Below, piece after piece: positions 1 through 64,000 of a stretch of 64,000 bases of DNA (positions within the stretch are counted from its first letter, which is position 1; each line of letters opens with the position of its first letter). The DNA is from Ophelia neglecta (Eukaryota). The DNA lies in assembly GCA_965285935.1 (NCBI GenBank), contig OZ260662.1, forward strand, positions 77,128,001-77,192,000, written 5' to 3'. The notes under the pieces are model-generated. The model made no database searches. It saw only the letters and a list, made by a program, of their open reading frames with translations, and had not been told where the DNA came from. The translations under genes and the position numbers were made by a program.

Positions 1-1620
1 GGTAACTTCTGACAGAAGCTTGAAGTGTTATAATGGCTCCAACTTTAATGAGATATTGTTTTCTCACACGTCTCATCAACATGGTGGCACGCCATCTATT
101 TTGAATAGTAATGGTAGCTTTTTGTCTGTTGTGATATCTCTTTTTCTCCTGCTTTCCACGAACTAAAGATTGCAAGTAAACTATCTTCTTCTTATTATGT
201 AGGAATTGCTTTCTCAGTTGGTGCATTTTAAACACAGATTGTATTTTAATGGCAGCTTTTATCTTCTGGACCTCTCTCCTTGCCCGCCATCCACGATAAC
301 TTCTTTGTATTGTGAGAGCGGAGTGTTTTATATTTTGGTATTCCGTCTGTTGTATCTTAGTTTTCTTACATCCTCTGTACCAGTTCTGTATAACAAGAGC
401 AGCTACTCTCATGGCTCTGTACTTCACCCGTTGATAGCGGCCCTTGATGTGTGCCTGTAGTTTGATAACTCCGGTTCTTGTTGTAAGGTAGTCCTTTCTG
501 GCTTTCCACATTCTCACCTGTGACTGTATTGTAATAATCCTCTGTCTGGTCATTTGGTATGACAGCACAGCCTTTCTTCTCAGGAGATGAGCTCTGTAAT
601 AATGCTGCAATATAACAGTAGCTGATTTTATTCTCAGGAACTCTCTCCGTTTGATCAAACGTCTAGTATGGGTTTGTATGATCAGAGCGGCAGCCTTGGT
701 TCTTAGATACTGTTGTCTTTGCTTGTATCCTAGGTATGCAGCTTGTATTCTGATTGCAGATCTAACTTTGTGGGCATGTCTTCTAGCAATCCTGCCTCTA
801 ACACCAGACTGAAGTGTTATTATTGCTCCAACTTTAATAAGATATTGTTTTCTCACAAGTCTCATCAACATGGTGGCACGCCACCTGTTTTGAATAGCGA
901 TGGTAGCTTTTTGTATTTTTAGATATATTTTCTTCTCCTGCTTTGCCCTGACTAAAGACTGTAAGTAAACTACCTTCTCCTTTTTATGTAGGAAAGTCTT
1001 CCTCAGTCGGTACATTCTAAATACAGATTGTATTTTAATGGCAGCTTTTATCTTCTTGACTTCTCTCCTTGCCCTCCAACCACGATAACATCTTTGTATT
1101 GTGAGAACGGAGTGTTTTATATTTTGGTATTCCGTCTGTTGTATCTTAGTTATCTTACATCCTCTGTACCAGTTCTGTATAACAAGAGCAGCTACTTTCA
1201 TGGCTCTGTACTTCACCCGTTGATAGCGGCCCTTGATGTGTGCCTGTAGTTTGATAACTCCTGTTCTTGTTGTAAGGTAGTCCTTTCTGGCTTTCCACAT
1301 TCTCACCTGTGACTGTATTGTAATAATCCTCTGTCTGGTCATTTGGTATGACAGCACAGCCTTTCTTCTCAGGAGATGAGCTCTGTAATAATGCTGCAAT
1401 ATAACAGTAGCTGATTTAATTCTCAGGAACTCTCTCCGTTTGATCAAACGTCTAGTATAGGTTTGTATGATCAGAGCTGCGGCCTTTGTTCTCAGATACC
1501 GATGTCTTTGCTTGTATCCTTGGTATGCAGCTTGTATTCTGAGTGCAGACCTAATTTTGCGGGCATGTGTCCTAGCAATCATGCCTCTAATGGCAGACTG
1601 GATAATAATTATAGCTTTTC
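1..1620. repeat. In-frame tandem duplication (period 789 bp = 263 codons) inside the ASPM IQ exon
   Basis: tctcatcaacatggtggcacgcca at 71 and 860; gtgcctgtag ends at 460 and 1249; long near-identical stretches. Confidence 0.9.
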
Positions 1621-4600
1621 TTGTCTTCAGGAACTCTTCTTTTTGGTTCTGAGTCAGTTGACAACGTCTATACCAGTTCTCTATAGATATAGCTGACTGT
1701 TTCATTGCTTTGTATTTTATACGCTGGAGCTGACATTTTGCTATAGCTTGAAGCTTTGTGAAGCCATTTCTCATGATCTGGTACTCCTTCCTTGCTCGGT
1801 AGGTCCTGAAAGCAGTTTGTATTTTGACAGCCGCCAACCATCTTCTGTAGTTTTCTCTGGCTTTCATTCCACGATAAGCAGCTTGTATGCAGATGACAGA
1901 CTTCCGTACTTGTTGGTAGCCAATCCTCTGTCTTTTGGCTTTCACTGAAGCTCGATACCACCTTTGAATAATCTGAGTGGATTTACATATGACTGCAAAC
2001 TCTGAGGACCTTTTCTTAGCTCTGAATGTTGCCTGCAGTCTTGCAAAACCATTTTTCATCTTGTTATACTTCTTTCTGGCAATATGTCCTCTAATGACTG
2101 CTTGGATATTGATAGCAGCTCCCCTCGTTACATAATATTGCATGCGAAGCTGTCTTCCTGCATTGAGAGCTCTCCATCTCATCTGTACTGTAATGGTGGC
2201 TTCTCTCAGGGTCACATATCTGGCTCTGGACTGCTTGCCTCGGACCAGGCTTTGAATTCTGACACAAGCTTCTTTTTTGTCTAGATAAGATGTTCTTCTA
2301 GAAATCATTCTCCATTGTGCCTGGAGTTTAATGGCTGCCCTCTCTCGTCTAGCCAGGACTCTTGCCTGCATCCCCCTAAAGGCAGACTGTATGATGATCA
2401 CAGCACTCCTTGTTTTAATGTAGTCTTCTTTGATCTTGTTTCTTAGAAGGTGAGCTCTGAAATATTTCTGTATAACTTTGGAGGCATTCTTGGATTGAGA
2501 ATATTTCCTTTGCATTGATGTCTTCCTCCACCATGTTTGCAATTTTATAATTGCAGATCTTGCCTCTTTGTAATGTTTTCTTTGCAGATATCCCTTGCCA
2601 AGAGCTTGACATTTGATCACATAAGCTCTCTCTGACTGGTACTGTGACATGGCTTGTTTTCTCAACAAGTGGCCTCTAAAGTGCTTCTGTATAAGACAAG
2701 CAGACATCTTCAGAGTAATAAAATATTGCCTAGTGATGGTTTTCCTCCAGTTGGATTGAATAACGGTTGCTGCATTCCTGACTCTAGTGTAGTTCCTTCT
2801 TTGAATATAAGACCTAACAACAGCTTGAACTTTGATGACTGACTCTCTATCTGAATGGAATGTATCAACAGCAAGTTTCATTAATCTGTAGTCCCTGAAT
2901 CGGTGTTGGATAGTCATGGCTGCTCTTCTTTGACACTTATACTTTTGCTGACAACTGTACTTTCGCCAAAACGTCTGAAGTACTACCACAGCCGCTTTTA
3001 TTCTCATGAATCTGCTTCTCTGTAGATGAGATCTTACCACTGCCTGTACCTTAATGACTGACAATTTGGTTGAAGAGTAAGAAGCCATGGCTCCTTTTTT
3101 CAGCAGATGAGCTCTGTAGTAATTCTGTATAATTAGGGCAGCTTTTCTCTTGCTCTCGTACTGCTGTAGAGCCTGGTGTCTTCTCCAATTGTTTTGCAGA
3201 ATCACTGCTGCAGATTTCAGCTTCAAGAACTGCATTTTCTGGATGTGGCCTCTATACAGAGCCTGTGCCTTAATGATGTTCTGTCTAATGACCAGATAGG
3301 ATTCTTTTGCTGCTTTCATTTTGAGATATGCCCTGAAATGAATCTGAATCTCTCTCACAGCAAATAGTGTCTTCTGATACTTCTGTCTGAGTATGTAGCC
3401 TCGGAATGTGGCCTGTATTTTGACAGCAGATTGGTTACAGTCCAGTAGCTTTCTCCTGAGTAGCCATCCACGTACTACTGCCTGAATGGTAATAGCTGCC
3501 CCTCTTTTTATATGATACAAATACTGCTGCCTTCTTCCACAGCAGACTGCCCTGTATTGTCTCTGTACAGTAATCACTGTATTCCTTGTTTTGTGGTAAG
3601 ACTTGACAGCCTGGTGTCTTCTGAAGGCACTCTGGATGGTCCTCGCCGCTCTCTGACGTACTGCCAGCTTTCTGGCCTCCTTCCCTCTGAAGAGACTCTG
3701 AGCAAGGACAGCTGCCCTTTTCAGCTTGACATACTGCTGTCTCTGCTGTTTTCCAGTGATCATAGCCCTGACATACTGTTGGATTGTACTGGTGGCTGAA
3801 CAGAGCTGTTGGTATCTTCTTCTCTGTATGATCATCCTGGCTGTGGCTTGGACCTTTACCACTGCCTGATAGATGTAAGCATACTGACAGCGAGCCTGGT
3901 AACCTCTGTAGTGTGACTGGATCACCCTGGCCGCTCTTACTTGGTGAACCAACATCCTGGCTGCTCTGGCCCTGAACATAGACTGGGTTACTATGGCAGC
4001 CTGTTTCAATTTCAAATACTGTCTTCTCTGATACTGGCCACTCAGTGTTGCCCTGAATCTTCTCTGGACTACCAGTGCTGCAGCTCCAAGTTTGACATAT
4101 TTGCTCCTGCATCTGATCATTCTTACCCATGACTGGATTTTATTAGCAGCCATTGTTCTTTTCTTCAAACACTGACGTGCCTTGTAGCCCCGGTAGGCAG
4201 CCTGGATTGTCCTAGCAGCTCTTATCTGCTTGACGTGTTTCCTTGCCCGGTTACCTCGGTGGAGTCTCTGAGCCAGTTGTACAGCATGTTTAAGCTGTGC
4301 GTACTCTGACTTTGCTTGACGTCCACTCACCAGAGCTCTGTACCTTCTCTGAAGGACCACAGTGGCTAACCAGCTCTGCTGGTACTTCTGGCTGGTAAGG
4401 ACCATTTTCACAAAGGCCTGTACCTTTATAACAGCCATTTTGATCTTCTGGTATCTTCTCTTCTCAATCCACATTCTGTACACGGACTGGATGGTCCTAG
4501 CAGCCTTTTGCTGTCGGAGTACTTTTCTTGCCAATAAACACCGGAAAACTGACTGAATTTTGATGGTTGCTTCCCTTAGCTGTTGGTATTGTGCTTGGAC

Positions 4601-4771
4601 TTCTTTTGTCTCTTTGTAGGCCCTGTAATGACTCTGGATACTGTAGGCTGCCATGTGCAGAATGCCGAGATCCCTACGAGCCAGGAAACCTCTCCACACT
4701 GATTGAATGACAGTGGCATACGCACATTGGTACATCCAGTTCTGTCTGTGTAGGAAACCTCGTACATGAGC
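1..4771 (-). CDS. ASPM: ASPM giant IQ-repeat exon (over 4.7 kb; absent from the ORF track because it runs off the edge)
   Basis: Acceptor TACAG|GCTCATGTA at 4771; the frame read at both ends gives [10 protein letters not shown]...SVRSY, with recurring IQ-type motifs; internal ~789-bp duplication. Confidence 0.9.
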
Positions 4772-7700
4772 CTGTAAAAAATATTATCAAAATCAATGCT
4801 TAGATATGATTAACAAAATATTAATGAAATGCTGTTTTTAATTCTAGTTCAATAATTGACATTGGTATGTATATATATCTATATATAATTCTTACCTGAA
4901 TGCAGGTTGCAGCCTCATGTTCCCTCTGTCTTCGTTTGCTGTCTCTCAGATACATGACCGTTTTCTTTGCCCTGTGACATCTCCAGTTGGTCTGAATTAT
5001 GAGAGCCGCAGCGTCTTGTCTTCTTCCTTTGACTTCAGTCAGGTAGGTTCGGAATGCTCTTTGAATTACAATGGCTGCTTCTTGCCTGACCTGATAATAT
5101 GAATAAATCTAGTCATTTGGGTATCAACACTAATCCCTCAACATGGAACACAAGTAAACAATTAGAATATCAATGAAATAGGATTACACTCAGATACATT
5201 GATATTTGCCCAGTCCCATTGTAAACACTACACACCAGAAACATACATGAAATATCAGTCAACTTGAACAATAAAAGTCAAGATTTACTATATATTTCAC
5301 CATGTATTGTTCACACAATATATCATTACTTAGTAACGCTAGAAAGTGATTTCCTATGCAAAGTAACAATATGTTAGGACAAATTATAAACGAAACTTTT
5401 GAAAAAAGGAAATTTGAACAAATTTCATAATTGTGAAAATTTCCTGCTTGCACAAATGTTTTTCTTTAAAGTTCATGTTATAATTATTTTAGTACCTGTT
5501 TGTCTCTGATGCGTTTACGGAGTTGATAATGTCTCCAGGCCGACTGTATGACACGGGCGGCCCTGGTCTCCTGCCTGATGTCCAGCAGGCGAGCACACAG
5601 GTAGGACACATAGGTGATCACCACCTTCTCATCTGGGATGGTGTTAGACATATCAGCTGACTTCAACATCACCGGGATACCCCCGATCTCAGATACCTAC
5701 ATCAAAACCAGGCGATATTTAATCAAATAACCACAAGTTGCTTATTTTTTTTCAAAATATATTGATTTCTATTCAGTATCACAACCAGTTTTGTACCTGA
5801 AAATTAAAGCTCATACCTTTTCGTAGAGAAGTTTGAAATTCTTCTTCTCATTTTCCAGTAACTTTCCATAGTCTGTTGGCCTGCCTGTTGCTGAAAATGA
5901 TACATTAAATTAACTTTAAAGTGGGAAATGTTGAAGAAGATGTTTATTATTTCAGAAGGCCAAGGTAATACGAAAAAAAGACTAATGATATAGACTCTAG
6001 CAGCATGCCATTATTTGACACAAGTGAATTATTTTGCATTAAACTGAGTGTAGTGCTTCCTCCATTAAAACTCTCTTAAACATGATAGGACATACTTGGA
6101 CTGTAAGCCTGTGTCCACAGCCCATCAAAGCTGTCGTCTGCAGACTCATCAGAGTTGATTTCATGGCTACCTTCAATGGTGAGAGTAGTATGTGTGTGGA
6201 TAGCCTCTAGAGGGAGCAGTGAGGGGTGGTAATGGTGTACCAGAAAGCACAGGGCTCGGCCATCGGAGAAGGACACAGTGAAATTTTCAACCTAAAACAA
6301 AACAATGATTACCATGTTCAAGATTGCATAAATAAAAACAGTTTAATACTGACATAAATTTCTGTACAAAGAAGCACAATACATTTCAAGGCAAATAAAT
6401 TAAATTTATATAATTATTATTTGTACAGAGCTCTATCAATATCTGGTTTCCCTTATAGGTTGTATTTTAGCACTGTGCTGAACAGCAATGAATTAGGCCA
6501 AATAAAATTGTAAACTTAAGCCAATTTGGCTAAAATATCTTTTGTAGCTTTGCTTAAACAATGTAGGAAAGGTAAGTTTTAAAAATTAAATTAGAGAAAT
6601 ACTAATGTCAGATTTATTTGGCTAAATTGCTAACATTTGTCTTAGCTAAAAATCAAAATTCTTCTGGACTCTTAAGGGGAACCCAGTATATAGAACAAGA
6701 AAAAAAAAAATAACATAATCTCATCCATACCTCACAGATACCAAAAATGTGGATTATTTTAAAACATAGTGTAAAATTAATTTTAAATAACATCAAAGTT
6801 GTAAAACAAGAATGCCCACCTTCATACTATAGTAGGCACACACAGCTCTGCACCACTTGAGTAAGAGACTCAGTCTGGGACTAGTGAAGTACATATCTGG
6901 GGCTAGAGACTCTCTCTTGCCTCGGGGCAAGCCTAATGAAATATAAACAAATGGAACAGTCAAGTATAGGCTTTGTACACCATCCACCAAAAACAAACAA
7001 GCAAATACAAACTGATGCAATAAATGTAAACAGTTTAGATCTGCCTAGTAGTGTAAATGAAGTCTGATAATAGCAGTCCTAAGCCTTATGTGAAAAAAGT
7101 GGTTGACCATCAAATGACTGATTAATGGTTAAAAACCTACCTAGATCACCATCCATCTCATTCAGAATAGCTTCAAGCCTGGCCTTGACTTTGAAGTTAT
7201 TGGTGAGGAACTGGATTTCTTCTTTTAGTTGTTCCTCATTCAGAAGCAGATCAATTTGAAAGTTGAAGATGATTTTCCACAGCAGGTGTAGTGTTTTCTC
7301 TCGGTGTCCATCTACGATGTCCCGAGAGGATAACTTGCCTCCTGGTATAAACAAACAAATACTTGAATGGACAAATAGGAAAGTAATAATTATCAAAACT
7401 CAATGTGCATACTCTTTTTGATTTTCCCAGCAGGAATCAGGAAAAAAGCAAACCATCATTTTTTCCAATATCAAAGATTTTTCAACATTCTAAGTCATTT
7501 TCATGGTTGGAATAGAATTGGTATAAACTTCTAAGGATCAGGAATTATTAGGGAATTATCTAAATATTGATCTGTTAATACTGTTCTAAGGAAATATTTT
7601 ATCTCAGGTTGTTATGATTACTTGATGGGAAAAAAATCAAACAGTATATGCCTATATAATGTTACCAGATGCATGTTTCTTAAAGAATTTGGTGGAATTG

Positions 7701-10700
7701 TCAAAGATATACAAATAGCACCTAATCAAAATCAATCATTGATGCAGTGTCTGGATAAAAAATTTACCTCATGACTTGGAACACAAGGAAAAATGTAATC
7801 TCTTAATGAATACCATATTAAAATTTTACAGTATATGTACATACAAAATTAGACAAATTATGCTCACAGTTAATTTGTGATGCCCTGTTTGCACATATAG
7901 TTTGATCAAATCATTGACAAATATGTATGTACAATATTTATATCACCAGAACGAAATGTCCATCAAGAAAATAGGAAATAATAAAAAATTCACATGGTTC
8001 AATAGGTTTGATTGTATGATGATGTAGATCATTTGGATCACACTAGAATTGTTCTGAGAACACCAATAATCTGACCTGAGAACACTAATGGTCTGACCTG
8101 AGAACACCAATGGTCTGACCTGAGAATACCAATGGTCTGACCTGAGAGCATCAATAGTCTGACCTGGTGACCAAGGGTTTGAAGTGTCATTAACAAAGCC
8201 AACCAGGGCACAGTTAACATGGTGTTGTAATACAAAAACACAACTGCATTAGATGTGATGGTGTGACATACATGTAAATTGAACAGGAAAGAGATCCAAT
8301 TTTCCCATGTTTTATTGATCTGTCCATAACTTCAACCAAATATATTCTTGAAGATAAGTACTGTAGCCATGAATTGAGGCATCTATTTTGTAATGATTAT
8401 TGGATTCTGTTACCTTAACTACTGTTAAATGACATACTGTGTACCCTTCCTCTTTTTAAACTTAATGTTACTAGCATTGATTGTATGAGTATCACTCTCT
8501 TGGAGGATGTGGTGGCCCTGAAGAGGACCAGGGAGTGTACTCCCAGTAGACAGGGTGTGAGGCTGCCAGGGGTCTCAGCCAAACAGCCAGGGATACTGGG
8601 AGAGGAAGGTCTGGTGGGAGGTGGTGATCTTCTCCATCAATCTGTCCACTTGGCCAGCCAACTTGAGGAGTGAGGAGGAGTGCACACAGCGTTCACTCTC
8701 GTACACCTGAAGCTTGTTCCACACAGGGTAGTAGTGCTTGAGTTCACCATTAAATATCACATCTTCTAGTTTCTTGTTGAGATGATGACACTTTTGGTAG
8801 AGCAGACGCACAAGGCTGAAAAGCCTCTGGATCTTTTTGACAATGGCTCCAGCTTGTCGTGTGGTGTTCAGTATATACTGAGCTGAGAGCTGAGACTTGG
8901 GACTCAGCCTCTCTGTCTGCAGACTGCTGTACACATCAGACAGCTCATCCAGGAAGACGGACACTGTGTCCCAAGGGTTGTCAGTAGGCATGCTCATGGT
9001 GAGTAGAGATCTGATAACAGGAGTGTGACAAGTTGGGAAGCCAAAATGTGTTTGCCCTACCTCTCAAAACCAGCTCACCAAGAAAGGTCTGTCTGATGCC
9101 TCTGATTATTAACCAACCAATCAGTAAAGAGCAGCAGTTTTACACCTTTTCTGATGGATACCAATTAGCAACAAGCAATGGTTGTGGCACCTTCACATCA
9201 AACAGATCATAGAGCCACAAAAATTGGGGTTTGTTTACATCAAAGGACTTCAAGAATGCCCAACTAAATGAAGGAAGCCACTATATTTTGTGGGAAGAGT
9301 TTCAAATTGGAGCAACTAAGGAGAATCTGCTGAACATGATGGCAAGGGGTCCCGGAGTAGATTTCAAGTACTGGAATACTCTCAATGATGAAAATGGTCA
9401 TCTGGACTGCCCTCCCTGGAGTCGCTGATCAGCACTCCTCAAGGAGGGCCCAGAGATTGATATTATGCCAGAAGAAATGCCTGAATCATTCAACCATGAT
9501 GGAACTTAAACCCAAACATAACTAGATGCATTTAAAATGATCTTAAATAAAGAACAGGCGTCTGATTATTATTATTTGATATTTACAAATAAATATTCAT
9601 AAATCACACTTTTAACATCAAAGGCATTTCTTTAGTTCCAACCCATCTTTGATTAGGACATAATGTTTATATCATGTGAACAAGTATGATGGAATTTCCA
9701 TGGATTACAAACAGCATCAAGAAAGGTGTAAAATATATATCACAGTTTTTTTCACATAAGATGATTTATTAAAAAGCATTTAATCACATCAAAGACCAGG
9801 AGGGTGTGAAAATCGATGGATTACAAACAGTCTCAAGAAGGGTGTGTATTACACATCACAGTTTTTTCACACATGATGATTCAATAAAGGCAACAAAACA
9901 CATCAAAGGCCAGGAAAGAGTGAAAAGTCGTGAATCACTATTAAACATAATTTATTGAATAGGTTGTGTAGCCAGGAAACTGTCATATGAAAGTTGCTAT
10001 TTATTACTTTGGTATTCCAACCCAGTCACAGGGGCTGGAAATGATTGATTTCAGTTATTAGGAATAGTAAAGAAACACTGAGTTTTTTTTATTCAACTTG
10101 AGATCATACTTTATGAAAATAAATGCCAAGCTTTTTCGACATGTAATAAAATCTTCAACCTTGCAGATATAAGTTTACTAAAAAAACTTAATAGGGGTCC
10201 AAATGTGGTTAATATAATGCTGTTCAAATTTGTACATCATGGGTAGATAATGCATGTCGCTTAATTACCTAACTTTATAGCAGAATGAACAAAAATAATA
10301 AAATATTTATGGTCAAGATATTTAATGAAATTAATTCATAACCTGAACAGATGAAGGCAAACAGGATTTTGGGTTTAAAGAACAGAAAGTTTGTCTAACA
10401 TAAGGCACGAAGTTTGGAAAATCATGACAATAAAACACCCTGGAACTGTTACTTCATGAACTAGGCAAACATGTCTGAATTATCCTCAACTAGTATTTAT
10501 AACATTTCTAAGCAGAATAATTTTATTTATACCAGCCAGGTTGTCAAACTATTCATAATTAATGTTGATGAGTACCTTTGATACATGTGAATTGAAAATG
10601 AAGGACAATCAATTAATAAGATTCCCATTTATACTGATCTGTCCATAACTTTTAAGATATTACAGAGAATATGTACCATTGCCATGAATGCAGGAATCTA

Positions 10701-13700
10701 CTTTGTGATGATTATTGGATTCTATTATGTTAATTACTGGCAACAGGATTGTTTTTAATTTATCTACCCTTGAAAACGTGTTTTTTTGCAGTTCTCATGA
10801 ATGCCATGTTCTAAATTTCAAAGGTTAATTATCACAGAACTATGTTAATAAATGTGAGTTAATTTAGATAAATTGGTTTCATAATTTGAATTTGGCCATC
10901 ACAGACTCTAATTACTCTTTGTAATCTTATTGTTGCTAGCATTGATTGTATGAGTAAGACCCTCTGGGAGGATGTGAGGGCCCTGAAGAGGACCAGGGAA
11001 TGTACACCCAGTAGACAGGGTGTGAGACTGCCAGGGGTCTCAGCCAAATAGCCAGGGATACTGGGAGACGAAGGTCTTGTGGGAGGTGGTGATCTTCTCC
11101 ATCAATCTGTCTACTTGGCCAGCCAACTTGAGGAGGGAGGAGGAGTGCACACAGCGTTCACTCTCATACACCTGAAGCTTGTTCCACACAGGGTAGTAGT
11201 GCTTGAGTTCACCATTAAATATCACATCTTCTAGTTTCTTGTTGAGATGACGACACTTCTGGTATAGCAGACGCACAAGGCTGAAAAGCCTCTGGATCTT
11301 TTTGACAATGGCTCCAGCTTGTCGAGTGGTGTTCAATATGTACTGAGCTGAGAGCTGAGACTTGGGACTCAGCCTCTCTGTCTGCAGACTGCTGTACACA
11401 TCAGATAGCTCATCCAGGAAGACGGACACTGTGTCCCAAGGGTTGTCAGTAGGCATGCTCATGGTGAGTAGAGATCTGGTAACAGGAGTGTGACAAGTTG
11501 GGAAGCCAAAATGTGTTTGCCCTACCTCTCAAAACCAGCTCACCAAGAAAGATCTGTCTGATGCCTCTGATTATTAATCAACCAATCAGTAAAGAGCAGC
11601 AGTTTTACACCATTCTGATGGATACCAATTAGCAACAAGCAATGGTTGTGGCACCTTCACATCAAACAGATCATAGAGCTACAAACATTGGGGTTTGTTT
11701 ACATCAAAGGACTTCAAGAATGCCCAACTAAATGAAGGAAGCCACTGGGAAGAGTTTCAAATTGGAGCAACTAAGGAGAATCTGCTGAACATGATGGCAA
11801 GGGGTCCCGGAGTAGATTTCAAGTACTGGAATACTCTCAATGATGAAAATGGTCATCTGGACTGCCCTCCCTGGAGTCGCTGATCAGCACTCCTCAAGGA
11901 GGGCCCAGAGATTGATATTATGCCAGAAGAAATGCCTGAATCATTCAACCATGATGGAACTTAAACCCAAACATAACTAGATGCATTTAAAATGATCTTA
12001 AATAAAGAACAGGCGTCTGATTATTATTATTTGATATTTACAAATAAATATTCATAAATCACACTTTTAACATCAAAGGCATTTCTTTAGTTCCAACCCA
12101 TCTTTGATTAGGACATAATGTTTATATCATGTGAACAAGTATGATGGAATTTCCATGGATTACAAACAGCATCAAGAAAGGTGTAAAATATACATCACAG
12201 TTTTTTTCACATCAGATGATTTATTAAAAAGCATTTAATCACATCAATGACCAGGAGGGTGTGAAAATCGATGGATTACAAACAGTCTCAAGAAGGGTGT
12301 GTAATACACATCACAGTTTTTTCACACATGATGATTCAATAAAGGCAACAAAACACATCAAAGGCCAGGAAAGAGTGAAAAGTTGTGAATCACTATTAAA
12401 CATAATTTATTGAATAGGTTGTGTAGCCAGGAAACTGTCATATGAAAGTTGCTATTTATTACTTTGGTATTCCAACCCAGTCACAGGGGCTGGAAATGAT
12501 TGATTTCAGTTATTAGGAAAAGTAAAGAAACACTGAGTTTTTTTTATTCAACTTGAGATCATACTTTATGAAAATAAATGCCAAGCTTTTTCGACATGTA
12601 ATAAAATCTTCAACCTTGCAGATATAAGTTTACTAAAAAAACTTAATAGGGGTCCAAATGTGGTTAATATAATGCTGTTCAGATTTGTACATCATAAGTA
12701 GATAATGCATGTCGCTTAATTATAACTTTATAGCAGAATGAACAAAAATAATAAAATATTTATGGTCAAGATATTTAATGAAATTAATTCATAACCTGAA
12801 CAAATGTAGGCAAACAGGATTTTGGGTTTAAAGAACAGAAAGTTTGTCTAACACAAGGCACAAAGTGTTGAAAAACATGACAATAAAACACCCTGGAACT
12901 GTTACTTCATGAACTCTACTAGGCAACATGTCTGAATTATCCTCAACTAGTATTTATAACATTTCTAAGCAGAATAATTATAATTATACCAGCCAGGTTG
13001 TCAAACTATTCATAATTAATGTTGGTGAGTACCTTTGATATATGTGAATTGAAAATGAAGGACAATCAATTAATAAGATTCTCATTTTTACTGATCTGTC
13101 CATAACTTTTAAGATATTACAGAGAATATGTACTATTGCCATGAATGCAGGAATCTACTTTGTGATGTTTATTGGATTCTATTATGTTAATTACTGGCAA
13201 CAGGATTGTTTTTAATTTATCTACCCTTGAAAAAGTTTTTTTTTTGCAGTTCTCATGAATGCCATGTTCTAAATTTCAAAGGTTAATTATCACAGAAGAA
13301 TGTTAATAAATGTGAGTTAATTTAGATAAATTGGTTTCATAATTTGAATTTGGCCATCACGGACTCTAATAACTCTTTGTAATCTTATTGTTGCTAGCAT
13401 TGATTGTATGAGTAAGACCCTCTGGGAGGATGTGAGGGCCCTGAAGAGGACCAGGGAGTGTACTCCCAGTAGACAAGGGTGTGAGACTGCCAGGGGTCTC
13501 AGCCAAACAGCCGGGGATACTGGGAGAGGAAGGTCTGGTGGGAGGTGGTGATCTTCTCCATCAATCTGTCCACTTGGCCGGCCAACTTGAGGAGGGAGGA
13601 GGAGTGCACACAGCGTTCACTCTCGTACACCTGAAGCTTGTTCCACACAGGGTAGTAGTGCTTGAGTTCACCATTAAATATCACATCTTCTAGTTTCTTG

Positions 13701-16700
13701 TTGAGATGATGGCATTTTTGGTAGAGCAGACGCACAAGGCTGAAAAGCCTGTGGATCTTTTTGACAATGGCTCCAGCTTGTCGAGTGGTGTTCAGTATAT
13801 ACTGAGCTGAGAGCTGAGACTTCGGACTCAGCCTCTCTGTCTGCAGACTGCTGTACACATCAGACAGCTCATCCAGGAAGACGGACACTGTGTCCCAAGG
13901 GTTGTCAGCAGGCATGCTCATGGTGAGTAGAGATCTGGTAACAAGAGTGTGACAAGTTGGTAAGCCAAAATGTGTTTGCCCTACCTCTCATAACCAGCTC
14001 ACCAAGAAAGATCTGTCTGATGCCTCTGATTATTAACCAACCAATCAGGAAAGAGCAGCATTATTACACCTTTCAGATGAATACCAATTGGCAGTAAGCA
14101 ATGGTGATGGCACCTTCACATCAAACAGATGATAGAGCCACAAACATTGTGGTTAGTTTTCATCAAAAGACTTCAAGAAGGCACAACTGATTTAGGGAAG
14201 CCACTTTTATTTTGTAGGAAGAGTTTCTAATTTAATCAACTGCTTGTAATTAGTCGAACCAAAGAGAATGTGCTAAACACGATGGCAACTGACTCATTGG
14301 GTAGAATTCAGGTAGCTGACTGCTCTCAGTAATAAAAATTGTCATCGTCCACACTTCATTTACTATTCTGCCATGTAAATAATAATAAAGAATATTCCAT
14401 TCTACTTTTAAGAGCATACTGATAAAATAGCCTCCAGAACAGAATGATGGCCACTATCAAATTAGGACTGAGGTGACAATTGACCCTAGTGTAGCTGACA
14501 AGTACTCCACAAGAAAGGCTTTTCTCAAGAGGTTCCATAAACTCCCAGAAAATTATATCATACGATCAATGCGATTCATGTTCATTCCTCAGTAACATTT
14601 AGTGATAAGGTATCCTTTCAATAGTCTTCCCAGTCAAATATTAACTTGTCCAATGCTTTAATATTCTTTTATTCTACTTTTATATATTATGCTCTAACAC
14701 AATGATCTGCCTATGTAATAAGCTAATTATTAATTTTTTAATATATGTAAGAAGTGGCTATGGGTTAGAAAATTAAAAAATACTTTTTCTGGTCTTCATA
14801 ATAGTTTAGATACATGCATGAACACTTTGTCTGATGTCTCCGACGTTAACTTAAATACTGGTCACCGGATTCTTTATTATATATCTACCCTTGAAAACGT
14901 GTTATAGACTACTTGTGAATGCCATGTTTTAAATTTTAAAGGTTAAATATTATAGAAGAATGTTAATAAATGTGAGTTTATTTAGAATAAATTGGTTTCA
15001 TAGATTGAATTTGGCCATCACAGACTTAATTCTTTCTAACCTCCCTATTTTAATATTAATGTTGCTAGCTATGATTGTATGAGTAAGACCCCCTTGGAGG
15101 ATGTGGTGGCCCTGAAGAGGACCAGGGAATGTACTCCCAGTAGACAGGGTGTGAGACTGCCAGGGGTCTCAGCCAAACAGCCGGGGATACTGGGAGAGGA
15201 AGGTCTGGTGGGAGGTGGTGATCTTCTCCATCAATCTGTCTACTTGGCCAGCCAACTTGAGGAGGGAGGAGGAGTGCACGCAGCGTTCACTCTCATACAC
15301 CTGAAGCTTATTCCACACAGGGTAGTAGTGCTTGAGTTCACCATTAAATATCACATCTTCTAGTTTCTTGTTGAGATGATGACACTTTTGGTAGAGCAGA
15401 CGCACAAGGCTAAAAAGCCTCTGGATCTTTTTGACAATGGTTCCAGCTTGTCGAGTGGTGTTCAGTATATACTGAGTTGAGAGCTGAGACTTGGGACTCA
15501 GCCTCTCTGTCTGCAGACTGCTGTACACATCAGACAGCTCATCCAGGAAGACGGACACTGTGTCCCAAGGGTTGTCAGCAGGCATGCTCATGGTGAGTAG
15601 AGATCTGGTAACAGGAGTGTGACAAGTTGGGAAGCCAAAATGTGTTTGCCCTACCTCTCAAAACCAGCTCACCAAGAAAGGTCTGTCTGATGCCTCTGAT
15701 TATTAACCAACCAATCAGGAAAGAGCAGCATTATTACACCTTTCAGATGAATACCAATTGGCAGTAAGCAATGGTGATGGCACCTTCACATCAAACAGAT
15801 GATAGAGCCACAAACATTGTGGTTTGTTTACATCAAAAAGGCACAACTGATTGAAGGAAGCCACTTTCATTTTGTGGGAAGATATTCAAATTGAAGCAAC
15901 TATGTGTCAACAGTCTAAGAGAAAATTTGCTGAACAAAATAGCAATTGACTTCTTGGTAGATTTCTAGTATTTGTCGCAGTATTACTCACAGTAAAGAAA
16001 TGGTCATCTTCCACATTTCTTTCATTATTCTGCTATTAAAATAAAAAAAGAATATTCCCTTCTACTGAGACAGCCAAACCAAAGACCTTGGCTAACTTAT
16101 GTTGAAGCAACTCAGCTCATACGAATGCTAGTGTTGAGCCTTCTTACACAAGTATCGTTAACTGCCAGGAAGCTGCAGGTGTTCAAAGCTACATACCTTC
16201 CTACTAAAAAGGAACTCTCAAATGTACAAACTTGTAAGATTATACTGAGATATAGCCTTGAGAACAGAGAATGATGGCCAATATCCCATTAGAACTGAGG
16301 TGGCTGTCCACCCTGGTGTAACTGAGCATCATATTTAATTCTGATGTTCTGATTCGAAATGAAATTAACCTCTCAATATTAATTTAAGCCATTTCCTGAT
16401 GCATTCTCAAAAAGAGCATCAATAAAGTGCTCTAGTGTAACTTTTCTATTTTGACAAAAGGAATACCTGAACCAATCAAACACCATGTAATTCAAACCAA
16501 AACATAACTGAATGCATTTAAAATCATTCTTATAGAGAAACAGGACATTTTGATAATTATTTTTAGATATTTACAAATTAATAAATGTGCAAGTCACACT
16601 TTTGACATCAAAGGCAGTTCAAAAGTTCAGCCACATCTTTGATTAGGACATAATGTTTATAACCTGTGAACAATTGTAATGGAATTTCCATGGATTACTA

Positions 16701-19700
16701 ACAGTCTCAAGAAGGGTGTGAAATACACATCACGGTTTTTTATCACAACTGATGATTCATTTAAAGGAACTGAATCACATCAAAGACCAGTAAGTGTGAA
16801 AACTGGTGACTCACTATTAAACATTATTAATTGAATTGGATGGGCGGTTAAGAAACTGTCATATGAAATTTGTTACCACTTATGGGTTCCAACACAATCC
16901 CAGGAACTAGAAATTATTGAACTAACTTACAAAGAAAAGTGAATAAATGCTGAGTTTTGGATTAAACTTGAGACATTGTTTGAGGCATATATTTGGGTTT
17001 AAAGAAAAGAAAGTTGGTCTAAAACATGAAAAAACAGGACAATTAAAAATTGGGATAATTTCCTCAATTTCTTCCAAAATGGCAGAAGAAACATATTTTT
17101 TCTAGAACAGAAAAAAACCTTTTTTCCTTGGAAAAAATTGCCTGTTTAAGAAAATGCCAATTCTGATTGGGAAATGTTGGCAATAGTTTCAAAGAAGCAA
17201 AACTCCATCTGGAGGTCAATGAAACCTTCTTGATAAGTAAATAATGGTTAGGGAAACCTGACAGAATATATGTGTTTTGAAGCGATGACCAGGGATCTGC
17301 AGGTCCAATTCCTGCTTACTGAACATTACGCCACTCATAGTAGCATATGGACAAATCAAATAGCTTCATGCCTAAGGGACCCAGTGTGAATTGGGGGCTT
17401 AAAGTTTCGAACAAATCTGGTTCATCTATTTGCATGAGAATTTCTGTCTAATATGTAGGTGTTGCTGAAAGAAAAAACAAGTGGCAATATATATTGCCAG
17501 GTTGTGAAAACATGCTTAAATTAATGTTGGTGAGTACCTTTGATGTTTTCCACATCTATGCCCCTGACTGACATAGCCTTGAAGGCAATGCCTACATTGT
17601 GGATCTTCTGTAGACGGCTGATGGCAGGAACCCTCATCTCCTTGGACAACATGTAGCAGTTGGTCAACATCTCTATGACACGACTGTAAGGTAAAGAATT
17701 GATCCAAATATGACCAGAGTATCAGAGAATACTTTAAGACCAAAATATTTAGTATGCTCTTTATTTCACACATTATTAGAGTGTAAGCACTAAAGTTGTT
17801 CCAGATCCATGACACTACAGTACAAGGCTGACAAATACAAGGGGCTTAATGCTAAATATTTTCATACATTACTTAAATGAGACACTGCTGGTCAGTAAAA
17901 TAAATTGTACTCCTGAATAGCAAATTTACTCCTAAAATATGGCAATGTCTGTGAAATGACAGAGGATTTAGAAGCAACAAAGCTTAAAGATATGACTGTG
18001 GAATCTTGTTAACTTGCCAGTTAATTTTGGCAGATTATTGTAGGCGTCATATTGTGACACTGTTCTATTATTTGTATTATTTGGTCAGCTATTTTTTTGC
18101 TATTTTGTTTTTCGCTTTTCTACTACATTTTAGTGCATTCTGCTTCAAATGACACCCATAACAATTGTCCTTGAACTCAGTAACAGGTGTCATCATAAAA
18201 ATAAATCAGCTGTAAGCCAATCTAATTCTATCTGGACACCGGAGCATGCAAACCTACGTGAGTTTCATGCCGTCTCGGAGATCGGTGGCCAGGTTAGTGA
18301 CTGCGTAATTGTACTCCTCCAGAGCCGTCTGAACATGGCTGACATGATATCCTAGGTAACCAAGGTGTTTGGTTAGGTCCCCCTCGCCACTCAAATAGTC
18401 TCGAGAAAATGTCAGCAGTAGATCTTTACTGGCCTAGAAGTACAATGCATCATTATGAAATATGGATATAAAATAAATATCAAGAGTTTGCACTGGCTAT
18501 TTAAAAAATTGGGTGCAAAAAGACTTTTCATGAGAAAGTGGGGCCCAGTGCTTACAGGGACAAATATTAGGGGTCCCAATTAATCTACAAAAGAGACTTG
18601 GATGGCATGAATGCAAACAACGGATATACATCTGGGCATGAAAATATCTTTTAATATTGCATCAGGGCAAAATAAAAGATAATGGAGAACAGTGATATGG
18701 AAATATGACAAAACAAAATTGTTGATTTTTTTGGTAATGTATTTTTGCATGTTATTCTCCATGCATGATTGCTAAAACCAATATACAAGAGTGTTAAATT
18801 CGGCCAGTAGATATGACAGCTACTCACCTTGTAGTCAGAGTCTATACAGAAGAGGCAGGGATCATGATCAATCAGACGACTTTTCTTGGCTTTGTCCAGG
18901 AATATCACCAGCAACAGGAACTTCTTGAGGATGAACTGGGCCAGGGCCTCGTCATAACCTGATCATAATGATTAATACTAACATCAAACAATAGTAGTAC
19001 ATTAGTAGTTGCAGGGATGAAGCTTGTAATAGGGTATCATGTACATATGAATGAGCATTATTTAGATTATTCTGTCTGATTAGCAGCCACCTTACATGTA
19101 TACTTTTGTGACCAGCTGTAAAGTGTATCATTATATCACTGATAATACTGTACATACCATCTCTGTAGAAGTGAGGGACTGTGGGGTGAGCATACTGTTC
19201 GGCTATGTCTGGGTTTCCCAAAAGTCGATGGACTATGAAGTGGGACAACCCATACACATCAGTGTTGGCCGCAACTGGTACAATCTCACCAAACACCACC
19301 TTAAAATCAGCGAAAAATTAATGAGACCAATGCAAAGATTTGGTTACACTTAAAATTGTCCTAGAGTACTGTTAAAGATGAAATTTTCGCAGAATTGGCA
19401 GCATTTATTTCCATGCAGACTATTTTGGCATTTATTGAAAGGTGCCCATATAAGACTTACAATGCAAGAAATTTTTGATTACTTAATGCCTGCGCATCCT
19501 AGCCAATCGTGAAAAAGTTAAAAAAAAATGTTATTTCATGTTTTCCTTTATTTGTGGAAAAAGTAATTAGAATATTAGTAAATTATTATTCGTAAATATT
19601 TCAGCTTACCTCTACACCGATTCGAAGCCATAGTGGGTTGTAAGACAGCAGCATATCCAAAATTGTTTGTTTAATGCCTGAAATAAATATAAAAAGGTCA

Positions 19701-22700
19701 ATTTGTAAACATTTTCATTTTTTCAGTTGACCCCGGTAATTATTTAGCACTATTCCATTTGAACTGGTGTTTATGTCGGGGTGGGGTTCACATAGTTTTT
19801 TATTTCAGTAGATTCAACCATGTACTAAAAAGGTACAATGAGGAGGCTACATTTATTTTATATATATAACTTGTGGAGGGCAAGGGGTGAAAAAATGTAT
19901 CCAACACCCCTTCTCTGGCATTTGAAAGAAACCGCCCTTAGAATATACCAGAACATATAGGGAAAATTAAAATATAGAAAGAAAAATAGTATATTATCAT
20001 TTCTGTTTAACTTCCAGAAGAGGGGAATAAAATACCTAAATCTGCATGAATTTTCCTGTCTTTTCTTACAGCCAGACCATTCCTTTCAATTTCTTTCTCT
20101 ATTTTCTGAATTATTTTCACATTTTCTTCATTTTGGAAGAGAGAGCAAGCCTTGTGTCTCAGCCTGTTCAGCCTGCGTTTGGCAGTGTACATTTTGAAGG
20201 AGAGATATTCCTTGGTAGGAGCTAGGGTGACATCATGTGGCGGACCATCCACAAACAACCGTCCTGCATCAACTGAAGTCAAATTAAAAATGTTATATTT
20301 GAGATAGATTGTTTTCCAATTTCAACATCCTACAAATTTTGAAAAACATTTTTGTAGCATCACAATTCCTCTCCCATTCAAAGAAGAAAATCAGTTTTTC
20401 TAGCATTTGGAAAGGTACATTTTTGATGCTATTCAGTGACGTGAACTCCCTTTGTTGCTGGGTCATGATTTGGTGTTCTTTGGTTTTTCAGGCAATTTTT
20501 ATATGGTACAATATAGGTAAATCACAGGTAAAGTTCCTTGAATAATAAATTTTACACAACCTGGTGATGACTCGGGCCACTCTTTGGTGTATCGAATTAA
20601 TTAATCAATATAACCTGTCTAACTTACTATCAGTTGTCTTTTAGGATACTAATTGAGAGGTGGCCGTTTTGTAGAAAAGAATGCATTATTGAATATAAAA
20701 GCATTTGATTGGGCACTCACTTCTTTTAGGCTTGACAGCTTCAAAGTACTCATCTGGAGGTGTCAGGATGAAGTTGAGCCACCTGACAAATCCTCGCTCT
20801 TCCTTCTCCATCCATCTCTCGTCATAATACATGTTTTTTCCAGCAAACGGCATGGGATGTTTGGGTAGTGCTGAACACAGTCAGAAAATAAATGTTTTTT
20901 TATCACTTGTTTCTTAGAAAATACATTGTCCTTTATGAACTGAAAGTTAAGTTTTATTGCATTCAGCATATATAGAGAAAAAACACAGATTTAAATGAAG
21001 AAAAATTCACCTGTTGGCTTCTTAGACAGGACCAGTTTTGACTGAGCAAGACCCTGAGCCAGAGATTTGGACTTTCCCTTTGATGATGGGGTGGGTTTGG
21101 GTGGGCCACAAGATTTACTCATCCCAGCAAGAGCAGCTAAAAGAAAATTAGTGATATAATATAAATGCCTCACGACAATATGCAATGTCTTTCGTTACTT
21201 AAAAAAGGCAATACATGAAGCAAATGATTTTTTTCTCACATACCTTGCCTCCTAAGTTGTTGCGTTCTGTTCAAGCTCCTGTCATTTTGAGAGCTTTGCA
21301 GTGGCCTGCTCTTTAAATCTCCCCCTTTCTGACCTTCTATGCCAGACCGCAACTTCTTTACATCACTGCCGCTGGCATATTTCCTTCTGGGAACCGCCCT
21401 GTCCATGCTGTGAGGTCTTTTCTTACAGGCGAGAGGGTCTGTGGTGTTTAGAACAGCACGGCAAGCAGATAGGCTCACCCGCGGCTGAGCCTGTCTCCAG
21501 GGTTTCTGGTATCTTCTGCCACTCTTGTCATCATCAGGGTCATTCACCTGTGCGGTTTTGTAAGGGCTCCTACTGGGACGAGCGTTAAAAGAAATTCCAG
21601 TGTGAGGGACAGGTTGGTTAATTAAAGAATGATCCCTTTTACGTGGACTATGGTACAAGATGTCTTCAGAAAATACCTCATCTGTTATGACTTTATTTTT
21701 CTTTTCTATAGTAGCCAGCATGTCTGGTGTAGCATTGGCAACATTGTCACTTGCAATATGAGCCTCTTCAGCATTGCCAGAGAACAGTTCCTTCTTAGAT
21801 TTCTGGGTGGCTGGAGGTCTTCTGTGCAGGATATCAGGCTTTGACTTGGTCACTGTAAGGGAACTCACTCTTTTGGGTTCAGGGGAATCAGGCATTTCTT
21901 GGACCAATGACCCCCGTGCTTGAGGTGCAGACGACTTTATTACTGAATCCAGTGATTGAGGGAAAGCAGAAACATTAACAATTGGGCTTGCCATGTGAGA
22001 TTTCTGGAACATTCCCTTGTCAGTTGGTGGTGGAGCGGTCAGAGGAGTTGAAGAAAACCAGTTCTTAAGTTCATGCTTAACACTTGTCAGCTGGTCCACC
22101 ACCTCTTGGTGGCTGAAGGACTCGCTCAGCAGGGAAGTTGGACTCTCATCTAGCTCAGCAGGTTTGGTGAGCTGTGACCTACCAACAACTTCAGCCTGGG
22201 CAGGTTCATGGCTACCAGGGTCTAGGTTTAGTGGTGTTTGAATTGTTTCATCAGTGTTACCCAACACTTTTTGTACTTGGTATTGGACTGGGGTGAAACT
22301 TAAAGTTTTCTTTGCCTCATTTTCCATTTCTTCTTCTGGTACACTGGTATCAGAGGGTTCAGGAGAGCTTCTATCTTCTGTATCAGCTTCAAGACTATCA
22401 ACACTGAAACGCTCTTCCTTCCTCAGTTTTCTGATGGCTGGTATAAATGGTACTGATTCCATATATTCAGGGAGTAAATCAGATCTCTGAATTATGTCAT
22501 CAATAGTTTCAACTTGAGGGCTTTCATTTATTGTGATTTGGGGGGAAAGAGAAAACTCTGATCCATCTTGCTTTGGCTTTGAGAAACCCCTTAGGAATTT
22601 TGCAAATTCTTGCTGTTGGTAGACCACATCTGTTCCTGACTGTGAGTGAGATACAGTGGTACTGACAGTGTGTTGAAAGGAATCTGTCACCACTGTTGGC

Positions 22701-25700
22701 TCAATGCTGTGAACTTCGACCGAGTTAGGCCTGGAAGCCAGAACTTGCTCAGCTATGAGATTGACAGTTTCTGTGACAACCTTTGCTCTGTCGTCCTGTA
22801 TACATTCAGGTGAAGTTACCGTTATGTCAGCAGTTGAGTAGACATTGACAATCTCGGAGGTTGTAACAGTCTCAAAAATTTCGACTTTTTCTATTCTCTC
22901 TTCAAATATTGTGTCACAGTCGCTCTTCCATTCTGAGGTCTGATCAGGGACATAGCCCACAGAATCCTCAAAGATTTCATCCTCCAAGTCAGAGTTGACA
23001 GGGCTTCTGTATGGTGTGCTAGCCGGTGTCATATATGTAGCTGTGGTCACACTGTCCCCATCATTGGCATTGGGGTCAGATGATTCCAGTTGCTTTGCCA
23101 GCTTCTGTAGCGAATCATTCAAAACTTCTTGGTGAGTTAGTCCAGGATGGGAAAGAAGAGCCCCTTTAAGCTGCATTCCTCTGAATATGTCACCAACAAC
23201 ATCATTGGAATTATTGGTTAGAGATGACTTTTCATAAACTGGACTTTGCGCATTAAGACTATCTTGGTGTTCACATGGTTTAGGGCTCAAACTGCTGTTT
23301 AGTTTAGTGTAAGTACCGGAGCGTCTTAGGTTAGACCTGTCTGGGGTTTCAGAGTGGGAAATACTTAAGTTGTGAACAGTGGTGTCATCAGAGAAATGCA
23401 CAGCATGAGCTGGGTGTTTTCTGACCGGAGAGGCGGAACGAGCCACATTGGTGTCTGAGCTATGGACCTCTATGATGGGAGTATTACTACAAGTGTTCTC
23501 GTTCTTGTGAAAGGTGCTTCGTCTGATAGGTGTGCTGGGCAGATCAGGATCGTCCTTCTCAAAGGTAGATCTACTGGCCATCTCATCAGCTTCATCGATG
23601 GACTTAGGGGGTGTGAATACATGGCGTGTGTGGGCTGAATGTTTTGGTTGCAGCATGGAAAGCACTGATGGTTCTTTTTTGTCATATGTTGTCCTCCTCA
23701 GGGGTGATTGAGGCAGGGTAGGGTCTTCTTTTATAAATGTGGTACGTCTCGGGGGAGTGCCTGGAATTGCGGGGTCATCAAACTTAAAGAATTCATGTGC
23801 AGGTGCAGATTTTCTGTCCAGACTTGGACATTTTTCAGCAACATTAAAAGTTTTGTATGCTGGAGATTCAATAAATGTGGATGAACATTTTGGAATTGGA
23901 GTCTGCATGACCGAGCCATCTTCTTTGAAATAAGTTGAAGCTGGCTCAATGTTGCCAACAATGTGGGTTGAACTTAAGACCGACACATTGGTGTCTTCTT
24001 TATACCCAAATGTAGTCAAGTTGTTCATACCAGAGTTGCTAGGACCAAAAGCATGTCGCACAGGGACTTTTGGTATGGCCCACTCGGGGACATTCTTACT
24101 AGGCTGCAATACTCGAGTAGCATCAGGTGCTGAAGTGGAGCATTGCAAGTACTCAACTGTAATGTTTTCTTTAATCTCTTCATGTATTATATCCTGTTTT
24201 CTTCTCTCTACACTCTCTGATTTTGTCACATATACTTCAACAGTGGCGTCCACTAGAGGCTTCTTGGGCTTCCTATTCGATGTATTGTCATTGTTTTTAG
24301 GAGACAGAGGTGACCTATGATTCTGAGGTTTGTTTCCTGTGATCCTGGTAGCTGGTGCCTTCTTCTGGGCTAGAGCGGCCCTTCTGATCCCTCGTGACTG
24401 AAAGGGAGAAAATAGCACATGACATTCCTCATAACTTTTTTACTACTGGATACATCCAAGCAGAAATGATGGTACTGCATGGAAAATGTTCCTTTTGATA
24501 TGATAATAATTACTCAAGGGGACAGGTATATAATTTAAAGCTCCCCCCTCATCCCCCCCCCTCCAGCTCAAAAAATTCTATTAATTGGTAAGGACAAATA
24601 GCAAATTGGAATTTGTTTATTGATAACTGCCTATGTCTTCAGATGGAGAGGTTGTAGTTATAAAGCCAGCATGGAGCAGCAACGATTATAGACATGAACT
24701 ACTTCACAACAAGCTTTTAAACAACTTTTATACAAACACATCACCACTCTGTGGCACCATGTATTTGTTATGTGAATTGACAAACCAAATAAGTTAAAAG
24801 CCTGGACAGGCACAACAATGTTCTTTCATTTAAATGAATCTATTTTGAGAGTGGTATTTTCATGAAGTGGCTAGTGACATAATTCACAGATGTACATGTA
24901 TTAGTAGAGATATACTACACTATCCGATACTACTACTGATCAAATCAATATTGATATATCGGTATCGTCATCATTTTATAAGTAAAAGAAAATATTAAAC
25001 TACTTGAACACGAAACTTTTAGGACCCAAAGGGCTGAATTTAGAACCTAGGGCATAGAAATTTGTGGAGATTTACAAAATTTTGCCCTTAAATTCACTGC
25101 CTTTGTTTTAGCTCAAATGGAGCATTTTTTCAATGTAATGAAAAAAATGCTAATATGGCTTGACTAGATCCACTTTTCCCTTTTCTGATGAACATCTTAA
25201 ACCAATACTAGTATTAGTTAGAAAATATTGTTATCAGTATTGTTCAGATGTCAGACTGGTCAGTATTATGATGTTTAATCAAAACTATGAACAGCTCTAT
25301 TCCCTTGAAACACTACCTTTGACACCAAAGTCTTTAGAAATTATTGGTAACATTTTGGTGTCTGTATATCTTAGTATCTGTATTGTTTTACAAGTATCAT
25401 TATCCAAATATGGTTCATTTCAAATCAAACGGTATGCAGCTTTATGTATATTAAAGTATGTATATATATCAGTACATGCCTTTTTTGGCTTGGGTGGTTG
25501 TTCAGCCACTCCAAACAAGATTGTTTGTAGTCTATACACTCCATCAACCTGAAACAAAGCATTCAAACAATGAATATCAGCGCAGTAGAGAACTTCAATA
25601 TGGCCACATATAAATACTGTCACCTGTTCAGCTTAGTCTAAAATAATGTTGATACATTGGTTATATGCGATTGCAAATCAGGCTCTCATGATTTATGACT

Positions 25701-26916
25701 TGGTTGTGGGGTACTATTAATTAGAATCCTAGCTATATTCAGGCCAGGAACAGCGGATCAAAACAAAAAAGCCTAACTTTGGTTCCGTCTGTGTCTAGAA
25801 TAACTTGTTATAGCGGGATCATACTACTTATGCCAGATGTATTTTTCGTCATCAAGTTGTTCTGTCACAAGTGATGCAAGCAGGTTAAAAAAAACTTTAA
25901 AAATGCATTCAAATTGGCATTTTTGCCTAAGTATTTAAGGATAATGTAACAAGATGTTTAGGACTAAATAGGTATCAGTCATATATTGAATAACAAAGAA
26001 AAATGTGTGGCTATTCACAGGATTTATGGAACAAACGTATCAATTTTATATGTAAACAAAAAAAAATTAAATTCCTGTTACTAATGTACATATAACTTTG
26101 AAAGGGATCAATGAAAGGGCAGGGTTCTTGTTTTAAAAATAATTAGCTCAGATATCCTCTTTTCATTGTTTAATATTATGCTGGCATATTTCATAATTTG
26201 ATCTTTATATGAATATTAAAATAACCTTAAAAATGACAAGTTCTCTACAGTTCTGCTGCTCCAGAGGATCCCAGGTGAGTGTGAGAATCTGCTCATCCCC
26301 AGCATCCACACTGAATTCCACTAGATCAATGTGAAAGTTCTTGTTGAATGGGAATCTACAATAGAATGGTTTTCACAATAGAAATTTGTTTCTTAAAATC
26401 TAATGAATTTGATAATCAATGTTTTTCACCAGTATGAGAATTGTCAGTCAAACCCAGCTGGTCAGACATTTTATATTTGAACTGTTCAGAGAAGTTTCTT
26501 TATGAAAACATGTGGAATAATAAAACAGATTTCTATTTATTGCTTGCCTGATTTATATTTTTATTGTATTGGTTGCTTACTATACATGTATAACTTTTGA
26601 CTGAAAAGATAAATATGTTAATTTCTTACTTTTCAACAATAACTTCTTGGCAGCAGTCATGAGGATTTCTAACTTTGAGATGCCTTATTTTAGTTTTCCC
26701 AACTCTTATCTTTCCAAAGTCTATGCGAGGGGACTTGGAAAAGTGAGTAAGCTCCAAGACTTCAATCTCTTCATGAGGATCAACTGGGTTATGTTTTGTT
26801 TTATTCTCCACAGCAATTTCAAAACGCAGGGAGTTGTTGGGTTCAAACCAAGAACGTCGTCGTTTCTTGGGTATCTCCCCACCTCCAGGAGACTGGGAGA
26901 AAGCGGGGGAAGACAT
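1..26916 (-). CDS. ASPM: Abnormal spindle-like microcephaly-associated protein (ASPM/asp); multi-exon, 3' end beyond the left window edge
   Basis: Exons with consistent phases: 26916-26630, 26355-26226, 25548-25480, 24397-21244, 21136-21011, 20870-20721, 20272-20036, 19677-19610, 19299-19158, 18958-18828, 18433-18258, 17683-17538, 7341-7141, 6932-6820, 6291-6096, 5890-5817, 5696-5496, 5090-4896, 4771-<1. N-terminal ASH domain ([21 protein letters not shown]), [30 protein letters not shown] domains ([62 protein letters not shown]), then many IQ motifs. Confidence 0.96.
8055..8170. repeat. 22-bp minisatellite (CTGACCTGAGAACACCAATGGT, about 5 copies)
   Basis: Directly visible tandem units next to the edge of array 1. 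Confidence 0.85.
8495..8529 (-). terminator. Histone-type 3' stem-loop plus downstream element (copy 1)
   Basis: Minus strand reads GGTCCTCTTCAGGGCC (8529-8514), ACCAC ATCCTC, CAAGAGAG (8502-8495). Confidence 0.75.
8575..8997 (-). CDS. Uncharacterised 140-aa predicted helical protein, array 1 copy 1
   Basis: Intact 423-bp ORF, ACCATG context, conserved in 10 copies with no indels. Confidence 0.75.
   Translation of the reverse strand: MSMPTDNPWDTVSVFLDELSDVYSSLQTERLSPKSQLSAQYILNTTRQAGAIVKKIQRLFSLVRLLYQKCHHLNKKLEDVIFNGELKHYYPVWNKLQVYESERCVHSSSLLKLAGQVDRLMEKITTSHQTFLSQYPWLFG
10979..10994 (-). terminator. Histone-type 3' stem-loop (copy 2)
   Basis: GGTCCTCTTCAGGGCC, then CTCAC...CCAGAGGG (variant flanks). 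Confidence 0.65.
11040..11462 (-). CDS. Uncharacterised 140-aa protein, array 1 copy 2
   Basis: Intact ORF, near-identical to the other copies. Confidence 0.75.
   Translation of the reverse strand: MSMPTDNPWDTVSVFLDELSDVYSSLQTERLSPKSQLSAQYILNTTRQAGAIVKKIQRLFSLVRLLYQKCRHLNKKLEDVIFNGELKHYYPVWNKLQVYESERCVHSSSLLKLAGQVDRLMEKITTSHKTFVSQYPWLFG
13437..13452 (-). terminator. Histone-type 3' stem-loop (copy 3)
   Basis: GGTCCTCTTCAGGGCC, then CTCAC...CCAGAGGG. Confidence 0.65.
13499..13921 (-). CDS. Uncharacterised 140-aa protein, array 1 copy 3
   Basis: Intact ORF, near-identical to the other copies. Confidence 0.75.
   Translation of the reverse strand: MSMPADNPWDTVSVFLDELSDVYSSLQTERLSPKSQLSAQYILNTTRQAGAIVKKIHRLFSLVRLLYQKCHHLNKKLEDVIFNGELKHYYPVWNKLQVYESERCVHSSSLLKLAGQVDRLMEKITTSHQTFLSQYPRLFG
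15108..15123 (-). terminator. Histone-type 3' stem-loop (copy 4)
   Basis: GGTCCTCTTCAGGGCC ACCAC...CAAGGGGG. Confidence 0.7.
15169..15591 (-). CDS. Uncharacterised 140-aa protein, array 1 copy 4
   Basis: Intact ORF, near-identical to the other copies. Confidence 0.75.
   Translation of the reverse strand: MSMPADNPWDTVSVFLDELSDVYSSLQTERLSPKSQLSTQYILNTTRQAGTIVKKIQRLFSLVRLLYQKCHHLNKKLEDVIFNGELKHYYPVWNKLQVYESERCVHSSSLLKLAGQVDRLMEKITTSHQTFLSQYPRLFG
21244..24397 (-). CDS. ASPM: ASPM large low-complexity exon (3154 bp, S/T-P rich)
   Basis: 1060-aa ORF in the track; TTTCAG acceptor at 24398 and CAAG|GTATGT donor at 21243; phases fit the flanking exons. Confidence 0.9.
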
Positions 26917-27879
26917 GCCTCATATGTCCTGGTCTGAATAGACATTAAAAGAAAAAAATAAGTTGTAAAAACATTGTACATAAATACAGAATGCAGCAGC
27001 AGACAAATGTAATCATGTACAGTATGCACGAGGATAGACTACTTTATAGAAGAATTTTGTTTTAATGTTTTCCTTCTTGCACTTGCATAAATCTGGGGTG
27101 GAATCAACTGCGAGTCAGATGCATTAGGCAAAGTCACAATAAGCATCCTGAAAATTTTTGTTATTATTGTTGTTTTATCAATAATCGTTTGCATGTACTC
27201 GACACTCACTGTAGTTCTTAGTGGAGAATTTATGTGTATACAGTTGAACCCCTGATGAAAGACCACCCAAAAAATGGCCAAAATAGCCCTTTTTGCAAAA
27301 CGGTTTGCTATAGCTCAGGGATTTAGATTGGCGACGGCCATCGGCAATTTGCCGATTTTTCTTTTAAATGGCCGAAATTAATTTGGAGTTTCAGACAAAT
27401 GTCCGAATGAAAAACTAGCCAACGGCTCAGTGCTTTGTTTGTTGATTATTCAATTTTCGCCAGCATATATTTATCTGTGTGCTTAGTACGCAGATCTACC
27501 TACCGCATCCACATCACGATGTAAATAGATACAATTGGGTCAAGATCCGGCCTACTTTAAGGTTGGCTACACATGGTTTCAGCCAATCAGATGTATACAC
27601 TGTCCGGGGCGCTTCCTGTGTAAGTCATGACTGTTTTACGCATAATTCTGAGAGATACTTTATATAGAAGTGAAGCAATGTCTACATACTATGCTAAAAC
27701 ATGCTTCAAAATCAAGAATTTGTTTTAAAATTGTGATCGCACTTGAAATCGGTCAAAGAAAACCCATTGTGTGAAAATTCCTAATTATCGCCCACTGTCA
27801 ATTTTGGGTAGATTTGATTGGTTATTACCGCAAAAAAGTCGATGGGTTACAGTGTATCCATCGGCGGCACCGTGCCTAC

Positions 27880-28330
27880 TTCTTAGGGGGTGGTCATAAA
27901 CCATGGAGTGGGGGGGGGGGGGGGGGGGGTCAAAGAATTGGAACACCATAAGTGATGGAGGGGGGGGGGAGGCACAAAAATGTGACACCCTCCTATGGGG
28001 AGGGGGGGGTCATAAAACCAAATCACCCTTGAAAATAATAATTATAATTTTTTCTTCATAATCCTTCCATGCAACACCCATACATTTTTAATATTACATT
28101 TGAGGGTGCTCAAAAAAAATTCGGGTTTACAGGGCAATTTGAATTTAACCCAGTAAATTGGATGGGGGGGGGGGGGTCAAAGAATCAGCGGGGCCTCTGA
28201 TACGGAAGGGGGGGGTAGTCAAAGCATTGGCGTGGTTTCTGACAGGGGGGGGGGGGTGTCATAAAATTTAAAATCATAAAAAGGCCACTTCCACCCACTC
28301 CACACCTTTTTAAATGGAAGAGCCCTAAAC
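27880..28330. mobile_element. G-run-rich MITE-like or non-autonomous DNA element fragment
   Basis: Repeated poly-G+GTCA(T/A)AA modules bounded by TTAGGG...GCCCTAA; family not identifiable. Confidence 0.3.
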
Positions 28331-29214
28331 TTTTAAGAGTATGAAGTGACCTTTTTTTACATTAAAATGCACCAGAGAGAGCCAACAGGATGCCTTAATT
28401 TGAAAAAATCCCCTCCCGTAAACCCCCACCCCCCCGCGCTCTGCCCGCGCCTTGGTGGCCATAGCCACCAACATTTGTCCTAAACATTTTTGTCCTTTGG
28501 GACAAATGTCCTAAAGCTAAATCAGGCTAGCAATATCACTGTAGCTGCCATGTATTTCAACCCCTAATGAGAGACCACCCCTCTTGTAAGACCATTTATT
28601 TGGTGGTCTCTCATAAGGGGTTCCGCTTTACTTCAATATGCTAATTTTTCTATTTTGAATATAAAATTACCACAGAACTTAATCCCCTGAATACTAGCCC
28701 TAGAAGCTGCTTTATTTCCCCAATAGGTCTACCCACATGCACATGGCTTTTTTTCGTGAAGAAACTGACACCGTTCACGGGCGTCTTCCCCTTACAAACC
28801 AAGCTTAATTTTCCCCAACTCTGAATAAAAAATCCCCTCCAGAGGAAAATTCCCCTCTTTAAATAATTTATAACTGTGATCAACAACATAAACATTACGT
28901 CAGGGTGACTCTTATAGCTCTATTCGATGTGTACTAAATCTCAACTATCACGACAATTTACGACATTAACTACTCTATGGCACCATACTAAATCGTGACT
29001 TTTCACGTCAGGCGCACATGCATGTAAGCGGGTATGCTCTTTAAAAGGTGGTTTGAAATTTTAAGTTAATTTGAATTTTCTGTAATATTCCCCTTTTGTA
29101 ATAATCTACGTGTCAATTTTACCCTTGTGATGGGCTATGGGCACCTTCCCCCTCCTTTGAAAAAAAAGCCCTGATGTATATAAATCGCTCTCACAGCACA
29201 ATTCAACTCCTAGA

Positions 29215-29548
29215 TTGTTGGTCTGTTTGGGGTTATACCTGGCTTTCAACATTCATGTGGTCATATCGCCACTGTGCCTACTTGTGACAGTGGGCTCTGC
29301 CCTCTCTTTATAGTGCTTCCTCACTGGAGTACGTGCCGTAGACACAGACTCTGACAGGGAACCCAAACCAGTCACATTATACTGACACCGGGTGGATCAG
29401 TCCTGATACTACTTCTGAAAAGGTTGGGCCCCTGTCGGGGGAGCTATCAGTGCCTATTTTTAAGGCTTTGGTATGATGCGATTGAGTTGAGATTTGAACC
29501 CCTATCTATGACTTGTAAGGCAGACACCCTAACCACTCAGCTAGTGGC
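29215..29548 (-). mobile_element. tRNA-derived SINE
   Basis: Minus-strand A box TAGCTGAGTGGTTAG (29543-29529) and B box GGTTCAAATC (29500-29491), followed by a ~250-bp body (plus strand ccagtcacattatactgacaccggg) and a CAAAC-type tail. Confidence 0.7.
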
Positions 29549-30169
29549 TACACTTTGGTGGCTTCAACTCCTAGAAAATGTCGACAATGGCAAATATACC
29601 GATCCAGTAAAATATTTCCCATTCCATAGTCACATTATAATTCAAATGTGTAATGTATGCAAAGAAGTATCATAATGGAAGAGAGTTCACAAACAACTTA
29701 ATGGAGGGGGGGGGGGGGGGGCTTTTGAGGGGAGGAAATAAGGTTGGAAATATTCCAGTAGTGGCAAAGGACAAATCCCAATACATATCCCTTTTTAGAA
29801 ATATTTTCGCGTCATTAAATGCACTTCCACGATTTTGGTAAATTCTCGGAATTAAAGTACAGCGATTTTAAAGACTTTTACTGTACATTGTTTCGCACAA
29901 GTTACCAGTATGTACTGTTACACCTGGCAAGTAATGACAATGATGTGAACTTGTCATTCCGATCATGACGGACTACACGATAATCGGCTAATCAATTGCC
30001 ATTTGAAATCGATTTGAATTCTGCACCTCTTTTTCAGTTTAGCTCTAAAAAAACGTCTGCGTATACAGTTGGCGCAATGAATGTCCAAATACGTTCAAAT
30101 AAATGAGGTATTGGGGACTTTAAACGTTCGCGGGTGGACGGGCCTATAAATATTTTCAAGAAATAATCT

Positions 30170-30390
30170 TCATTACCTTGCATTTCGGTGTTTTCTTCTA
30201 CAATAATTTAAATCCCGACCGCTTGCTTTTGCTGTCCAGCTGCGAACGAGCACTTGCTTTTCTAATTTCGTGTATTCGAGTTTCAGCCAATGACAGTTCA
30301 CCTTACAAAGGGCGATAACCAATCAAATTCCTTGTCTTTATTTCGCCAGAGGAATCGTAACAAATCATGTGACCGATCATGTGCAATAAC
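30170..30390. promoter_or_regulatory. Putative bidirectional promoter shared by ASPM and the CTR2-like gene
   Basis: CpG-enriched; CCAAT boxes at 30287 and 30319 (32 bp apart); CDE/CHR-like GCGGTCGGGATTTAAA on the minus strand (TTTAAA 30207-30212); minus-strand donor CAAG|GTAATG at 30176; TCATGTGA M-box at 30365. Confidence 0.55.
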
Positions 30391-30525
30391 AAAGCCAACA
30401 ACAAGATCTGAGAGAGAAGGAAGCTTTAAATTTTGAGGAAGTGTTCTAAGAACAAACGATCACGAAGAAGATTAGGAATGATTCTGGTGGTTAGTGTTGA
30501 CTAGTGGGGAAAGTTGTCGCTTCAC

Positions 30526-33362
30526 ATGATCAAGATGGTAAGAACTTCACATCACTGGGTATCCTGGGCATTGTCAAGTGAGGGTGGGACGGTCTTATGC
30601 CATTATGCATATGATTATGGGGAGGGGGTCCTGTCTAATAGAGGGCTTTCCCAAGGCTATGAACATTGTCAAACACATCGACTATCATAATTGCAGTGAA
30701 GTTGTCGCAATGCGAGTCCATAACATTATACTTGAATATGAAATATGAGAGGCCATGTATAAAATCTTAATATTGTCACGTTTAATATTCATGTCTATCT
30801 ACAATAAATCATAATAAATATTTGTTAACTTGTTAAATAAGGATAGGTTCCGTTGGGCTAGGAGAATCTCAGATTCGTAATATTTCTGATATTGTTGTGT
30901 ATTATCATCCATCCAACAGATGCCCATGTCGTTTTATCTGTCCAAAGAGCTCAACAACTTCTTGTTTAAAGGATGGAATACATCAACGCCTGGAGGTTTG
31001 TACTTGTACATTTTTTTGTAAGGGGTAGAGGGAAGTTAATTATACCTTTTGCTACCCCCCCCCCCACTTGCCCTACCTATAAGCTGCCACTCTTCATTAC
31101 CCCCCCCCCCCCCCCCCCCCTGCTCTGCCAAGTATCCCTTTTATAACACTAACATTTCATAACGTATTCTGGGCATAATGGGCTCTAGTGGAAAAGCATA
31201 TATAAATGATGCCTTTAGCCAAACATATTGTTGAAAGTAGAAAATAATCTCATCAAAAATTTAGTCATCCGCATATGGACCCACATCTTTAACAGAGAAA
31301 CAGAAGTATAGTACAATTTGTAGTATTCATATGTATATGCCCTATATCATAGCCTTTTTGGGATTAATACGATTTCTACATTAATAGAGCCATTTATTTA
31401 TCATATTAGTTTCTAACAAGTCTTCTTGCTATTAATTAAACAGGTATTGTGTGGACATGTTTTGTTATTGGAGGGATAGTGCTAGTACTGGAGATGGTTA
31501 AATTGCTTCAGATGTACTTGCATGAAAAGTCAAAAATAAGACCTTCTCGTCATTCCCAGTCAGAGAGATCACTTTCAGAGGACCCTCTTCTCCCATCTCT
31601 AGTAGTCCCGCCAGCAATTGCTAATTTGCGAAAAAGCAGGTGAGTTTAGTTTAATCTAAATTTAGCATCTACTATTGTACCACAAGTCTAGAATCATTTA
31701 AAGGCCAAGTGCATTCTGGTTATTATTTTATAGACTTAGCTTTACCACAAATAGCACCCTGTTTCACTGTTCCTGTTGGTTACTTCAAAGGCCTGACGTG
31801 TGTAACTTGTCCCTTATCTCTGAAGTCAGCGAGCCTTGATCTAATAGGCTACTTGCTGACGCCAGAGATCAAAGAGAATCTGCACATGTCAGTAACGAAC
31901 AAGAACAGTAAAACGGGATGCTTTTTGTGTTTTCCTTCTAATAACTGGCTATAATTTCGCCCAATAGAAATTTAATCTAAATTTAGCCTCTTAGGTTAAC
32001 CACAAGCCTGAAATGGGTTAAAAGCCAAGTGCATTTTGATTATAATCTTGTAATAACTGGCTATAATTATGCCCAATAGATATTTATGTAGGATAATAGT
32101 GCTAGAATTTGATGCATATTTTTATTGAACTTTGTTGCCTTCCAGGATCAAGTATCATATGCTCCAAAGTCTGCTCCATATCCTGCAACTTGTAATTGGA
32201 TACTTTATTATGTTGGCTATCATGTCATATAATGCCTGGGTTGGAATTTCTGTTGCTGTTGGTAAGAATTTTAAAATTTTCTTTCACACCATTATTAAAA
32301 AAAAGAAATACAATTTCCTTCTTTTCCATGATTGATACATTGCTATGAACCGCTAACTTATTTCGTTTATTTCCAACATTCCTACATAGATTATTATGAG
32401 CATGCATAATCACAAGGCTAGCCCTACTAATATTGCTGAGGGAGTCAGGTAATAATATGCAGTGCTGTCCCCATGCTAGATTAGTAGCTGGACTAGGCCT
32501 AAGGGTATATATAGAGTGATGTCATCTATGACAAGGCCTATGGAAATCTGACCTGAAGGGAGGAAATGTGACTGTGGTTTAATGTGGTGATCAGTTGCAC
32601 TTAGGATAAGGAATTAAGGCCCTATTACCTAGTCACTGCCCAATGTTCCACAAACTGATGGTTGCAAAAATGCCTAGAGAGAGCATTTTTAATGATTTAT
32701 ATGGATTTCATGTAGAAATAGAAAAGAATAGAAAAGAAATGTGTTGGTTTAAGTTGGATAATTATGCCTGATTATCTGTTTGAGAACTCATACACTGCTA
32801 TATGTATTGCTATGTCCTTCTGCTCAAAATGTACATGTATATGCATGTCCATTACACTGAACCCGGCCCTACAACGTTTACATGACAGGGGTCACACAGG
32901 ATAGTTCCAAAAAGTTTTTAAAACATTTTAGGCCTTTTTCTTCCACATTCACCCCCTTTTTTGTGTGAAAACACCTCTTTTTTTTAATTGCAAGTTTCAA
33001 GTCTTAGTAACCGTAACCCCTGTTTAAAACTTTCAAGAGAATTCCATCCTCAAAACACCCTTTTTTGGGAATTCTGCAGGTTGTCATCAGCCTAAGATTT
33101 AACAAAGGTATGGTCCCTTGGTGATATTGGGCTGAGACTCTGAATAACTTAAAATAAAATCTTGTGCCCATACATTGTATATAATACTGGTGTCTTCTTC
33201 TTCTTCTCCCATGCAGCTTCAGCCATAGGATTTTATATATTTGGGGCCATGAGATTTGTGATCAGTTTTCCTACCCCTCCCACACCTTCTAGTGGAAGTC
33301 AAGAAGAGGCAGCAAGTACTTCTGATGTATCACACAGTTCACCTATGCCATTATATTCTTAA
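30526..33362 (+). CDS. SLC31A2: SLC31/Ctr copper transporter, CTR2-like
   Basis: Exons 30526-30537 (start uncertain), 30920-30995, 31444-31639, 32146-32261, 33217-33362. MPMSFY...LFKGW, three hydrophobic segments, QSLLHILQLVIGYFIMLAIMSYN with the MxxxM motif. The short N-terminus and missing C-terminal HCH favour CTR2 over CTR1. Confidence 0.85.
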
Positions 33363-35329
33363 TGTAATACATGTATGTGGAGGATAAACATCAAGAATGG
33401 TAGTATTAAAATATGGTAGCTATACCAATGGAAAAATTTGAATAAATCTATTGGGACCAATGGCACAGGGAATTGGTAAAATTACAGATTAATAACTGAA
33501 AAGCAATAATTTACAAAGATAAGGTGCTCCTCCTAAGTTGATTTATATAAGTAAATGATATTTTTTCCTCTACATACATGTACTATTGAGTAACTTTACT
33601 TGTATTTTAAAAGCAGATCTCTAAATCTCATGCAAACCTGTTTAGTTATAAGTTGATTTAGTTCTTTCTCATGAATTGCTGTTTGCTTTTATCTTAATGT
33701 ATTTTTAACAAATCTGTATATAAAGAATCTGTTTGCTTTTATCATAGAATCCTTGTTCAAGAATCTGTGGCGAGTTTTAATAATACATGTATAGGCCATT
33801 TGCGTTCTGACATGCTCAGTTAACCGTTCCCGCATATAATTATTTTAATTTTTCCTCTGTTCAGGATTGACCTGAGTTCGGGATGAAATATTCCATTGTT
33901 ATAAGTACCGAATGTGTTAGTAAAACCATTTTGATCAAACATATAATAAAATATTGTAATCACTGATTCCAAGATACCTTCTGCTTACTTGTAACTGGCC
34001 AATTATTATAATCCCAAGTTATTTTAGAACTGGCCTGATTTTTTTTAACCAGGGGTAGTCACAAAACCATACATTACTCAGTCCTCACTTAAGCCTAGCT
34101 TTATAGGGTGCATGTGTGTATACCAACAATGGATAATAAAGGGGTTACTGAGGAGTTTGTATAATGATATATAGGCCTATCGTACTCCTGGTTATAAATT
34201 AGCAATTGCTCATATATATATATACTAGCAGTGACCCGTGGAAAAGTCCTCAGTGGAGGAAAGTATCCGAATAAGAAACAAACAAATACACAGACAAAAT
34301 GGTGTAGGCCTACATAGTGACTATTTAGCAGCACCACCTGTCTCTTAAAGGCAGTTTTCTTTGGTTTCAACATTTGAAATGGGACTGCTTTGTGACAACG
34401 TACTACTGCCCTAATTATAACTGCTTCACCGGCCAGCTATGTTCATGTAACATTCTCAATTTTGTATCTGCATATATATATACACACTCCATTCCCCAGA
34501 GCCCACTCTGGTATCTGAGGTGAAACACATGATGCTTTGAAATTTCATAAAAAGAAGGGTCCATTTCCAGGGTGATCTAGATTCTTTAAAGCCTTAAAAG
34601 TGTAAAGTGGTTTTGCAACACAATATTATCACAACATAAATAACAGCTATATAGCCTCTAAAAATAATTCATGTTTAGTAGCTATAAATTCTCTAAGTTG
34701 ACAAAATATGTTTTTTCGGTTAAGACTCTAGATTCGCAAAAGAAAACAGTTTCAGTTTTTTTTCTAAAATGGGAGAGAAAATTCTTGTCAAAGACCTATA
34801 AAATATTATGATAATTTTTATTTCTATAAGTTACGGTGAGATAACTTCAATATCACTCAATAATCACACAGAACATCTTTTTCCAGAAGTTCAGTTTGTG
34901 ACACTGTGCCTGATCCTTGATTGAACGCTGGGAATGAAACGCCCAATACGCCTGACATTAGATTGATTTCGGATCATACGGTCAATAAACTGTCATTGTC
35001 AATTCTATACTACGCCAACTTATAGACCAATTACATCACGAAAAAAGAATTGAAAGAGAAAAAATATACTAAATATTGGTTCCTTAATATGGGCCAATAA
35101 CAGAACAATCCAGACAGGTCTGTTTTATTAAGTCTCCTTCCTCCACCCCGAATGATTGTATCAAAGAACAAATCAACCCGGACCCCTGGTGCCCTACCCT
35201 AAGTCCCATTTCATACTTATGGATGTGGTGACAGGGGCCTAGAACAAAACAAACTTGATAGGTCTGCTCTGTTGGTTCCCACTCCAACATACAAATCATT
35301 TTCATGAACCGAGAAAACTGGACTTTTTA

Positions 35330-36420
35330 TACCCCCCCCCCCCCCACCCTCCCTTTTATATAACCCTCCTCTCCTTGGTAAAGTACAGTATAAGAAACGA
35401 TTAACTATATCCGACTTAAGACACTATATGACCCACATGGTGTCTATGTGTTGTTAAGCCCCAAAAAATCCAAATCCTTGGCTGCCACATTTTGTGCTGA
35501 AAGCCCAACCCTCCCCCTGGCTGCCCCCCCCCCCCCATAGCCCCAGTCTCCTCTAATAACGCAATTTACATATTAATCTAAACATGTAAACAAATAGGTT
35601 CACAAAATTTTATCAGTACATCAGCATTGCATGAGAGTGCTGGATAACCCCCCCCCCCTCCTTCCCCCTTAGATAACCCTCCTCCCCTTGGCTGCCACTT
35701 TTTGTGCTGTATGCCTAAGCCTCCCCCTGGCTGCCCCCTCTCCCCTCTGTAGCCTCAGTCTAGTCTTATACTGTCATTTACATGTTAATCTCTTGTGACA
35801 ACAAAACAGGTTTCTCTGCATTTTATTAGTACATCAGCATTGCATGAGAGTGCTATGTTAACCCCCTCCCCCCTCCTTCCCCCTTAGATAACCCTCCTCT
35901 CCTTGCCTGCCCCTTTTTGTGCTGTATGCCTAACCCTCCCCCTGGCTGCCCCCTCTCCCCTCTGAAGCCTCAGTCTAGTTTTATACTGTCATCTACATGT
36001 TAATCTCTTGTGACATCAAAACAGGTTTCTCTGCATTTTATCAGTACATCAGCATTGCATAAGAGTGCTGGGTAACCCCCCCCCCTTTCCTTCCCCCTTA
36101 GATAAGCCTCCTCCCCTTGGCTGCCAACCCCCCCCCCCCCCAACACCTCCACCACCGTTTTATACTGTCATCTACATGTTAATCTCTTGTGACATCAAAA
36201 CAGGTTTCTCTGCATTTTATCAGTACATCAGCATTGCATAAGAGTGCTGGGTAACCCCCCCCCCCTTTTCCTTCCCCCTTAGATAAGCCTCCTCCCCTTG
36301 GCTGCCAACCCCCCCCCCCCAACACCTCCACCACCACCATAGCCATTTAGATGTTAATCTATTGTGTCAACAAAACAGGCTCACTCTGAATCTTATCAGT
36401 AATCAGCATGGCATGTTGAA
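35330..36420. repeat. C-rich tandem repeat, about 5 units of 176-214 bp
   Basis: Anchor agtacatcagcattgcat near 35614, 35828, 36042, 36221 and (degenerate) 36397; poly-C tracts. Confidence 0.85.
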
Positions 36421-36697
36421 TCAAGGCAGGCTCTACTCTGGTGCAGTATTTCCCATGATGCACTGCTGTTGCTTGGCAACATCAAATATGGCATCAAGTA
36501 TGGCTGCAAATGTTACAGACGACAGATTTTCCCAAAATGCAAAAGCTTTTTGACTGCAAAACGCGCACAGCGCACCGCAATCTCACATACTTTAGCACAA
36601 CCACAGACGGTTCAGCAACAATCGGTGAAGATTTCAGGCACATCCGTTCGTTGCGGAACCGGGAAATCGATGTTGCACTACGGCAATATAATTATAG

Positions 36698-36702
36698 ATA
36701 TA

Positions 36703-36743
<41 letters not shown>
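36698..36743. repeat. (TA)n microsatellite
   Basis: Directly visible. Confidence 0.9.
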
Positions 36744-37631
36744 TCCTTGTAAATATATGTAAAAAAAAAGCGTAATAAAAGTTTTTGAATTTAATCAAGT
36801 AAATCTGATTGATTCCAGTTATGCTTGGAGATTAAAGAGGAAACACACATACTACTGTGATATATAGTAAATCTGTTACATTTGGAGTAAACTATTGCAA
36901 ACAATCACAATTAAAGGAAAAACATAGAGACATCATTATTTTTTTGTAATTAAAAAAATCTATAATATAAATATGGTAAAACACTCATAATATGCCATAC
37001 ATTTACTGTGCGAGAATGCATTTTAAAAAGCTTGTGCTTTAAAAAAGGCTTTAAAAAATATATATATTTGTTTGTTTTACCAAAATGGTGGGCTACTAAC
37101 AGACACTCGTGTGGCTAAGATTCAACTTAGGTCAGAGTAGATTTCTAGAGTTACTTAAATCCCAAAGGGCTTATGCCTTGATATGATCAGTGGGGAACAT
37201 TTAATGCTAAAACTGCTGGCATCAGCATAGTATAGCCAGTACTATGAACCATTGAAACTACTAATGTGCACTACTTTCAACGCTGGTTTGCATTGTGATA
37301 ATGTTGCTCAACAGGGGTCGTCTGAGAGTGGAAAGATGAGGGAGGTCAGCTTATATGGTTTACTTATGTTGATGATTTTTGCGTCGAATAAAGCAATGTT
37401 AGGCTAATTTCTCTATGCATTAACGTCGCAGATCTAAATTTGTTGCTCAAGGCACATTCGTTTACAAAGAAAGTGATGGACTAATACTTAATTGAATTCA
37501 TAGACCGGTTAGTATCCCTATTATCGTTGTTATGGATTCGTCCATTGATTGACCCATATTTTGACAAATTTCAGTATTGGCATGTACGTATCAGCGTATC
37601 GTGAAAGCTGCGTGTAAACACCTATTCCGAC

Positions 37632-40600
37632 ATGGCGGACGAAATGCCTGTCATCCCCAAGGCTGGGTCAATATTAGTACACACTGGCAATATTGTTAAC
37701 TGGAACCGTTTAAAAAGGCATTTGGCTCAAAACCCAAAGGAAGAGGTATGTCAGCCAACTTTTAACTGTAGCTATTATGTGTTGAATGACTGGTAATCTG
37801 ACAGTAATACACGGTTGCTGTGGTAGGCATTTTGTGTTGGTCCTCCAATCCCACACTGTGTAGACCTATATCAGCAATGTGTATACGTTTGGTTTGGGAG
37901 TAATACTATGTTTATCTTTATACATCTATATATACCATGTATAGTGAACTGTCAAGCACAATCATGCAATGTAATCATGCATAAGCCACATATAATATTT
38001 ATCTGTTTATGAATGATTTGTAGGGGAATGTTTACCGTCCGATTTTACTAATGTTGATGTTTCAGTATCGACTGTTATTTGATTGAATACTGACCCGTGA
38101 AGAGTTAAACAATCTTATCTTATAAGGCCATCCTAAATAGGAAAGTGTAGTCTAATGTGGACTTAATACCCAAGGGTGTGGAATATCATCCGTGCCTGCA
38201 TGGAAGCTTGGTAGTTGTATGTCATGTGCATGGTCACCATGCTAGCTGCCCTCTGTCGGAGCACAGCAGACAGTAACTTTTGAGGACTGCATCTAGGGCC
38301 AATGACCTTATTGTTTTAAAAAAAATCCTTATTTTATTTACAATTTGAGGTTATAGTTCTTTTTTGATTGCCATGCGGTATTTTGATAACAAATTTTCAC
38401 TCCCTTATCTTTTTCTATTTTTGGCAAATGCTATGGTGACTAAATTGTATTTTTTTGTCCAAATCCAGTAAGATCTTTAAATACCAAAAGTGACACCCCT
38501 GCACAACAAACTCTTAAAAATACCCTGTACAAAATAATCATGGTAAGGAAATAATTATGATGATAAGGTTGGGATATTTATAAATGTTTATTGTAACAGG
38601 AGGCAGGAAGCTCTTCAATTTCAGTATCTTCACTACATTACATGGTAAATGTCAAATTGCAAGTACATACATATAAGTATACAATATGGTCATATGAAAT
38701 GGACTTGTTCCAATGCCGCCTTCTCGCCCCAGCCCTCTACTGCCCCTACCTTCTTTTGAAATGGCCCTGACTCAGCAACTTCCATGCCTACAGAAGGCAT
38801 TTTTTCTCAGAATCTGATATCCATTTTAGGCCTGGATTTTTTATTACTTGATGGTTGAGAGCCTATCACAGATATACTACTTCAGTTGGTCAAACGAGTT
38901 TTCCGAAAGCAAGTTTTAGTTATTATAAACTTAAATTTTTTCTGTCTTTCAGCTGTCTGAATGTGTTACTTCAACAATCTCTAACTGGAAAGATGCAGCA
39001 GATAAAACTGAGCTTCAGGTAAGATTAATGGTGTTCATATAATATGCAAATATATATATATATATATGTATATATTTGTATTTGCATATTATGTTTATAT
39101 ACTGCAGACACAATATTATCAACAATAAGGTGTGTACGTCATTCTAGTGTTTTGTGTATTTCATGTAACAAGGGCACATTCTAGATCTAAAGATCAAAAG
39201 GCAGTGGAATAATCTTTTTCTTATAGTATGCCACAGAATTGGAGTGCAGAAATGAGAAGTTTATGGAGAAATTATCTGCTGATGAAAGAGAGGGTCTGAA
39301 AATTACAGGTGAGGTTTTCAAAATATTCATTATTGTGGCCTTGACCTTATAGAAAGTATCTTTTCCATGGGACAGGTTAAAATGCATTTTGGTTTTGGTT
39401 TTCAGTAAAAATATTTCTGTCGAAACTTGACAAGGAGGCCATCAGAGCAGCCATCCAACAAGGTAAATACTTTAAATAACTTGCATGAATATTTTTCCTC
39501 TTTTTTTTATAAAATTTGTGGTGGAAAGAACAATATGGCCCAAACATTAAGTGTCAGGACCTGTTTTTTATTGGAAATGTTTGAATAATGTATATTTCTT
39601 TTTCAATGGAGAGGACATCACACATTATTGACATATTTATCACAAAGTGTAAGATACTTGGACTTTTATGCATGTATGGTTTTCATTGTCACATTTCCTG
39701 ACACAGGTATATTACATTTATGATTGTGTACTATGTTTAACACATTTAAGTGATGACTGAGCTGGATGTGACCAGTATTGAGACAGTTCTTGTAGCAATC
39801 CCAGAAGACCAGCTCAACCTGGAGGCAATAAAACCATTGTGGGAGACTCTGGAAGAGATGGTAAACCGGGAGAAAGTGTACACCCTGGGTCTCTCAGACT
39901 TGGATATAGGACTTCTGGAAGACCTGTACTCCTGGGCAAAGGTCTGAAGCCACTTTTTAAAGTAATTCATACAGTGCCACGTAATGGCTAAACAGTGCTA
40001 ACTAGGCATGTCAATTGCATGGATCAATGGCATGGCAAATAAAAATATAAGCACCTTCTCATCACTTCTACCAAAATCAAGTACCAGAAATTGTTACTTT
40101 ATTTTTTGAGGCCTTATATGAGAACAGTGTACTTTGAGGTATTGTTTTTCATGTGTTATATGTATATTACATGTCAGGTTAAACCCTGCATTAATCAAGT
40201 CAACTTGGGATCTTGTTGTGTGATGCCTCCAGAATTAACAGAGTTCGCAGAACAGCACGACATTCAACTCCTCACTCATCATGACCCGAAAGGTACCTGA
40301 TTTTGATTTTTGACACAGCAGTTTATTATGTACACGAAGAATACGTAGATTTTATTACAAGAAGTCTTTGTTAGAAAGCTACTTAGTGGGGGATTTATTG
40401 AACAAGTAACAGTGCATGTATATATGCATGTATATGTCACAAATTTGAGTCCTGCTTTTGGGAGGTATGGGGTGATAAGGCTAATTTCCTTCTCAATGTT
40501 ATAAATTTTGAAAATATATACTGCTGCACTCCTTTTACCAGTACATTATAATGATCTTGACTTGGAATTAGATGAAATTGAAAATGGGTGTGCTCTTCTT

Positions 40601-41387
40601 ATTTTTAACCTAACAGGTCATATCATAAAAAGTTGCCATGTGGGAATATGTGCTAAAATTGCTATGTACTGGCAAGACTCTCTGACAGGCCCGAACAAAT
40701 AACTGGAAGAAATTTCTAAACTCAGTAACTGTCCATTTCTATGCAATGACTTTTGTTGACACAAATCTCCTGCCTGTCATGGTGTGAGGTATTGCTTTAA
40801 TTGATGCATCCCCTAAAGAAACAAATGAGGCATTCTGTAAAGTACTGTGGCCTAATGGCCAATCACAGCCCTGCATTCTCTCTGCTGAGAATGGTACCAG
40901 ATTTGAATGAAAAGTAAAAAGGACGGCGAGGTTCCTTGCACCAACAGCAAAATATGTGTCACCAAGGACTTACTGATATCGCTCAGCCAATTTCAAGGAT
41001 GATGGAGAAGTATTGCTTGCCAGTGCACAATGCTATGACATCACCAACAGTTTGAAACTACAAGTTACTATCTCCATATAAAAGAACTCACATCCTTTTT
41101 TCCTATTGTCTGCCCCTGCATGAAAAATATATAAATTTTGTGAATTTTTTTGAATACAGTGAATAAGTGTGTTTTGATATTTGTTAATATCAGATTGTTC
41201 CATTCCAGAACTTCTACCTGAGAAAGACTTCCAAGAGATGATGGGAAAAATATTCACAGAAAGAGACAAAGAAAATTGGGAGCCATTCTGGGTTGCCCGT
41301 TACTCTGTACTAGTAAAATGTCGAGGAATCATCAAAACAAAAGGATATATTTTTGATGCCACTCGAGACATCAAGAAGAGGAAATGA
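37632..41387 (+). CDS. GCLM: Glutamate-cysteine ligase modifier (regulatory) subunit
   Basis: Seven in-phase exons: 37632-37745, 38953-39018, 39227-39308, 39406-39462, 39751-39941, 40178-40292, 41209-41387. Motifs VHTGNIVNWNRLK, LGLSDLD...LYSWAKVKP.INQVNL.SCCVMPPEL..FA..HDIQLLTH.DP, WVARYSVLVKCRGIIK.KGYI. Confidence 0.96.
38768..38777 (+). promoter_or_regulatory. Candidate antioxidant response element (Nrf2/CNC-sMaf), TGACTCAGCA, in GCLM intron 1
   Basis: Exact NF-E2/ARE core; GCLM is an established Nrf2 target. Confidence 0.4.
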
Positions 41388-42034
41388 TATGTGTTTTCTG
41401 ACAATTAAAACCACCAGTGCACTAGCTTAAAATTGATATATATGTCAGTGTCATGTAACTGAATTTAATAACTAAAATAGTAAAAGCTGGACCTGGTTAG
41501 TATAAGTATTGGTATTAAGAAACACCAAGCACAAGATGTAAAATGATATATACATCTAGCTTCAGCTGTACTCAAGACCCTGCAATAAATGTACTAATTC
41601 AGTTAGGAATTCATCTTCAACATAGTTTATAATTTTGCTGATGCAAATAGAGGTCTAACATCCAGGTTCAGGTTTTGAAGTTTTGGTAAGAAAAACACAA
41701 ACATTTTTACAAGATGTAAAACCATATATACATATAGCTTTGGCAGTATTCGAGATCCCACAATATTTTCAACATCTTCAAGGTCTTATCAATATACTCT
41801 AAAATGCAAATTGCTGCACATCCTATCAAGTTCTTAAATCTATACATGAAATCTTGCTGTGCATTGTCAAGAACAACTCACAAAATTCCTGATTTAGGCT
41901 TTTTGTAGCATGAGCTTAGAACAGCATTCATTTGGTCATCTTTGTTGTTCACAATGTGTTGCTCACCTTGAGTAATGTCACAAACATGTCTTCTATATTT
42001 TTTACACTTTTTTGTTTGTAGGTGGTTGTTAACT

Positions 42035-42110
42035 TGGTTTGGACTCGAACCCACAACACATAATACCACCTAACCCAGGAATATCAGTGACTCTGTCTAT
42101 TGTGCTACAT
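42035..42110 (-). mobile_element. Degenerate tRNA-like SINE head
   Basis: Minus-strand GTAGCACAATAG (A-box-like) and GGTTCGAGTCC (B box); no cloverleaf. Confidence 0.3.
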
Positions 42111-44468
42111 CCCCAACCCCGATATATGAATAATAACACATTCATACTTTAACATTTTAATCTTTAGATAATCACTACAAACAAGATTTTTAGCAATTGA
42201 AAAAATCAGAAAAAAAATTTTTCTGCAACGTGCCTAAAGAAGGCAGGCTTTCCTCATGGCCAGTCACAATTTAACAAATCTCCAGCTGTATCATTCTTGG
42301 TTTTATAGTTAGAATAGTACAGATTTGAAAAAAAATTAGTTATTTTTATACATTCAAATGATTTACTAACATTGTCAAGTAGCTAGGCCAGAAAAATATA
42401 TATGGGGTTTCAGATTCGGAAAAGAGAATTAAATGTAGGGTTGAGTGGAATGTTAATGTGTATAACATCATCCCCAAACTGCAATGTTATTGGAGTAATA
42501 ATGATGTAAATCTTTGAATATTTTGCTTTTTACTCTCAAATTCTGCACTGCTCAGGCCTAACTTCTAGATTATGGCACGATTCCATGATTCATTATTATT
42601 ATATAAATTTTGTCCTAGCCTACTCCTAGGTCACCTTTTGTCACAGGATAGTGTAAAAAAGAGACTTGTAACAAAGCTTTTTGACTTGATCAAACAGTAA
42701 TAATCAGAAGCACACTTTTTTTGACCTAGTCTAGTCATATAATTTCCAAACAGTACTTTTCTATACACCTATTTTAGTTACTTGTATATAAAAATGCTTT
42801 TGCATTAAATTACAACTAGCAATTGATTTGCTTCTCATTCTTGACTAGAAAATCCTTTAATGTACTAGAATTAATGTCTCCACAGATATACTGTAAACAT
42901 GCCATGAATCGTAGTACTGGTATATTGCATAGGCTTACTTTATCTTAAATAGTTTTTAATTAGTATGAATAAGGATAGATTTATCATAAGTTAATGAAAA
43001 TATATGGCTAGTACATTCATCAAATAACGTTGAATTCTGTATGAATCAAAGGCTTGAATTAATTAAACATTAGTAAAATGTTCCTTGCGACACATTATTT
43101 CATAACAATGAAAAAAGCAGCTTTTTTATACTTGTACATGTTTCTTTTTCTAGGTTGATTATATACTAAAATGCCAGGTGTGATATTATTGTTAAAAGAC
43201 AACGAATTTCTTATTTTTCCAGTTTTCTACATGTATGGGGCAGGTTGTTTGGTCACCTAATTGCAGCATATGTGTACATAGGAAAACACTTCATTAGAAT
43301 ATCAATATTCCTTTACTTCTATACTTCATGAACCTGACAATTCTGTCCACTACTAATAAAGTGATAAATATTCATATACAATGTAAAGTAAATGTCCATG
43401 AGTGATGTACATATAATGACACATGTCTCACAGTTTGCATCAATGTGTATATCTTGGGGTTTTTTTTCAAATAATGGTAGCATAAGTGACATATTGGTAG
43501 AGGTATGTGTAATTAATTTGCCAGTATTAAATTTTCTCATGACATGCTTTGATTTTGTTTTATAAATGAGCCATATATATATTTTTTCCAATAATGGTAA
43601 AAGAAACCATTTAAATGTAGGCTTCTAATAAAATTACAGTATTAAATCCATACAATGTTATTTGTGGTTCTTGTCCGAGCTGATAATAAAAACAATTTAA
43701 CTGTATTACCTTCTTGTATAATAATTTCCATACGGGGGGAGGGCGAAATTTTATTTTAAAATGACAATGGACAAACCAGAATCTGTCAATCATCATAAGC
43801 TGGTAAAAATGACTAGGCACTTGAACATATGACATGGGGGTAGTCATTGCTCCCTCTAAAACTAATTTATCCATAAGCCTTTAGTTATATAGGAACATAA
43901 GAAAAGCTTGACTGTAAAAATTCACCTATTTCTGGTGACCAGAAATATATGCCATAGTTTTTGTTTCAAATGTGTAGGGTGGAATGGAATAAACTTGGAC
44001 TTTTGACCACTGTAGTACCAATAACCTACTAGCACATCCATAACCAACAAATAAAGTGGCATGGATAGTCTGGACGACAAAGCTCGCTTTGAAATTATTT
44101 GCAACAAGTGCTATTTGTCTAATTTATTAAATGCCAAATCCTTTTCAAGTTATATACATACTGGTAGCTTCTGACTTGTAATATTATTCTTAATTTGTAT
44201 TAAAAGCCATTAAGTTAAATGTTTGTAAATATTTGTTTATATAACAGACACATTACTACATTTTGTTAATGTCCAATCAACATTTCTTTAATCAAATTGT
44301 TGTAACCATGCATGCAACTTGAAACAAATCATACACCTGACAAATAACCAGAGGTATGCGAGGCGCATATCTGCTAGTGCCTAGTATATAACTTATATAA
44401 TAGGTAGTAGGGGACAAGGACTCTTGTACATGTTCAAATAACAACAGTGTGTGTACGTCACTTCCTGG

Positions 44469-47400
44469 TTAAATAGCTGTTTCTTCGTTGTTTCTCGTAG
44501 ACCGTAGACAGAGGACATTCATGACCGTGTCACAGACTCCTCCCTCTCTCTGTAAGGACAGAGGCCCCTGGCTCAGGCCTGGCTCTGGCCCTTGGCGGAG
44601 GTCATGGGCAGGGCCATTGACTAGGGTTACATCCAGCCCATGATGCTCTATAGATGGTCCTTCTGCCAAGCTGGAATCAGGCCCTTTGGTAAGGTCAGGG
44701 TTAGGCCCCTTCAGGTCAACATAGTCAGCCCTAGGGATAAATATTAATCATATAAACGTACATGTACATACTACAGGTATTACTTAATCAATTGGTATAA
44801 TTATGTTTATGACCATTCATGCAGAATATTGGGAAGTGGGGGATTTGTATAATTCATACTGTTTTTTAAAGCTGGTTTCATAGTTACTTAAAAATAAGAA
44901 ATAATAATTCAAAGAACCTGTGCTCAGAACATTTAACTGGATGATGCTGTCCTACAAAGACTTGTGAAATATAAACGAATGGTTGAGGGTTTTTTATTGG
45001 CCCTTAATGAGGATCACATTTTTACTTGAAAATAATCCAGGAATACATGACAGAAAGTGATGCACAATTAGAAAAGGGGGCAGGGGCAGGGGTTAAATTT
45101 TTTTCAGAATATAACTTTTCCCCATCTTAGTAGCAACAATTTTTTTTAACAAAACTGACATTACTGATTTTTTTCTAGTTAGCCAATAACAATTTCTTCC
45201 CTAAATATGGCCAACAACCTTTTTTTCTTCAAAATTTATTGGTTTTTACTATATAACTCTGCGACTCCAGTATTCATAGCTAAAATAAATTTTGAATGTT
45301 AGGCTGATATTTTGTACTTTTTTTAAATACATTCACATTATAGTCTGTATAATTTGAGCACAATTTTCTTTTTTTTTAAAGGACATGAATACTCCACCTA
45401 AACCAAGTAATGTATACTACTAACCAATATTTAAGGTTTATTTGTAAAGTACAAACTGTATTAAAGACAAGAGATTCTTTTAATCCAGTAACAATTTACA
45501 CTTACATATAACAGTAAGATATCTATATATGTAAATATGATATTTTCAATAAATCCAATATAATGTGAAATACTGCAAAAAGAAATGAGAAAAGTGAAAA
45601 GATGATGTCATTTTATTTATGATGTCATGGACTGATCAAGTCCTGATGACATATCAAGTATGATGTCATAGTACTGATCTAGGCCTGCAGATGTCATTGG
45701 ACTATCTAGTACTGATGACACAATAATAATAATAATGTCACGGGACTGACTTCTGTCCCGATGCATTGTCTTCCATACATGTTCAGAGTGAAGTAGGTAA
45801 AAATACATCAAGAAAAAGGGTGACTGAGGTGTATGGCGTGTAGTGAGTTGTGCCATTCCACTTTTTTACATACAAGTTAACAACTTCACACTTGCCTACA
45901 TTGTGCATATCATAGGGTTAGAACAAATAACAGGCAATGCTTTGCGTAAAATGGGAACACTTGCTAGTTAAACCAAACAAATCATTTTGAAATGTTTAGG
46001 TTAGAGACACCAACGAGATGCAACTATTTGCTTTCAACAACATCATGAATGAGTTATCAAAGAGACAAGCCAATTTTCCAATAGGCCCAGGCTATAGAGC
46101 CAAATCTCTTATTGGCTCGGGTAATAGAGCATCATATATTATATACTTTTTTTTACATGGTTGGTTTCCCGATTTAAAGAAATAACTACATTGTATCATC
46201 AGGTTGTATTAAATTTTTTTTTACATAGAAATGCAATTTTGGCACACATTCTATAACTATATAGGTACAATAAAAGCTATTTAATTATAACATGTAGTAC
46301 GACAACATGTACTTGAGTAGATAAGCCTACAAACAGCAAAGTATACAAAGAAATCTTATTGTTATTTGCTTGATGCCTCCATAATAAACACTTCATAATA
46401 TACATGTATATCTAAATATACATTGTACAGTTCTATAATGATATTCTACACTGCTGTTAAACAAGCAACACTTATAAAAACATCAACTTTTAATTTTGTT
46501 TGCCTTTTAAAATCAAGAAAAATCATCATGTTTTCACATTTAATTTCTGTAGGCATGCTGGTTAAATTAAATAGAATATCCTTTAGACTGTAGCCATGTA
46601 TGTGGGGAAAAAGTTACAAGACAAGTGCATTCCTGACAAAGCGATGACTACTGAAAATGTACTTAAACTAGCTTGTTTAAATGGCAGAAATTAGGAGTCC
46701 ATTTGCATTTGATGTGGATCCATGAATCAAGTCATTGCTAGGCCCACAATGCATGTTATTATTGGGCCCCTCTGCTAGAGACTTATCTGGCCCTTGTGCT
46801 CCTGAGGGGCCTTGATAGTAAGCTCTGTTAGGCCCTTTACGTAGCTCTTTATTAGGCCCTCGCTCGTAAGTATAATCATTACTGGAAAAAAATAAAATAT
46901 AGCAGCTTTAACACATGCAACATAGCAACTGACACATGCAGAGGTGATCACACTGAAGATGAGCATGCAAATCTATAGAAATAATTGTTCAGTCGATAAC
47001 ACATCAATACATATAATTAACTAAGAATTCAATGAAAACTTTAAAGGAAGATGAAATCAAATCAGACGGTTTATTTCTGACATTAAATATGATACATACA
47101 TAATGTTATCTAGATTGGGTCCCTTCGCCAGAGTGGGGTCCGGTCCTTTGGCTTTTATTCTGTTTTCAGATACATAAGTAGTATGATGTATGGCAGCAGG
47201 AGTTGTTCTGGGGACAGCTGGCGACCTGATAGAGAAATTCAAAACACTTTTAAACATGCCTTAGACAACACAATCACAAATAGAGCAGATGATTATTCCT
47301 ACTACAGAGCAATAATGGTTAGATATATTAGACACTCTTAATTCTACACTCAAATTATATGGCATCCATGCCCACCTTGTTCTTTGCTGTTTTTTCTTAG

Positions 47401-50400
47401 CCTTGGTGACTTGTTTAGGCTGCTGTGAACCATGCCCGGGAGAGGCTGCTCTGGCTGGAGACAGAGCTCTGGCTGGGCTACTTTTTGCAGCGGTCGAAGA
47501 ACTAAATGGATAACAACATCAGTACATTTAAAATTGATAAAAACATATTCTCTGCAATCAACAGTAAAGATAGGGTGGTAGAAACTGTACAAAAGTACAA
47601 ATAACCCTCTTGAACCTGGCCATGACATGGTTAGGTCCTGGTACATCCATTTACTGAGGGATTCCTTAACATTTTAATATTCCACGCTACACTCAGCGAG
47701 TTGTGACTGGCGAGAATGACTGCTGTGACATCACATCATGCATGTGCCAAATTGACAACAATTTTTTGTCAAATATTGAGTAGCATTCAAAGTGGGTACA
47801 TTTCTATAAAAATGAAGCTTGCAGTAAATTTAAGTTTCTTAATAATTCTTATCAACTTTACAGGTTTAACTCAGAAGAGTTTTAAACACACATTTGTCGT
47901 TTGGCTATTCTTGCATGTATGGTGTAGTGAGAGGAGTAGTGAGAGGTACCTGGGTGTGGGATGTGACACGGTGACATGCACTGCCGAGGCAGATACCGGG
48001 GTAGAGCCTCTCGGGCTGGCCGAGCGATGGGGACTGCTGGCTCCACTGCCGGCGTGACTGCCAGACCTGGCCTCACTGCGAGAAGGAGCACTTGAAGGCA
48101 AAATAATCTTAATGAATAAAATACCAAAATCATTGTTTGCCTCTGAAAATATCATGAAAATGGAACACACAAGTCAAATCTAATACAGTCATGTACATGT
48201 TCCTACACCAAGATGTTCACTAGCTATACAAACCAAATTCTACACTCACATAGTCTATATATAGAGAGTAAAAAGCTACGTGAACATGTATGTGTAGGTG
48301 CTGATACCCATTAACTTAAAACTATTCACATTTTGGGCACATGTCTAATTACAAGCACGTGTCTACCTTAAGAAGGCCTACAAATTAAAGCACTGCCCTA
48401 GACAGGTTAATCAGTATAGATTAATTGTTGGTACTATGTTGGCAGACAAAAGAATGGTGCTTTAAGCTAGAACTTAGTACAATTCTATGGACTGCTATAT
48501 TTACACTAAACATACATACACTCTGTGAGAATGTGAACTCCATTCTGTACCAAAATTATTCTTTAGCTCAGGCAAAGAAGTTGAGAGAAAGTCTTCCATA
48601 TTTTCTTTCAATTCAATAAATAATGTTAGCTCTATAGTTGAATCAAAACACCCAATGGTATGAATCAAGCAGGTTGTAGGTATATAAAGGGAAATTTCCT
48701 GTTGAGAAACCACATGCCCATACTGATAAGACCCAATAGCATGCGGTTCATTGACAGAACAAGTACAAGTACAACTAACACGTTAAGATTATTATCTTAA
48801 GAATGCTCTCATGCAAAAGTTAAAATTTCCACAACTCCAGCTGCGATCGTGTGCAACTCTCCACCTCAAGGAGGGAAATTGACATGCAAGAAAATGGACC
48901 TTACCTAGATCAATAGACAGTATAATTTTCTTAGGTATTAAATACACCGGAATGTGCAAGGTAAAGGTTAATTGCCTCTTTAACCTCTTTAGCTCATTAA
49001 ACAAAACTGTATTTCTTATCTGTGTATATGTGTAGTCTATTTTGTTAGTAAGAAAGTTAGCCTTTTTCTCTTAGGAAAGGCAAAATAAAAATTGGATGGC
49101 CCTCCTTTTAGACAAAGTCATTCTACTCAGTTACTGTATGCTATTTTGCTAAAGAAAGTGCTTCCAAGGGTCAAGATATCTATTATCTATAATCTTGAGA
49201 AAATTATGATTTAAGAGCACGTGTTAATATTGATAAGACTCCCGCATCTCACCTTCTCTCCAGGCAGACAAGCTCTCTACTGCTCTATGTTCTTGATACA
49301 CAGATTGGGGTGAGTAAGAGTCAGGCATAGGTGGAGTTAGGGAAAGGGGTCGAGAGGGCTGGGAGGGGGAGGGGGGAGTACTAGCATTTCTACATGTAAC
49401 TCTGGTGCCAATCAAAACAATTACATGTAATTCATTCATATAAGCGTAAGGGCCACTTGTTAAATTCCAGTGAATCCTTCCTAACAATTTGCCACTCTTA
49501 TGGGGAAGGCAGACATATTCAAGTGTATATTTAATGTATGCGACTACCAAAATCCCTGCTGTACCTGTATGGTTCTTAAAAAAACATTAGAGAAAAAACA
49601 AGGAGGGATTAACTGTAAAATGGTTACAGTTTGATAGAGAAAAAACAACACCCATCACCAACAATTAATCAATCAATATAATAAATTGTAGTAAAAAAGT
49701 TGAATAATCCAATTTCAAGCACAACATGCCTAATTTTGAATTTATGGTGTTATCTCTCACCTTTTCACAAAATGATGGGTTAGAGGCTTTCTTAAGCCAT
49801 GATGGGTGTTAGTTTTACCATTTTTCCCAGATTTTCTCAACTTTGACCCATCATACCTGTCAGCCATAGACTGAAGCAGACGACGTGCCGTGGCCTCATT
49901 GTGGTTACAGGACTCCAAGCTCAGCTCAATGATACTTTGTGGGTGGTCTTTGAACTCTGCAATCAACTTGTTTTTTACTGTAAAAAAGAAACATGAGAAA
50001 CATTACCATATCACTTGCTGGAGAGTATATATAATCTTATTGTATCATGACTAATAAAACAAATGATCCATCTTTATCTTATCTTGACAATACAAACAAA
50101 GAGCATGGTAAACTCAACAGAACAGCCATTGCAATGTGCTCACTTTTGTTTTTCTCAGCAGGTGTCAGTCCCTTTGGACTTGGAGCCCTCTGGGGAGAAG
50201 GCTGAGGTGAACGAGGGCGAGTAGTAGAGTGAGAAGGAGTTGCTTTCTTTTTTTCAGGATATCCAAGTTCCTTCAGTTGACTTCTTACTTGTGATTCACT
50301 ATTGTGAAGACTGTAATACACAATGAACAAAAATCATATGATGGAAATAGGATATAAATACATTTTTTTTAGAAATACAAGCTCTCATCATGGAAAAGGG

Positions 50401-51210
50401 ATAAGGGATATTTATGTCCATCATTTCTTATCCTTATTTGTAACCAAGGTGAATGTTAAGCTGGCATTTTTCTCTAATCCTCACATTTAATGTTCATTAT
50501 GTCAACAACTATGACATACATGTACTTATTTTACATTGTAACAATTTTGAAAGACTGTTTAAACTTTGACGATAAGCTCCCATTTCTTGGAAGCATTGTA
50601 GGGAAGCTTTGGAATACACTGGACTTTGCATTAATGCCCCTGTTGTATATAACAAGTATAATGCAGAGACTTAGCATTAAAGCGAGTTGATCTTGAACAC
50701 ATGGGTAAAGGTAAATTAGGGGAAAATCAACAGAATATGCCTCTGTTTTCTACTTAGTTGCTTAATGTTTGCCCCAAACTAGGATATGTTTTGGTTTGTG
50801 AAAATTACCTTAACATTTTTAATGTCACCAGGAGAGAGCACAGCTTTTGATGTAAAATGCCCTTAATATTATCATTAAATGCAGTCATCTGTAAGGTTAA
50901 GTTGTGCCAGTTGCAATTATACAAAAAAAAAGATAAAGGAGCAATTGTCGATGGACAGATGAATAGACAGGCTTCATATAGCTGATAAAAATACTAACTA
51001 CTTTTGGTTAAGAATCATTATTTAAATCTTAAAAAATCAAATCCCATAGGTACTTACGTTCTCATCAGATCGCGAATGACTGCCTGGGAGGCTGTGGGAA
51101 AATCATTGGTCAGTTGCATGATGACCAGTGTAGTTTGATTGGAAGTTTCATGTTTCTGATGTCCAGCCGAAACCAAGTAAGCAATCGCAAGGCCATCTAC
51201 ATTTTTTGCC
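44469..51210 (-). CDS. Uncharacterised protein with CUE/UBA-like helical repeats, S/P-rich linker and C-terminal GP-x6 repeats; 5' exons not found in the window
   Basis: In-phase exons 51210-51058, 50310-50144, 49977-49857 (alternative donor 49761), 48090-47950, 47501-47376, 47225-47100, then terminal exon 44730-44469 or 46881-46677. QLTNDFPTASQAVIRDLM and KLIAEFKDHPQSIIELSLESCNHNEATARRLL resemble CUE/UBA motifs. Confidence 0.75.
46677..46881 (-). CDS. Alternative terminal exon of the CUE/GP-repeat gene
   Basis: TCCAG acceptor, phase 2; translates NDYTYERGPNKELRKGPNRAYYQGPSGAQGPDKSLAEGPNNNMHCGPSNDLIHGSTSNANGLLISAI*. Confidence 0.7.
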
Positions 51211-52748
51211 CTGAAACAAAAATAAAGTATAAAATTGTTTATCAAAGAATGACACACATCTTTCAGCATAACATGAACCGTTGATAATAAATCTTGAGTT
51301 TCTAAGCACAAATATTTCACTTTATTAATGCACATCCTAAACATATTTTTAATATGTTTATATACAATACTTAATTTGTCCTTAAGCAATAACATAAATA
51401 TTAGTTGGAAACCAATTGTGTAAAAACTAGACTGAAGTTGATGCCAACTGGCATTGATGGGAATGCCTCCACAAAGGGAAGCAGACGGCCCTTTACTGAC
51501 TTGTAGATCAAGGTAAGGGGGGGGGGGGGGGAGCACACCTCACCAAATGATCAAGGTCAAGTTAAGGACTCCAAATTAGCCTTCAATACATTTGTATTGA
51601 ACAATCAATCCTTAAAGAGGCTCTTAAAATTTTGACTGCATGTAGTATAAATAATATTATGGACATATCATCAATGAAAATGGGAATCTTATTAATTGGA
51701 TGTCCTTCATTTTAAAATCACATGTATCAAAGGTACTGACCAATATTAATTTATGAATGATTTGACTAACTGGCCATATATTTAGCCACTTGTCTTATCT
51801 TTCAGACTTGAGTAAATTTTGGACAGCAATTCTCATGCAAACGGGTGAACAATTTTTGTTTGAAAACTCAAAGCCCCCAAATTTTTATTCTCATCACACA
51901 AGGCCAGGTCCCCTTAGGCATGAGGCAGTTGGTTAACCCATTTGCTATTATCGGTGGCATATGTACATTAAGCATGAATATTGGTGTCAAGGAGGTATGG
52001 GAGTAGAAGACAATCTCATGTTTCAAATTATGAATCTTAAGTTGGATGCAGGCATCTGGTTGCAGATAAGGCTGGATGCAAATAGGGCTTAAAGAAAATA
52101 GAAGTTTACAAAAGGTACATCCAGTAGAGATAACCATAAGCCTGATGGTGGCTTTGGAATATTATGACTTTTGCTTGATATACATATTCTGTCAGATTTC
52201 CCTGACCATGATTAGGAAGGAATCATTGAGCGCTGGATATGTTTTGCTTCTTTGGAAAATACTGCTAACACTATTATTTAAAAGGCAAAATAAAGAAATG
52301 AAATGTGGAAAATGACCATTTCATTACAGCGAGAAGTCCAGTACTTTAAATCTACCCAACGAGTCCATTGCCATCATGTTCAGCAGATTCTCCATGGATA
52401 TACTATTGAAATATTCACACTCAGTTGCTTCAATTTGAAACTTTTACCACTGAATATAGAGTCCAGTGGCTTCCTTCAATCAGTTGTGCCTTCTTGAAGT
52501 CCCTTGATGTAAACAAACCACAATGTTTGTGGCTCTATCATCTGTTTGATGTGAAGGTGCCACAAACATTGCTTACTGCTAATTGGTATTCATCAGAAAG
52601 GTGTAAAAGTGCTGCTCTTTCCTGATTGGTTGGTTAATAAATAGAGGCATCAGACAGACATTTCTTGGTGAGCTGGTTTTGGGAGTAAGGGCAAACACAT
52701 TTTGGCTCACCAACTTGTCACAATCCTCTTACCAGATCTCTACTCACC

Positions 52749-53171
52749 ATGAGCATGCCTGCTGACAACCCTTGGGACACAGTGTCCGTCTTCCTGGATG
52801 AGCTGTCTGATGTGTACAGCAGTCTGCAGACAGAGAGGCTGAGTCCCAAGTCTCAGCTCTCAGCTCAGTATATACTGAACACCACTCGACAAGCTGGAGC
52901 CATTGTCAAAAAGATCCAGAGGCTTTTCAGCCTTGTGCGTCTGCTATACCAGAAGTGTCGTCATCTCAACAAGAAACTGGAAGATGTGATATTTAACGGT
53001 GAACTCAAGCACTACTACCCTGTGTGGAACAAGCTTCAGGTGTATGAGAGTGAACGCTGTGTGCACTCCTCCTCCCTCCTCAAGTTGGCTGGCCAAGTAG
53101 ACAGATTGATGGAGAAGATCACCACCTCCCACCAGACCTTCCTCTCCCAGTATCCCCGGCTGTTTGGCTGA
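52749..53171 (+). CDS. Uncharacterised 140-aa protein, array 2 copy A
   Basis: Intact 423-bp ORF. Confidence 0.75.
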   Translation: MSMPADNPWDTVSVFLDELSDVYSSLQTERLSPKSQLSAQYILNTTRQAGAIVKKIQRLFSLVRLLYQKCRHLNKKLEDVIFNGELKHYYPVWNKLQVYESERCVHSSSLLKLAGQVDRLMEKITTSHQTFLSQYPRLFG

Positions 53172-53217
53172 GACCCCTGGCAGTCTCACATCCATGTCTT
53201 ATGGGTGTACATTCACT

Positions 53218-53252
53218 GGTCCTCTTCAGGACCATCACATCCTCCAAGAGAG
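53218..53252 (+). terminator. Histone-type 3' stem-loop plus downstream element (copy A)
   Basis: GGTCCTCTTCAGGACC (53218-53233), ATCAC ATCCTC, CAAGAGAG (53245-53252). Confidence 0.75.
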
Positions 53253-54850
53253 TGATACTCATACAATCAATGCTAGCAACATTGAGAAACCAATTGATTC
53301 TAAATTAACTCTTGTCTATTATCATTCTTCTGTAAATGATAATCCTTAAAATTTGAAACATGACATTAATGATCACTGGAAAACAGGTTTCCAAATGTAG
53401 ATAGATGATAGATAACCCCTTTACCAGCATTTAATGTAATACAATACAACTATCACCATGTGTCCAAATTAAAGGCTAAGCAATTTTTTTCATAACCATT
53501 GTTCTCAGGCTTAATTTACATTTCTTTGCAACTCAAATCAATAATTTCCAGATCCTGTGATTGGGGTGGAATGCCAAAGTGGCAACAACTATCATATGAC
53601 AGTTTCTTGACAACATAACCCATTCAATATATTACGTTTAATTGTTATTCACAACTTTTCACACCTTCCTGGTCTTTGATGTGATTCAATGCCTTAAATA
53701 AATCATCAGATGTGAAAAAAAAAACCATGATGTATATATCACACCCTTCTTGTGACTGTTAGTAATCCATGGAAATTCCAATACAATTGTTCTCAGGATA
53801 TAAACATTATGTCCTAATCAAAGATGTGGCTGAACTTCAGAACTGCCTTTGATGTTAAAAGTGTGATTTATGACTATTTATTTGTAAATATCAAATAATA
53901 ATAATCAAATGTCCTGTTCCTTTATTTTCTAAGTCCATTCTTAAATGCATTTGGTTATGTTTGGGTTTGAGTTGTATTGTGGTTGAACGGTTTAGGCATT
54001 TCATCTGGCATAATATCACTCAATGGGCCTTTCTTGGGGAGAGCTGGTCAGCTACTCTAGAGTGGATGGTCACCTCAGTACTAAGGGGATAGTGGCCATC
54101 ATTCTCTGTTCTGGGGGCTAATTTTATAACTATACTCTTAAAAGTTTGTACATATGAGAGTTCCCTTTTTAGTAGGACGTCACATCTTTGAATACCTGCA
54201 GCTTGCTGGCAGTTAACAATGCCAACTACCAAGGATAATCACTTGAAATGACAACTAGTATATATAGTAGCTGAGTTGCTTATGGATAAGTTGGTGAAAC
54301 TCATGGCAAGGGTTTCCCAGTTAGCCATGGTGTTTGGCTTGGCAGACTCAGTAAAATAGAATATTTTCTCTTTAATATTATTTAAAAGGCAAAATAAAGA
54401 AATGAAATGTGGAAAATGAATATACTATTACAGCGAGTAGTCCAGTACTTGAAATCTACTCAACGAGCCCATTGCCAACATGCTCAGCAGATTCTCCTTG
54501 GTTAGACTATTCAACTATTCACACTCAGTTGCTTCAATCTGAAACTTTTACCACAGAATATAGAGTCTTGTGGCTTCCTTCAATCAATTGTGCCTTCTTG
54601 AAGTCCTTTGATGTAAACAAACCACAATGTTTGTGGCTCTATTATGTTTGAAGTTAAGTTGCCACAAACATTGCTTACTGCTAATTGGTATCCATCAGAA
54701 AGGTGTAAAAGTGCTGCTCTTTCCTGATTGGTTGGTTAATAATCAGAGGCATCAGACAGACCTTTCTTGGTGAGCTGGTTTTGAGAGGTAGGGCAAACAC
54801 ATTTTGGCTTCCCAACTTGTCACACTCCTGTTACCAGATCTCTACTCATC

Positions 54851-55273
54851 ATGAGCATGCCTGCTGACAACCCTTGGGACACAGTGTCCGTCTTCCTGGA
54901 TGAGCTGTCTGATGTGTACAACAGTCTGCAGACAGAGAGGCTGAGTCCCAAGTCTCAGCTCTCAGCTCAGTATATACTGAACACCACTCGACAAGCTGGA
55001 ACCATTGTCAAAAAGATCCAGAGGCTTTTCAGCCTTGTGCGTCTGCTATACCAGAAGTGTCGTCATCTCAACAAGCAACTGGAAGATGTGATATTTAACG
55101 GTGAACTCAAGCACTACTACCCTGTGTGGAACAAGCTTCAGGTGTACGAGAGTGAACGCTGCGTGCACTCCTCCTCCCTTCTCAAATTGGCTGGCCAAGT
55201 AGACAGATTGATGGAGAAGATCACCACCTCCCACCAGACCTTCCTCTCCCAGTATCCCCGGCTGTTTGGCTGA
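54851..55273 (+). CDS. Uncharacterised 140-aa protein, array 2 copy B
   Basis: Intact 423-bp ORF. Confidence 0.75.
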   Translation: MSMPADNPWDTVSVFLDELSDVYNSLQTERLSPKSQLSAQYILNTTRQAGTIVKKIQRLFSLVRLLYQKCRHLNKQLEDVIFNGELKHYYPVWNKLQVYESERCVHSSSLLKLAGQVDRLMEKITTSHQTFLSQYPRLFG

Positions 55274-55319
55274 GACCCCTGGCAGTCTCACATCCATGTC
55301 TTATGGGTGTACATTCACT

Positions 55320-55354
55320 GGTCCTCTTCAGGACCATCACATCCTCCAAGAGAG
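55320..55354 (+). terminator. Histone-type 3' stem-loop plus downstream element (copy B)
   Basis: Identical to copy A. Confidence 0.75.
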
Positions 55355-56927
55355 TGATACTCATACAATCAATGCTAGCAACATTGAGAAACCAATTGAT
55401 TCTAAATTAACTCTTGTCTATTATCATTCTTCTGTAAATGATAATCCTTAAAATATGAAACATGACATTAATGATCACTGGAAAATAGGTTTCCAAATGT
55501 AGATAGATGATAGATAACCCCTTATCAGCATTTAATGTAATACAATACAACTATCACCATGTGTCCAAATTAAAGGCTAAGCAATTTTTTTCATAAACAT
55601 TGTTCTCAGGCTTAATTTACATTTCTTTGCAACTCAAATCAATAATTTCCAGATCCTGTGATTGGGATGGAATGCCAAAGTGGCAACAACTATCATATGA
55701 CAGTTTCTTGACAACATAACCCATTCAATATATTATGTTTAATTGTTATTCACAACTTGGTCTTTGATGTGATTCAATGCCTTAAATAAATCATCAGATG
55801 TGAAAAAAACCATGATGTATATATCACACCCTTCTTGTGACTGTTAGTAATCTATGGAAATTCCAATACAATTGTTCTCAGGATATAAACATTATGCCCT
55901 AATCAAAGATGTGGCTGAACTTCCGAACTGCCTTTGAGGTTAAAAGTGTGATTTATGACTATTTCTTTGTAAATATCAAATAATAATAATCAAATATCCT
56001 GTTCCTTTATTTTCTAAGTCCATTTTTAAATGCATTCAGTTATGTTTGGGTTTGAGTTCGATTGTGGTTGAACGGTTTAGGCATTTCATCTGGCATAATA
56101 TCACTCAATGGGCCTTTCTAGTTGAGAGCTGGTCAGCTACTCTAAGAGTGGATGGTCACCTCAGTACTAAGGGGATAGTGGCCATCATTCTCTGTTCTGG
56201 GGGCTAATTTTATCACTGTTTTTAAAAAGTTTGTATATTTGAGAGTTCCCTTTTTAGTAGGACGTCACATCTTTGAATACCTGCAGCTTCCTTGCAGTTA
56301 ACAATGCCAACTACCAAGGATAATCACTTGAGATGATTACTAGTATATATAGTAGCTGAGTTGCTTACAGATAAGTTGGCAAAACTCATCACAAGGGTTT
56401 CCCAATTAGCCATGTTGTTAGGCTTGGCTGACTCAGTAGAAGAGAGTATTCTCTGTTTAATATTATTTAAAAGGCAAAATAAAGAAATGAAATGTGGAAA
56501 ATGACCATTTCATTACAGCGAGTAGTCCAGTACTTGAAATCTACCCAACGAGTCCATTGCCATCATGTTCAGCAGATTCTCCTTGGTTAGACTATTCACA
56601 CTCAGTTGCTTCAATTTGAAACTCTTCCCACAGAATAAAGAGTCTTGTGGCTTCCTTCAATCAATTGTGCCTTCTTGAAGTCCTTTGATGTAAACAAACC
56701 ACAATGTTTGTGGCTCTATTATGTTTGAAGTTAAGTTGCCACAAACATTGCTTACTGCTAATTGGTATCCATCAGAAAGGTGTAAAAGTGCTGCTCTTTC
56801 CTGATTGGTTGGTTAATAATCAGAGGCATCAGACAGACCTTTCTTGGTGAGCTGGTTTTGAGAGGTAGGGCAAACACATTTTGGCTTCCCAACTTGTCAC
56901 ACTCCTGTTACCAGATCTCTACTCATC

Positions 56928-57350
56928 ATGAGCATGCCTGCTGACAACCCTTGGGACACAGTGTCCATCTTCCTGGATGAGCTGTCTGATGTGTACAACA
57001 GTCTGCAGACAGAGAGGCTGAGTCCCAAGTCTCAGCTCTCAGCTCAGTATATACTGAACACCACTCGACAAGCTGGAACCATTGTCAAAAAGATCCAGAG
57101 GCTTTTCAGCCTTGTGCGTCTGCTATACCAGAAGTGTCGTCATCTCAACAAGCAACTGGAAGATGTGATATTTAACGGTGAACTCAAGCACTACTACCCT
57201 GTGTGGAACAAGCTTCAGGTGTACGAGAGTGAACGCTGCGTGCACTCCTCCTCCCTTCTCAAATTGGCTGGCCAAGTAGACAGATTGATGGAGAAGATCA
57301 CCACCTCCCACCAGACCTTCCTCTCCCAGTATCCCCGGCTGTTTGGCTGA
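56928..57350 (+). CDS. Uncharacterised 140-aa protein, array 2 copy C
   Basis: Intact 423-bp ORF. Confidence 0.75.
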   Translation: MSMPADNPWDTVSIFLDELSDVYNSLQTERLSPKSQLSAQYILNTTRQAGTIVKKIQRLFSLVRLLYQKCRHLNKQLEDVIFNGELKHYYPVWNKLQVYESERCVHSSSLLKLAGQVDRLMEKITTSHQTFLSQYPRLFG

Positions 57351-57396
57351 GACCCCTGGCAGTCTCACATCCATGTCTTATGGGTGTACATTCACT

Positions 57397-57431
57397 GGTC
57401 CTCTTCAGGACCATCACATCCTCCAAGAGAG
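57397..57431 (+). terminator. Histone-type 3' stem-loop plus downstream element (copy C)
   Basis: Identical to copy A. Confidence 0.75.
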
Positions 57432-59004
57432 TGATACTCATACAATCAATGCTAGCAACATTGAGAAACCAATTGATTCTAAATTAACTCTTGTCTATTA
57501 TCATTCTTCTGTAAATGATAATCCTTAAAATATGAAACATGACATTAATGATCACTGGAAAATAGGTTTCCAAATGTAGATAGATGATAGATAACCCCTT
57601 ATCAGCATTTAATGTAATACAATACAACTATCACCATGTGTCCAAATTAAAGGCTAAGCAATTTTTTTCATAAACATTGTTCTCAGGCTTAATTTACATT
57701 TCTTTGCAACTCAAATCAATAATTTCCAGATCCTGTGATTGGGATGGAATGCCAAAGTGGCAACAACTATCATATGACAGTTTCTTGACAACATAACCCA
57801 TTCAATATATTATGTTTAATTGTTATTCACAACTTGGTCTTTGATGTGATTCAATGCCTTAAATAAATCATCAGATGTGAAAAAAACCATGATGTATATA
57901 TCACACCCTTCTTGTGACTGTTAGTAATCTATGGAAATTCCAATACAATTGTTCTCAGGATATAAACATTATGCCCTAATCAAAGATGTGGCTGAACTTC
58001 CGAACTGCCTTTGAGGTTAAAAGTGTGATTTATGACTATTTCTTTGTAAATATCAAATAATAATAATCAAATATCCTGTTCCTTTATTTTCTAAGTCCAT
58101 TTTTAAATGCATTCAGTTATGTTTGGGTTTGAGTTCGATTGTGGTTGAACGGTTTAGGCATTTCATCTGGCATAATATCACTCAATGGGCCTTTCTAGTT
58201 GAGAGCTGGTCAGCTACTCTAAGAGTGGATGGTCACCTCAGTACTAAGGGGATAGTGGCCATCATTCTCTGTTCTGGGGGCTAATTTTATCACTGTTTTT
58301 AAAAAGTTTGTATATTTGAGAGTTCCCTTTTTAGTAGGACGTCACATCTTTGAATACCTGCAGCTTCCTTGCAGTTAACAATGCCAACTACCAAGGATAA
58401 TCACTTGAGATGATTACTAGTATATATAGTAGCTGAGTTGCTTACAGATAAGTTGGCAAAACTCATCACAAGGGTTTCCCAATTAGCCATGTTGTTAGGC
58501 TTGGCTAACTCAGTAGAAGAGAGTATTCTCTGTTTAATATTATTTAAAAGGCAAAATAAAGAAATGAAATGTGGAAAATGACCATTTCATTACAGCGAGT
58601 AGTCCAGTACTTGAAATCTACCCAACGAGTCCATTGCCATCATGTTCAGCAGATTCTCCTTGGTTAGACTATTCACACTCAGTTGCTTCAATTTGAAACT
58701 CTTCCCACAGAATATAGAGTCTTGTGGCTTCCTTCAATCAATTGTGCCTTCTTGAAGTCCTTTGATGTAAACAAACCACAATGTTTGTGGCTCTATTATG
58801 TTTGAAGTTAAGTTGCCACAAACATTGCTTACTGCTAATTGGTATCCATCAGAAAGGTGTAAAAGTGCTGCTCTTTCCTGATTGGTTGGTTAATAATCAG
58901 AGGCATCAGACAGACCTTTCTTGGTGAGCTGGTTTTGAGAGGTAGGGCAAACACATTTTGGCTTCCCAACTTGTCACACTCCTGTTACCAGATCTCTACT
59001 CATC

Positions 59005-59427
59005 ATGAGCATGCCTGCTGACAACCCTTGGGACACAGTGTCCGTCTTCCTGGATGAGCTGTCTGATGTGTACAACAGTCTGCAGACAGAGAGGCTGAGT
59101 CCCAAGTCTCAGCTCTCAGCTCAGTATATACTGAACACCACTCGACAAGCTGGAACCATTGTCAAAAAGATCCAGAGGCTTTTCAGCCTTGTGCGTCTGC
59201 TATACCAGAAGTGTCGTCATCTCAACAAGCAACTGGAAGATGTGATATTTAACGGTGAACTCAAGCACTACTACCCTGTGTGGAACAAGCTTCAGGTGTA
59301 CGAGAGTGAACGCTGCGTGCACTCCTCCTCCCTTCTCAAATTGGCTGGCCAAGTAGACAGATTGATGGAGAAGATCACCACCTCCCACCAGACCTTCCTC
59401 TCCCAGTATCCCCGGCTGTTTGGCTGA
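59005..59427 (+). CDS. Uncharacterised 140-aa protein, array 2 copy D
   Basis: Intact 423-bp ORF. Confidence 0.75.
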   Translation: MSMPADNPWDTVSVFLDELSDVYNSLQTERLSPKSQLSAQYILNTTRQAGTIVKKIQRLFSLVRLLYQKCRHLNKQLEDVIFNGELKHYYPVWNKLQVYESERCVHSSSLLKLAGQVDRLMEKITTSHQTFLSQYPRLFG

Positions 59428-59473
59428 GACCCCTGGCAGTCTCACATCCATGTCTTATGGGTGTACATTCACT

Positions 59474-59508
59474 GGTCCTCTTCAGGACCATCACATCCTC
59501 CAAGAGAG
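59474..59508 (+). terminator. Histone-type 3' stem-loop plus downstream element (copy D)
   Basis: Identical to copy A. Confidence 0.75.
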
Positions 59509-61082
59509 TGATACTCATACAATCAATGCTAGCAACATTGAGAAACCAATTGATTCTAAATTAACTCTTGTCTATTATCATTCTTCTGTAAATGATAATC
59601 CTTAAAATATGAAACATGACATTAATGATCACTGGAAAACAGGTTTCCAAATGTAGATAGATGATAGATAACCCCTTTACCAGCATTTAATGTAATACAA
59701 TACAACTATCACCATGTGTCCAAATTAAAGGCTAAGCAATTTTTTTCATAAACATTGTTCTCAGGCTTAATTTACATTTCTTTGCAACTCAAATCAATAA
59801 TTTCCAGATCCTGTGATTGGGATGGAATGCCAAAGTGGCAACAACTATCATATGACAGTTTCTTGACAACATAACCCATTCAATATATTATGTTTAATTG
59901 TTATTCACAACTTGGTCTTTGATGTGATTCAATGCCTTAAATAAATCATCAGATGTGAAAAAAACCATGATGTATATATCACACCCTTCTTGTGACTGTT
60001 AGTAATCCATGGAAATTCCAATACAATTGTTCTCAGGATATAAACATTATGTCCTAATCAAAGATGTGGCTGAACTTCAAAACTGCCTTTGATGTTAAAA
60101 GTGTGATTTATGACTATTTATTTGTAAATATCAAATAATAATAATCAAATGTCCTGTTCCTTTATTTTCTAAGTCCATTCTTAAATGCATTTGGTTATGT
60201 TTGGGTTTGAGTTGTATTGTGGTTGAACGGTTTAGGCATTTCATCTGGCATAATATCACTCAATGGGCCTTTCTTGGGGAGAGCTGGTCAGCTACTCTAG
60301 AGTGGATGGTCACCTCAGTACTAAGGGGATAGTGGCCATCATTCTCTGTTCTGGGGGCTTATTTTATAACTATACTCTTAAAAGTTTGTACATATGAGAG
60401 TTCCCTTTTTAGTAGGAAGGTACAGCTTTGAATACCTGCAGCTTGCTGGCAGTTAACAATGCCAACTACCAAGGATAATCACTTGAAATGACAACTAGTA
60501 TATATAGTAGCTGAGTTGCTTATGGATAAGTTGGTGAAACTCATGGCAAGGGTTTCCCAGTTAGCCATGGTGTTTGGCTTGGCAGACTCAGTAAAATAGA
60601 ATATTTTCTCTTTAATATTATTTAAAAGGCAAAATAAAGAAATGAAATGTGGAAAATGAATATACTATTACAGCGAGTAGTCCAGTACTTGAAATCTACT
60701 CAACGAGCCCATTGCCAACATGCTCAGCAGATTCTCCTTGGTTAGACTATTCAACTATTCACACTCAGTTGCTTCGATCTGAAACTTTTACCACAGAATA
60801 TAGAGTCTTGTGGCTTCCTTCAATCAATTGTGCCTTCTTGAAGTCCTTTGATGTAAACAAACCACAATGTTTGTGGCTCTATTATGTTTGAAGTTAAGTT
60901 GCCACAAACATTGCTTACTGCTAATTGGTATCCATCAGAAAGGTGTAAAAGTGCTGCTCTTTCCTGATTGGTTGGTTAATAATCAGAGGCATCAGTCAGA
61001 AGTGAGCTGGTTTTGAGAGGTAGGGCAAACACATTTTGGCTTACCAACTTGTCACAATCCTGTTACCAGATCTCTACTCATC

Positions 61083-61505
61083 ATGAGCATGCCTGCTGAC
61101 AACCCTTGGGACACAGTGTCCGTCTTCCTGGATGAGCTGTCTGATGTGTACAACAGTCTGCAGACAGAGAGGCTGAGTCCCAAGTCTCAGCTCTCAGCTC
61201 AGTATATACTGAACACCACTCGACAAGCTGGAACCATTGTCAAAAAGATCCAGAGGCTTTTCAGCCTTGTGCGTCTGCTATACCAGAAGTGTCGTCATCT
61301 CAACAAGCAACTGGAAGATGTGATATTTAACGGTGAACTCAAGCACTACTACCCTGTGTGGAACAAGCTTCAGGTGTACGAGAGTGAACGCTGCGTGCAC
61401 TCCTCCTCCCTTCTCAAATTGGCTGGCCAAGTAGACAGATTGATGGAGAAGATCACCACCTCCCACCAGACCTTCCTCTCCCAGTATCCCCGGCTGTTTG
61501 GCTGA
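61083..61505 (+). CDS. Uncharacterised 140-aa protein, array 2 copy E
   Basis: Intact 423-bp ORF. Confidence 0.75.
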   Translation: MSMPADNPWDTVSVFLDELSDVYNSLQTERLSPKSQLSAQYILNTTRQAGTIVKKIQRLFSLVRLLYQKCRHLNKQLEDVIFNGELKHYYPVWNKLQVYESERCVHSSSLLKLAGQVDRLMEKITTSHQTFLSQYPRLFG

Positions 61506-61551
61506 GACCCCTGGCAGTCTCACATCCATGTCTTATGGGTGTACATTCACT

Positions 61552-61586
61552 GGTCCTCTTCAGGACCATCACATCCTCCAAGAGAG
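61552..61586 (+). terminator. Histone-type 3' stem-loop plus downstream element (copy E)
   Basis: Identical to copy A. Confidence 0.75.
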
Positions 61587-62019
61587 TGATACTCATACAA
61601 TCAATGCTAGCAACATTGAGAAACCAATTGATTCTAAATTAACTCTTGTCTATTATCATTCTTCTGTAAATGATAATCCTTAAAATATGAAACATGACAT
61701 TAATGATCACTGGAAAACAGGTTTCCAAATGTAGATAGATGATAGATAACCCCTTTACCAGCATTTAATGTAATACAATACAACTATCACCATGTGTCCA
61801 AATTAAAGGCTAAGCAATTTTTTTCATAAACATTGTTCTCAGGCTTAATTTACATTTCTTTGCAACTCAATAATTTCCAGATCCTGTGATTGGGATGGAA
61901 TGCCAAAGTGGCAACAACTATCATATGACAGTTTCTTGACAACATAACCCATTCAATATATTATGTTTAATTGTTATTCACAACTTTTCACACCTTCCTG
62001 GTCTTTGATGAGATTCAAT

Positions 62020-63045
62020 GCCTTAAATAAATCATCAGACGTGAAAAAAAACCATGATGTATATATCACACCCTTCTTGTGACTGTTAGTAATCCATGGA
62101 AATTCCAATACAATTGTTCTCAGGATATAAACATTATGTCCTAATCAAAGATGTGGCTGAACTTCAGAACTGCCTTTGATGTTAAAAGTGTGATTTATGA
62201 CTATTTATTTGTAAATGTGATTTATGACTATTTATTTGTAAATATCAAATAATAATAATCAAATGCCTGTTCCTTTATTTTCTAAGTACATTTTTAAATG
62301 CATTTAGTAATGTTTGGGTTTGAGTTCCATCGTAGTCGAATGTTTTAGGCCTTTCATCTGGCATTTTAATCACTCGCTGGGCCTTTCTTGTGGAGAGCTG
62401 GTCAGCTACTCCAGGGTGGACAGTCAACTCAGTTCTGATGGGATAGTGGCCATCATTATCTGTTCTAGGGGCTAATTTTATCACTTTGTTTTTACAAAGT
62501 TTGTATATTTGAGAGTTCCCTTTTTAGTAGGATGTCACATCTTTGAATACCTGCAGCTTCCTTGCAGTTAACAATGCCAACTACCAAGGATAATCACTTG
62601 AGATGAGTACTAGTATATATAGTAGCTGAGTTGCTTACAGATAAGTTCGTAAAACTCATCACAAGGGTTTCCCAATCTAGCCATGGTGTTAGGCTTGGCT
62701 GACTCAGCAGAAGAGAATATTCTCTGTTTAATATTATTTAAAAGGCAAAATAAAGAAATGAAATGTGGAAAATGACCATTTCATTACAGCGAGTAGTCCA
62801 GTACTTGAAATCTACCCAACAAGTCAATTGCCATCATGTTCAGCAGATTCTCCTTGGTTAGACTATTCACACTCAGTTGCTTCAATTTGAAATTTTCCCA
62901 CAGAATATAGAGTCTAGTGGCTTCCTTCAATCAGTTGTGCCTTCTCAGAGTCCTTTGATGTAAACAAACCACAATGTTTGTGGCTCTATTATCTGTTTGA
63001 AGTAAAGTTGCCACAAACATTGCTTACTGCTAATTGGTATCCATC
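62020..63045 (-). pseudogene. Decayed reading frame in the array spacer, head-to-head with the 140-aa ORF (best-preserved copy; homologous remnants in the other spacers)
   Basis: Successive protein-like fragments broken by stops and frameshifts: [17 protein letters not shown] / [27 protein letters not shown] / WVDFKYWTT / EYSLLLSQPSLTPWLDWETLVMSFTNL / VIKLAPRTDNDGHYPIRTELTVHPGVADQLSTRKAQRVIKMPDERPKTFDYDGTQTQTLLNAFK / [15 protein letters not shown]. Confidence 0.5.
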
Positions 63046-63199
63046 CAAAAGGTGTAAAAGTGCTGCTCTTTCCTGATTGGTTGGTTAATAATCAGAGGCA
63101 TCAGACAGACCTTTCTTCGTGAGCTGGTTACGAGAGGTAGGGCAAACACATTTTGGCTTCCCAACTTGTCACACTCCTGTTACCAGATCTCTACTCACC

Positions 63200-63622
63200 A
63201 TGAGCATGCCTGCTGACAACCCTTGGGACACAGTGTCCGTCTTCCTGGATGAGCTGTCTGATGTGTACAGCAGTCTGCAGACAGAGAGGCTGAGTCCCAA
63301 GTCTCAGCTCTCAGCTCAGTATATACTGAACACCACAAGACAAGCTGGAGCCATTGTCAAAAAGATCCAGAGGCTTTTCAGCCTTGTGCGTCTGCTATAC
63401 CAGAAGTGTCGTCATCTCAACAAGCAACTGGAAGATGTGATATTTAACGGTGAACTCAAGCACTACTACCCTGTGTGGAACAAGCTTCAGGTGTACGAGA
63501 GTGAACGCTGTGTGCACTCCTCCTCCCTCCTCAAGTTGGCTGGCCAAGTGGACAGATTGATGGAGAAGATCACCACCTCCCACCAGACCTTCCTCTCCCA
63601 GTATCCCCGGCTGTTTGGCTGA
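63200..63622 (+). CDS. Uncharacterised 140-aa protein, array 2 copy F
   Basis: Intact ORF from the ATG at 63200 (the track's 167-aa call uses an upstream GTG). Confidence 0.75.
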   Translation: MSMPADNPWDTVSVFLDELSDVYSSLQTERLSPKSQLSAQYILNTTRQAGAIVKKIQRLFSLVRLLYQKCRHLNKQLEDVIFNGELKHYYPVWNKLQVYESERCVHSSSLLKLAGQVDRLMEKITTSHQTFLSQYPRLFG

Positions 63623-63668
63623 GACTCCTGGCAGTCTTACACCCATGTCTACTGGGTGTACATTCACT

Positions 63669-63703
63669 GGTCCTCTTCAGGACCATCACATCCTCCAAGA
63701 GAG
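63669..63703 (+). terminator. Histone-type 3' stem-loop plus downstream element (copy F)
   Basis: Identical to copy A. Confidence 0.75.
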
Positions 63704-64000
63704 TATTACTCATACAATCAATGCTAGCAACATTGAGAAACCAACTGATTCTAAATTAACTCTGGTCTATTATCATTCTTCTGTAAATGATAATCCTTAA
63801 AATTTGAAACATGACATTAATGATCACTGGAAATCAGGTTTCCAAATGTAGATAGATGATAGATAACCCCTTTACCAGCATTTAATGGAATACAATACAA
63901 TAATCTCCATGTGTCCAAATTAAAGGCTAAGCAATTTTTTTCATTAACATAGTTCTCAGGCTTGATTTACATTTGGCAGCCTCACACCCTATCTCCCGGT

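Follow-up and report, generated by a model that had tools for sequence, protein, structure and literature searches.

The 64,000-nucleotide stretch of DNA analyzed here (the window) carries on its minus strand an ASPM gene model with 19 exons and 3,522 codons inside the window, free of stops, whose exons match the Pfam ASH, CH and IQ families. Intron 12, counted from the model's ATG exon, probably lies inside the first CH-domain region and is exceptional in length, the remaining 17 introns in the window spanning only 107-1,082 nt. A sequence-only reading had described this intron as outsized and as holding four gene copies on the ASPM strand, each with a histone-type stem-loop; both descriptions hold, with 10,196 nt against 1,082 for the next longest intron and with the ORFs and hairpins of all four copies (A-D) located as follows.

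7342..17537, minus strand: ASPM intron 12, 10,196 nt, GT..AG, phase 1
15690..15725, minus strand: inverted CCAAT box and AT-rich element upstream of copy A, about 100-130 nt 5' of its ATG
15169..15591, minus strand: copy A, an intronless 140-aa ORF (from ORF reading) with a predicted three-helix protein (from structure prediction)
15108..15123, minus strand: copy A stem-loop, followed by a spacer, a purine block and an ACAATC block to about 15072
13499..13921, minus strand: copy B, 140 aa
13437..13452, minus strand: copy B stem-loop
11040..11462, minus strand: copy C, 140 aa
10979..10994, minus strand: copy C stem-loop
8575..8997, minus strand: copy D, 140 aa
8514..8529, minus strand: copy D stem-loop, the highest-scoring on the histone matrix of all family copies compared

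The coding regions of all four copies are unbroken, intronless 423-nt ORFs, and the 16-nt hairpins lie 45-46 nt past the stop codon, well within 100 nt of it. An inverted CCAAT box with an AT-rich element also stands 5' of copies B-D and is visible upstream of family members; this CCAAT-type element is conserved and may be the promoter of the nested copies. Copies in the window have dN/dS values of 0.08-0.22 and differ by 22 synonymous versus 11 non-synonymous variants (p=1.6e-7), and are thus under purifying selection. In the DNA contigs of one sample, the unique spacers and the intron ends are covered at about single-copy depth, positions 10010-11011 are nearly without coverage, and no contig spans the whole intron; the intronic copies have diverged from one another (dS 0.065-0.135), and a misassembled array is unlikely. 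ASPM itself is present once in the genome, and its exons 3' of the array are intact with an open frame.

The product is predicted to be a small helical-hairpin protein outside known families. Its modeled fold, a short helix followed by a long hairpin, is entirely helical (pLDDT 92), and the 140-aa protein has no match among histone Pfam families, which together argue that the nested copies are not replication-dependent histone genes. The subfamily has a modest link to a widespread hairpin family (hhalign probability 78%, E=1.7e-5). Med30 (PF11315) was considered as an identity and set aside, scoring 19-20 bits against a cut-off of 28.1 (E=0.001, model positions 12-120 of 147), and none of 82 members of the related hairpin family matches it; the predicted short helix and long hairpin are shared by Med30 and by generic helical hairpins (BAR, ESCRT-III/PspA, the ING N-terminus). 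The best structural match (VIA; Z 12.1, rmsd 3.0, 134 aligned residues) is tied with many unrelated helical bundles and is generic, while the ESM Atlas gave leads only, with best scores of 0.77 (140-aa protein) and 0.81 (related family). A PDB sequence search gave a best E of 0.19, and Foldseek returned nothing at E<=0.001 in the PDB for the related family.

Hairpins of copies A-D have a 6-bp stem with a GG..CC base and a U-A top pair, and a 4-nt loop with U at its third position. Those in the window fall below the gathering score of the Rfam Histone3 model (RF00032), which has no match there, and carry C at loop position 1, where 22 of 25 distinct hairpins have U; two other non-histone hairpins of the class exceed the Rfam cut-off (40.4 and 36.9 bits). 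Binding of the stem-loop binding protein (SLBP) to the hairpins of the intronic copies may be weak because of this C, one G-U pair and the lack of an A-rich 5' flank. In the covariation set the stem pairing is maintained at 100%, and 3 of the 6 pairs have changed on both sides; the set was selected with a pairing-aware pattern and so leans towards structure. Positions 18001-51000 of the window yielded no hairpin on either strand.

Of the regions scored, 14 of 14 histone and 23 of 24 non-histone ones have an ACAAT-type block 20-34 nt downstream of the stem. A matrix was derived from 14 histone downstream regions, with a 99.9th percentile of 5.9 for random sequence, and on it the intronic copies score 18.4, 10.7, 10.7 and 21.0; paralogues outside the intron score 14.9 (the 52-64 kb array of the window and the C7 locus) or 2.6-9.3 (C1 copies), and histone genes reach 18.6-29.1 on what is their own training set. 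The altered downstream variants reported earlier for copies 2-4, numbered from left to right, are present as described. Their interpretation as weakened processing inside ASPM does not survive the comparison, since the intronic copies match or beat most outside paralogues on the histone matrix; nor does the CTCAC tail in place of ACCAC point to weakening, tails other than ACCAC (ATCAC, TTCAC, CTTCA) being the rule outside ASPM. The genome has an SLBP gene. For U7 snRNA, Rfam gave seven weak matches, all under the cut-off, and three sequence patterns gave 15 versus 13, 35 versus 32 and 4 versus 7 matches in the genome versus the control; the best-looking candidate, L047, has no 3' hairpin.

The combined pattern of stem-loop and downstream block matches the genome 206 times, versus 0 for the reversed pattern, and is found 3' of histone genes and of non-histone families of the helical-hairpin, SGNH/GDSL and His-Cys endonuclease kinds. 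The 140-aa protein has 32 matches in the genome, and among the matches listed every full-length copy of its family, at 65-100% protein identity, is followed by the hairpin; in some paralogues the hairpin is lost or broken. Among homologues on public metagenome contigs, 20 of 31 have the hairpin, versus 10 of 9,300 shuffles, and 11 of 31 are without one within 200 nt; on one such public contig (L115) a family gene adjoins histone H3. These sequence patterns indicate that this animal has a large class of non-histone genes with a histone-type 3' signal, of which the ASPM copies are members and not an ASPM-specific invention. Our literature search found no description of non-histone genes with histone 3' ends.

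Several further features bear on how the array arose.

12992..13039, minus strand: duplicated end of ASPM exon 12 with its donor (GT at 13032), a tandem-duplication junction
10535..10582, minus strand: second duplicated ASPM donor (GT at 10575)
7895..17384, minus strand: segment matching the C7 locus (L011) in patches at 72-87%, presumably inserted or duplicated
14445..14560, plus strand: decayed opposite-strand paralogue remnant that has a pseudogene homologue at the C7 locus; its broken hairpin lies at about 14517-14536
52749..63684, plus strand: six more stem-loop-bearing copies, lying antisense within a WW-domain gene's intron

We propose that a gene-bearing DNA segment entered an ASPM intron of about 700 nt and was then tandem-duplicated inside it, capturing the ASPM donor site at the junctions. 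The intronic array would later have seeded the one 35 kb away, which likely derives from it because the same ASPM-donor junction recurs at 51726. Both the upstream and the downstream elements are kept, as they would not be in retrocopies, which argues for spread by DNA duplication. On a matrix from 18 ASPM introns only, the duplicated donors reach 5.4, much as the true donor does; a role as recursive splice sites was rejected, as their acceptor context scores -1.5 and -1.1 versus 2.7-12.0 in true acceptors.

Nesting of this kind is not limited to ASPM. A survey of 20 other loci found sense copies in host introns at six (plus one probable) and antisense copies only at two (plus one probable), so that same-strand nesting is common in this genome and sense copies are not depleted. 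In one host, a BTB gene, the expected frame across the array holds stops, and an exon may have been missed.

The reading we favor, with a probability of roughly 0.6, is that the copies are autonomous, intronless, multicopy non-histone genes. Each would be transcribed from its own promoter and its message cut by the SLBP/U7 pathway, giving no poly(A) tail, while the ASPM pre-mRNA would be spliced around all four. The host may escape cleavage if processing of the histone type is coupled to an intronless transcription unit of its own and combines poorly with splicing. Histone processing is termed 'incompatible with splicing' in one review (PMC2874999), and concentration of factors at histone loci is described as raising processing efficiency (PMC4896052).

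The sequence-only reading had also noted that the ASPM pre-mRNA contains four potential histone-type signals, and same-strand hairpins with downstream elements are indeed present, the RNA ends it predicted (15103, 13432, 10974 and 8509) lying 5 nt past each stem. Its proposal that these truncate ASPM, or release the nested messages from the ASPM promoter, is disfavored because ASPM is single-copy with intact downstream exons, each copy retains a conserved CCAAT-type box upstream, at least six other hosts also hold sense-nested copies, and a cleaved host intron gives RNA without its own cap. A milder version, in which a fraction of pre-mRNA is cut in intron 12 and S phase sees attenuated ASPM or a truncated product of ASH and a partial CH region, strikes us as unlikely. 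The four signals are of histone-like strength, cleavage in extracts is reported to need only the stem-loop and pairing of the histone downstream element (HDE) (PMC7026596), and nested genes are described as able to end host transcription prematurely (PMC3192792). Against such cutting stand the intact single ASPM gene, the lack of any depletion of sense copies among the nested loci (of the 20 surveyed), and the fact that the element which did decay in this intron is its one opposite-strand remnant.

It is similarly improbable that the genes are real but their hairpin, in this subfamily, is a decaying relic, with messages polyadenylated at a downstream AATAAA. This motif does lie 126, 264, 452 and 198 nt past the four intronic stems, so polyadenylation is possible, and the C at loop 1, the missing A-rich flank, the missed Rfam cut-off and the loss of the hairpin in some paralogues fit such decay. 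The hairpin nevertheless follows every full-length copy among the matches listed, the ACAAT block is kept, and the six outside copies at 52-64 kb have fully Watson-Crick stems, and the two of them that were checked lack AATAAA over 316 nt. Least probable of all is that a virus or mobile element took over histone-type ends and carries the class as its cargo, the ASPM array being a selfish insertion. SGNH/GDSL and His-Cys endonuclease are family kinds seen in mobile elements, and the class is dispersed and has expanded rapidly in tandem; against this, it has no relative in viral_contigs and no BFVD structural match at E<=0.001, no capsid or polymerase gene was recognized in the flank ORF lists as read by eye, and the copies are under purifying selection, with a family gene beside histone H3 on L115.

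Histone mRNAs are described as the only known eukaryotic mRNAs with a stem-loop end (PMC7026596), and a large non-histone clientele, if true, would change the purpose of SLBP/U7 in these invertebrates. A long shot is that in this animal, and likely in many molluscs and annelids, the SLBP/U7 pathway also serves a second program whose non-histone genes (helical-hairpin proteins, SGNH hydrolases and His-Cys nucleases) number well over a hundred and can colonize host introns on the same strand since no poly(A) signal is needed, and that the four ASPM signals may also cleave part of the host transcripts at times of U7 activity, tying S-phase histone processing to spindle-protein dose. Such genes would go unseen in poly(A)-selected transcriptomes, a possible reason for their missing annotation. 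One may speculate that, like histones, the product is provided when cells proliferate or in the early embryo. Sense-nested copies in ASPM and other single-copy hosts could serve as a natural experiment on whether cleavage by U7 depends on a dedicated promoter or takes place on whatever nascent RNA bears the signal.

The closest known system is that of the metazoan replication-dependent histone genes (RF00032, HDE, SLBP, U7 snRNP), which are likewise intronless, tandem and multicopy, and those of the same genome share with the nested copies the hairpin build, spacer, purine block and ACAAT block. Unlike them, the nested copies have a non-histone product and a hairpin with C at loop 1 and a G-U pair, below the Rfam cut-off, and are located in host-gene introns. 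With nested protein-coding genes at large, for which mammals are reported to show both orientations and only a slight opposite-strand bias (PMC11694760), they have in common an unusually long host intron, but the ASPM copies finish in a histone-type end rather than at an adjacent poly(A) signal, and they have expanded in tandem inside the intron.

The host gene, which we take to be ASPM from its ASH, CH and IQ domain order, was modelled by hand on the minus strand from 26916; within the window the model has 19 exons and a stop-free frame of 3,522 codons. The three domains were matched by Pfam in four of the seven exons tested, exon 13 has itself as its sole match in the genome, and the adjacent stretch (L021) holds further ASPM-like exons. 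GC instead of GT opens intron 3 of the model (25479). As the sequence-only reading had noted, one intron is unusually long, at 10,196 nt versus 107-1,082 nt for the other 17, and carries four copies on the host's strand. Each is an ORF of 140 aa with a 16-nt hairpin 45-46 nt past its stop codon.

Features of the window and its edge
17537-7342, minus strand: long ASPM intron
15169-15591, minus strand: copy A of the 140-aa gene
13499-13921, minus strand: copy B
11040-11462, minus strand: copy C
8575-8997, minus strand: copy D
31400-41400, plus strand: candidate exon fragments resembling those of genes for a copper transporter and a glutamate-cysteine ligase modifier subunit
52749-63622, plus strand: outer array, six additional copies, antisense within a WW-domain gene
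64013 onward (L020:13-64; G000:C2:77192013): orphan stem-loop with downstream element, 344 nt past the last copy's hairpin; a 3' UTR remnant without an ORF

The four-copy nested feature is real. In contigs from three runs of one sample, possibly the assembly's own source, the intron ends and unique spacers lie at about single-copy depth, and no contig spans the intron; coverage almost vanishes over 10010-11011 and stays close to single-copy in the twin of that segment, which hints weakly at variable copy number. The window copies are coding genes rather than filler, given their dN/dS of 0.08-0.22 (nine pairs computed; 0.33-0.51 against paralogues on contigs C7 and C1) and the excess of synonymous changes among pooled variants (22 versus 11 non-synonymous, p=1.6e-7). 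The protein is predicted by AlphaFold to form helices at residues 9-27, 33-83 and 86-134 (pLDDT 92); structure and family searches yield generic helical matches only, plus a sub-threshold match to Med30. Beyond this genome, the searches found three ENA proteins without a name, at 42-44% identity.

The protein has 32 genome matches over three contigs, and all full-length gene copies listed end in the hairpin, as do neighbours in the C1 clusters that are 20-26% identical. In these clusters (42.86-42.90 and 43.03-43.06 Mb; L012-L018) distant paralogues are paired on opposite strands in alternation, a 140-aa gene with one of 149 or 134 aa, and every gene has a hairpin; L017 also holds a BEL/Pao retrotransposon ORF. 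Genome-wide, a hairpin followed at 18-34 nt by a downstream block was counted 206 times, versus 0 for the reversed pattern. Upstream ORFs read among the matches listed (100 of 206) include H1, H2A, H2B, H3 and H4, together with many helical proteins of 94-156 aa, SGNH/GDSL-like proteins and one His-Cys endonuclease-like protein. One helical subfamily matches the genome 128 times and has 79 public homologues, including one named from an annelid; the closest Atlas cluster, at 0.81 no more than a lead, consists mostly of Mollusca. Profile comparison links this subfamily to the 140-aa one (probability 78%, E=1.7e-5).

Several arrangements within this class were also observed. At C7:95.695-95.797 Mb (L099), a helical gene of 105 aa, which encodes an acidic tail and has a histone-type end, is repeated in tandem about 50 times at 1.5-kb spacing. 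Intronless SGNH/GDSL-like genes of 210-241 aa carry canonical histone hairpins (L059, L060, L031, L152), with several copies on C3. The His-Cys box endonuclease-like gene (L093:2405-2785, 127 aa, PF05551, E=7.6e-9) has a histone-type end, and five more hairpins of its type occur at C8:3.5-4.0 Mb. L098 holds an H2A variant that has a hairpin and whose C-terminal tail is long, and L146 a family gene followed by two hairpins in tandem.

The 128-match family is encoded at 35 metagenome loci, of which two without a stop in the contig and two with <80 nt downstream were left out. A relaxed pattern finds a hairpin within 200 nt in 20 of 31 homologues, versus 10 of 9,300 shuffles; a strict pattern finds it in 13 of 33. 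In 31 aligned hairpins all 186 of 186 cells are paired and three of six pairs show two-sided changes, covariation support of limited independence since the set was picked with a pairing-aware pattern. On one public contig (L115:557-2606), histone H3 and a family gene share a strand and are separated by 1.2 kb.

Weakened processing inside the host, as initially suspected, is not borne out. On a matrix built from 14 histone downstream regions (random 99.9th percentile, 5.9), the intronic elements score 18.4, 10.7, 10.7 and 21.0, versus 14.9 for outer-array and C7 copies and 2.6 and 9.3 for C1 copies. These scores and the ACAAT-type block, present in 14/14 histone and 23/24 non-histone regions, argue against any weakening of the intronic copies compared with the rest of their family. 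The block, 26-34 nt past the stem in the 14 histone 3' regions read (L027-L034), may be what the 5' end of U7 pairs with in this species. Counting against histone-type processing, the hairpin of the 140-aa subfamily carries C at loop position 1, lacks an A-rich 5' flank and finds no Rfam match at gathering score (reached by two other non-histone members), and AATAAA follows each intronic stem by 126-452 nt. An SLBP gene is present; four sequence searches of the genome did not find U7 snRNA.

Between 17384 and 7895 the intron shows patchy 72-87% identity to the C7 locus (L011), a paralogous locus without an ASPM exon; the remaining ~700 nt is a normal intron size here. At two unit junctions the gene's 3' flank is fused to a copy of the exon-12 end and donor, a junction present in the outer array and absent from C7 and copy D. 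This distribution points to a probable history of tandem duplication within ASPM followed by export of one unit 35 kb away; either C7 or ASPM may have been the source of the segment that they share. Retention of upstream and downstream elements at all loci implies that copies probably arose by DNA-level duplication, not retroposition. Recursive splicing at the duplicated donors was ruled out by poor acceptor context.

Nesting extends to other hosts, as seen at 20 dispersed loci chosen by hand and read with ~10 kb of flank on either side; exons were predicted by an ASPM-trained model and flanking exons checked by Pfam and junction phase.

Hosts of nested copies in the survey
Vps26: sense, plus antisense pseudogene
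Peptidase C69: sense
Coiled-coil: sense, plus antisense
P450: sense, plus antisense
CHORD/CS: sense, hairpin degenerate
BTB (exon join across the copies predicted): sense, plus antisense
PIG-V: probable sense
Ankyrin gene: antisense only
Dihydropyrimidine-dehydrogenase-like gene: antisense only
LRR gene: probable antisense only

The other 10 of 20 loci were assigned no host.

The ASPM transcript could be cut at the nested signals, as the sequence-only reading had suggested, or the nested genes could be processed autonomously and the host spared. Because hosts can suffer interference from nested genes (PMC3192792), partial truncation may occur. Selection against host cleavage would predict depletion of sense copies, and the survey, a small and non-random sample, shows none. 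Work in mammals and flies supports autonomous processing, which would spare the host: histone 3' processing is described as "incompatible with splicing" (PMC2874999), and its efficiency is tied to local factor concentration at histone loci (PMC4896052). A literature search returned no paper on non-histone genes of this hairpin-ended class. What makes the array interesting is this gene class and the fact that it tolerates nesting on the host's strand, rather than any device particular to ASPM.

What the first reader, a model, noticed from the sequence alone, without database searches (positions are those of the whole stretch)
52749..63622. Orphan 140-aa helical protein kept intact in all 10 copies while the spacers decay
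Seen in sequence: every copy is exactly 423 bp with no indel or stop and only a few residue differences (e.g. T/A5, S/N24, A/T51, H/R71, K/Q76, W/R137), plus many third-position changes. The spacers accumulate indels and differ strongly between the arrays. Inference: purifying selection or ORF-focused gene conversion, and a demand for high dosage. The sequence suggests a long helical hairpin or bundle ([27 protein letters not shown]...[33 protein letters not shown]). From memory, and unverified, it resembles multicopy uncharacterised small helical proteins of molluscs.
Basis: partly seen in the sequence, partly recalled or inferred. Interest (0 to 1): 0.7.

Follow-up and report, generated by a model that had tools for sequence, protein, structure and literature searches.

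The report
Non-histone genes with histone mRNA ends
Ten intact copies of a gene for an uncharacterised 140-residue helical protein each end in the RNA hairpin and downstream signal that this animal's own histone genes carry, so their messages are likely cut without a poly(A) tail by a pathway thought to serve only histones.

Summary
In detail: ten intact 423-bp copies (six in the given range, four inside an ASPM intron), pN/pS 0.16.

(1) Every copy has a histone-type stem-loop 45-46 nt after the stop, then the downstream element at the same spacing as in this genome's histone genes.

(2) The gene is no orphan. It is one subfamily of a large intronless helical-hairpin superfamily (at least 150 matches here), with named relatives in bivalves and annelids. 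84 of 104 distinct family flanks here and 14 of 30 outside loci carry the hairpin (shuffles 2 of 20,800).

(3) The 'spacer' holds a dead head-to-head paralogue.

Best reading: non-histone genes whose mRNAs are likely ended by SLBP and U7, like replication-dependent histone mRNAs. No RNA end was seen, U7 was not found, and the window's hairpin departs from the histone consensus. Protein function is open; a MED30 origin is not supported. Ten paper-search calls (nine answered) showed no report of this. The scan has noted the same arrangement before in other genomes.

The parts
52749..53171 (+). Type A ORF, 140 aa (right array copy 1)
54851..55273 (+). Type A ORF (right array copy 2)
56928..57350 (+). 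Type A ORF (right array copy 3)
59005..59427 (+). Type A ORF (right array copy 4)
61083..61505 (+). Type A ORF (right array copy 5)
63200..63622 (+). Type A ORF (right array copy 6)
8575..8997 (-). Type A ORF (left array, in ASPM intron)
11040..11462 (-). Type A ORF (left array)
13499..13921 (-). Type A ORF (left array)
15169..15591 (-). Type A ORF (left array)
53218..53254 (+). Histone-type stem-loop (53218-53233, loop CUUC) plus downstream element
55320..55356 (+). Stem-loop plus downstream element
57397..57433 (+). Stem-loop plus downstream element
59474..59510 (+). Stem-loop plus downstream element
61552..61588 (+). Stem-loop plus downstream element
63669..63705 (+). Stem-loop plus downstream element
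8493..8529 (-). Stem-loop plus downstream element
10958..10994 (-). Stem-loop plus downstream element
13416..13452 (-). Stem-loop plus downstream element
15087..15123 (-). Stem-loop plus the weakest downstream element of the ten
52449..52748 (+). Conserved ~300-bp upstream block, likely promoter and 5' UTR, with an inverted CCAAT box about 127 nt before the ATG and no canonical TATA box; same block before every copy (bounds approximate)
54047..54355 (-). Decayed remnant of a type C paralogue, head-to-head with the next type A gene
56132..56443 (-). Type C remnant
58209..58520 (-). Type C remnant
60287..60595 (-). Type C remnant
62401..62714 (-). Type C remnant
16161..16325 (+). Type C remnant, left array
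14412..14505 (+). Short type C remnant, left array
63975..64000 (+). Start of an ORF-less 3' UTR fragment; its stem-loop lies 13 nt past the window end (L059)
2..26916 (-). Host gene of the left array: ASPM-type gene (ASH exon 26629-26916, CH exon 6079-6291, IQ exon 2-4735); the array lies between open frames at 17524-17721 and 7082-7399
   Evidence: the two flanking frames had no Pfam hit and are assigned by position and recalled likeness

Best explanation
These are intact non-histone genes, kept under purifying selection, that end in a histone-type stem-loop and downstream element, and their messages are likely made by the histone route: SLBP would bind the hairpin and U7 snRNP would cut a few bases after it, giving a short mRNA with no poly(A) tail. 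SHOWN: intact intronless coding sequences, selection, the two-part signal at histone spacing in all ten copies and across distant subfamilies and species, an SLBP gene, and an ancestral head-to-head pairing with a paralogue that has died in this window. INFERRED (about 0.65): SLBP/U7 processing and no poly(A). INFERRED (about 0.5): expression tied to DNA replication or rapid embryonic or germline division, with arrays giving a burst of product as histone arrays do. INFERRED and weak (about 0.3): the protein, a predicted antiparallel coiled-coil hairpin with an extra N-terminal helix and no catalytic motif, is a protein-binding adaptor needed in bulk alongside new histones.
For: Rfam Histone3 is the top match at all six right-array copies (25-26.3 bits). 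A perfect 6-bp stem lies 45-46 nt after all ten stops; the window's only other strict matches are the reverse-strand reads of six of them. A matrix built only from 24 histone downstream sequences of this genome scores the ten elements at 5.3-13.9 bits (histones 5.8-19.9), in the top 0.002-0.054% of window positions. Hairpin plus ATCCTC-type element: 386 genome matches against 0 for the reversed pattern. 84 of 104 distinct family ORF flanks in this genome have the strict hairpin, 90 a relaxed one; shuffles give 2 and 97 of 20,800. In other organisms 14 of 30 loci with enough flank have it, against 4 of 192 control windows. Loop position 3, left free in the search, is U in 42 of 42 own and 15 of 15 outside family sequences. 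One stem pair alternates C-G (26) and U-A (19) with no U-G, though wobble was allowed. Five family loci pass Rfam's cut-off of 34 bits; this genome's H3 gene scores 34.1. SLBP RNA-binding exons are present. Seven of ten copies have no AATAAA within 400 nt of the stop.
Against: No transcript or RNA end was examined. U7 snRNA was not identified, so pairing with the downstream element is untested. The window's hairpin departs from the histone form: loop begins with C where 28 of 28 own histone sequences have U, and the 5' flank lacks the two adenines reported as needed for wild-type SLBP affinity (PMC10388802, passage). Window copies are below Rfam's cut-off; a left-array copy and a C7 copy gave no match at E<=1. 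No canonical TATA box, and a possible 68-nt 5' UTR intron. AATAAA lies 186-325 nt after three left-array stops and ATTAAA near +280-296 after eight copies. 16 of 30 outside loci lack the strict hairpin. dN/dS between loci is 0.42-0.64. The one search set was chosen for pairing, so its 100% paired figure is built in, and tandem copies are not independent.
Confidence: 0.65

Rival explanations
1. The signal works in the family at large but has drifted in this subfamily; the window's copies are polyadenylated or barely expressed and keep the hairpin by hitch-hiking in converted blocks.
For: C at loop position 1, no 5' AA, no canonical TATA; ATTAAA or AATAAA downstream; sub-threshold Rfam scores; C7 arrays have an altered first stem pair.
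Against: The stem differs between arrays without losing a pair (U-G left, U-A right); the downstream element still scores as histone-like; conservation between arrays drops just past it; C. elegans histone hairpins have a CTTT loop (PMC1924863, passages), so a first C can work with a suitable SLBP.
Confidence: 0.2
2. The genes are cargo of a mobile or virus-derived element that borrows the histone 3' signal for its own expression.
Against: The repeat units hold no other ATG-started ORF of 100 aa or more; no relative in viral contigs, prokaryote genomes or viral structures at E<=0.001; A and B/C subfamilies each group with proteins from other records, pointing to old paralogues. No dedicated search for terminal repeats or target-site duplications was run.
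Confidence: 0.07
3. The protein is a divergent, amplified copy of Mediator subunit MED30.
For: Pfam Med30 at E=0.0017, 19.2 bits over residues 11-124; 3 of 7 close members at E<=1.
Against: Below the cut-off of 28.1; only 2 of 54 family members match at E<=0.1; family profile against the middle exon of the genome's own intron-containing MED30 gives probability 0.7%.
Confidence: 0.04
4. The copies are merely recent duplicates and nothing is under selection.
For: Three coding sequences are identical and right-array units are about 95% alike.
Against: 22 synonymous against 11 replacement sites; the type C gene in the same units is riddled with stops and gaps; 29 full-length open copies and two broken ones genome-wide at down to 66% identity.
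Confidence: 0.04

Closest known systems
Metazoan replication-dependent histone genes (3' stem-loop Rfam RF00032, histone downstream element, SLBP, U7 snRNP)
   Same: Short uninterrupted coding sequence, tandem arrays, head-to-head gene pairs, 16-nt hairpin shortly after the stop, downstream element at the same spacing as in this genome's histone genes.
   Different: The product is not a histone (no histone Pfam match; predicted long helical hairpin). Loop and 5' flank are more variable, protein divergence is far higher, and the promoter lacks the histone genes' TATAAA (16 of 24 histone against 3 of 38 family upstream regions). Papers call histone mRNAs the only known non-polyadenylated cellular mRNAs (PMC4604434, abstract and passages; PMC10388802, passage).
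Unnamed bivalve and annelid proteins (WAR28903.1 Mya arenaria, CAG2184358.1 Mytilus edulis, KAI0240625.1 Lamellibrachia satsuma, KAK2193122.1 Ridgeia piscesae)
   Same: Same superfamily through the short type D form; type A to type D profile probability 82.7%, E=9.6e-6, 13% identity.
   Different: All are 'hypothetical'. The window's long form has an added N-terminal helix and a W-N motif and lacks the acidic tail. The Mya and Mytilus entries hold the domain twice, which may be gene models joining tandem copies (inference).
Mediator subunit MED30 (PF11315)
   Same: Similar length, helical, weak profile match.
   Different: Match not carried by the family; a canonical intron-containing MED30 exists elsewhere.

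Membership tests
Replication-dependent histone gene system | Encodes a histone | tested here: not met
   No histone family among Pfam hits; three long helices predicted.
Replication-dependent histone gene system | 16-nt stem-loop shortly after the stop codon | tested here: met
   10 of 10 copies, perfect 6-bp stem; Rfam Histone3 25-26 bits, under the 34-bit cut-off.
Replication-dependent histone gene system | U at loop position 1 and adenines 5' of the stem, as in this genome's histone genes | tested here: not met
   Loop CUUC, flank TCACT or TCCCT; own histones have U in 28 of 28. Other subfamilies do have the canonical form.
Replication-dependent histone gene system | Downstream element at fixed spacing | tested here: met
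   Histone-only matrix, top 0.002-0.054% of window positions; pattern 386 against 0.
Replication-dependent histone gene system | Downstream element pairs with U7 snRNA | tested here: inconclusive
   No U7 above noise by Rfam model or by pattern, 8 against 4 control matches, none with a good 3' hairpin.
Replication-dependent histone gene system | No introns | tested here: inconclusive
   Coding sequence is uninterrupted; a GT...AG stretch of 68 nt upstream of the ATG could be a 5' UTR intron or lie ahead of the start site.
Replication-dependent histone gene system | SLBP encoded in the genome | tested here: met
   Two exons of the RNA-binding domain at one locus.
Replication-dependent histone gene system | Mature mRNA ends just after the stem without poly(A); S-phase-coupled expression | not testable with these tools
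   Needs raw RNA reads or bench work.
MED30 (PF11315) | Pfam gathering score 28.1 bits | tested here: not met
   19.2 bits; 2 of 54 members at E<=0.1.
MED30 (PF11315) | Homology to the genome's own MED30 | tested here: inconclusive
   Probability 0.7%, but only one 56-aa exon was compared.
Transposon or viral accessory gene | Linked transposase, reverse transcriptase or viral relatives | tested here: inconclusive
   No other long ORF in the units; no viral relative by peptide-pattern scan or fold; element ends not searched.

The most novel reading that the evidence does not exclude
Molluscs, annelids and their kin make a second class of poly(A)-less mRNA: a superfamily of hundreds of arrayed genes for a non-histone helical-hairpin protein, with ancient head-to-head paralogue pairs, run by SLBP and U7 in step with DNA replication and largely invisible to poly(A) sequencing and annotation. 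Other genes, such as His-Me endonucleases, have joined the same route.
Probability: 0.55. Interest if true: 0.92.

Novelty: new variant of a known kind. Interest (0 to 1): 0.8.

Why it matters
Replication-dependent histone mRNAs are described as the only cellular mRNAs without a poly(A) tail, and SLBP crosslinking in human cells found only histone targets (PMC4604434). A conserved non-histone family using this route would break that exclusivity, expose an abundant gene class that poly(A)-based annotation would miss, and name an uncharacterised protein family likely tied to cell proliferation. The claim is cheap to test, and the natural hairpin variants (UUUC, UAUC, UCUC, UGUC, CUUC) are a ready series for SLBP specificity.

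Tried and rejected
MED30 origin: not supported. Fold searches gave only generic coiled-coil matches: Foldseek none at E<=0.001; best Z 12.3 and 11.8, within the range the tool calls common for long helices. PDB sequence searches named no convincing relative. ESM Atlas top scores 0.80 and 0.81, leads only. A type A with type C complex prediction returned no verdict, score 0.00, alignments not used. U7 searches found nothing above noise. Sequencing runs: no RNA holder listed; contigs of three runs of one sample cover most of 52000-55600 but cannot show expression. No histone ORF motif beside the family gene in the 35 outside loci. Whole 3' UTR folding is not exceptional (z -2.07, 0.25, -1.75), though the hairpin forms in all three minimum-energy structures. 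Literature: searches listed no paper on non-histone genes with this signal (listings and abstract starts seen; passages read in PMC13525598, PMC1924863, PMC4604434, PMC5011920, PMC10388802; term search with no hits in 10.64898/2026.10.14.759114, whose supplements could not be seen). The paper on SLBP specificity for loop position 1 (PMC1370024) was seen only as a reference-list entry. Subscription journals are largely outside the library.
Full report
OBSERVATION. The window holds ten 140-aa ORFs, four on the minus strand (8575-15591) and six on the plus strand (52749-63622). All are 423 bp without indel or stop. Of 33 variable sites, 22 are synonymous; mean pN/pS is 0.16. Between the arrays the conserved block runs from about 300 nt before the ATG to about 125 nt after the stop, beyond which mismatch rises to 0.21-0.28 with many indels. 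So a whole gene is conserved, not just a reading frame.

SURROUNDINGS. The left array lies in an ASPM-type gene on the same strand: ASH, CH and IQ exons are confirmed by Pfam, and the array sits between open frames at 17524-17721 and 7082-7399 that I assign to ASPM by position and recalled likeness. Seven of the ten units carry a decayed paralogue on the opposite strand, head-to-head with a type A gene. It has stops and gaps, and differs by 18-20% with 10-15 gaps between arrays. This is an internal control: in the same repeat one gene died and the other stayed intact.

FAMILY. The genome has 29 full-length open type A copies (10 here, 2 on C7, 17 on C1) and two broken ones. On C1, type A lies head-to-head with intact distant paralogues, types B and C; type C also occurs on C12. 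Searching with type C reached a shorter type D, which gave 150 matches from 150 scored of 447 candidates, in arrays on several contigs. Profile comparison links A to B/C (96.8%) and A to D (82.7%, 13% identity); the second is modest for coiled coils, and the shared 3' signal is what firms it up. Outside this genome there is one 44% relative, 61 representatives by profile and 189 proteins for type D. The few named ones are hypothetical proteins of Mya, Mytilus, Lamellibrachia and Ridgeia. None was found in viral contigs or prokaryote genomes. In a tree of 48 chosen rows, A and B/C form separate well-supported groups, each with proteins from other records, so the pair is probably old. dN/dS between loci is 0.42-0.64.

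THE 3' SIGNAL. The alignment shows a hairpin 45-46 nt after each stop. Rfam Histone3 is the best match at all six right-array copies, at 25-26.3 bits against a cut-off of 34. This genome's H3, H4, H2A and H2B genes end in GGCTCT-TTTC-AGAGCC, five bases, then an ATCCTC-NN-AGA type element. The window copies have the same layout. A matrix built only from 24 histone downstream sequences places the ten elements in the top 0.002-0.054% of window positions. The combined pattern has 386 matches genome-wide and its reversal none. Among 104 distinct family ORF flanks fetched from this genome, 84 have the strict hairpin and 90 a relaxed one, against 2 and 97 of 20,800 shuffles; the 20 strict misses include broken copies, C7 copies with an altered first pair, and some genes with no hairpin. 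Tandem copies are not independent, but the signal recurs in every main subfamily. Of 35 metagenome loci from other organisms, 5 had under 100 nt of flank and were dropped; 14 of the other 30 have the strict hairpin and 18 a loose one, against 4 of 192 control windows. Loop position 3, unconstrained in the search, is U in all 57 family sequences. In 45 hairpins chosen for pairing, one pair alternates C-G and U-A with no wobble. Of 20 loci that I chose, mostly for having a hairpin, five family loci pass Rfam's cut-off, as does an H3 gene at 34.1; four family loci, including a left-array copy, gave no match. SLBP is present at one locus. U7 was not found.

WHAT SPEAKS AGAINST. The window's loop starts with C, where 28 of 28 own histone sequences have U, and the two 5' adenines reported as needed for full SLBP affinity (PMC10388802, passage) are absent. 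C. elegans histone hairpins have a CTTT loop (PMC1924863, passages), so C is not fatal in principle. There is no canonical TATA box, a possible short 5' UTR intron, and A(A/T)TAAA hexamers further downstream. No RNA was examined.

PROTEIN. AlphaFold2 gives helices 8-27, 33-83 and 86-134, pLDDT 92, from a 7-sequence alignment; type D is the two long helices plus an acidic tail. Family conservation centres on the two long helices (K55, L59, L62, L66, K76, V98, S101, H106, S109 positions). The weak Med30 match is not carried by the family. Function is not shown. An adaptor needed in bulk in dividing cells is my best guess, resting only on the histone-like gene design.

MECHANISM. Shown: intact selected genes, arrays, head-to-head pairs, the two-part signal, SLBP. 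Inferred from the established histone pathway: SLBP binding, U7 cleavage a few bases after the stem, no poly(A), replication-linked timing (0.65 for the processing route). Rivals: drifted signal in this subfamily (0.2), mobile-element cargo (0.07), MED30 copies (0.04), neutral duplicates (0.04).

KNOWN AND NEW. It works like a replication-dependent histone gene but is not one, since the product is not a histone. Histone mRNAs are described as the only known cellular mRNAs without poly(A), and a human SLBP study found only histone targets (PMC4604434, abstract and passages). Nine answered searches listed no paper on such genes; subscription journals and bioRxiv supplements were not visible. Earlier unchecked notes of this scan report the same arrangement in other genomes; my reading was noted first and they are not counted as support. 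Added here are the long A/B/C branch, its head-to-head pairing, the dead partner as control and the C-loop variant.

VERDICT. Real, well conserved and surprising; the RNA end is unobserved. Interest 0.8; new variant of a known kind.

Noticed in passing
L182:1142-1459 (-) and L234:2404-2784 (+): Two near-identical genes for a His-Me (HNH-type) endonuclease zinc-binding domain (PF05551, E=8.5e-10) end in a canonical-loop histone hairpin and downstream element: a second, unrelated non-histone client.
   Followed up: partly
L183 (G000:C1:30.50 Mb): An H1-like gene with SPKR repeats and a lysine-rich tail, resembling a protamine-like sperm protein (label recalled), also has the hairpin, with loop UCUA.
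   Followed up: no
L235:9484-9951 (-), L235:7789-8085 (-), L174:5650-6102 (-): Three further ORFs with hairpin and element that match the family profile only weakly (E 0.002-0.013 in a small set); possibly very distant members.
   Followed up: partly
window 7400-17500: Four same-strand cleavage-type signals lie inside an ASPM intron; if used on the host transcript they would cut it before the IQ exon.
   Followed up: no
window 63975-64000 and L059:1-50: An ORF-less 3' UTR fragment with hairpin and element closes the right array; its sequence is of the left-array type.
   Followed up: partly
L193:364-482 and L133:2553-2666: A 5S rRNA gene lies near a family gene in an outside contig and near an H3 gene in this genome.
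   Followed up: no
G000:C1:42.87-42.90 Mb and 43.04-43.06 Mb: As in the window, the C1 type A genes form two arrays in opposite, outward-facing orientation, about 140 kb apart; a retrotransposon gag-like ORF interrupts one (L056; label recalled).
   Followed up: no
upstream of every type A ATG; L011: A 68-nt GT...AG stretch; in the C7 copy the GT is changed and the AG region is deleted together, which would fit loss of a small 5' UTR intron.
   Followed up: partly
L034 (G000:C9:13850103-13850243): A lone Med30-like piece with an internal stop, perhaps a pseudogene fragment.
   Followed up: no
window 1-1616 and 35476-36414: An ~790-bp internal duplication in the ASPM IQ exon (91% identity) and a 179-215-bp tandem repeat.
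   Followed up: no

What the first reader, a model, noticed from the sequence alone, without database searches (positions are those of the whole stretch)
53218..63703. Tandemly arrayed non-histone genes ending in a replication-dependent-histone 3' processing signal (stem-loop plus HDE)
Seen in sequence: all 10 copies of the 140-aa ORF are followed, 45-46 nt after the stop, by the 16-mer GGTCCT-CTTC-AGG(A/G)CC (6-bp stem, 4-nt loop). An ATCAC/ACCAC/CTCAC flank follows, and a purine-rich element starts 12 nt past the stem (CAAGAGAG in 7 of 10 copies). The only stem difference between the arrays keeps pairing (U-A in array 2, U-G in array 1). Strong similarity between the arrays fades about 30 nt after the purine-rich element. 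Established knowledge: GGYYYU-YUUN-ARRRCC followed by an ACCCA-like flank and a purine-rich HDE (sea urchin CAAGAAAGA) is the SLBP/U7 snRNP signal for non-polyadenylated histone mRNA, and in animals it is regarded as essentially histone-specific. The protein here is not K/R-rich and has no histone motifs. Inference: this multicopy non-histone family may have co-opted histone-type 3' processing and histone-like tandem organisation, possibly giving S-phase, oocyte or embryo-coupled expression that poly(A) RNA-seq would miss. Caveats: the 5' flank (CACT/CCCT) lacks the usual A-rich bases, and the loop begins with C.
Basis: partly seen in the sequence, partly recalled or inferred. Interest (0 to 1): 0.93.

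Follow-up and report, generated by a model that had tools for sequence, protein, structure and literature searches.

The report
Non-histone genes with histone-type 3' ends
A multicopy family of small helical, non-histone proteins in this invertebrate genome carries the stem-loop and downstream signal otherwise known only from replication-dependent histone mRNAs, so it may be the first non-histone mRNA class made without a poly(A) tail; no RNA data could be obtained to test this.

Summary
All 10 intact 140-aa ORFs in the window are followed 45-46 nt after the stop by GGTCCTCTTCAGGRCC.

- The signal continues about 45 nt past the hairpin. It copies two boxes found after this genome's own H1, H2A, H2B, H3 and H4 genes (ACATCCTC-purine box, then ACAATCA).
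- A model built only from those histone 3' ends scores the window copies at 32-43 bits, with no other hit in the window.
- Paralogues on two other chromosomes (65-85% protein identity, dS up to 0.6) keep the hairpin and boxes, while the 3' UTR between stop and hairpin is randomised.
- Three homologues from other organisms (down to about 20% identity) also carry a canonical histone stem-loop.
- Two of the six stem pairs covary; none is ever broken.
- The ancestral unit is a divergent pair of paralogous genes, each with its own stem-loop.
- Distantly related arrays raise the total above 100 genes.

The protein is an orphan three-helix bundle, not a histone fold.

The scan had already noted this same stretch and its neighbours, but not other DNA.

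The parts
52749..53171 (+). Array 2 copy 1: 140-aa ORF (subfamily A)
   Evidence: intact, under purifying selection
53218..53278 (+). Copy 1: histone-type stem-loop (53218-53233) plus 45-nt downstream block (HDE-like box and ACAATCA box)
   Evidence: 39.2 bits with own-histone model R1
54724..54733 (+). Inverted CCAAT box CTGATTGGTT, 127 nt before the ATG of copy 2; the same box sits before every copy and before the foreign homologues
54851..55273 (+). Array 2 copy 2: 140-aa ORF
55320..55380 (+). Copy 2: stem-loop (55320-55335) plus downstream block
56372..56446 (-). Remnant of the decayed divergent partner gene (subfamily B) in the spacer; similar remnants at 58449-58523 and 62642-62698
   Evidence: tblastn with the intact partner from L051; weak, E 0.055-0.23
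56928..57350 (+). Array 2 copy 3: 140-aa ORF
57397..57457 (+). Copy 3: stem-loop plus downstream block
59005..59427 (+). Array 2 copy 4: 140-aa ORF
59474..59534 (+). Copy 4: stem-loop plus downstream block
61083..61505 (+). Array 2 copy 5: 140-aa ORF
61552..61612 (+). Copy 5: stem-loop plus downstream block
63200..63622 (+). Array 2 copy 6: 140-aa ORF (ATG-started part of the 167-aa open frame)
63669..63729 (+). Copy 6: stem-loop plus downstream block
   Evidence: 39.8 bits
8469..8529 (-). Array 1 copy: stem-loop (8514-8529, U-G at pair 3) plus downstream block
   Evidence: (43.3 bits)
8575..8997 (-). Array 1: 140-aa ORF
10934..10994 (-). Array 1 copy: stem-loop plus downstream block
   Evidence: 31.7 bits
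11040..11462 (-). Array 1: 140-aa ORF
13392..13452 (-). Array 1 copy: stem-loop plus downstream block
   Evidence: 33.1 bits
13499..13921 (-). Array 1: 140-aa ORF
15063..15123 (-). Array 1 copy: stem-loop plus downstream block
   Evidence: 36.4 bits
15169..15591 (-). Array 1: 140-aa ORF

Best explanation
Each repeat unit is an intronless gene for a 140-aa three-helix protein of an orphan family. It has a CCAAT-box promoter and a complete histone-type 3' processing signal. That signal is a 6-bp/4-nt stem-loop of the SLBP-binding consensus, followed by this species' own histone downstream element and a second species-specific box (ACAATCA). Inferred mechanism: SLBP binds the hairpin and U7 snRNP pairs with the downstream element. 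The histone cleavage complex then cuts 4-5 nt after the stem (for example about 55339-55340). This would give a short mRNA without poly(A), whose processing, translation and decay follow SLBP and so track histone mRNA (S phase, or oocyte and early embryo). The tandem arrays and the ancestral divergent gene pair give histone-like bulk output. Shown here: the signal, its conservation and covariation, its match to the species' own histone 3' ends, and purifying selection on the protein. Inferred only: SLBP and U7 use, the cleavage site, the lack of poly(A), and the timing of expression.
For: 1) Stem and loop. All family hairpins fit GGYYYU-NNNN-ARRRCC. In 11 distinct sequences 100% of cells pair. 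Pairs 3 and 4 change on both sides (C-G, U-A, U-G). The pairs that are invariant in histone stem-loops stay invariant here.
2) Match to own histones. This genome's H1, H2A, H2B, H3 and H4 genes end in GGCTCTTTTCAGAGCC, then ACC-ACATCCTC-ACAGAA, then ACAATCA about 30-35 nt after the stem. The window genes have ATC-ACATCCTC-CAAGAGAG and ACAATCA in the same places.
3) Own-histone model. Model R1, built from 17 histone 3' ends, scores the 10 window copies at 31.7-43.3 bits (E 1e-4 to 3e-7) and hits nothing else in the window. The hairpin plus 8 nt gives 16.4 bits against 39.2 for the full element, so the downstream part carries about half the score.
4) Paralogues. About 32 copies exist, on C2, C7 (85% aa identity) and C1 (65%; dS 0.49-0.63). 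All 29 ORFs checked are intact, with dN/dS 0.09-0.45. Between C2 and C1 the stretch from stop to hairpin is 0.46-0.49 identical, the hairpin 0.69-0.75, the next 45 nt 0.52-0.69, and everything further about 0.3. Between C2 and C7 the 45-nt block is 100% identical while the ORF is 92%.
5) Other organisms. P0001 (44% identity) has an A-rich flank and GGTTCT-TTTC-AGAACC. P0003 has GGTCCT-TTTC-AGGACC. P0006 has GGTCCT-TTTA-AGGACC. All lie 29-65 nt after the stop. Their Rfam Histone3 scores are 31-33.5 bits. The partner genes and L075 score 36.9-39.6, above the cut-off of 34.
6) Histone-like organisation. In the C1 array and in foreign contig L079, a paralogous partner gene sits head-to-head about 480 nt away with its own stem-loop and boxes.
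7) Scale. GGYCCTYYTCAGGRCC has 108 genomic hits against 6 for the control pattern. About 50 of them lie 77 nt after the end of each protein match in a 1.5-kb-period array on C7. Those proteins are linked to this family by searches in both directions.
8) Machinery. A single SLBP gene is present.
Against: U7 snRNA was not found, so complementarity to the downstream box is untested.
The window copies score 25 bits with Rfam Histone3, below the gathering score of 34.
Their loop starts with C (CUUC), whereas Brooks et al. 2015 (PMC4604434) find that loop uracils 1 and 3 contact SLBP.
Their 5' flank (CACT/CCCT) lacks the usual A run.
AATAAA or ATTAAA lies 233 and about 450 nt downstream, so read-through polyadenylation is possible.
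Two C1 copies have a broken stem.
One foreign relative (P0002) and the most distant homologues have no hairpin and carry AATAAA near the stop.
Concerted evolution within arrays inflates the apparent conservation.
Confidence: 0.75

Rival explanations
1. The signal is a relic. The family arose by capturing a histone gene's 3' flank. The hairpin and boxes persist through gene conversion and young age but no longer act, and the mRNAs are polyadenylated at the AATAAA/ATTAAA 233-450 nt downstream.
For: Poly(A)-type hexamers lie downstream. Window copies fall below the Rfam cut-off, with a C-first loop and non-A 5' flank. Distant homologues use AATAAA next to the stop. Arrays homogenise by concerted evolution.
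Against: The hairpin and boxes survive between paralogues at dS 0.5-0.6 while the 3' UTR next to them is randomised. Compensatory stem changes occur and no pair is broken. Hairpins are kept in three other organisms down to about 20% protein identity. The 45-nt block is more conserved than the ORF between C2 and C7.
Confidence: 0.12
2. Dual processing. The genes give stem-loop-ended mRNA in cycling or embryonic cells and longer polyadenylated mRNA elsewhere, as is known for some histone genes that carry both signals.
For: Both kinds of signal are present. It is established that misprocessed or variant histone genes use downstream poly(A) sites (background knowledge; H2A.X is listed among the keywords of PMC4604434).
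Against: The hexamers are expected by chance in 38% GC spacer, and the spacer is not conserved between arrays.
Confidence: 0.2
3. The hairpin is a DNA-level or mobile-element feature, such as a Helitron-like terminal hairpin or a terminator, and the arrays are selfish repeats with an element-encoded ORF.
For: Canonical histone stem-loops also follow transposon-type ORFs in this genome: Harbinger-like remnants in L070-L072 and a GDSL/SGNH ORF in L069. Array 1 sits inside an intron.
Against: The element matches the RNA consensus for SLBP strand-specifically, always sense to and 29-65 nt after an ORF under purifying selection. It shares two downstream boxes with the bona fide histone genes. A conserved CCAAT promoter precedes each gene. 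No terminal repeats or transposase lie in the unit.
Confidence: 0.04

Closest known systems
3' end of replication-dependent histone mRNAs (stem-loop plus histone downstream element; SLBP and U7 snRNP; Rfam RF00032)
   Same: A 6-bp stem GGYYYU/ARRRCC with a 4-nt loop. A short 3' UTR (45-58 nt here, 36-54 nt in this genome's histones). A purine-containing box at the same distance as in the species' own histone genes. Intronless genes, tandem arrays and divergent gene pairs.
   Different: The product is a three-helix orphan protein, not a histone fold. The window loop is CUUC (others are UCUC, UAUC, UUUC, UUUA). The window 5' flank is not A-rich. The Rfam score is below the cut-off for window copies. 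Histone mRNAs are described as the only cellular mRNAs of this kind, and human SLBP bound no other RNA (PMC4604434).
Tandemly repeated early-embryonic histone gene batteries (sea-urchin type) and this genome's own 6.3-8 kb histone repeats
   Same: Many near-identical units in head-to-tail arrays, each gene with its own promoter and stem-loop.
   Different: Units are 1.5-3 kb and hold one or two genes of a single non-histone superfamily. They are spread over several chromosomes, away from the histone arrays.
Helical-hairpin domains (Med30, PF11315; ING N-terminal domain, PF12998)
   Same: Long antiparallel helices. There are weak Pfam hits (Med30 E 1e-3 in 2 of 14 members; ING E 0.025 in 1) and a TM of 0.56 to an ING3 model.
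   Different: All hits are below the curated cut-offs and no motif is shared. Generic coiled-coil matches score equally well. This is not evidence of membership.

Membership tests
Histone 3' UTR stem-loop (Rfam RF00032) | 6-bp stem GGYYYU/ARRRCC with invariant G-C, G-C at the base and U-A at the top | tested here: met
   All 10 window copies and all relatives fit. 66 of 66 cells pair. Pairs 1, 2, 5 and 6 are invariant; pairs 3 and 4 covary.
Histone 3' UTR stem-loop (Rfam RF00032) | 4-nt loop with U at positions 1 and 3 | tested here: not met
   Window and C7 copies have CUUC (U3 only). Met in C1 paralogues (UCUC), in the partner (UAUC) and in foreign homologues (UUUC, UUUA).
Histone 3' UTR stem-loop (Rfam RF00032) | A-rich 5' flank and ACC(C)A-type 3' flank | tested here: inconclusive
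   The window 5' flank is CACT/CCCT. The 3' flank is ATCAC, or ACCAC in two array-1 copies. P0001, P0006 and the C1 partner have CAAAAC-type flanks.
Histone 3' UTR stem-loop (Rfam RF00032) | Score at or above the curated gathering score (34 bits) | tested here: not met
   Window copies: 25 bits, E 5e-5. Relatives: 31.0, 31.1 and 33.5 below the cut-off; 36.9, 37.7 and 39.6 above it.
Histone pre-mRNA processing signal | Downstream element at a fixed distance after the stem, like that of the same species' histone genes | tested here: met
   The own-histone model R1 gives 31.7-43.3 bits. The downstream part adds about 20 bits. The ACATCCTC-purine box and the ACAATCA box are shared.
Histone pre-mRNA processing signal | Base-pairing of the downstream element with the 5' end of U7 snRNA | not testable with these tools
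   U7 was not found. The RF00066 genome search scored only 65 of 172,672 candidates. Pattern candidates failed on fold and on Rfam.
Histone pre-mRNA processing signal | SLBP binding and cleavage 4-5 nt after the stem; no poly(A) | not testable with these tools
The SLBP gene is present.
Replication-dependent histone gene | Encodes a histone-fold or linker-histone protein | tested here: not met
   No histone Pfam hit. The AF2 model (pLDDT 91.7) has helices 10-27, 33-83 and 86-134. No histone appears among the fold matches.
Mediator subunit 30 (PF11315) | Score above the Pfam gathering cut-off (28.1 bits) | tested here: not met
   19.8 bits, E 1e-3; only 2 of 14 family members hit it.

The most novel reading that the evidence does not exclude
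A superfamily of more than 100 non-histone genes is expressed through the SLBP/U7 histone pathway. It was ancestrally organised as divergent pairs of paralogous helical proteins in tandem arrays. It is found in this invertebrate and in at least two or three other, mostly marine, organisms. That would make it the first class of cellular non-histone mRNAs that end in a stem-loop instead of poly(A), with products made in step with histones and so probably acting on chromatin or in the cell cycle.
Probability: 0.6. Interest if true: 0.92.

Novelty: new variant of a known kind. Interest (0 to 1): 0.86.

Why it matters
Replication-dependent histone mRNAs are described as the only cellular mRNAs without poly(A), and human SLBP was found on no other RNA (PMC4604434). 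A conserved, multi-species non-histone family with the full signal would break that exclusivity.

It would also give a natural test of what the stem-loop pathway provides beyond histone supply, such as S-phase coupling, maternal storage or stoichiometric bulk synthesis.

It would point to an unknown protein pair made in histone-like amounts, and it would show that poly(A)-selected transcriptomes and the annotations built on them can miss whole gene families. No member of this family has a named entry in the protein collections searched.

Tried and rejected
RNA evidence:
- The exact window protein is not on record in the contig index.

U7 snRNA:
- The RF00066 own-genome search found nothing, but it scored only 65 of 172,672 candidates.
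- Patterns joining the histone-box complement to an Sm-like site gave hits near control level.
- 11 candidates were fetched. None had a 3' hairpin or an Rfam U7 score.

Protein function:
- Pfam gave only sub-threshold Med30, ING and similar hits.
- The PDB profile search found only designed coiled coils.
- Foldseek against PDB and the ESM Atlas gave generic helical hairpins.
- P0004 (a Tenacibaculum repeat protein) and P0012 (Phytophthora) are false positives of the profile search.

A-B heterodimer: complex prediction gave no verdict (score 0.00). This is evidence neither for nor against binding.

Downstream-only sequence model R2: it was weak because its alignment was poor, and only 2 hits passed the filters. 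R1 with and without the downstream part was used instead.

Second stem-loop in the window spacers: none found (best 10.4 bits, E 0.25).

Literature: no report of non-histone genes with histone stem-loops turned up.

Species: not identified. The histone N-termini are of protostome type, and about seven large chromosomes make up most of the 762 Mb.


Full report
**Observation.** The 16-mer GGTCCTCTTCAGGRCC occurs exactly 10 times in the window: six on the + strand (53218 to 63669) and four on the - strand (8514 to 15108). No shuffle of the window gave a match. The general histone pattern GGYYYTNNNNARRRCC finds the same 10 places and nothing else.

Each hairpin lies 45-46 nt after the stop of an intact 140-aa ORF. 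Identity between the two arrays stays at 0.94-0.96 through the hairpin and the next 45 nt, then drops to 0.27-0.39.

**Rfam score and this genome's own histone ends.** At gathering threshold the window has no Rfam hit. In a 300-nt search, Histone3 (RF00032) aligns end to end at 25 bits, E 5e-5, against a cut-off of 34.

The genome is 762 Mb, and the window is C2:77,128,001-77,192,000. It has large tandem histone arrays whose stem-loops score 37-41 bits. I read 17 distinct 3' ends of H1, H2A, H2B, H3 and H4 genes. All have:
- CAAAAC-type flanks;
- the hairpin GGCTCTTTTCAGAGCC;
- then ACC, an ACATCCTC box running into ACAGAA or AAAGAA;
- and, 30-35 nt after the stem, ACAATCA.

The window genes carry ATC-ACATCCTC-CAAGAGAG and ACAATCA at the same distances.

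I built covariance model R1 from the 17 histone ends only. It scores the ten window copies at 31.7-43.3 bits (E 1e-4 to 3e-7) and hits nothing else in the window. The hairpin plus 8 nt scores 16.4 bits, while the whole element scores 39.2. So the region that would lie beyond the cleavage site carries about half of the signal. Conservation there is what a processing signal predicts; a 3' UTR motif of the mature mRNA would not lie beyond the cleavage site.

**Paralogues.** The protein has about 32 copies: 10 in the window, 2 on C7 (83-85% identity) and about 19 on C1 (64-67%). All 29 ORFs examined are intact. dN/dS is 0.09-0.45, and dS between the C2 and C1 genes is 0.49-0.63.

Every copy has a hairpin 45-58 nt after the stop. 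The C1 form is GGCCCT-TCTC-AGGGCC. Two C1 copies have one broken pair.

Identity between C2 and C1, region by region:

| Region | Identity |
|---|---|
| Stop to hairpin | 0.46-0.49 |
| Hairpin | 0.69-0.75 |
| Next 45 nt | 0.52-0.69 |
| Further downstream | about 0.3 |

Between C2 and C7 the 45-nt block is 100% identical while the ORF is 92%.

**Other organisms.** An exhaustive profile search found 12 real relatives, all unnamed metagenomic proteins. Two further hits are false positives.

| Relative | Link to the family | Hairpin | Distance after stop |
|---|---|---|---|
| P0001 | 44% identity | GGTTCT-TTTC-AGAACC, after an A8 run | 65 nt |
| P0003 | profile E 8e-27 | GGTCCT-TTTC-AGGACC | 44 nt |
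| P0006 | about 20% identity | GGTCCT-TTTA-AGGACC, with a CACAAAC flank | 29 nt |

Five more distant homologues have no hairpin and carry AATAAA 2-98 nt after the stop. P0002, whose C-terminus is in a changed frame, has neither a hairpin nor the boxes.

Rfam Histone3 gives 31.0-33.5 bits for the three foreign hairpins. It gives 36.9-39.6 bits, above the cut-off, for the partner genes and for L075.

Over 11 distinct hairpins, all 66 cells pair. Pairs 3 and 4 change on both sides (C-G, U-A, U-G). The other four pairs never vary, which is the pattern of the SLBP-binding consensus. Sliding the partner columns drops pairing to 9-61%.

**Gene pair and superfamily.** R1 also hit the opposite strand in the C1 loci and in foreign contig L079. 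In the C1:42.87 Mb array, each A gene has a head-to-head partner about 480 nt away. The partner is 149-158 aa and is a distant paralogue that shares the YYP-WN core. It is followed by GGCCCT-TATC-AGGGCC, an ACTCCAAGAG box and ACAATCA.

L079 has the orthologous partner in the same arrangement, and its downstream element is almost identical to this genome's histone element. In the C1:43.03 Mb array the partner ORF has decayed although its hairpin remains. In the window only weak remnants are left in the spacers. This agrees with an earlier scan note.

A 121-aa ORF on C12 (L075) ends 36 nt before a canonical histone hairpin. It aligns weakly to the family profile (hhalign probability 56%, E 1e-4). 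It has 78 or more weak paralogues in arrays on C7, C5 and elsewhere. The family profile finds the C7 array in return, at E 1e-4.

The pattern GGYCCTYYTCAGGRCC has 108 genomic hits against 6 for the control. About 50 of them sit exactly 77 nt after the end of each protein match in the C7:95.70-95.80 Mb array.

**The protein.** AlphaFold gives a confident model (pLDDT 91.7) with three helices: 10-27, 33-83 and 86-134. This is not a histone fold. Pfam, PDB and Atlas searches give only generic helical hairpins and sub-threshold Med30 and ING hits. The function is unknown.

An inverted CCAAT box (CTGATTGGTT) lies about 125 nt before the ATG in all paralogues and in the foreign homologues.

**Mechanism and limits.** The best reading is that these genes use the histone pathway. 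SLBP would bind the hairpin, U7 snRNP would pair with the downstream box, and cleavage would fall 4-5 nt after the stem with no poly(A) added. Expression would then follow SLBP. One SLBP gene is present.

None of this is shown at RNA level.

Points against are the C-first loop and non-A flank of the window copies, their sub-threshold Rfam score, and the downstream AATAAA/ATTAAA hexamers at 233 and about 450 nt.

**What is known.** Histone mRNAs are described as the only cellular mRNAs without poly(A), and human SLBP bound nothing else (PMC4604434). I found no report of a non-histone family with this signal. I rate this a new variant of a known kind. It is strongly supported as a conserved signal and unproven as a processing event.

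Noticed in passing
L063-L076 (histone arrays on C9, C1, C2, C12); same box in the window at e.g. 55365-55371: Every histone gene 3' end in this genome has a second conserved box, ACAATCA (rarely GCAATCA), 30-35 nt after the stem-loop, beyond the usual downstream element. Its role (extended U7 pairing, termination, or another factor) is unknown.
   Followed up: partly
L070, L071, L072 (C12:67.90, 72.55, 73.20 Mb): Harbinger-type transposase remnants (frame-shifted ORFs with the GDSGYPL motif) are followed 300-425 nt later by a canonical histone stem-loop with both downstream boxes (R1 45.9 bits).
   Followed up: partly
L069:436-1232 (C8:9.03 Mb): A 238-aa GDSL/SGNH esterase-type ORF (Pfam E 5e-8) ends 23 nt before GGCCCTTTTCAGGGCC plus a histone-like downstream element (R1 54.9 bits, the best non-histone score). 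It may be a retroelement ORF1-type gene using a histone 3' end.
   Followed up: partly
C1:10764033-10764114; C8:4592329-4592450; C7:95044012-95044093: Stem-loop 16-mers are repeated at 33-, 53- and 66-nt spacing, forming small tandem arrays of the hairpin itself.
   Followed up: no
window 1-27000, - strand: The host gene looks like ASPM. It has an ASH-domain exon at 26626-26916 (Pfam E 3e-8), a 1060-aa open exon at 21236-24418, and a CH-domain-like ORF at 7079-7396 (no Pfam hit). Array 1 (8469-15591) lies between these exons on the same strand, so it is probably intronic and sense-oriented.
   Followed up: partly
just past the window end (C2:77192013-77192028, i.e. 13 nt beyond base 64000): An extra GGTCCTCTTCAGGGCC (the array-1 variant) lies 344 nt after the last array-2 stem-loop. 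It is probably a truncated further unit.
   Followed up: no
C1:122,636,378-122,636,783: The only SLBP RNA-binding-domain match in the genome lies between the two C1 histone arrays (120.9 and 124.6 Mb).
   Followed up: no
window 35476-36414: Tandem repeats of 215 and 179 nt (2.5-3 copies, 87-90% matches) that are unrelated to the gene arrays.
   Followed up: no
L078:5447-5995: The relative P0002, from the same sample as L079, has a changed C-terminal frame and no stem-loop. It comes from a 2x-coverage long-read contig, so it is either a pseudogene or an assembly indel.
   Followed up: partly
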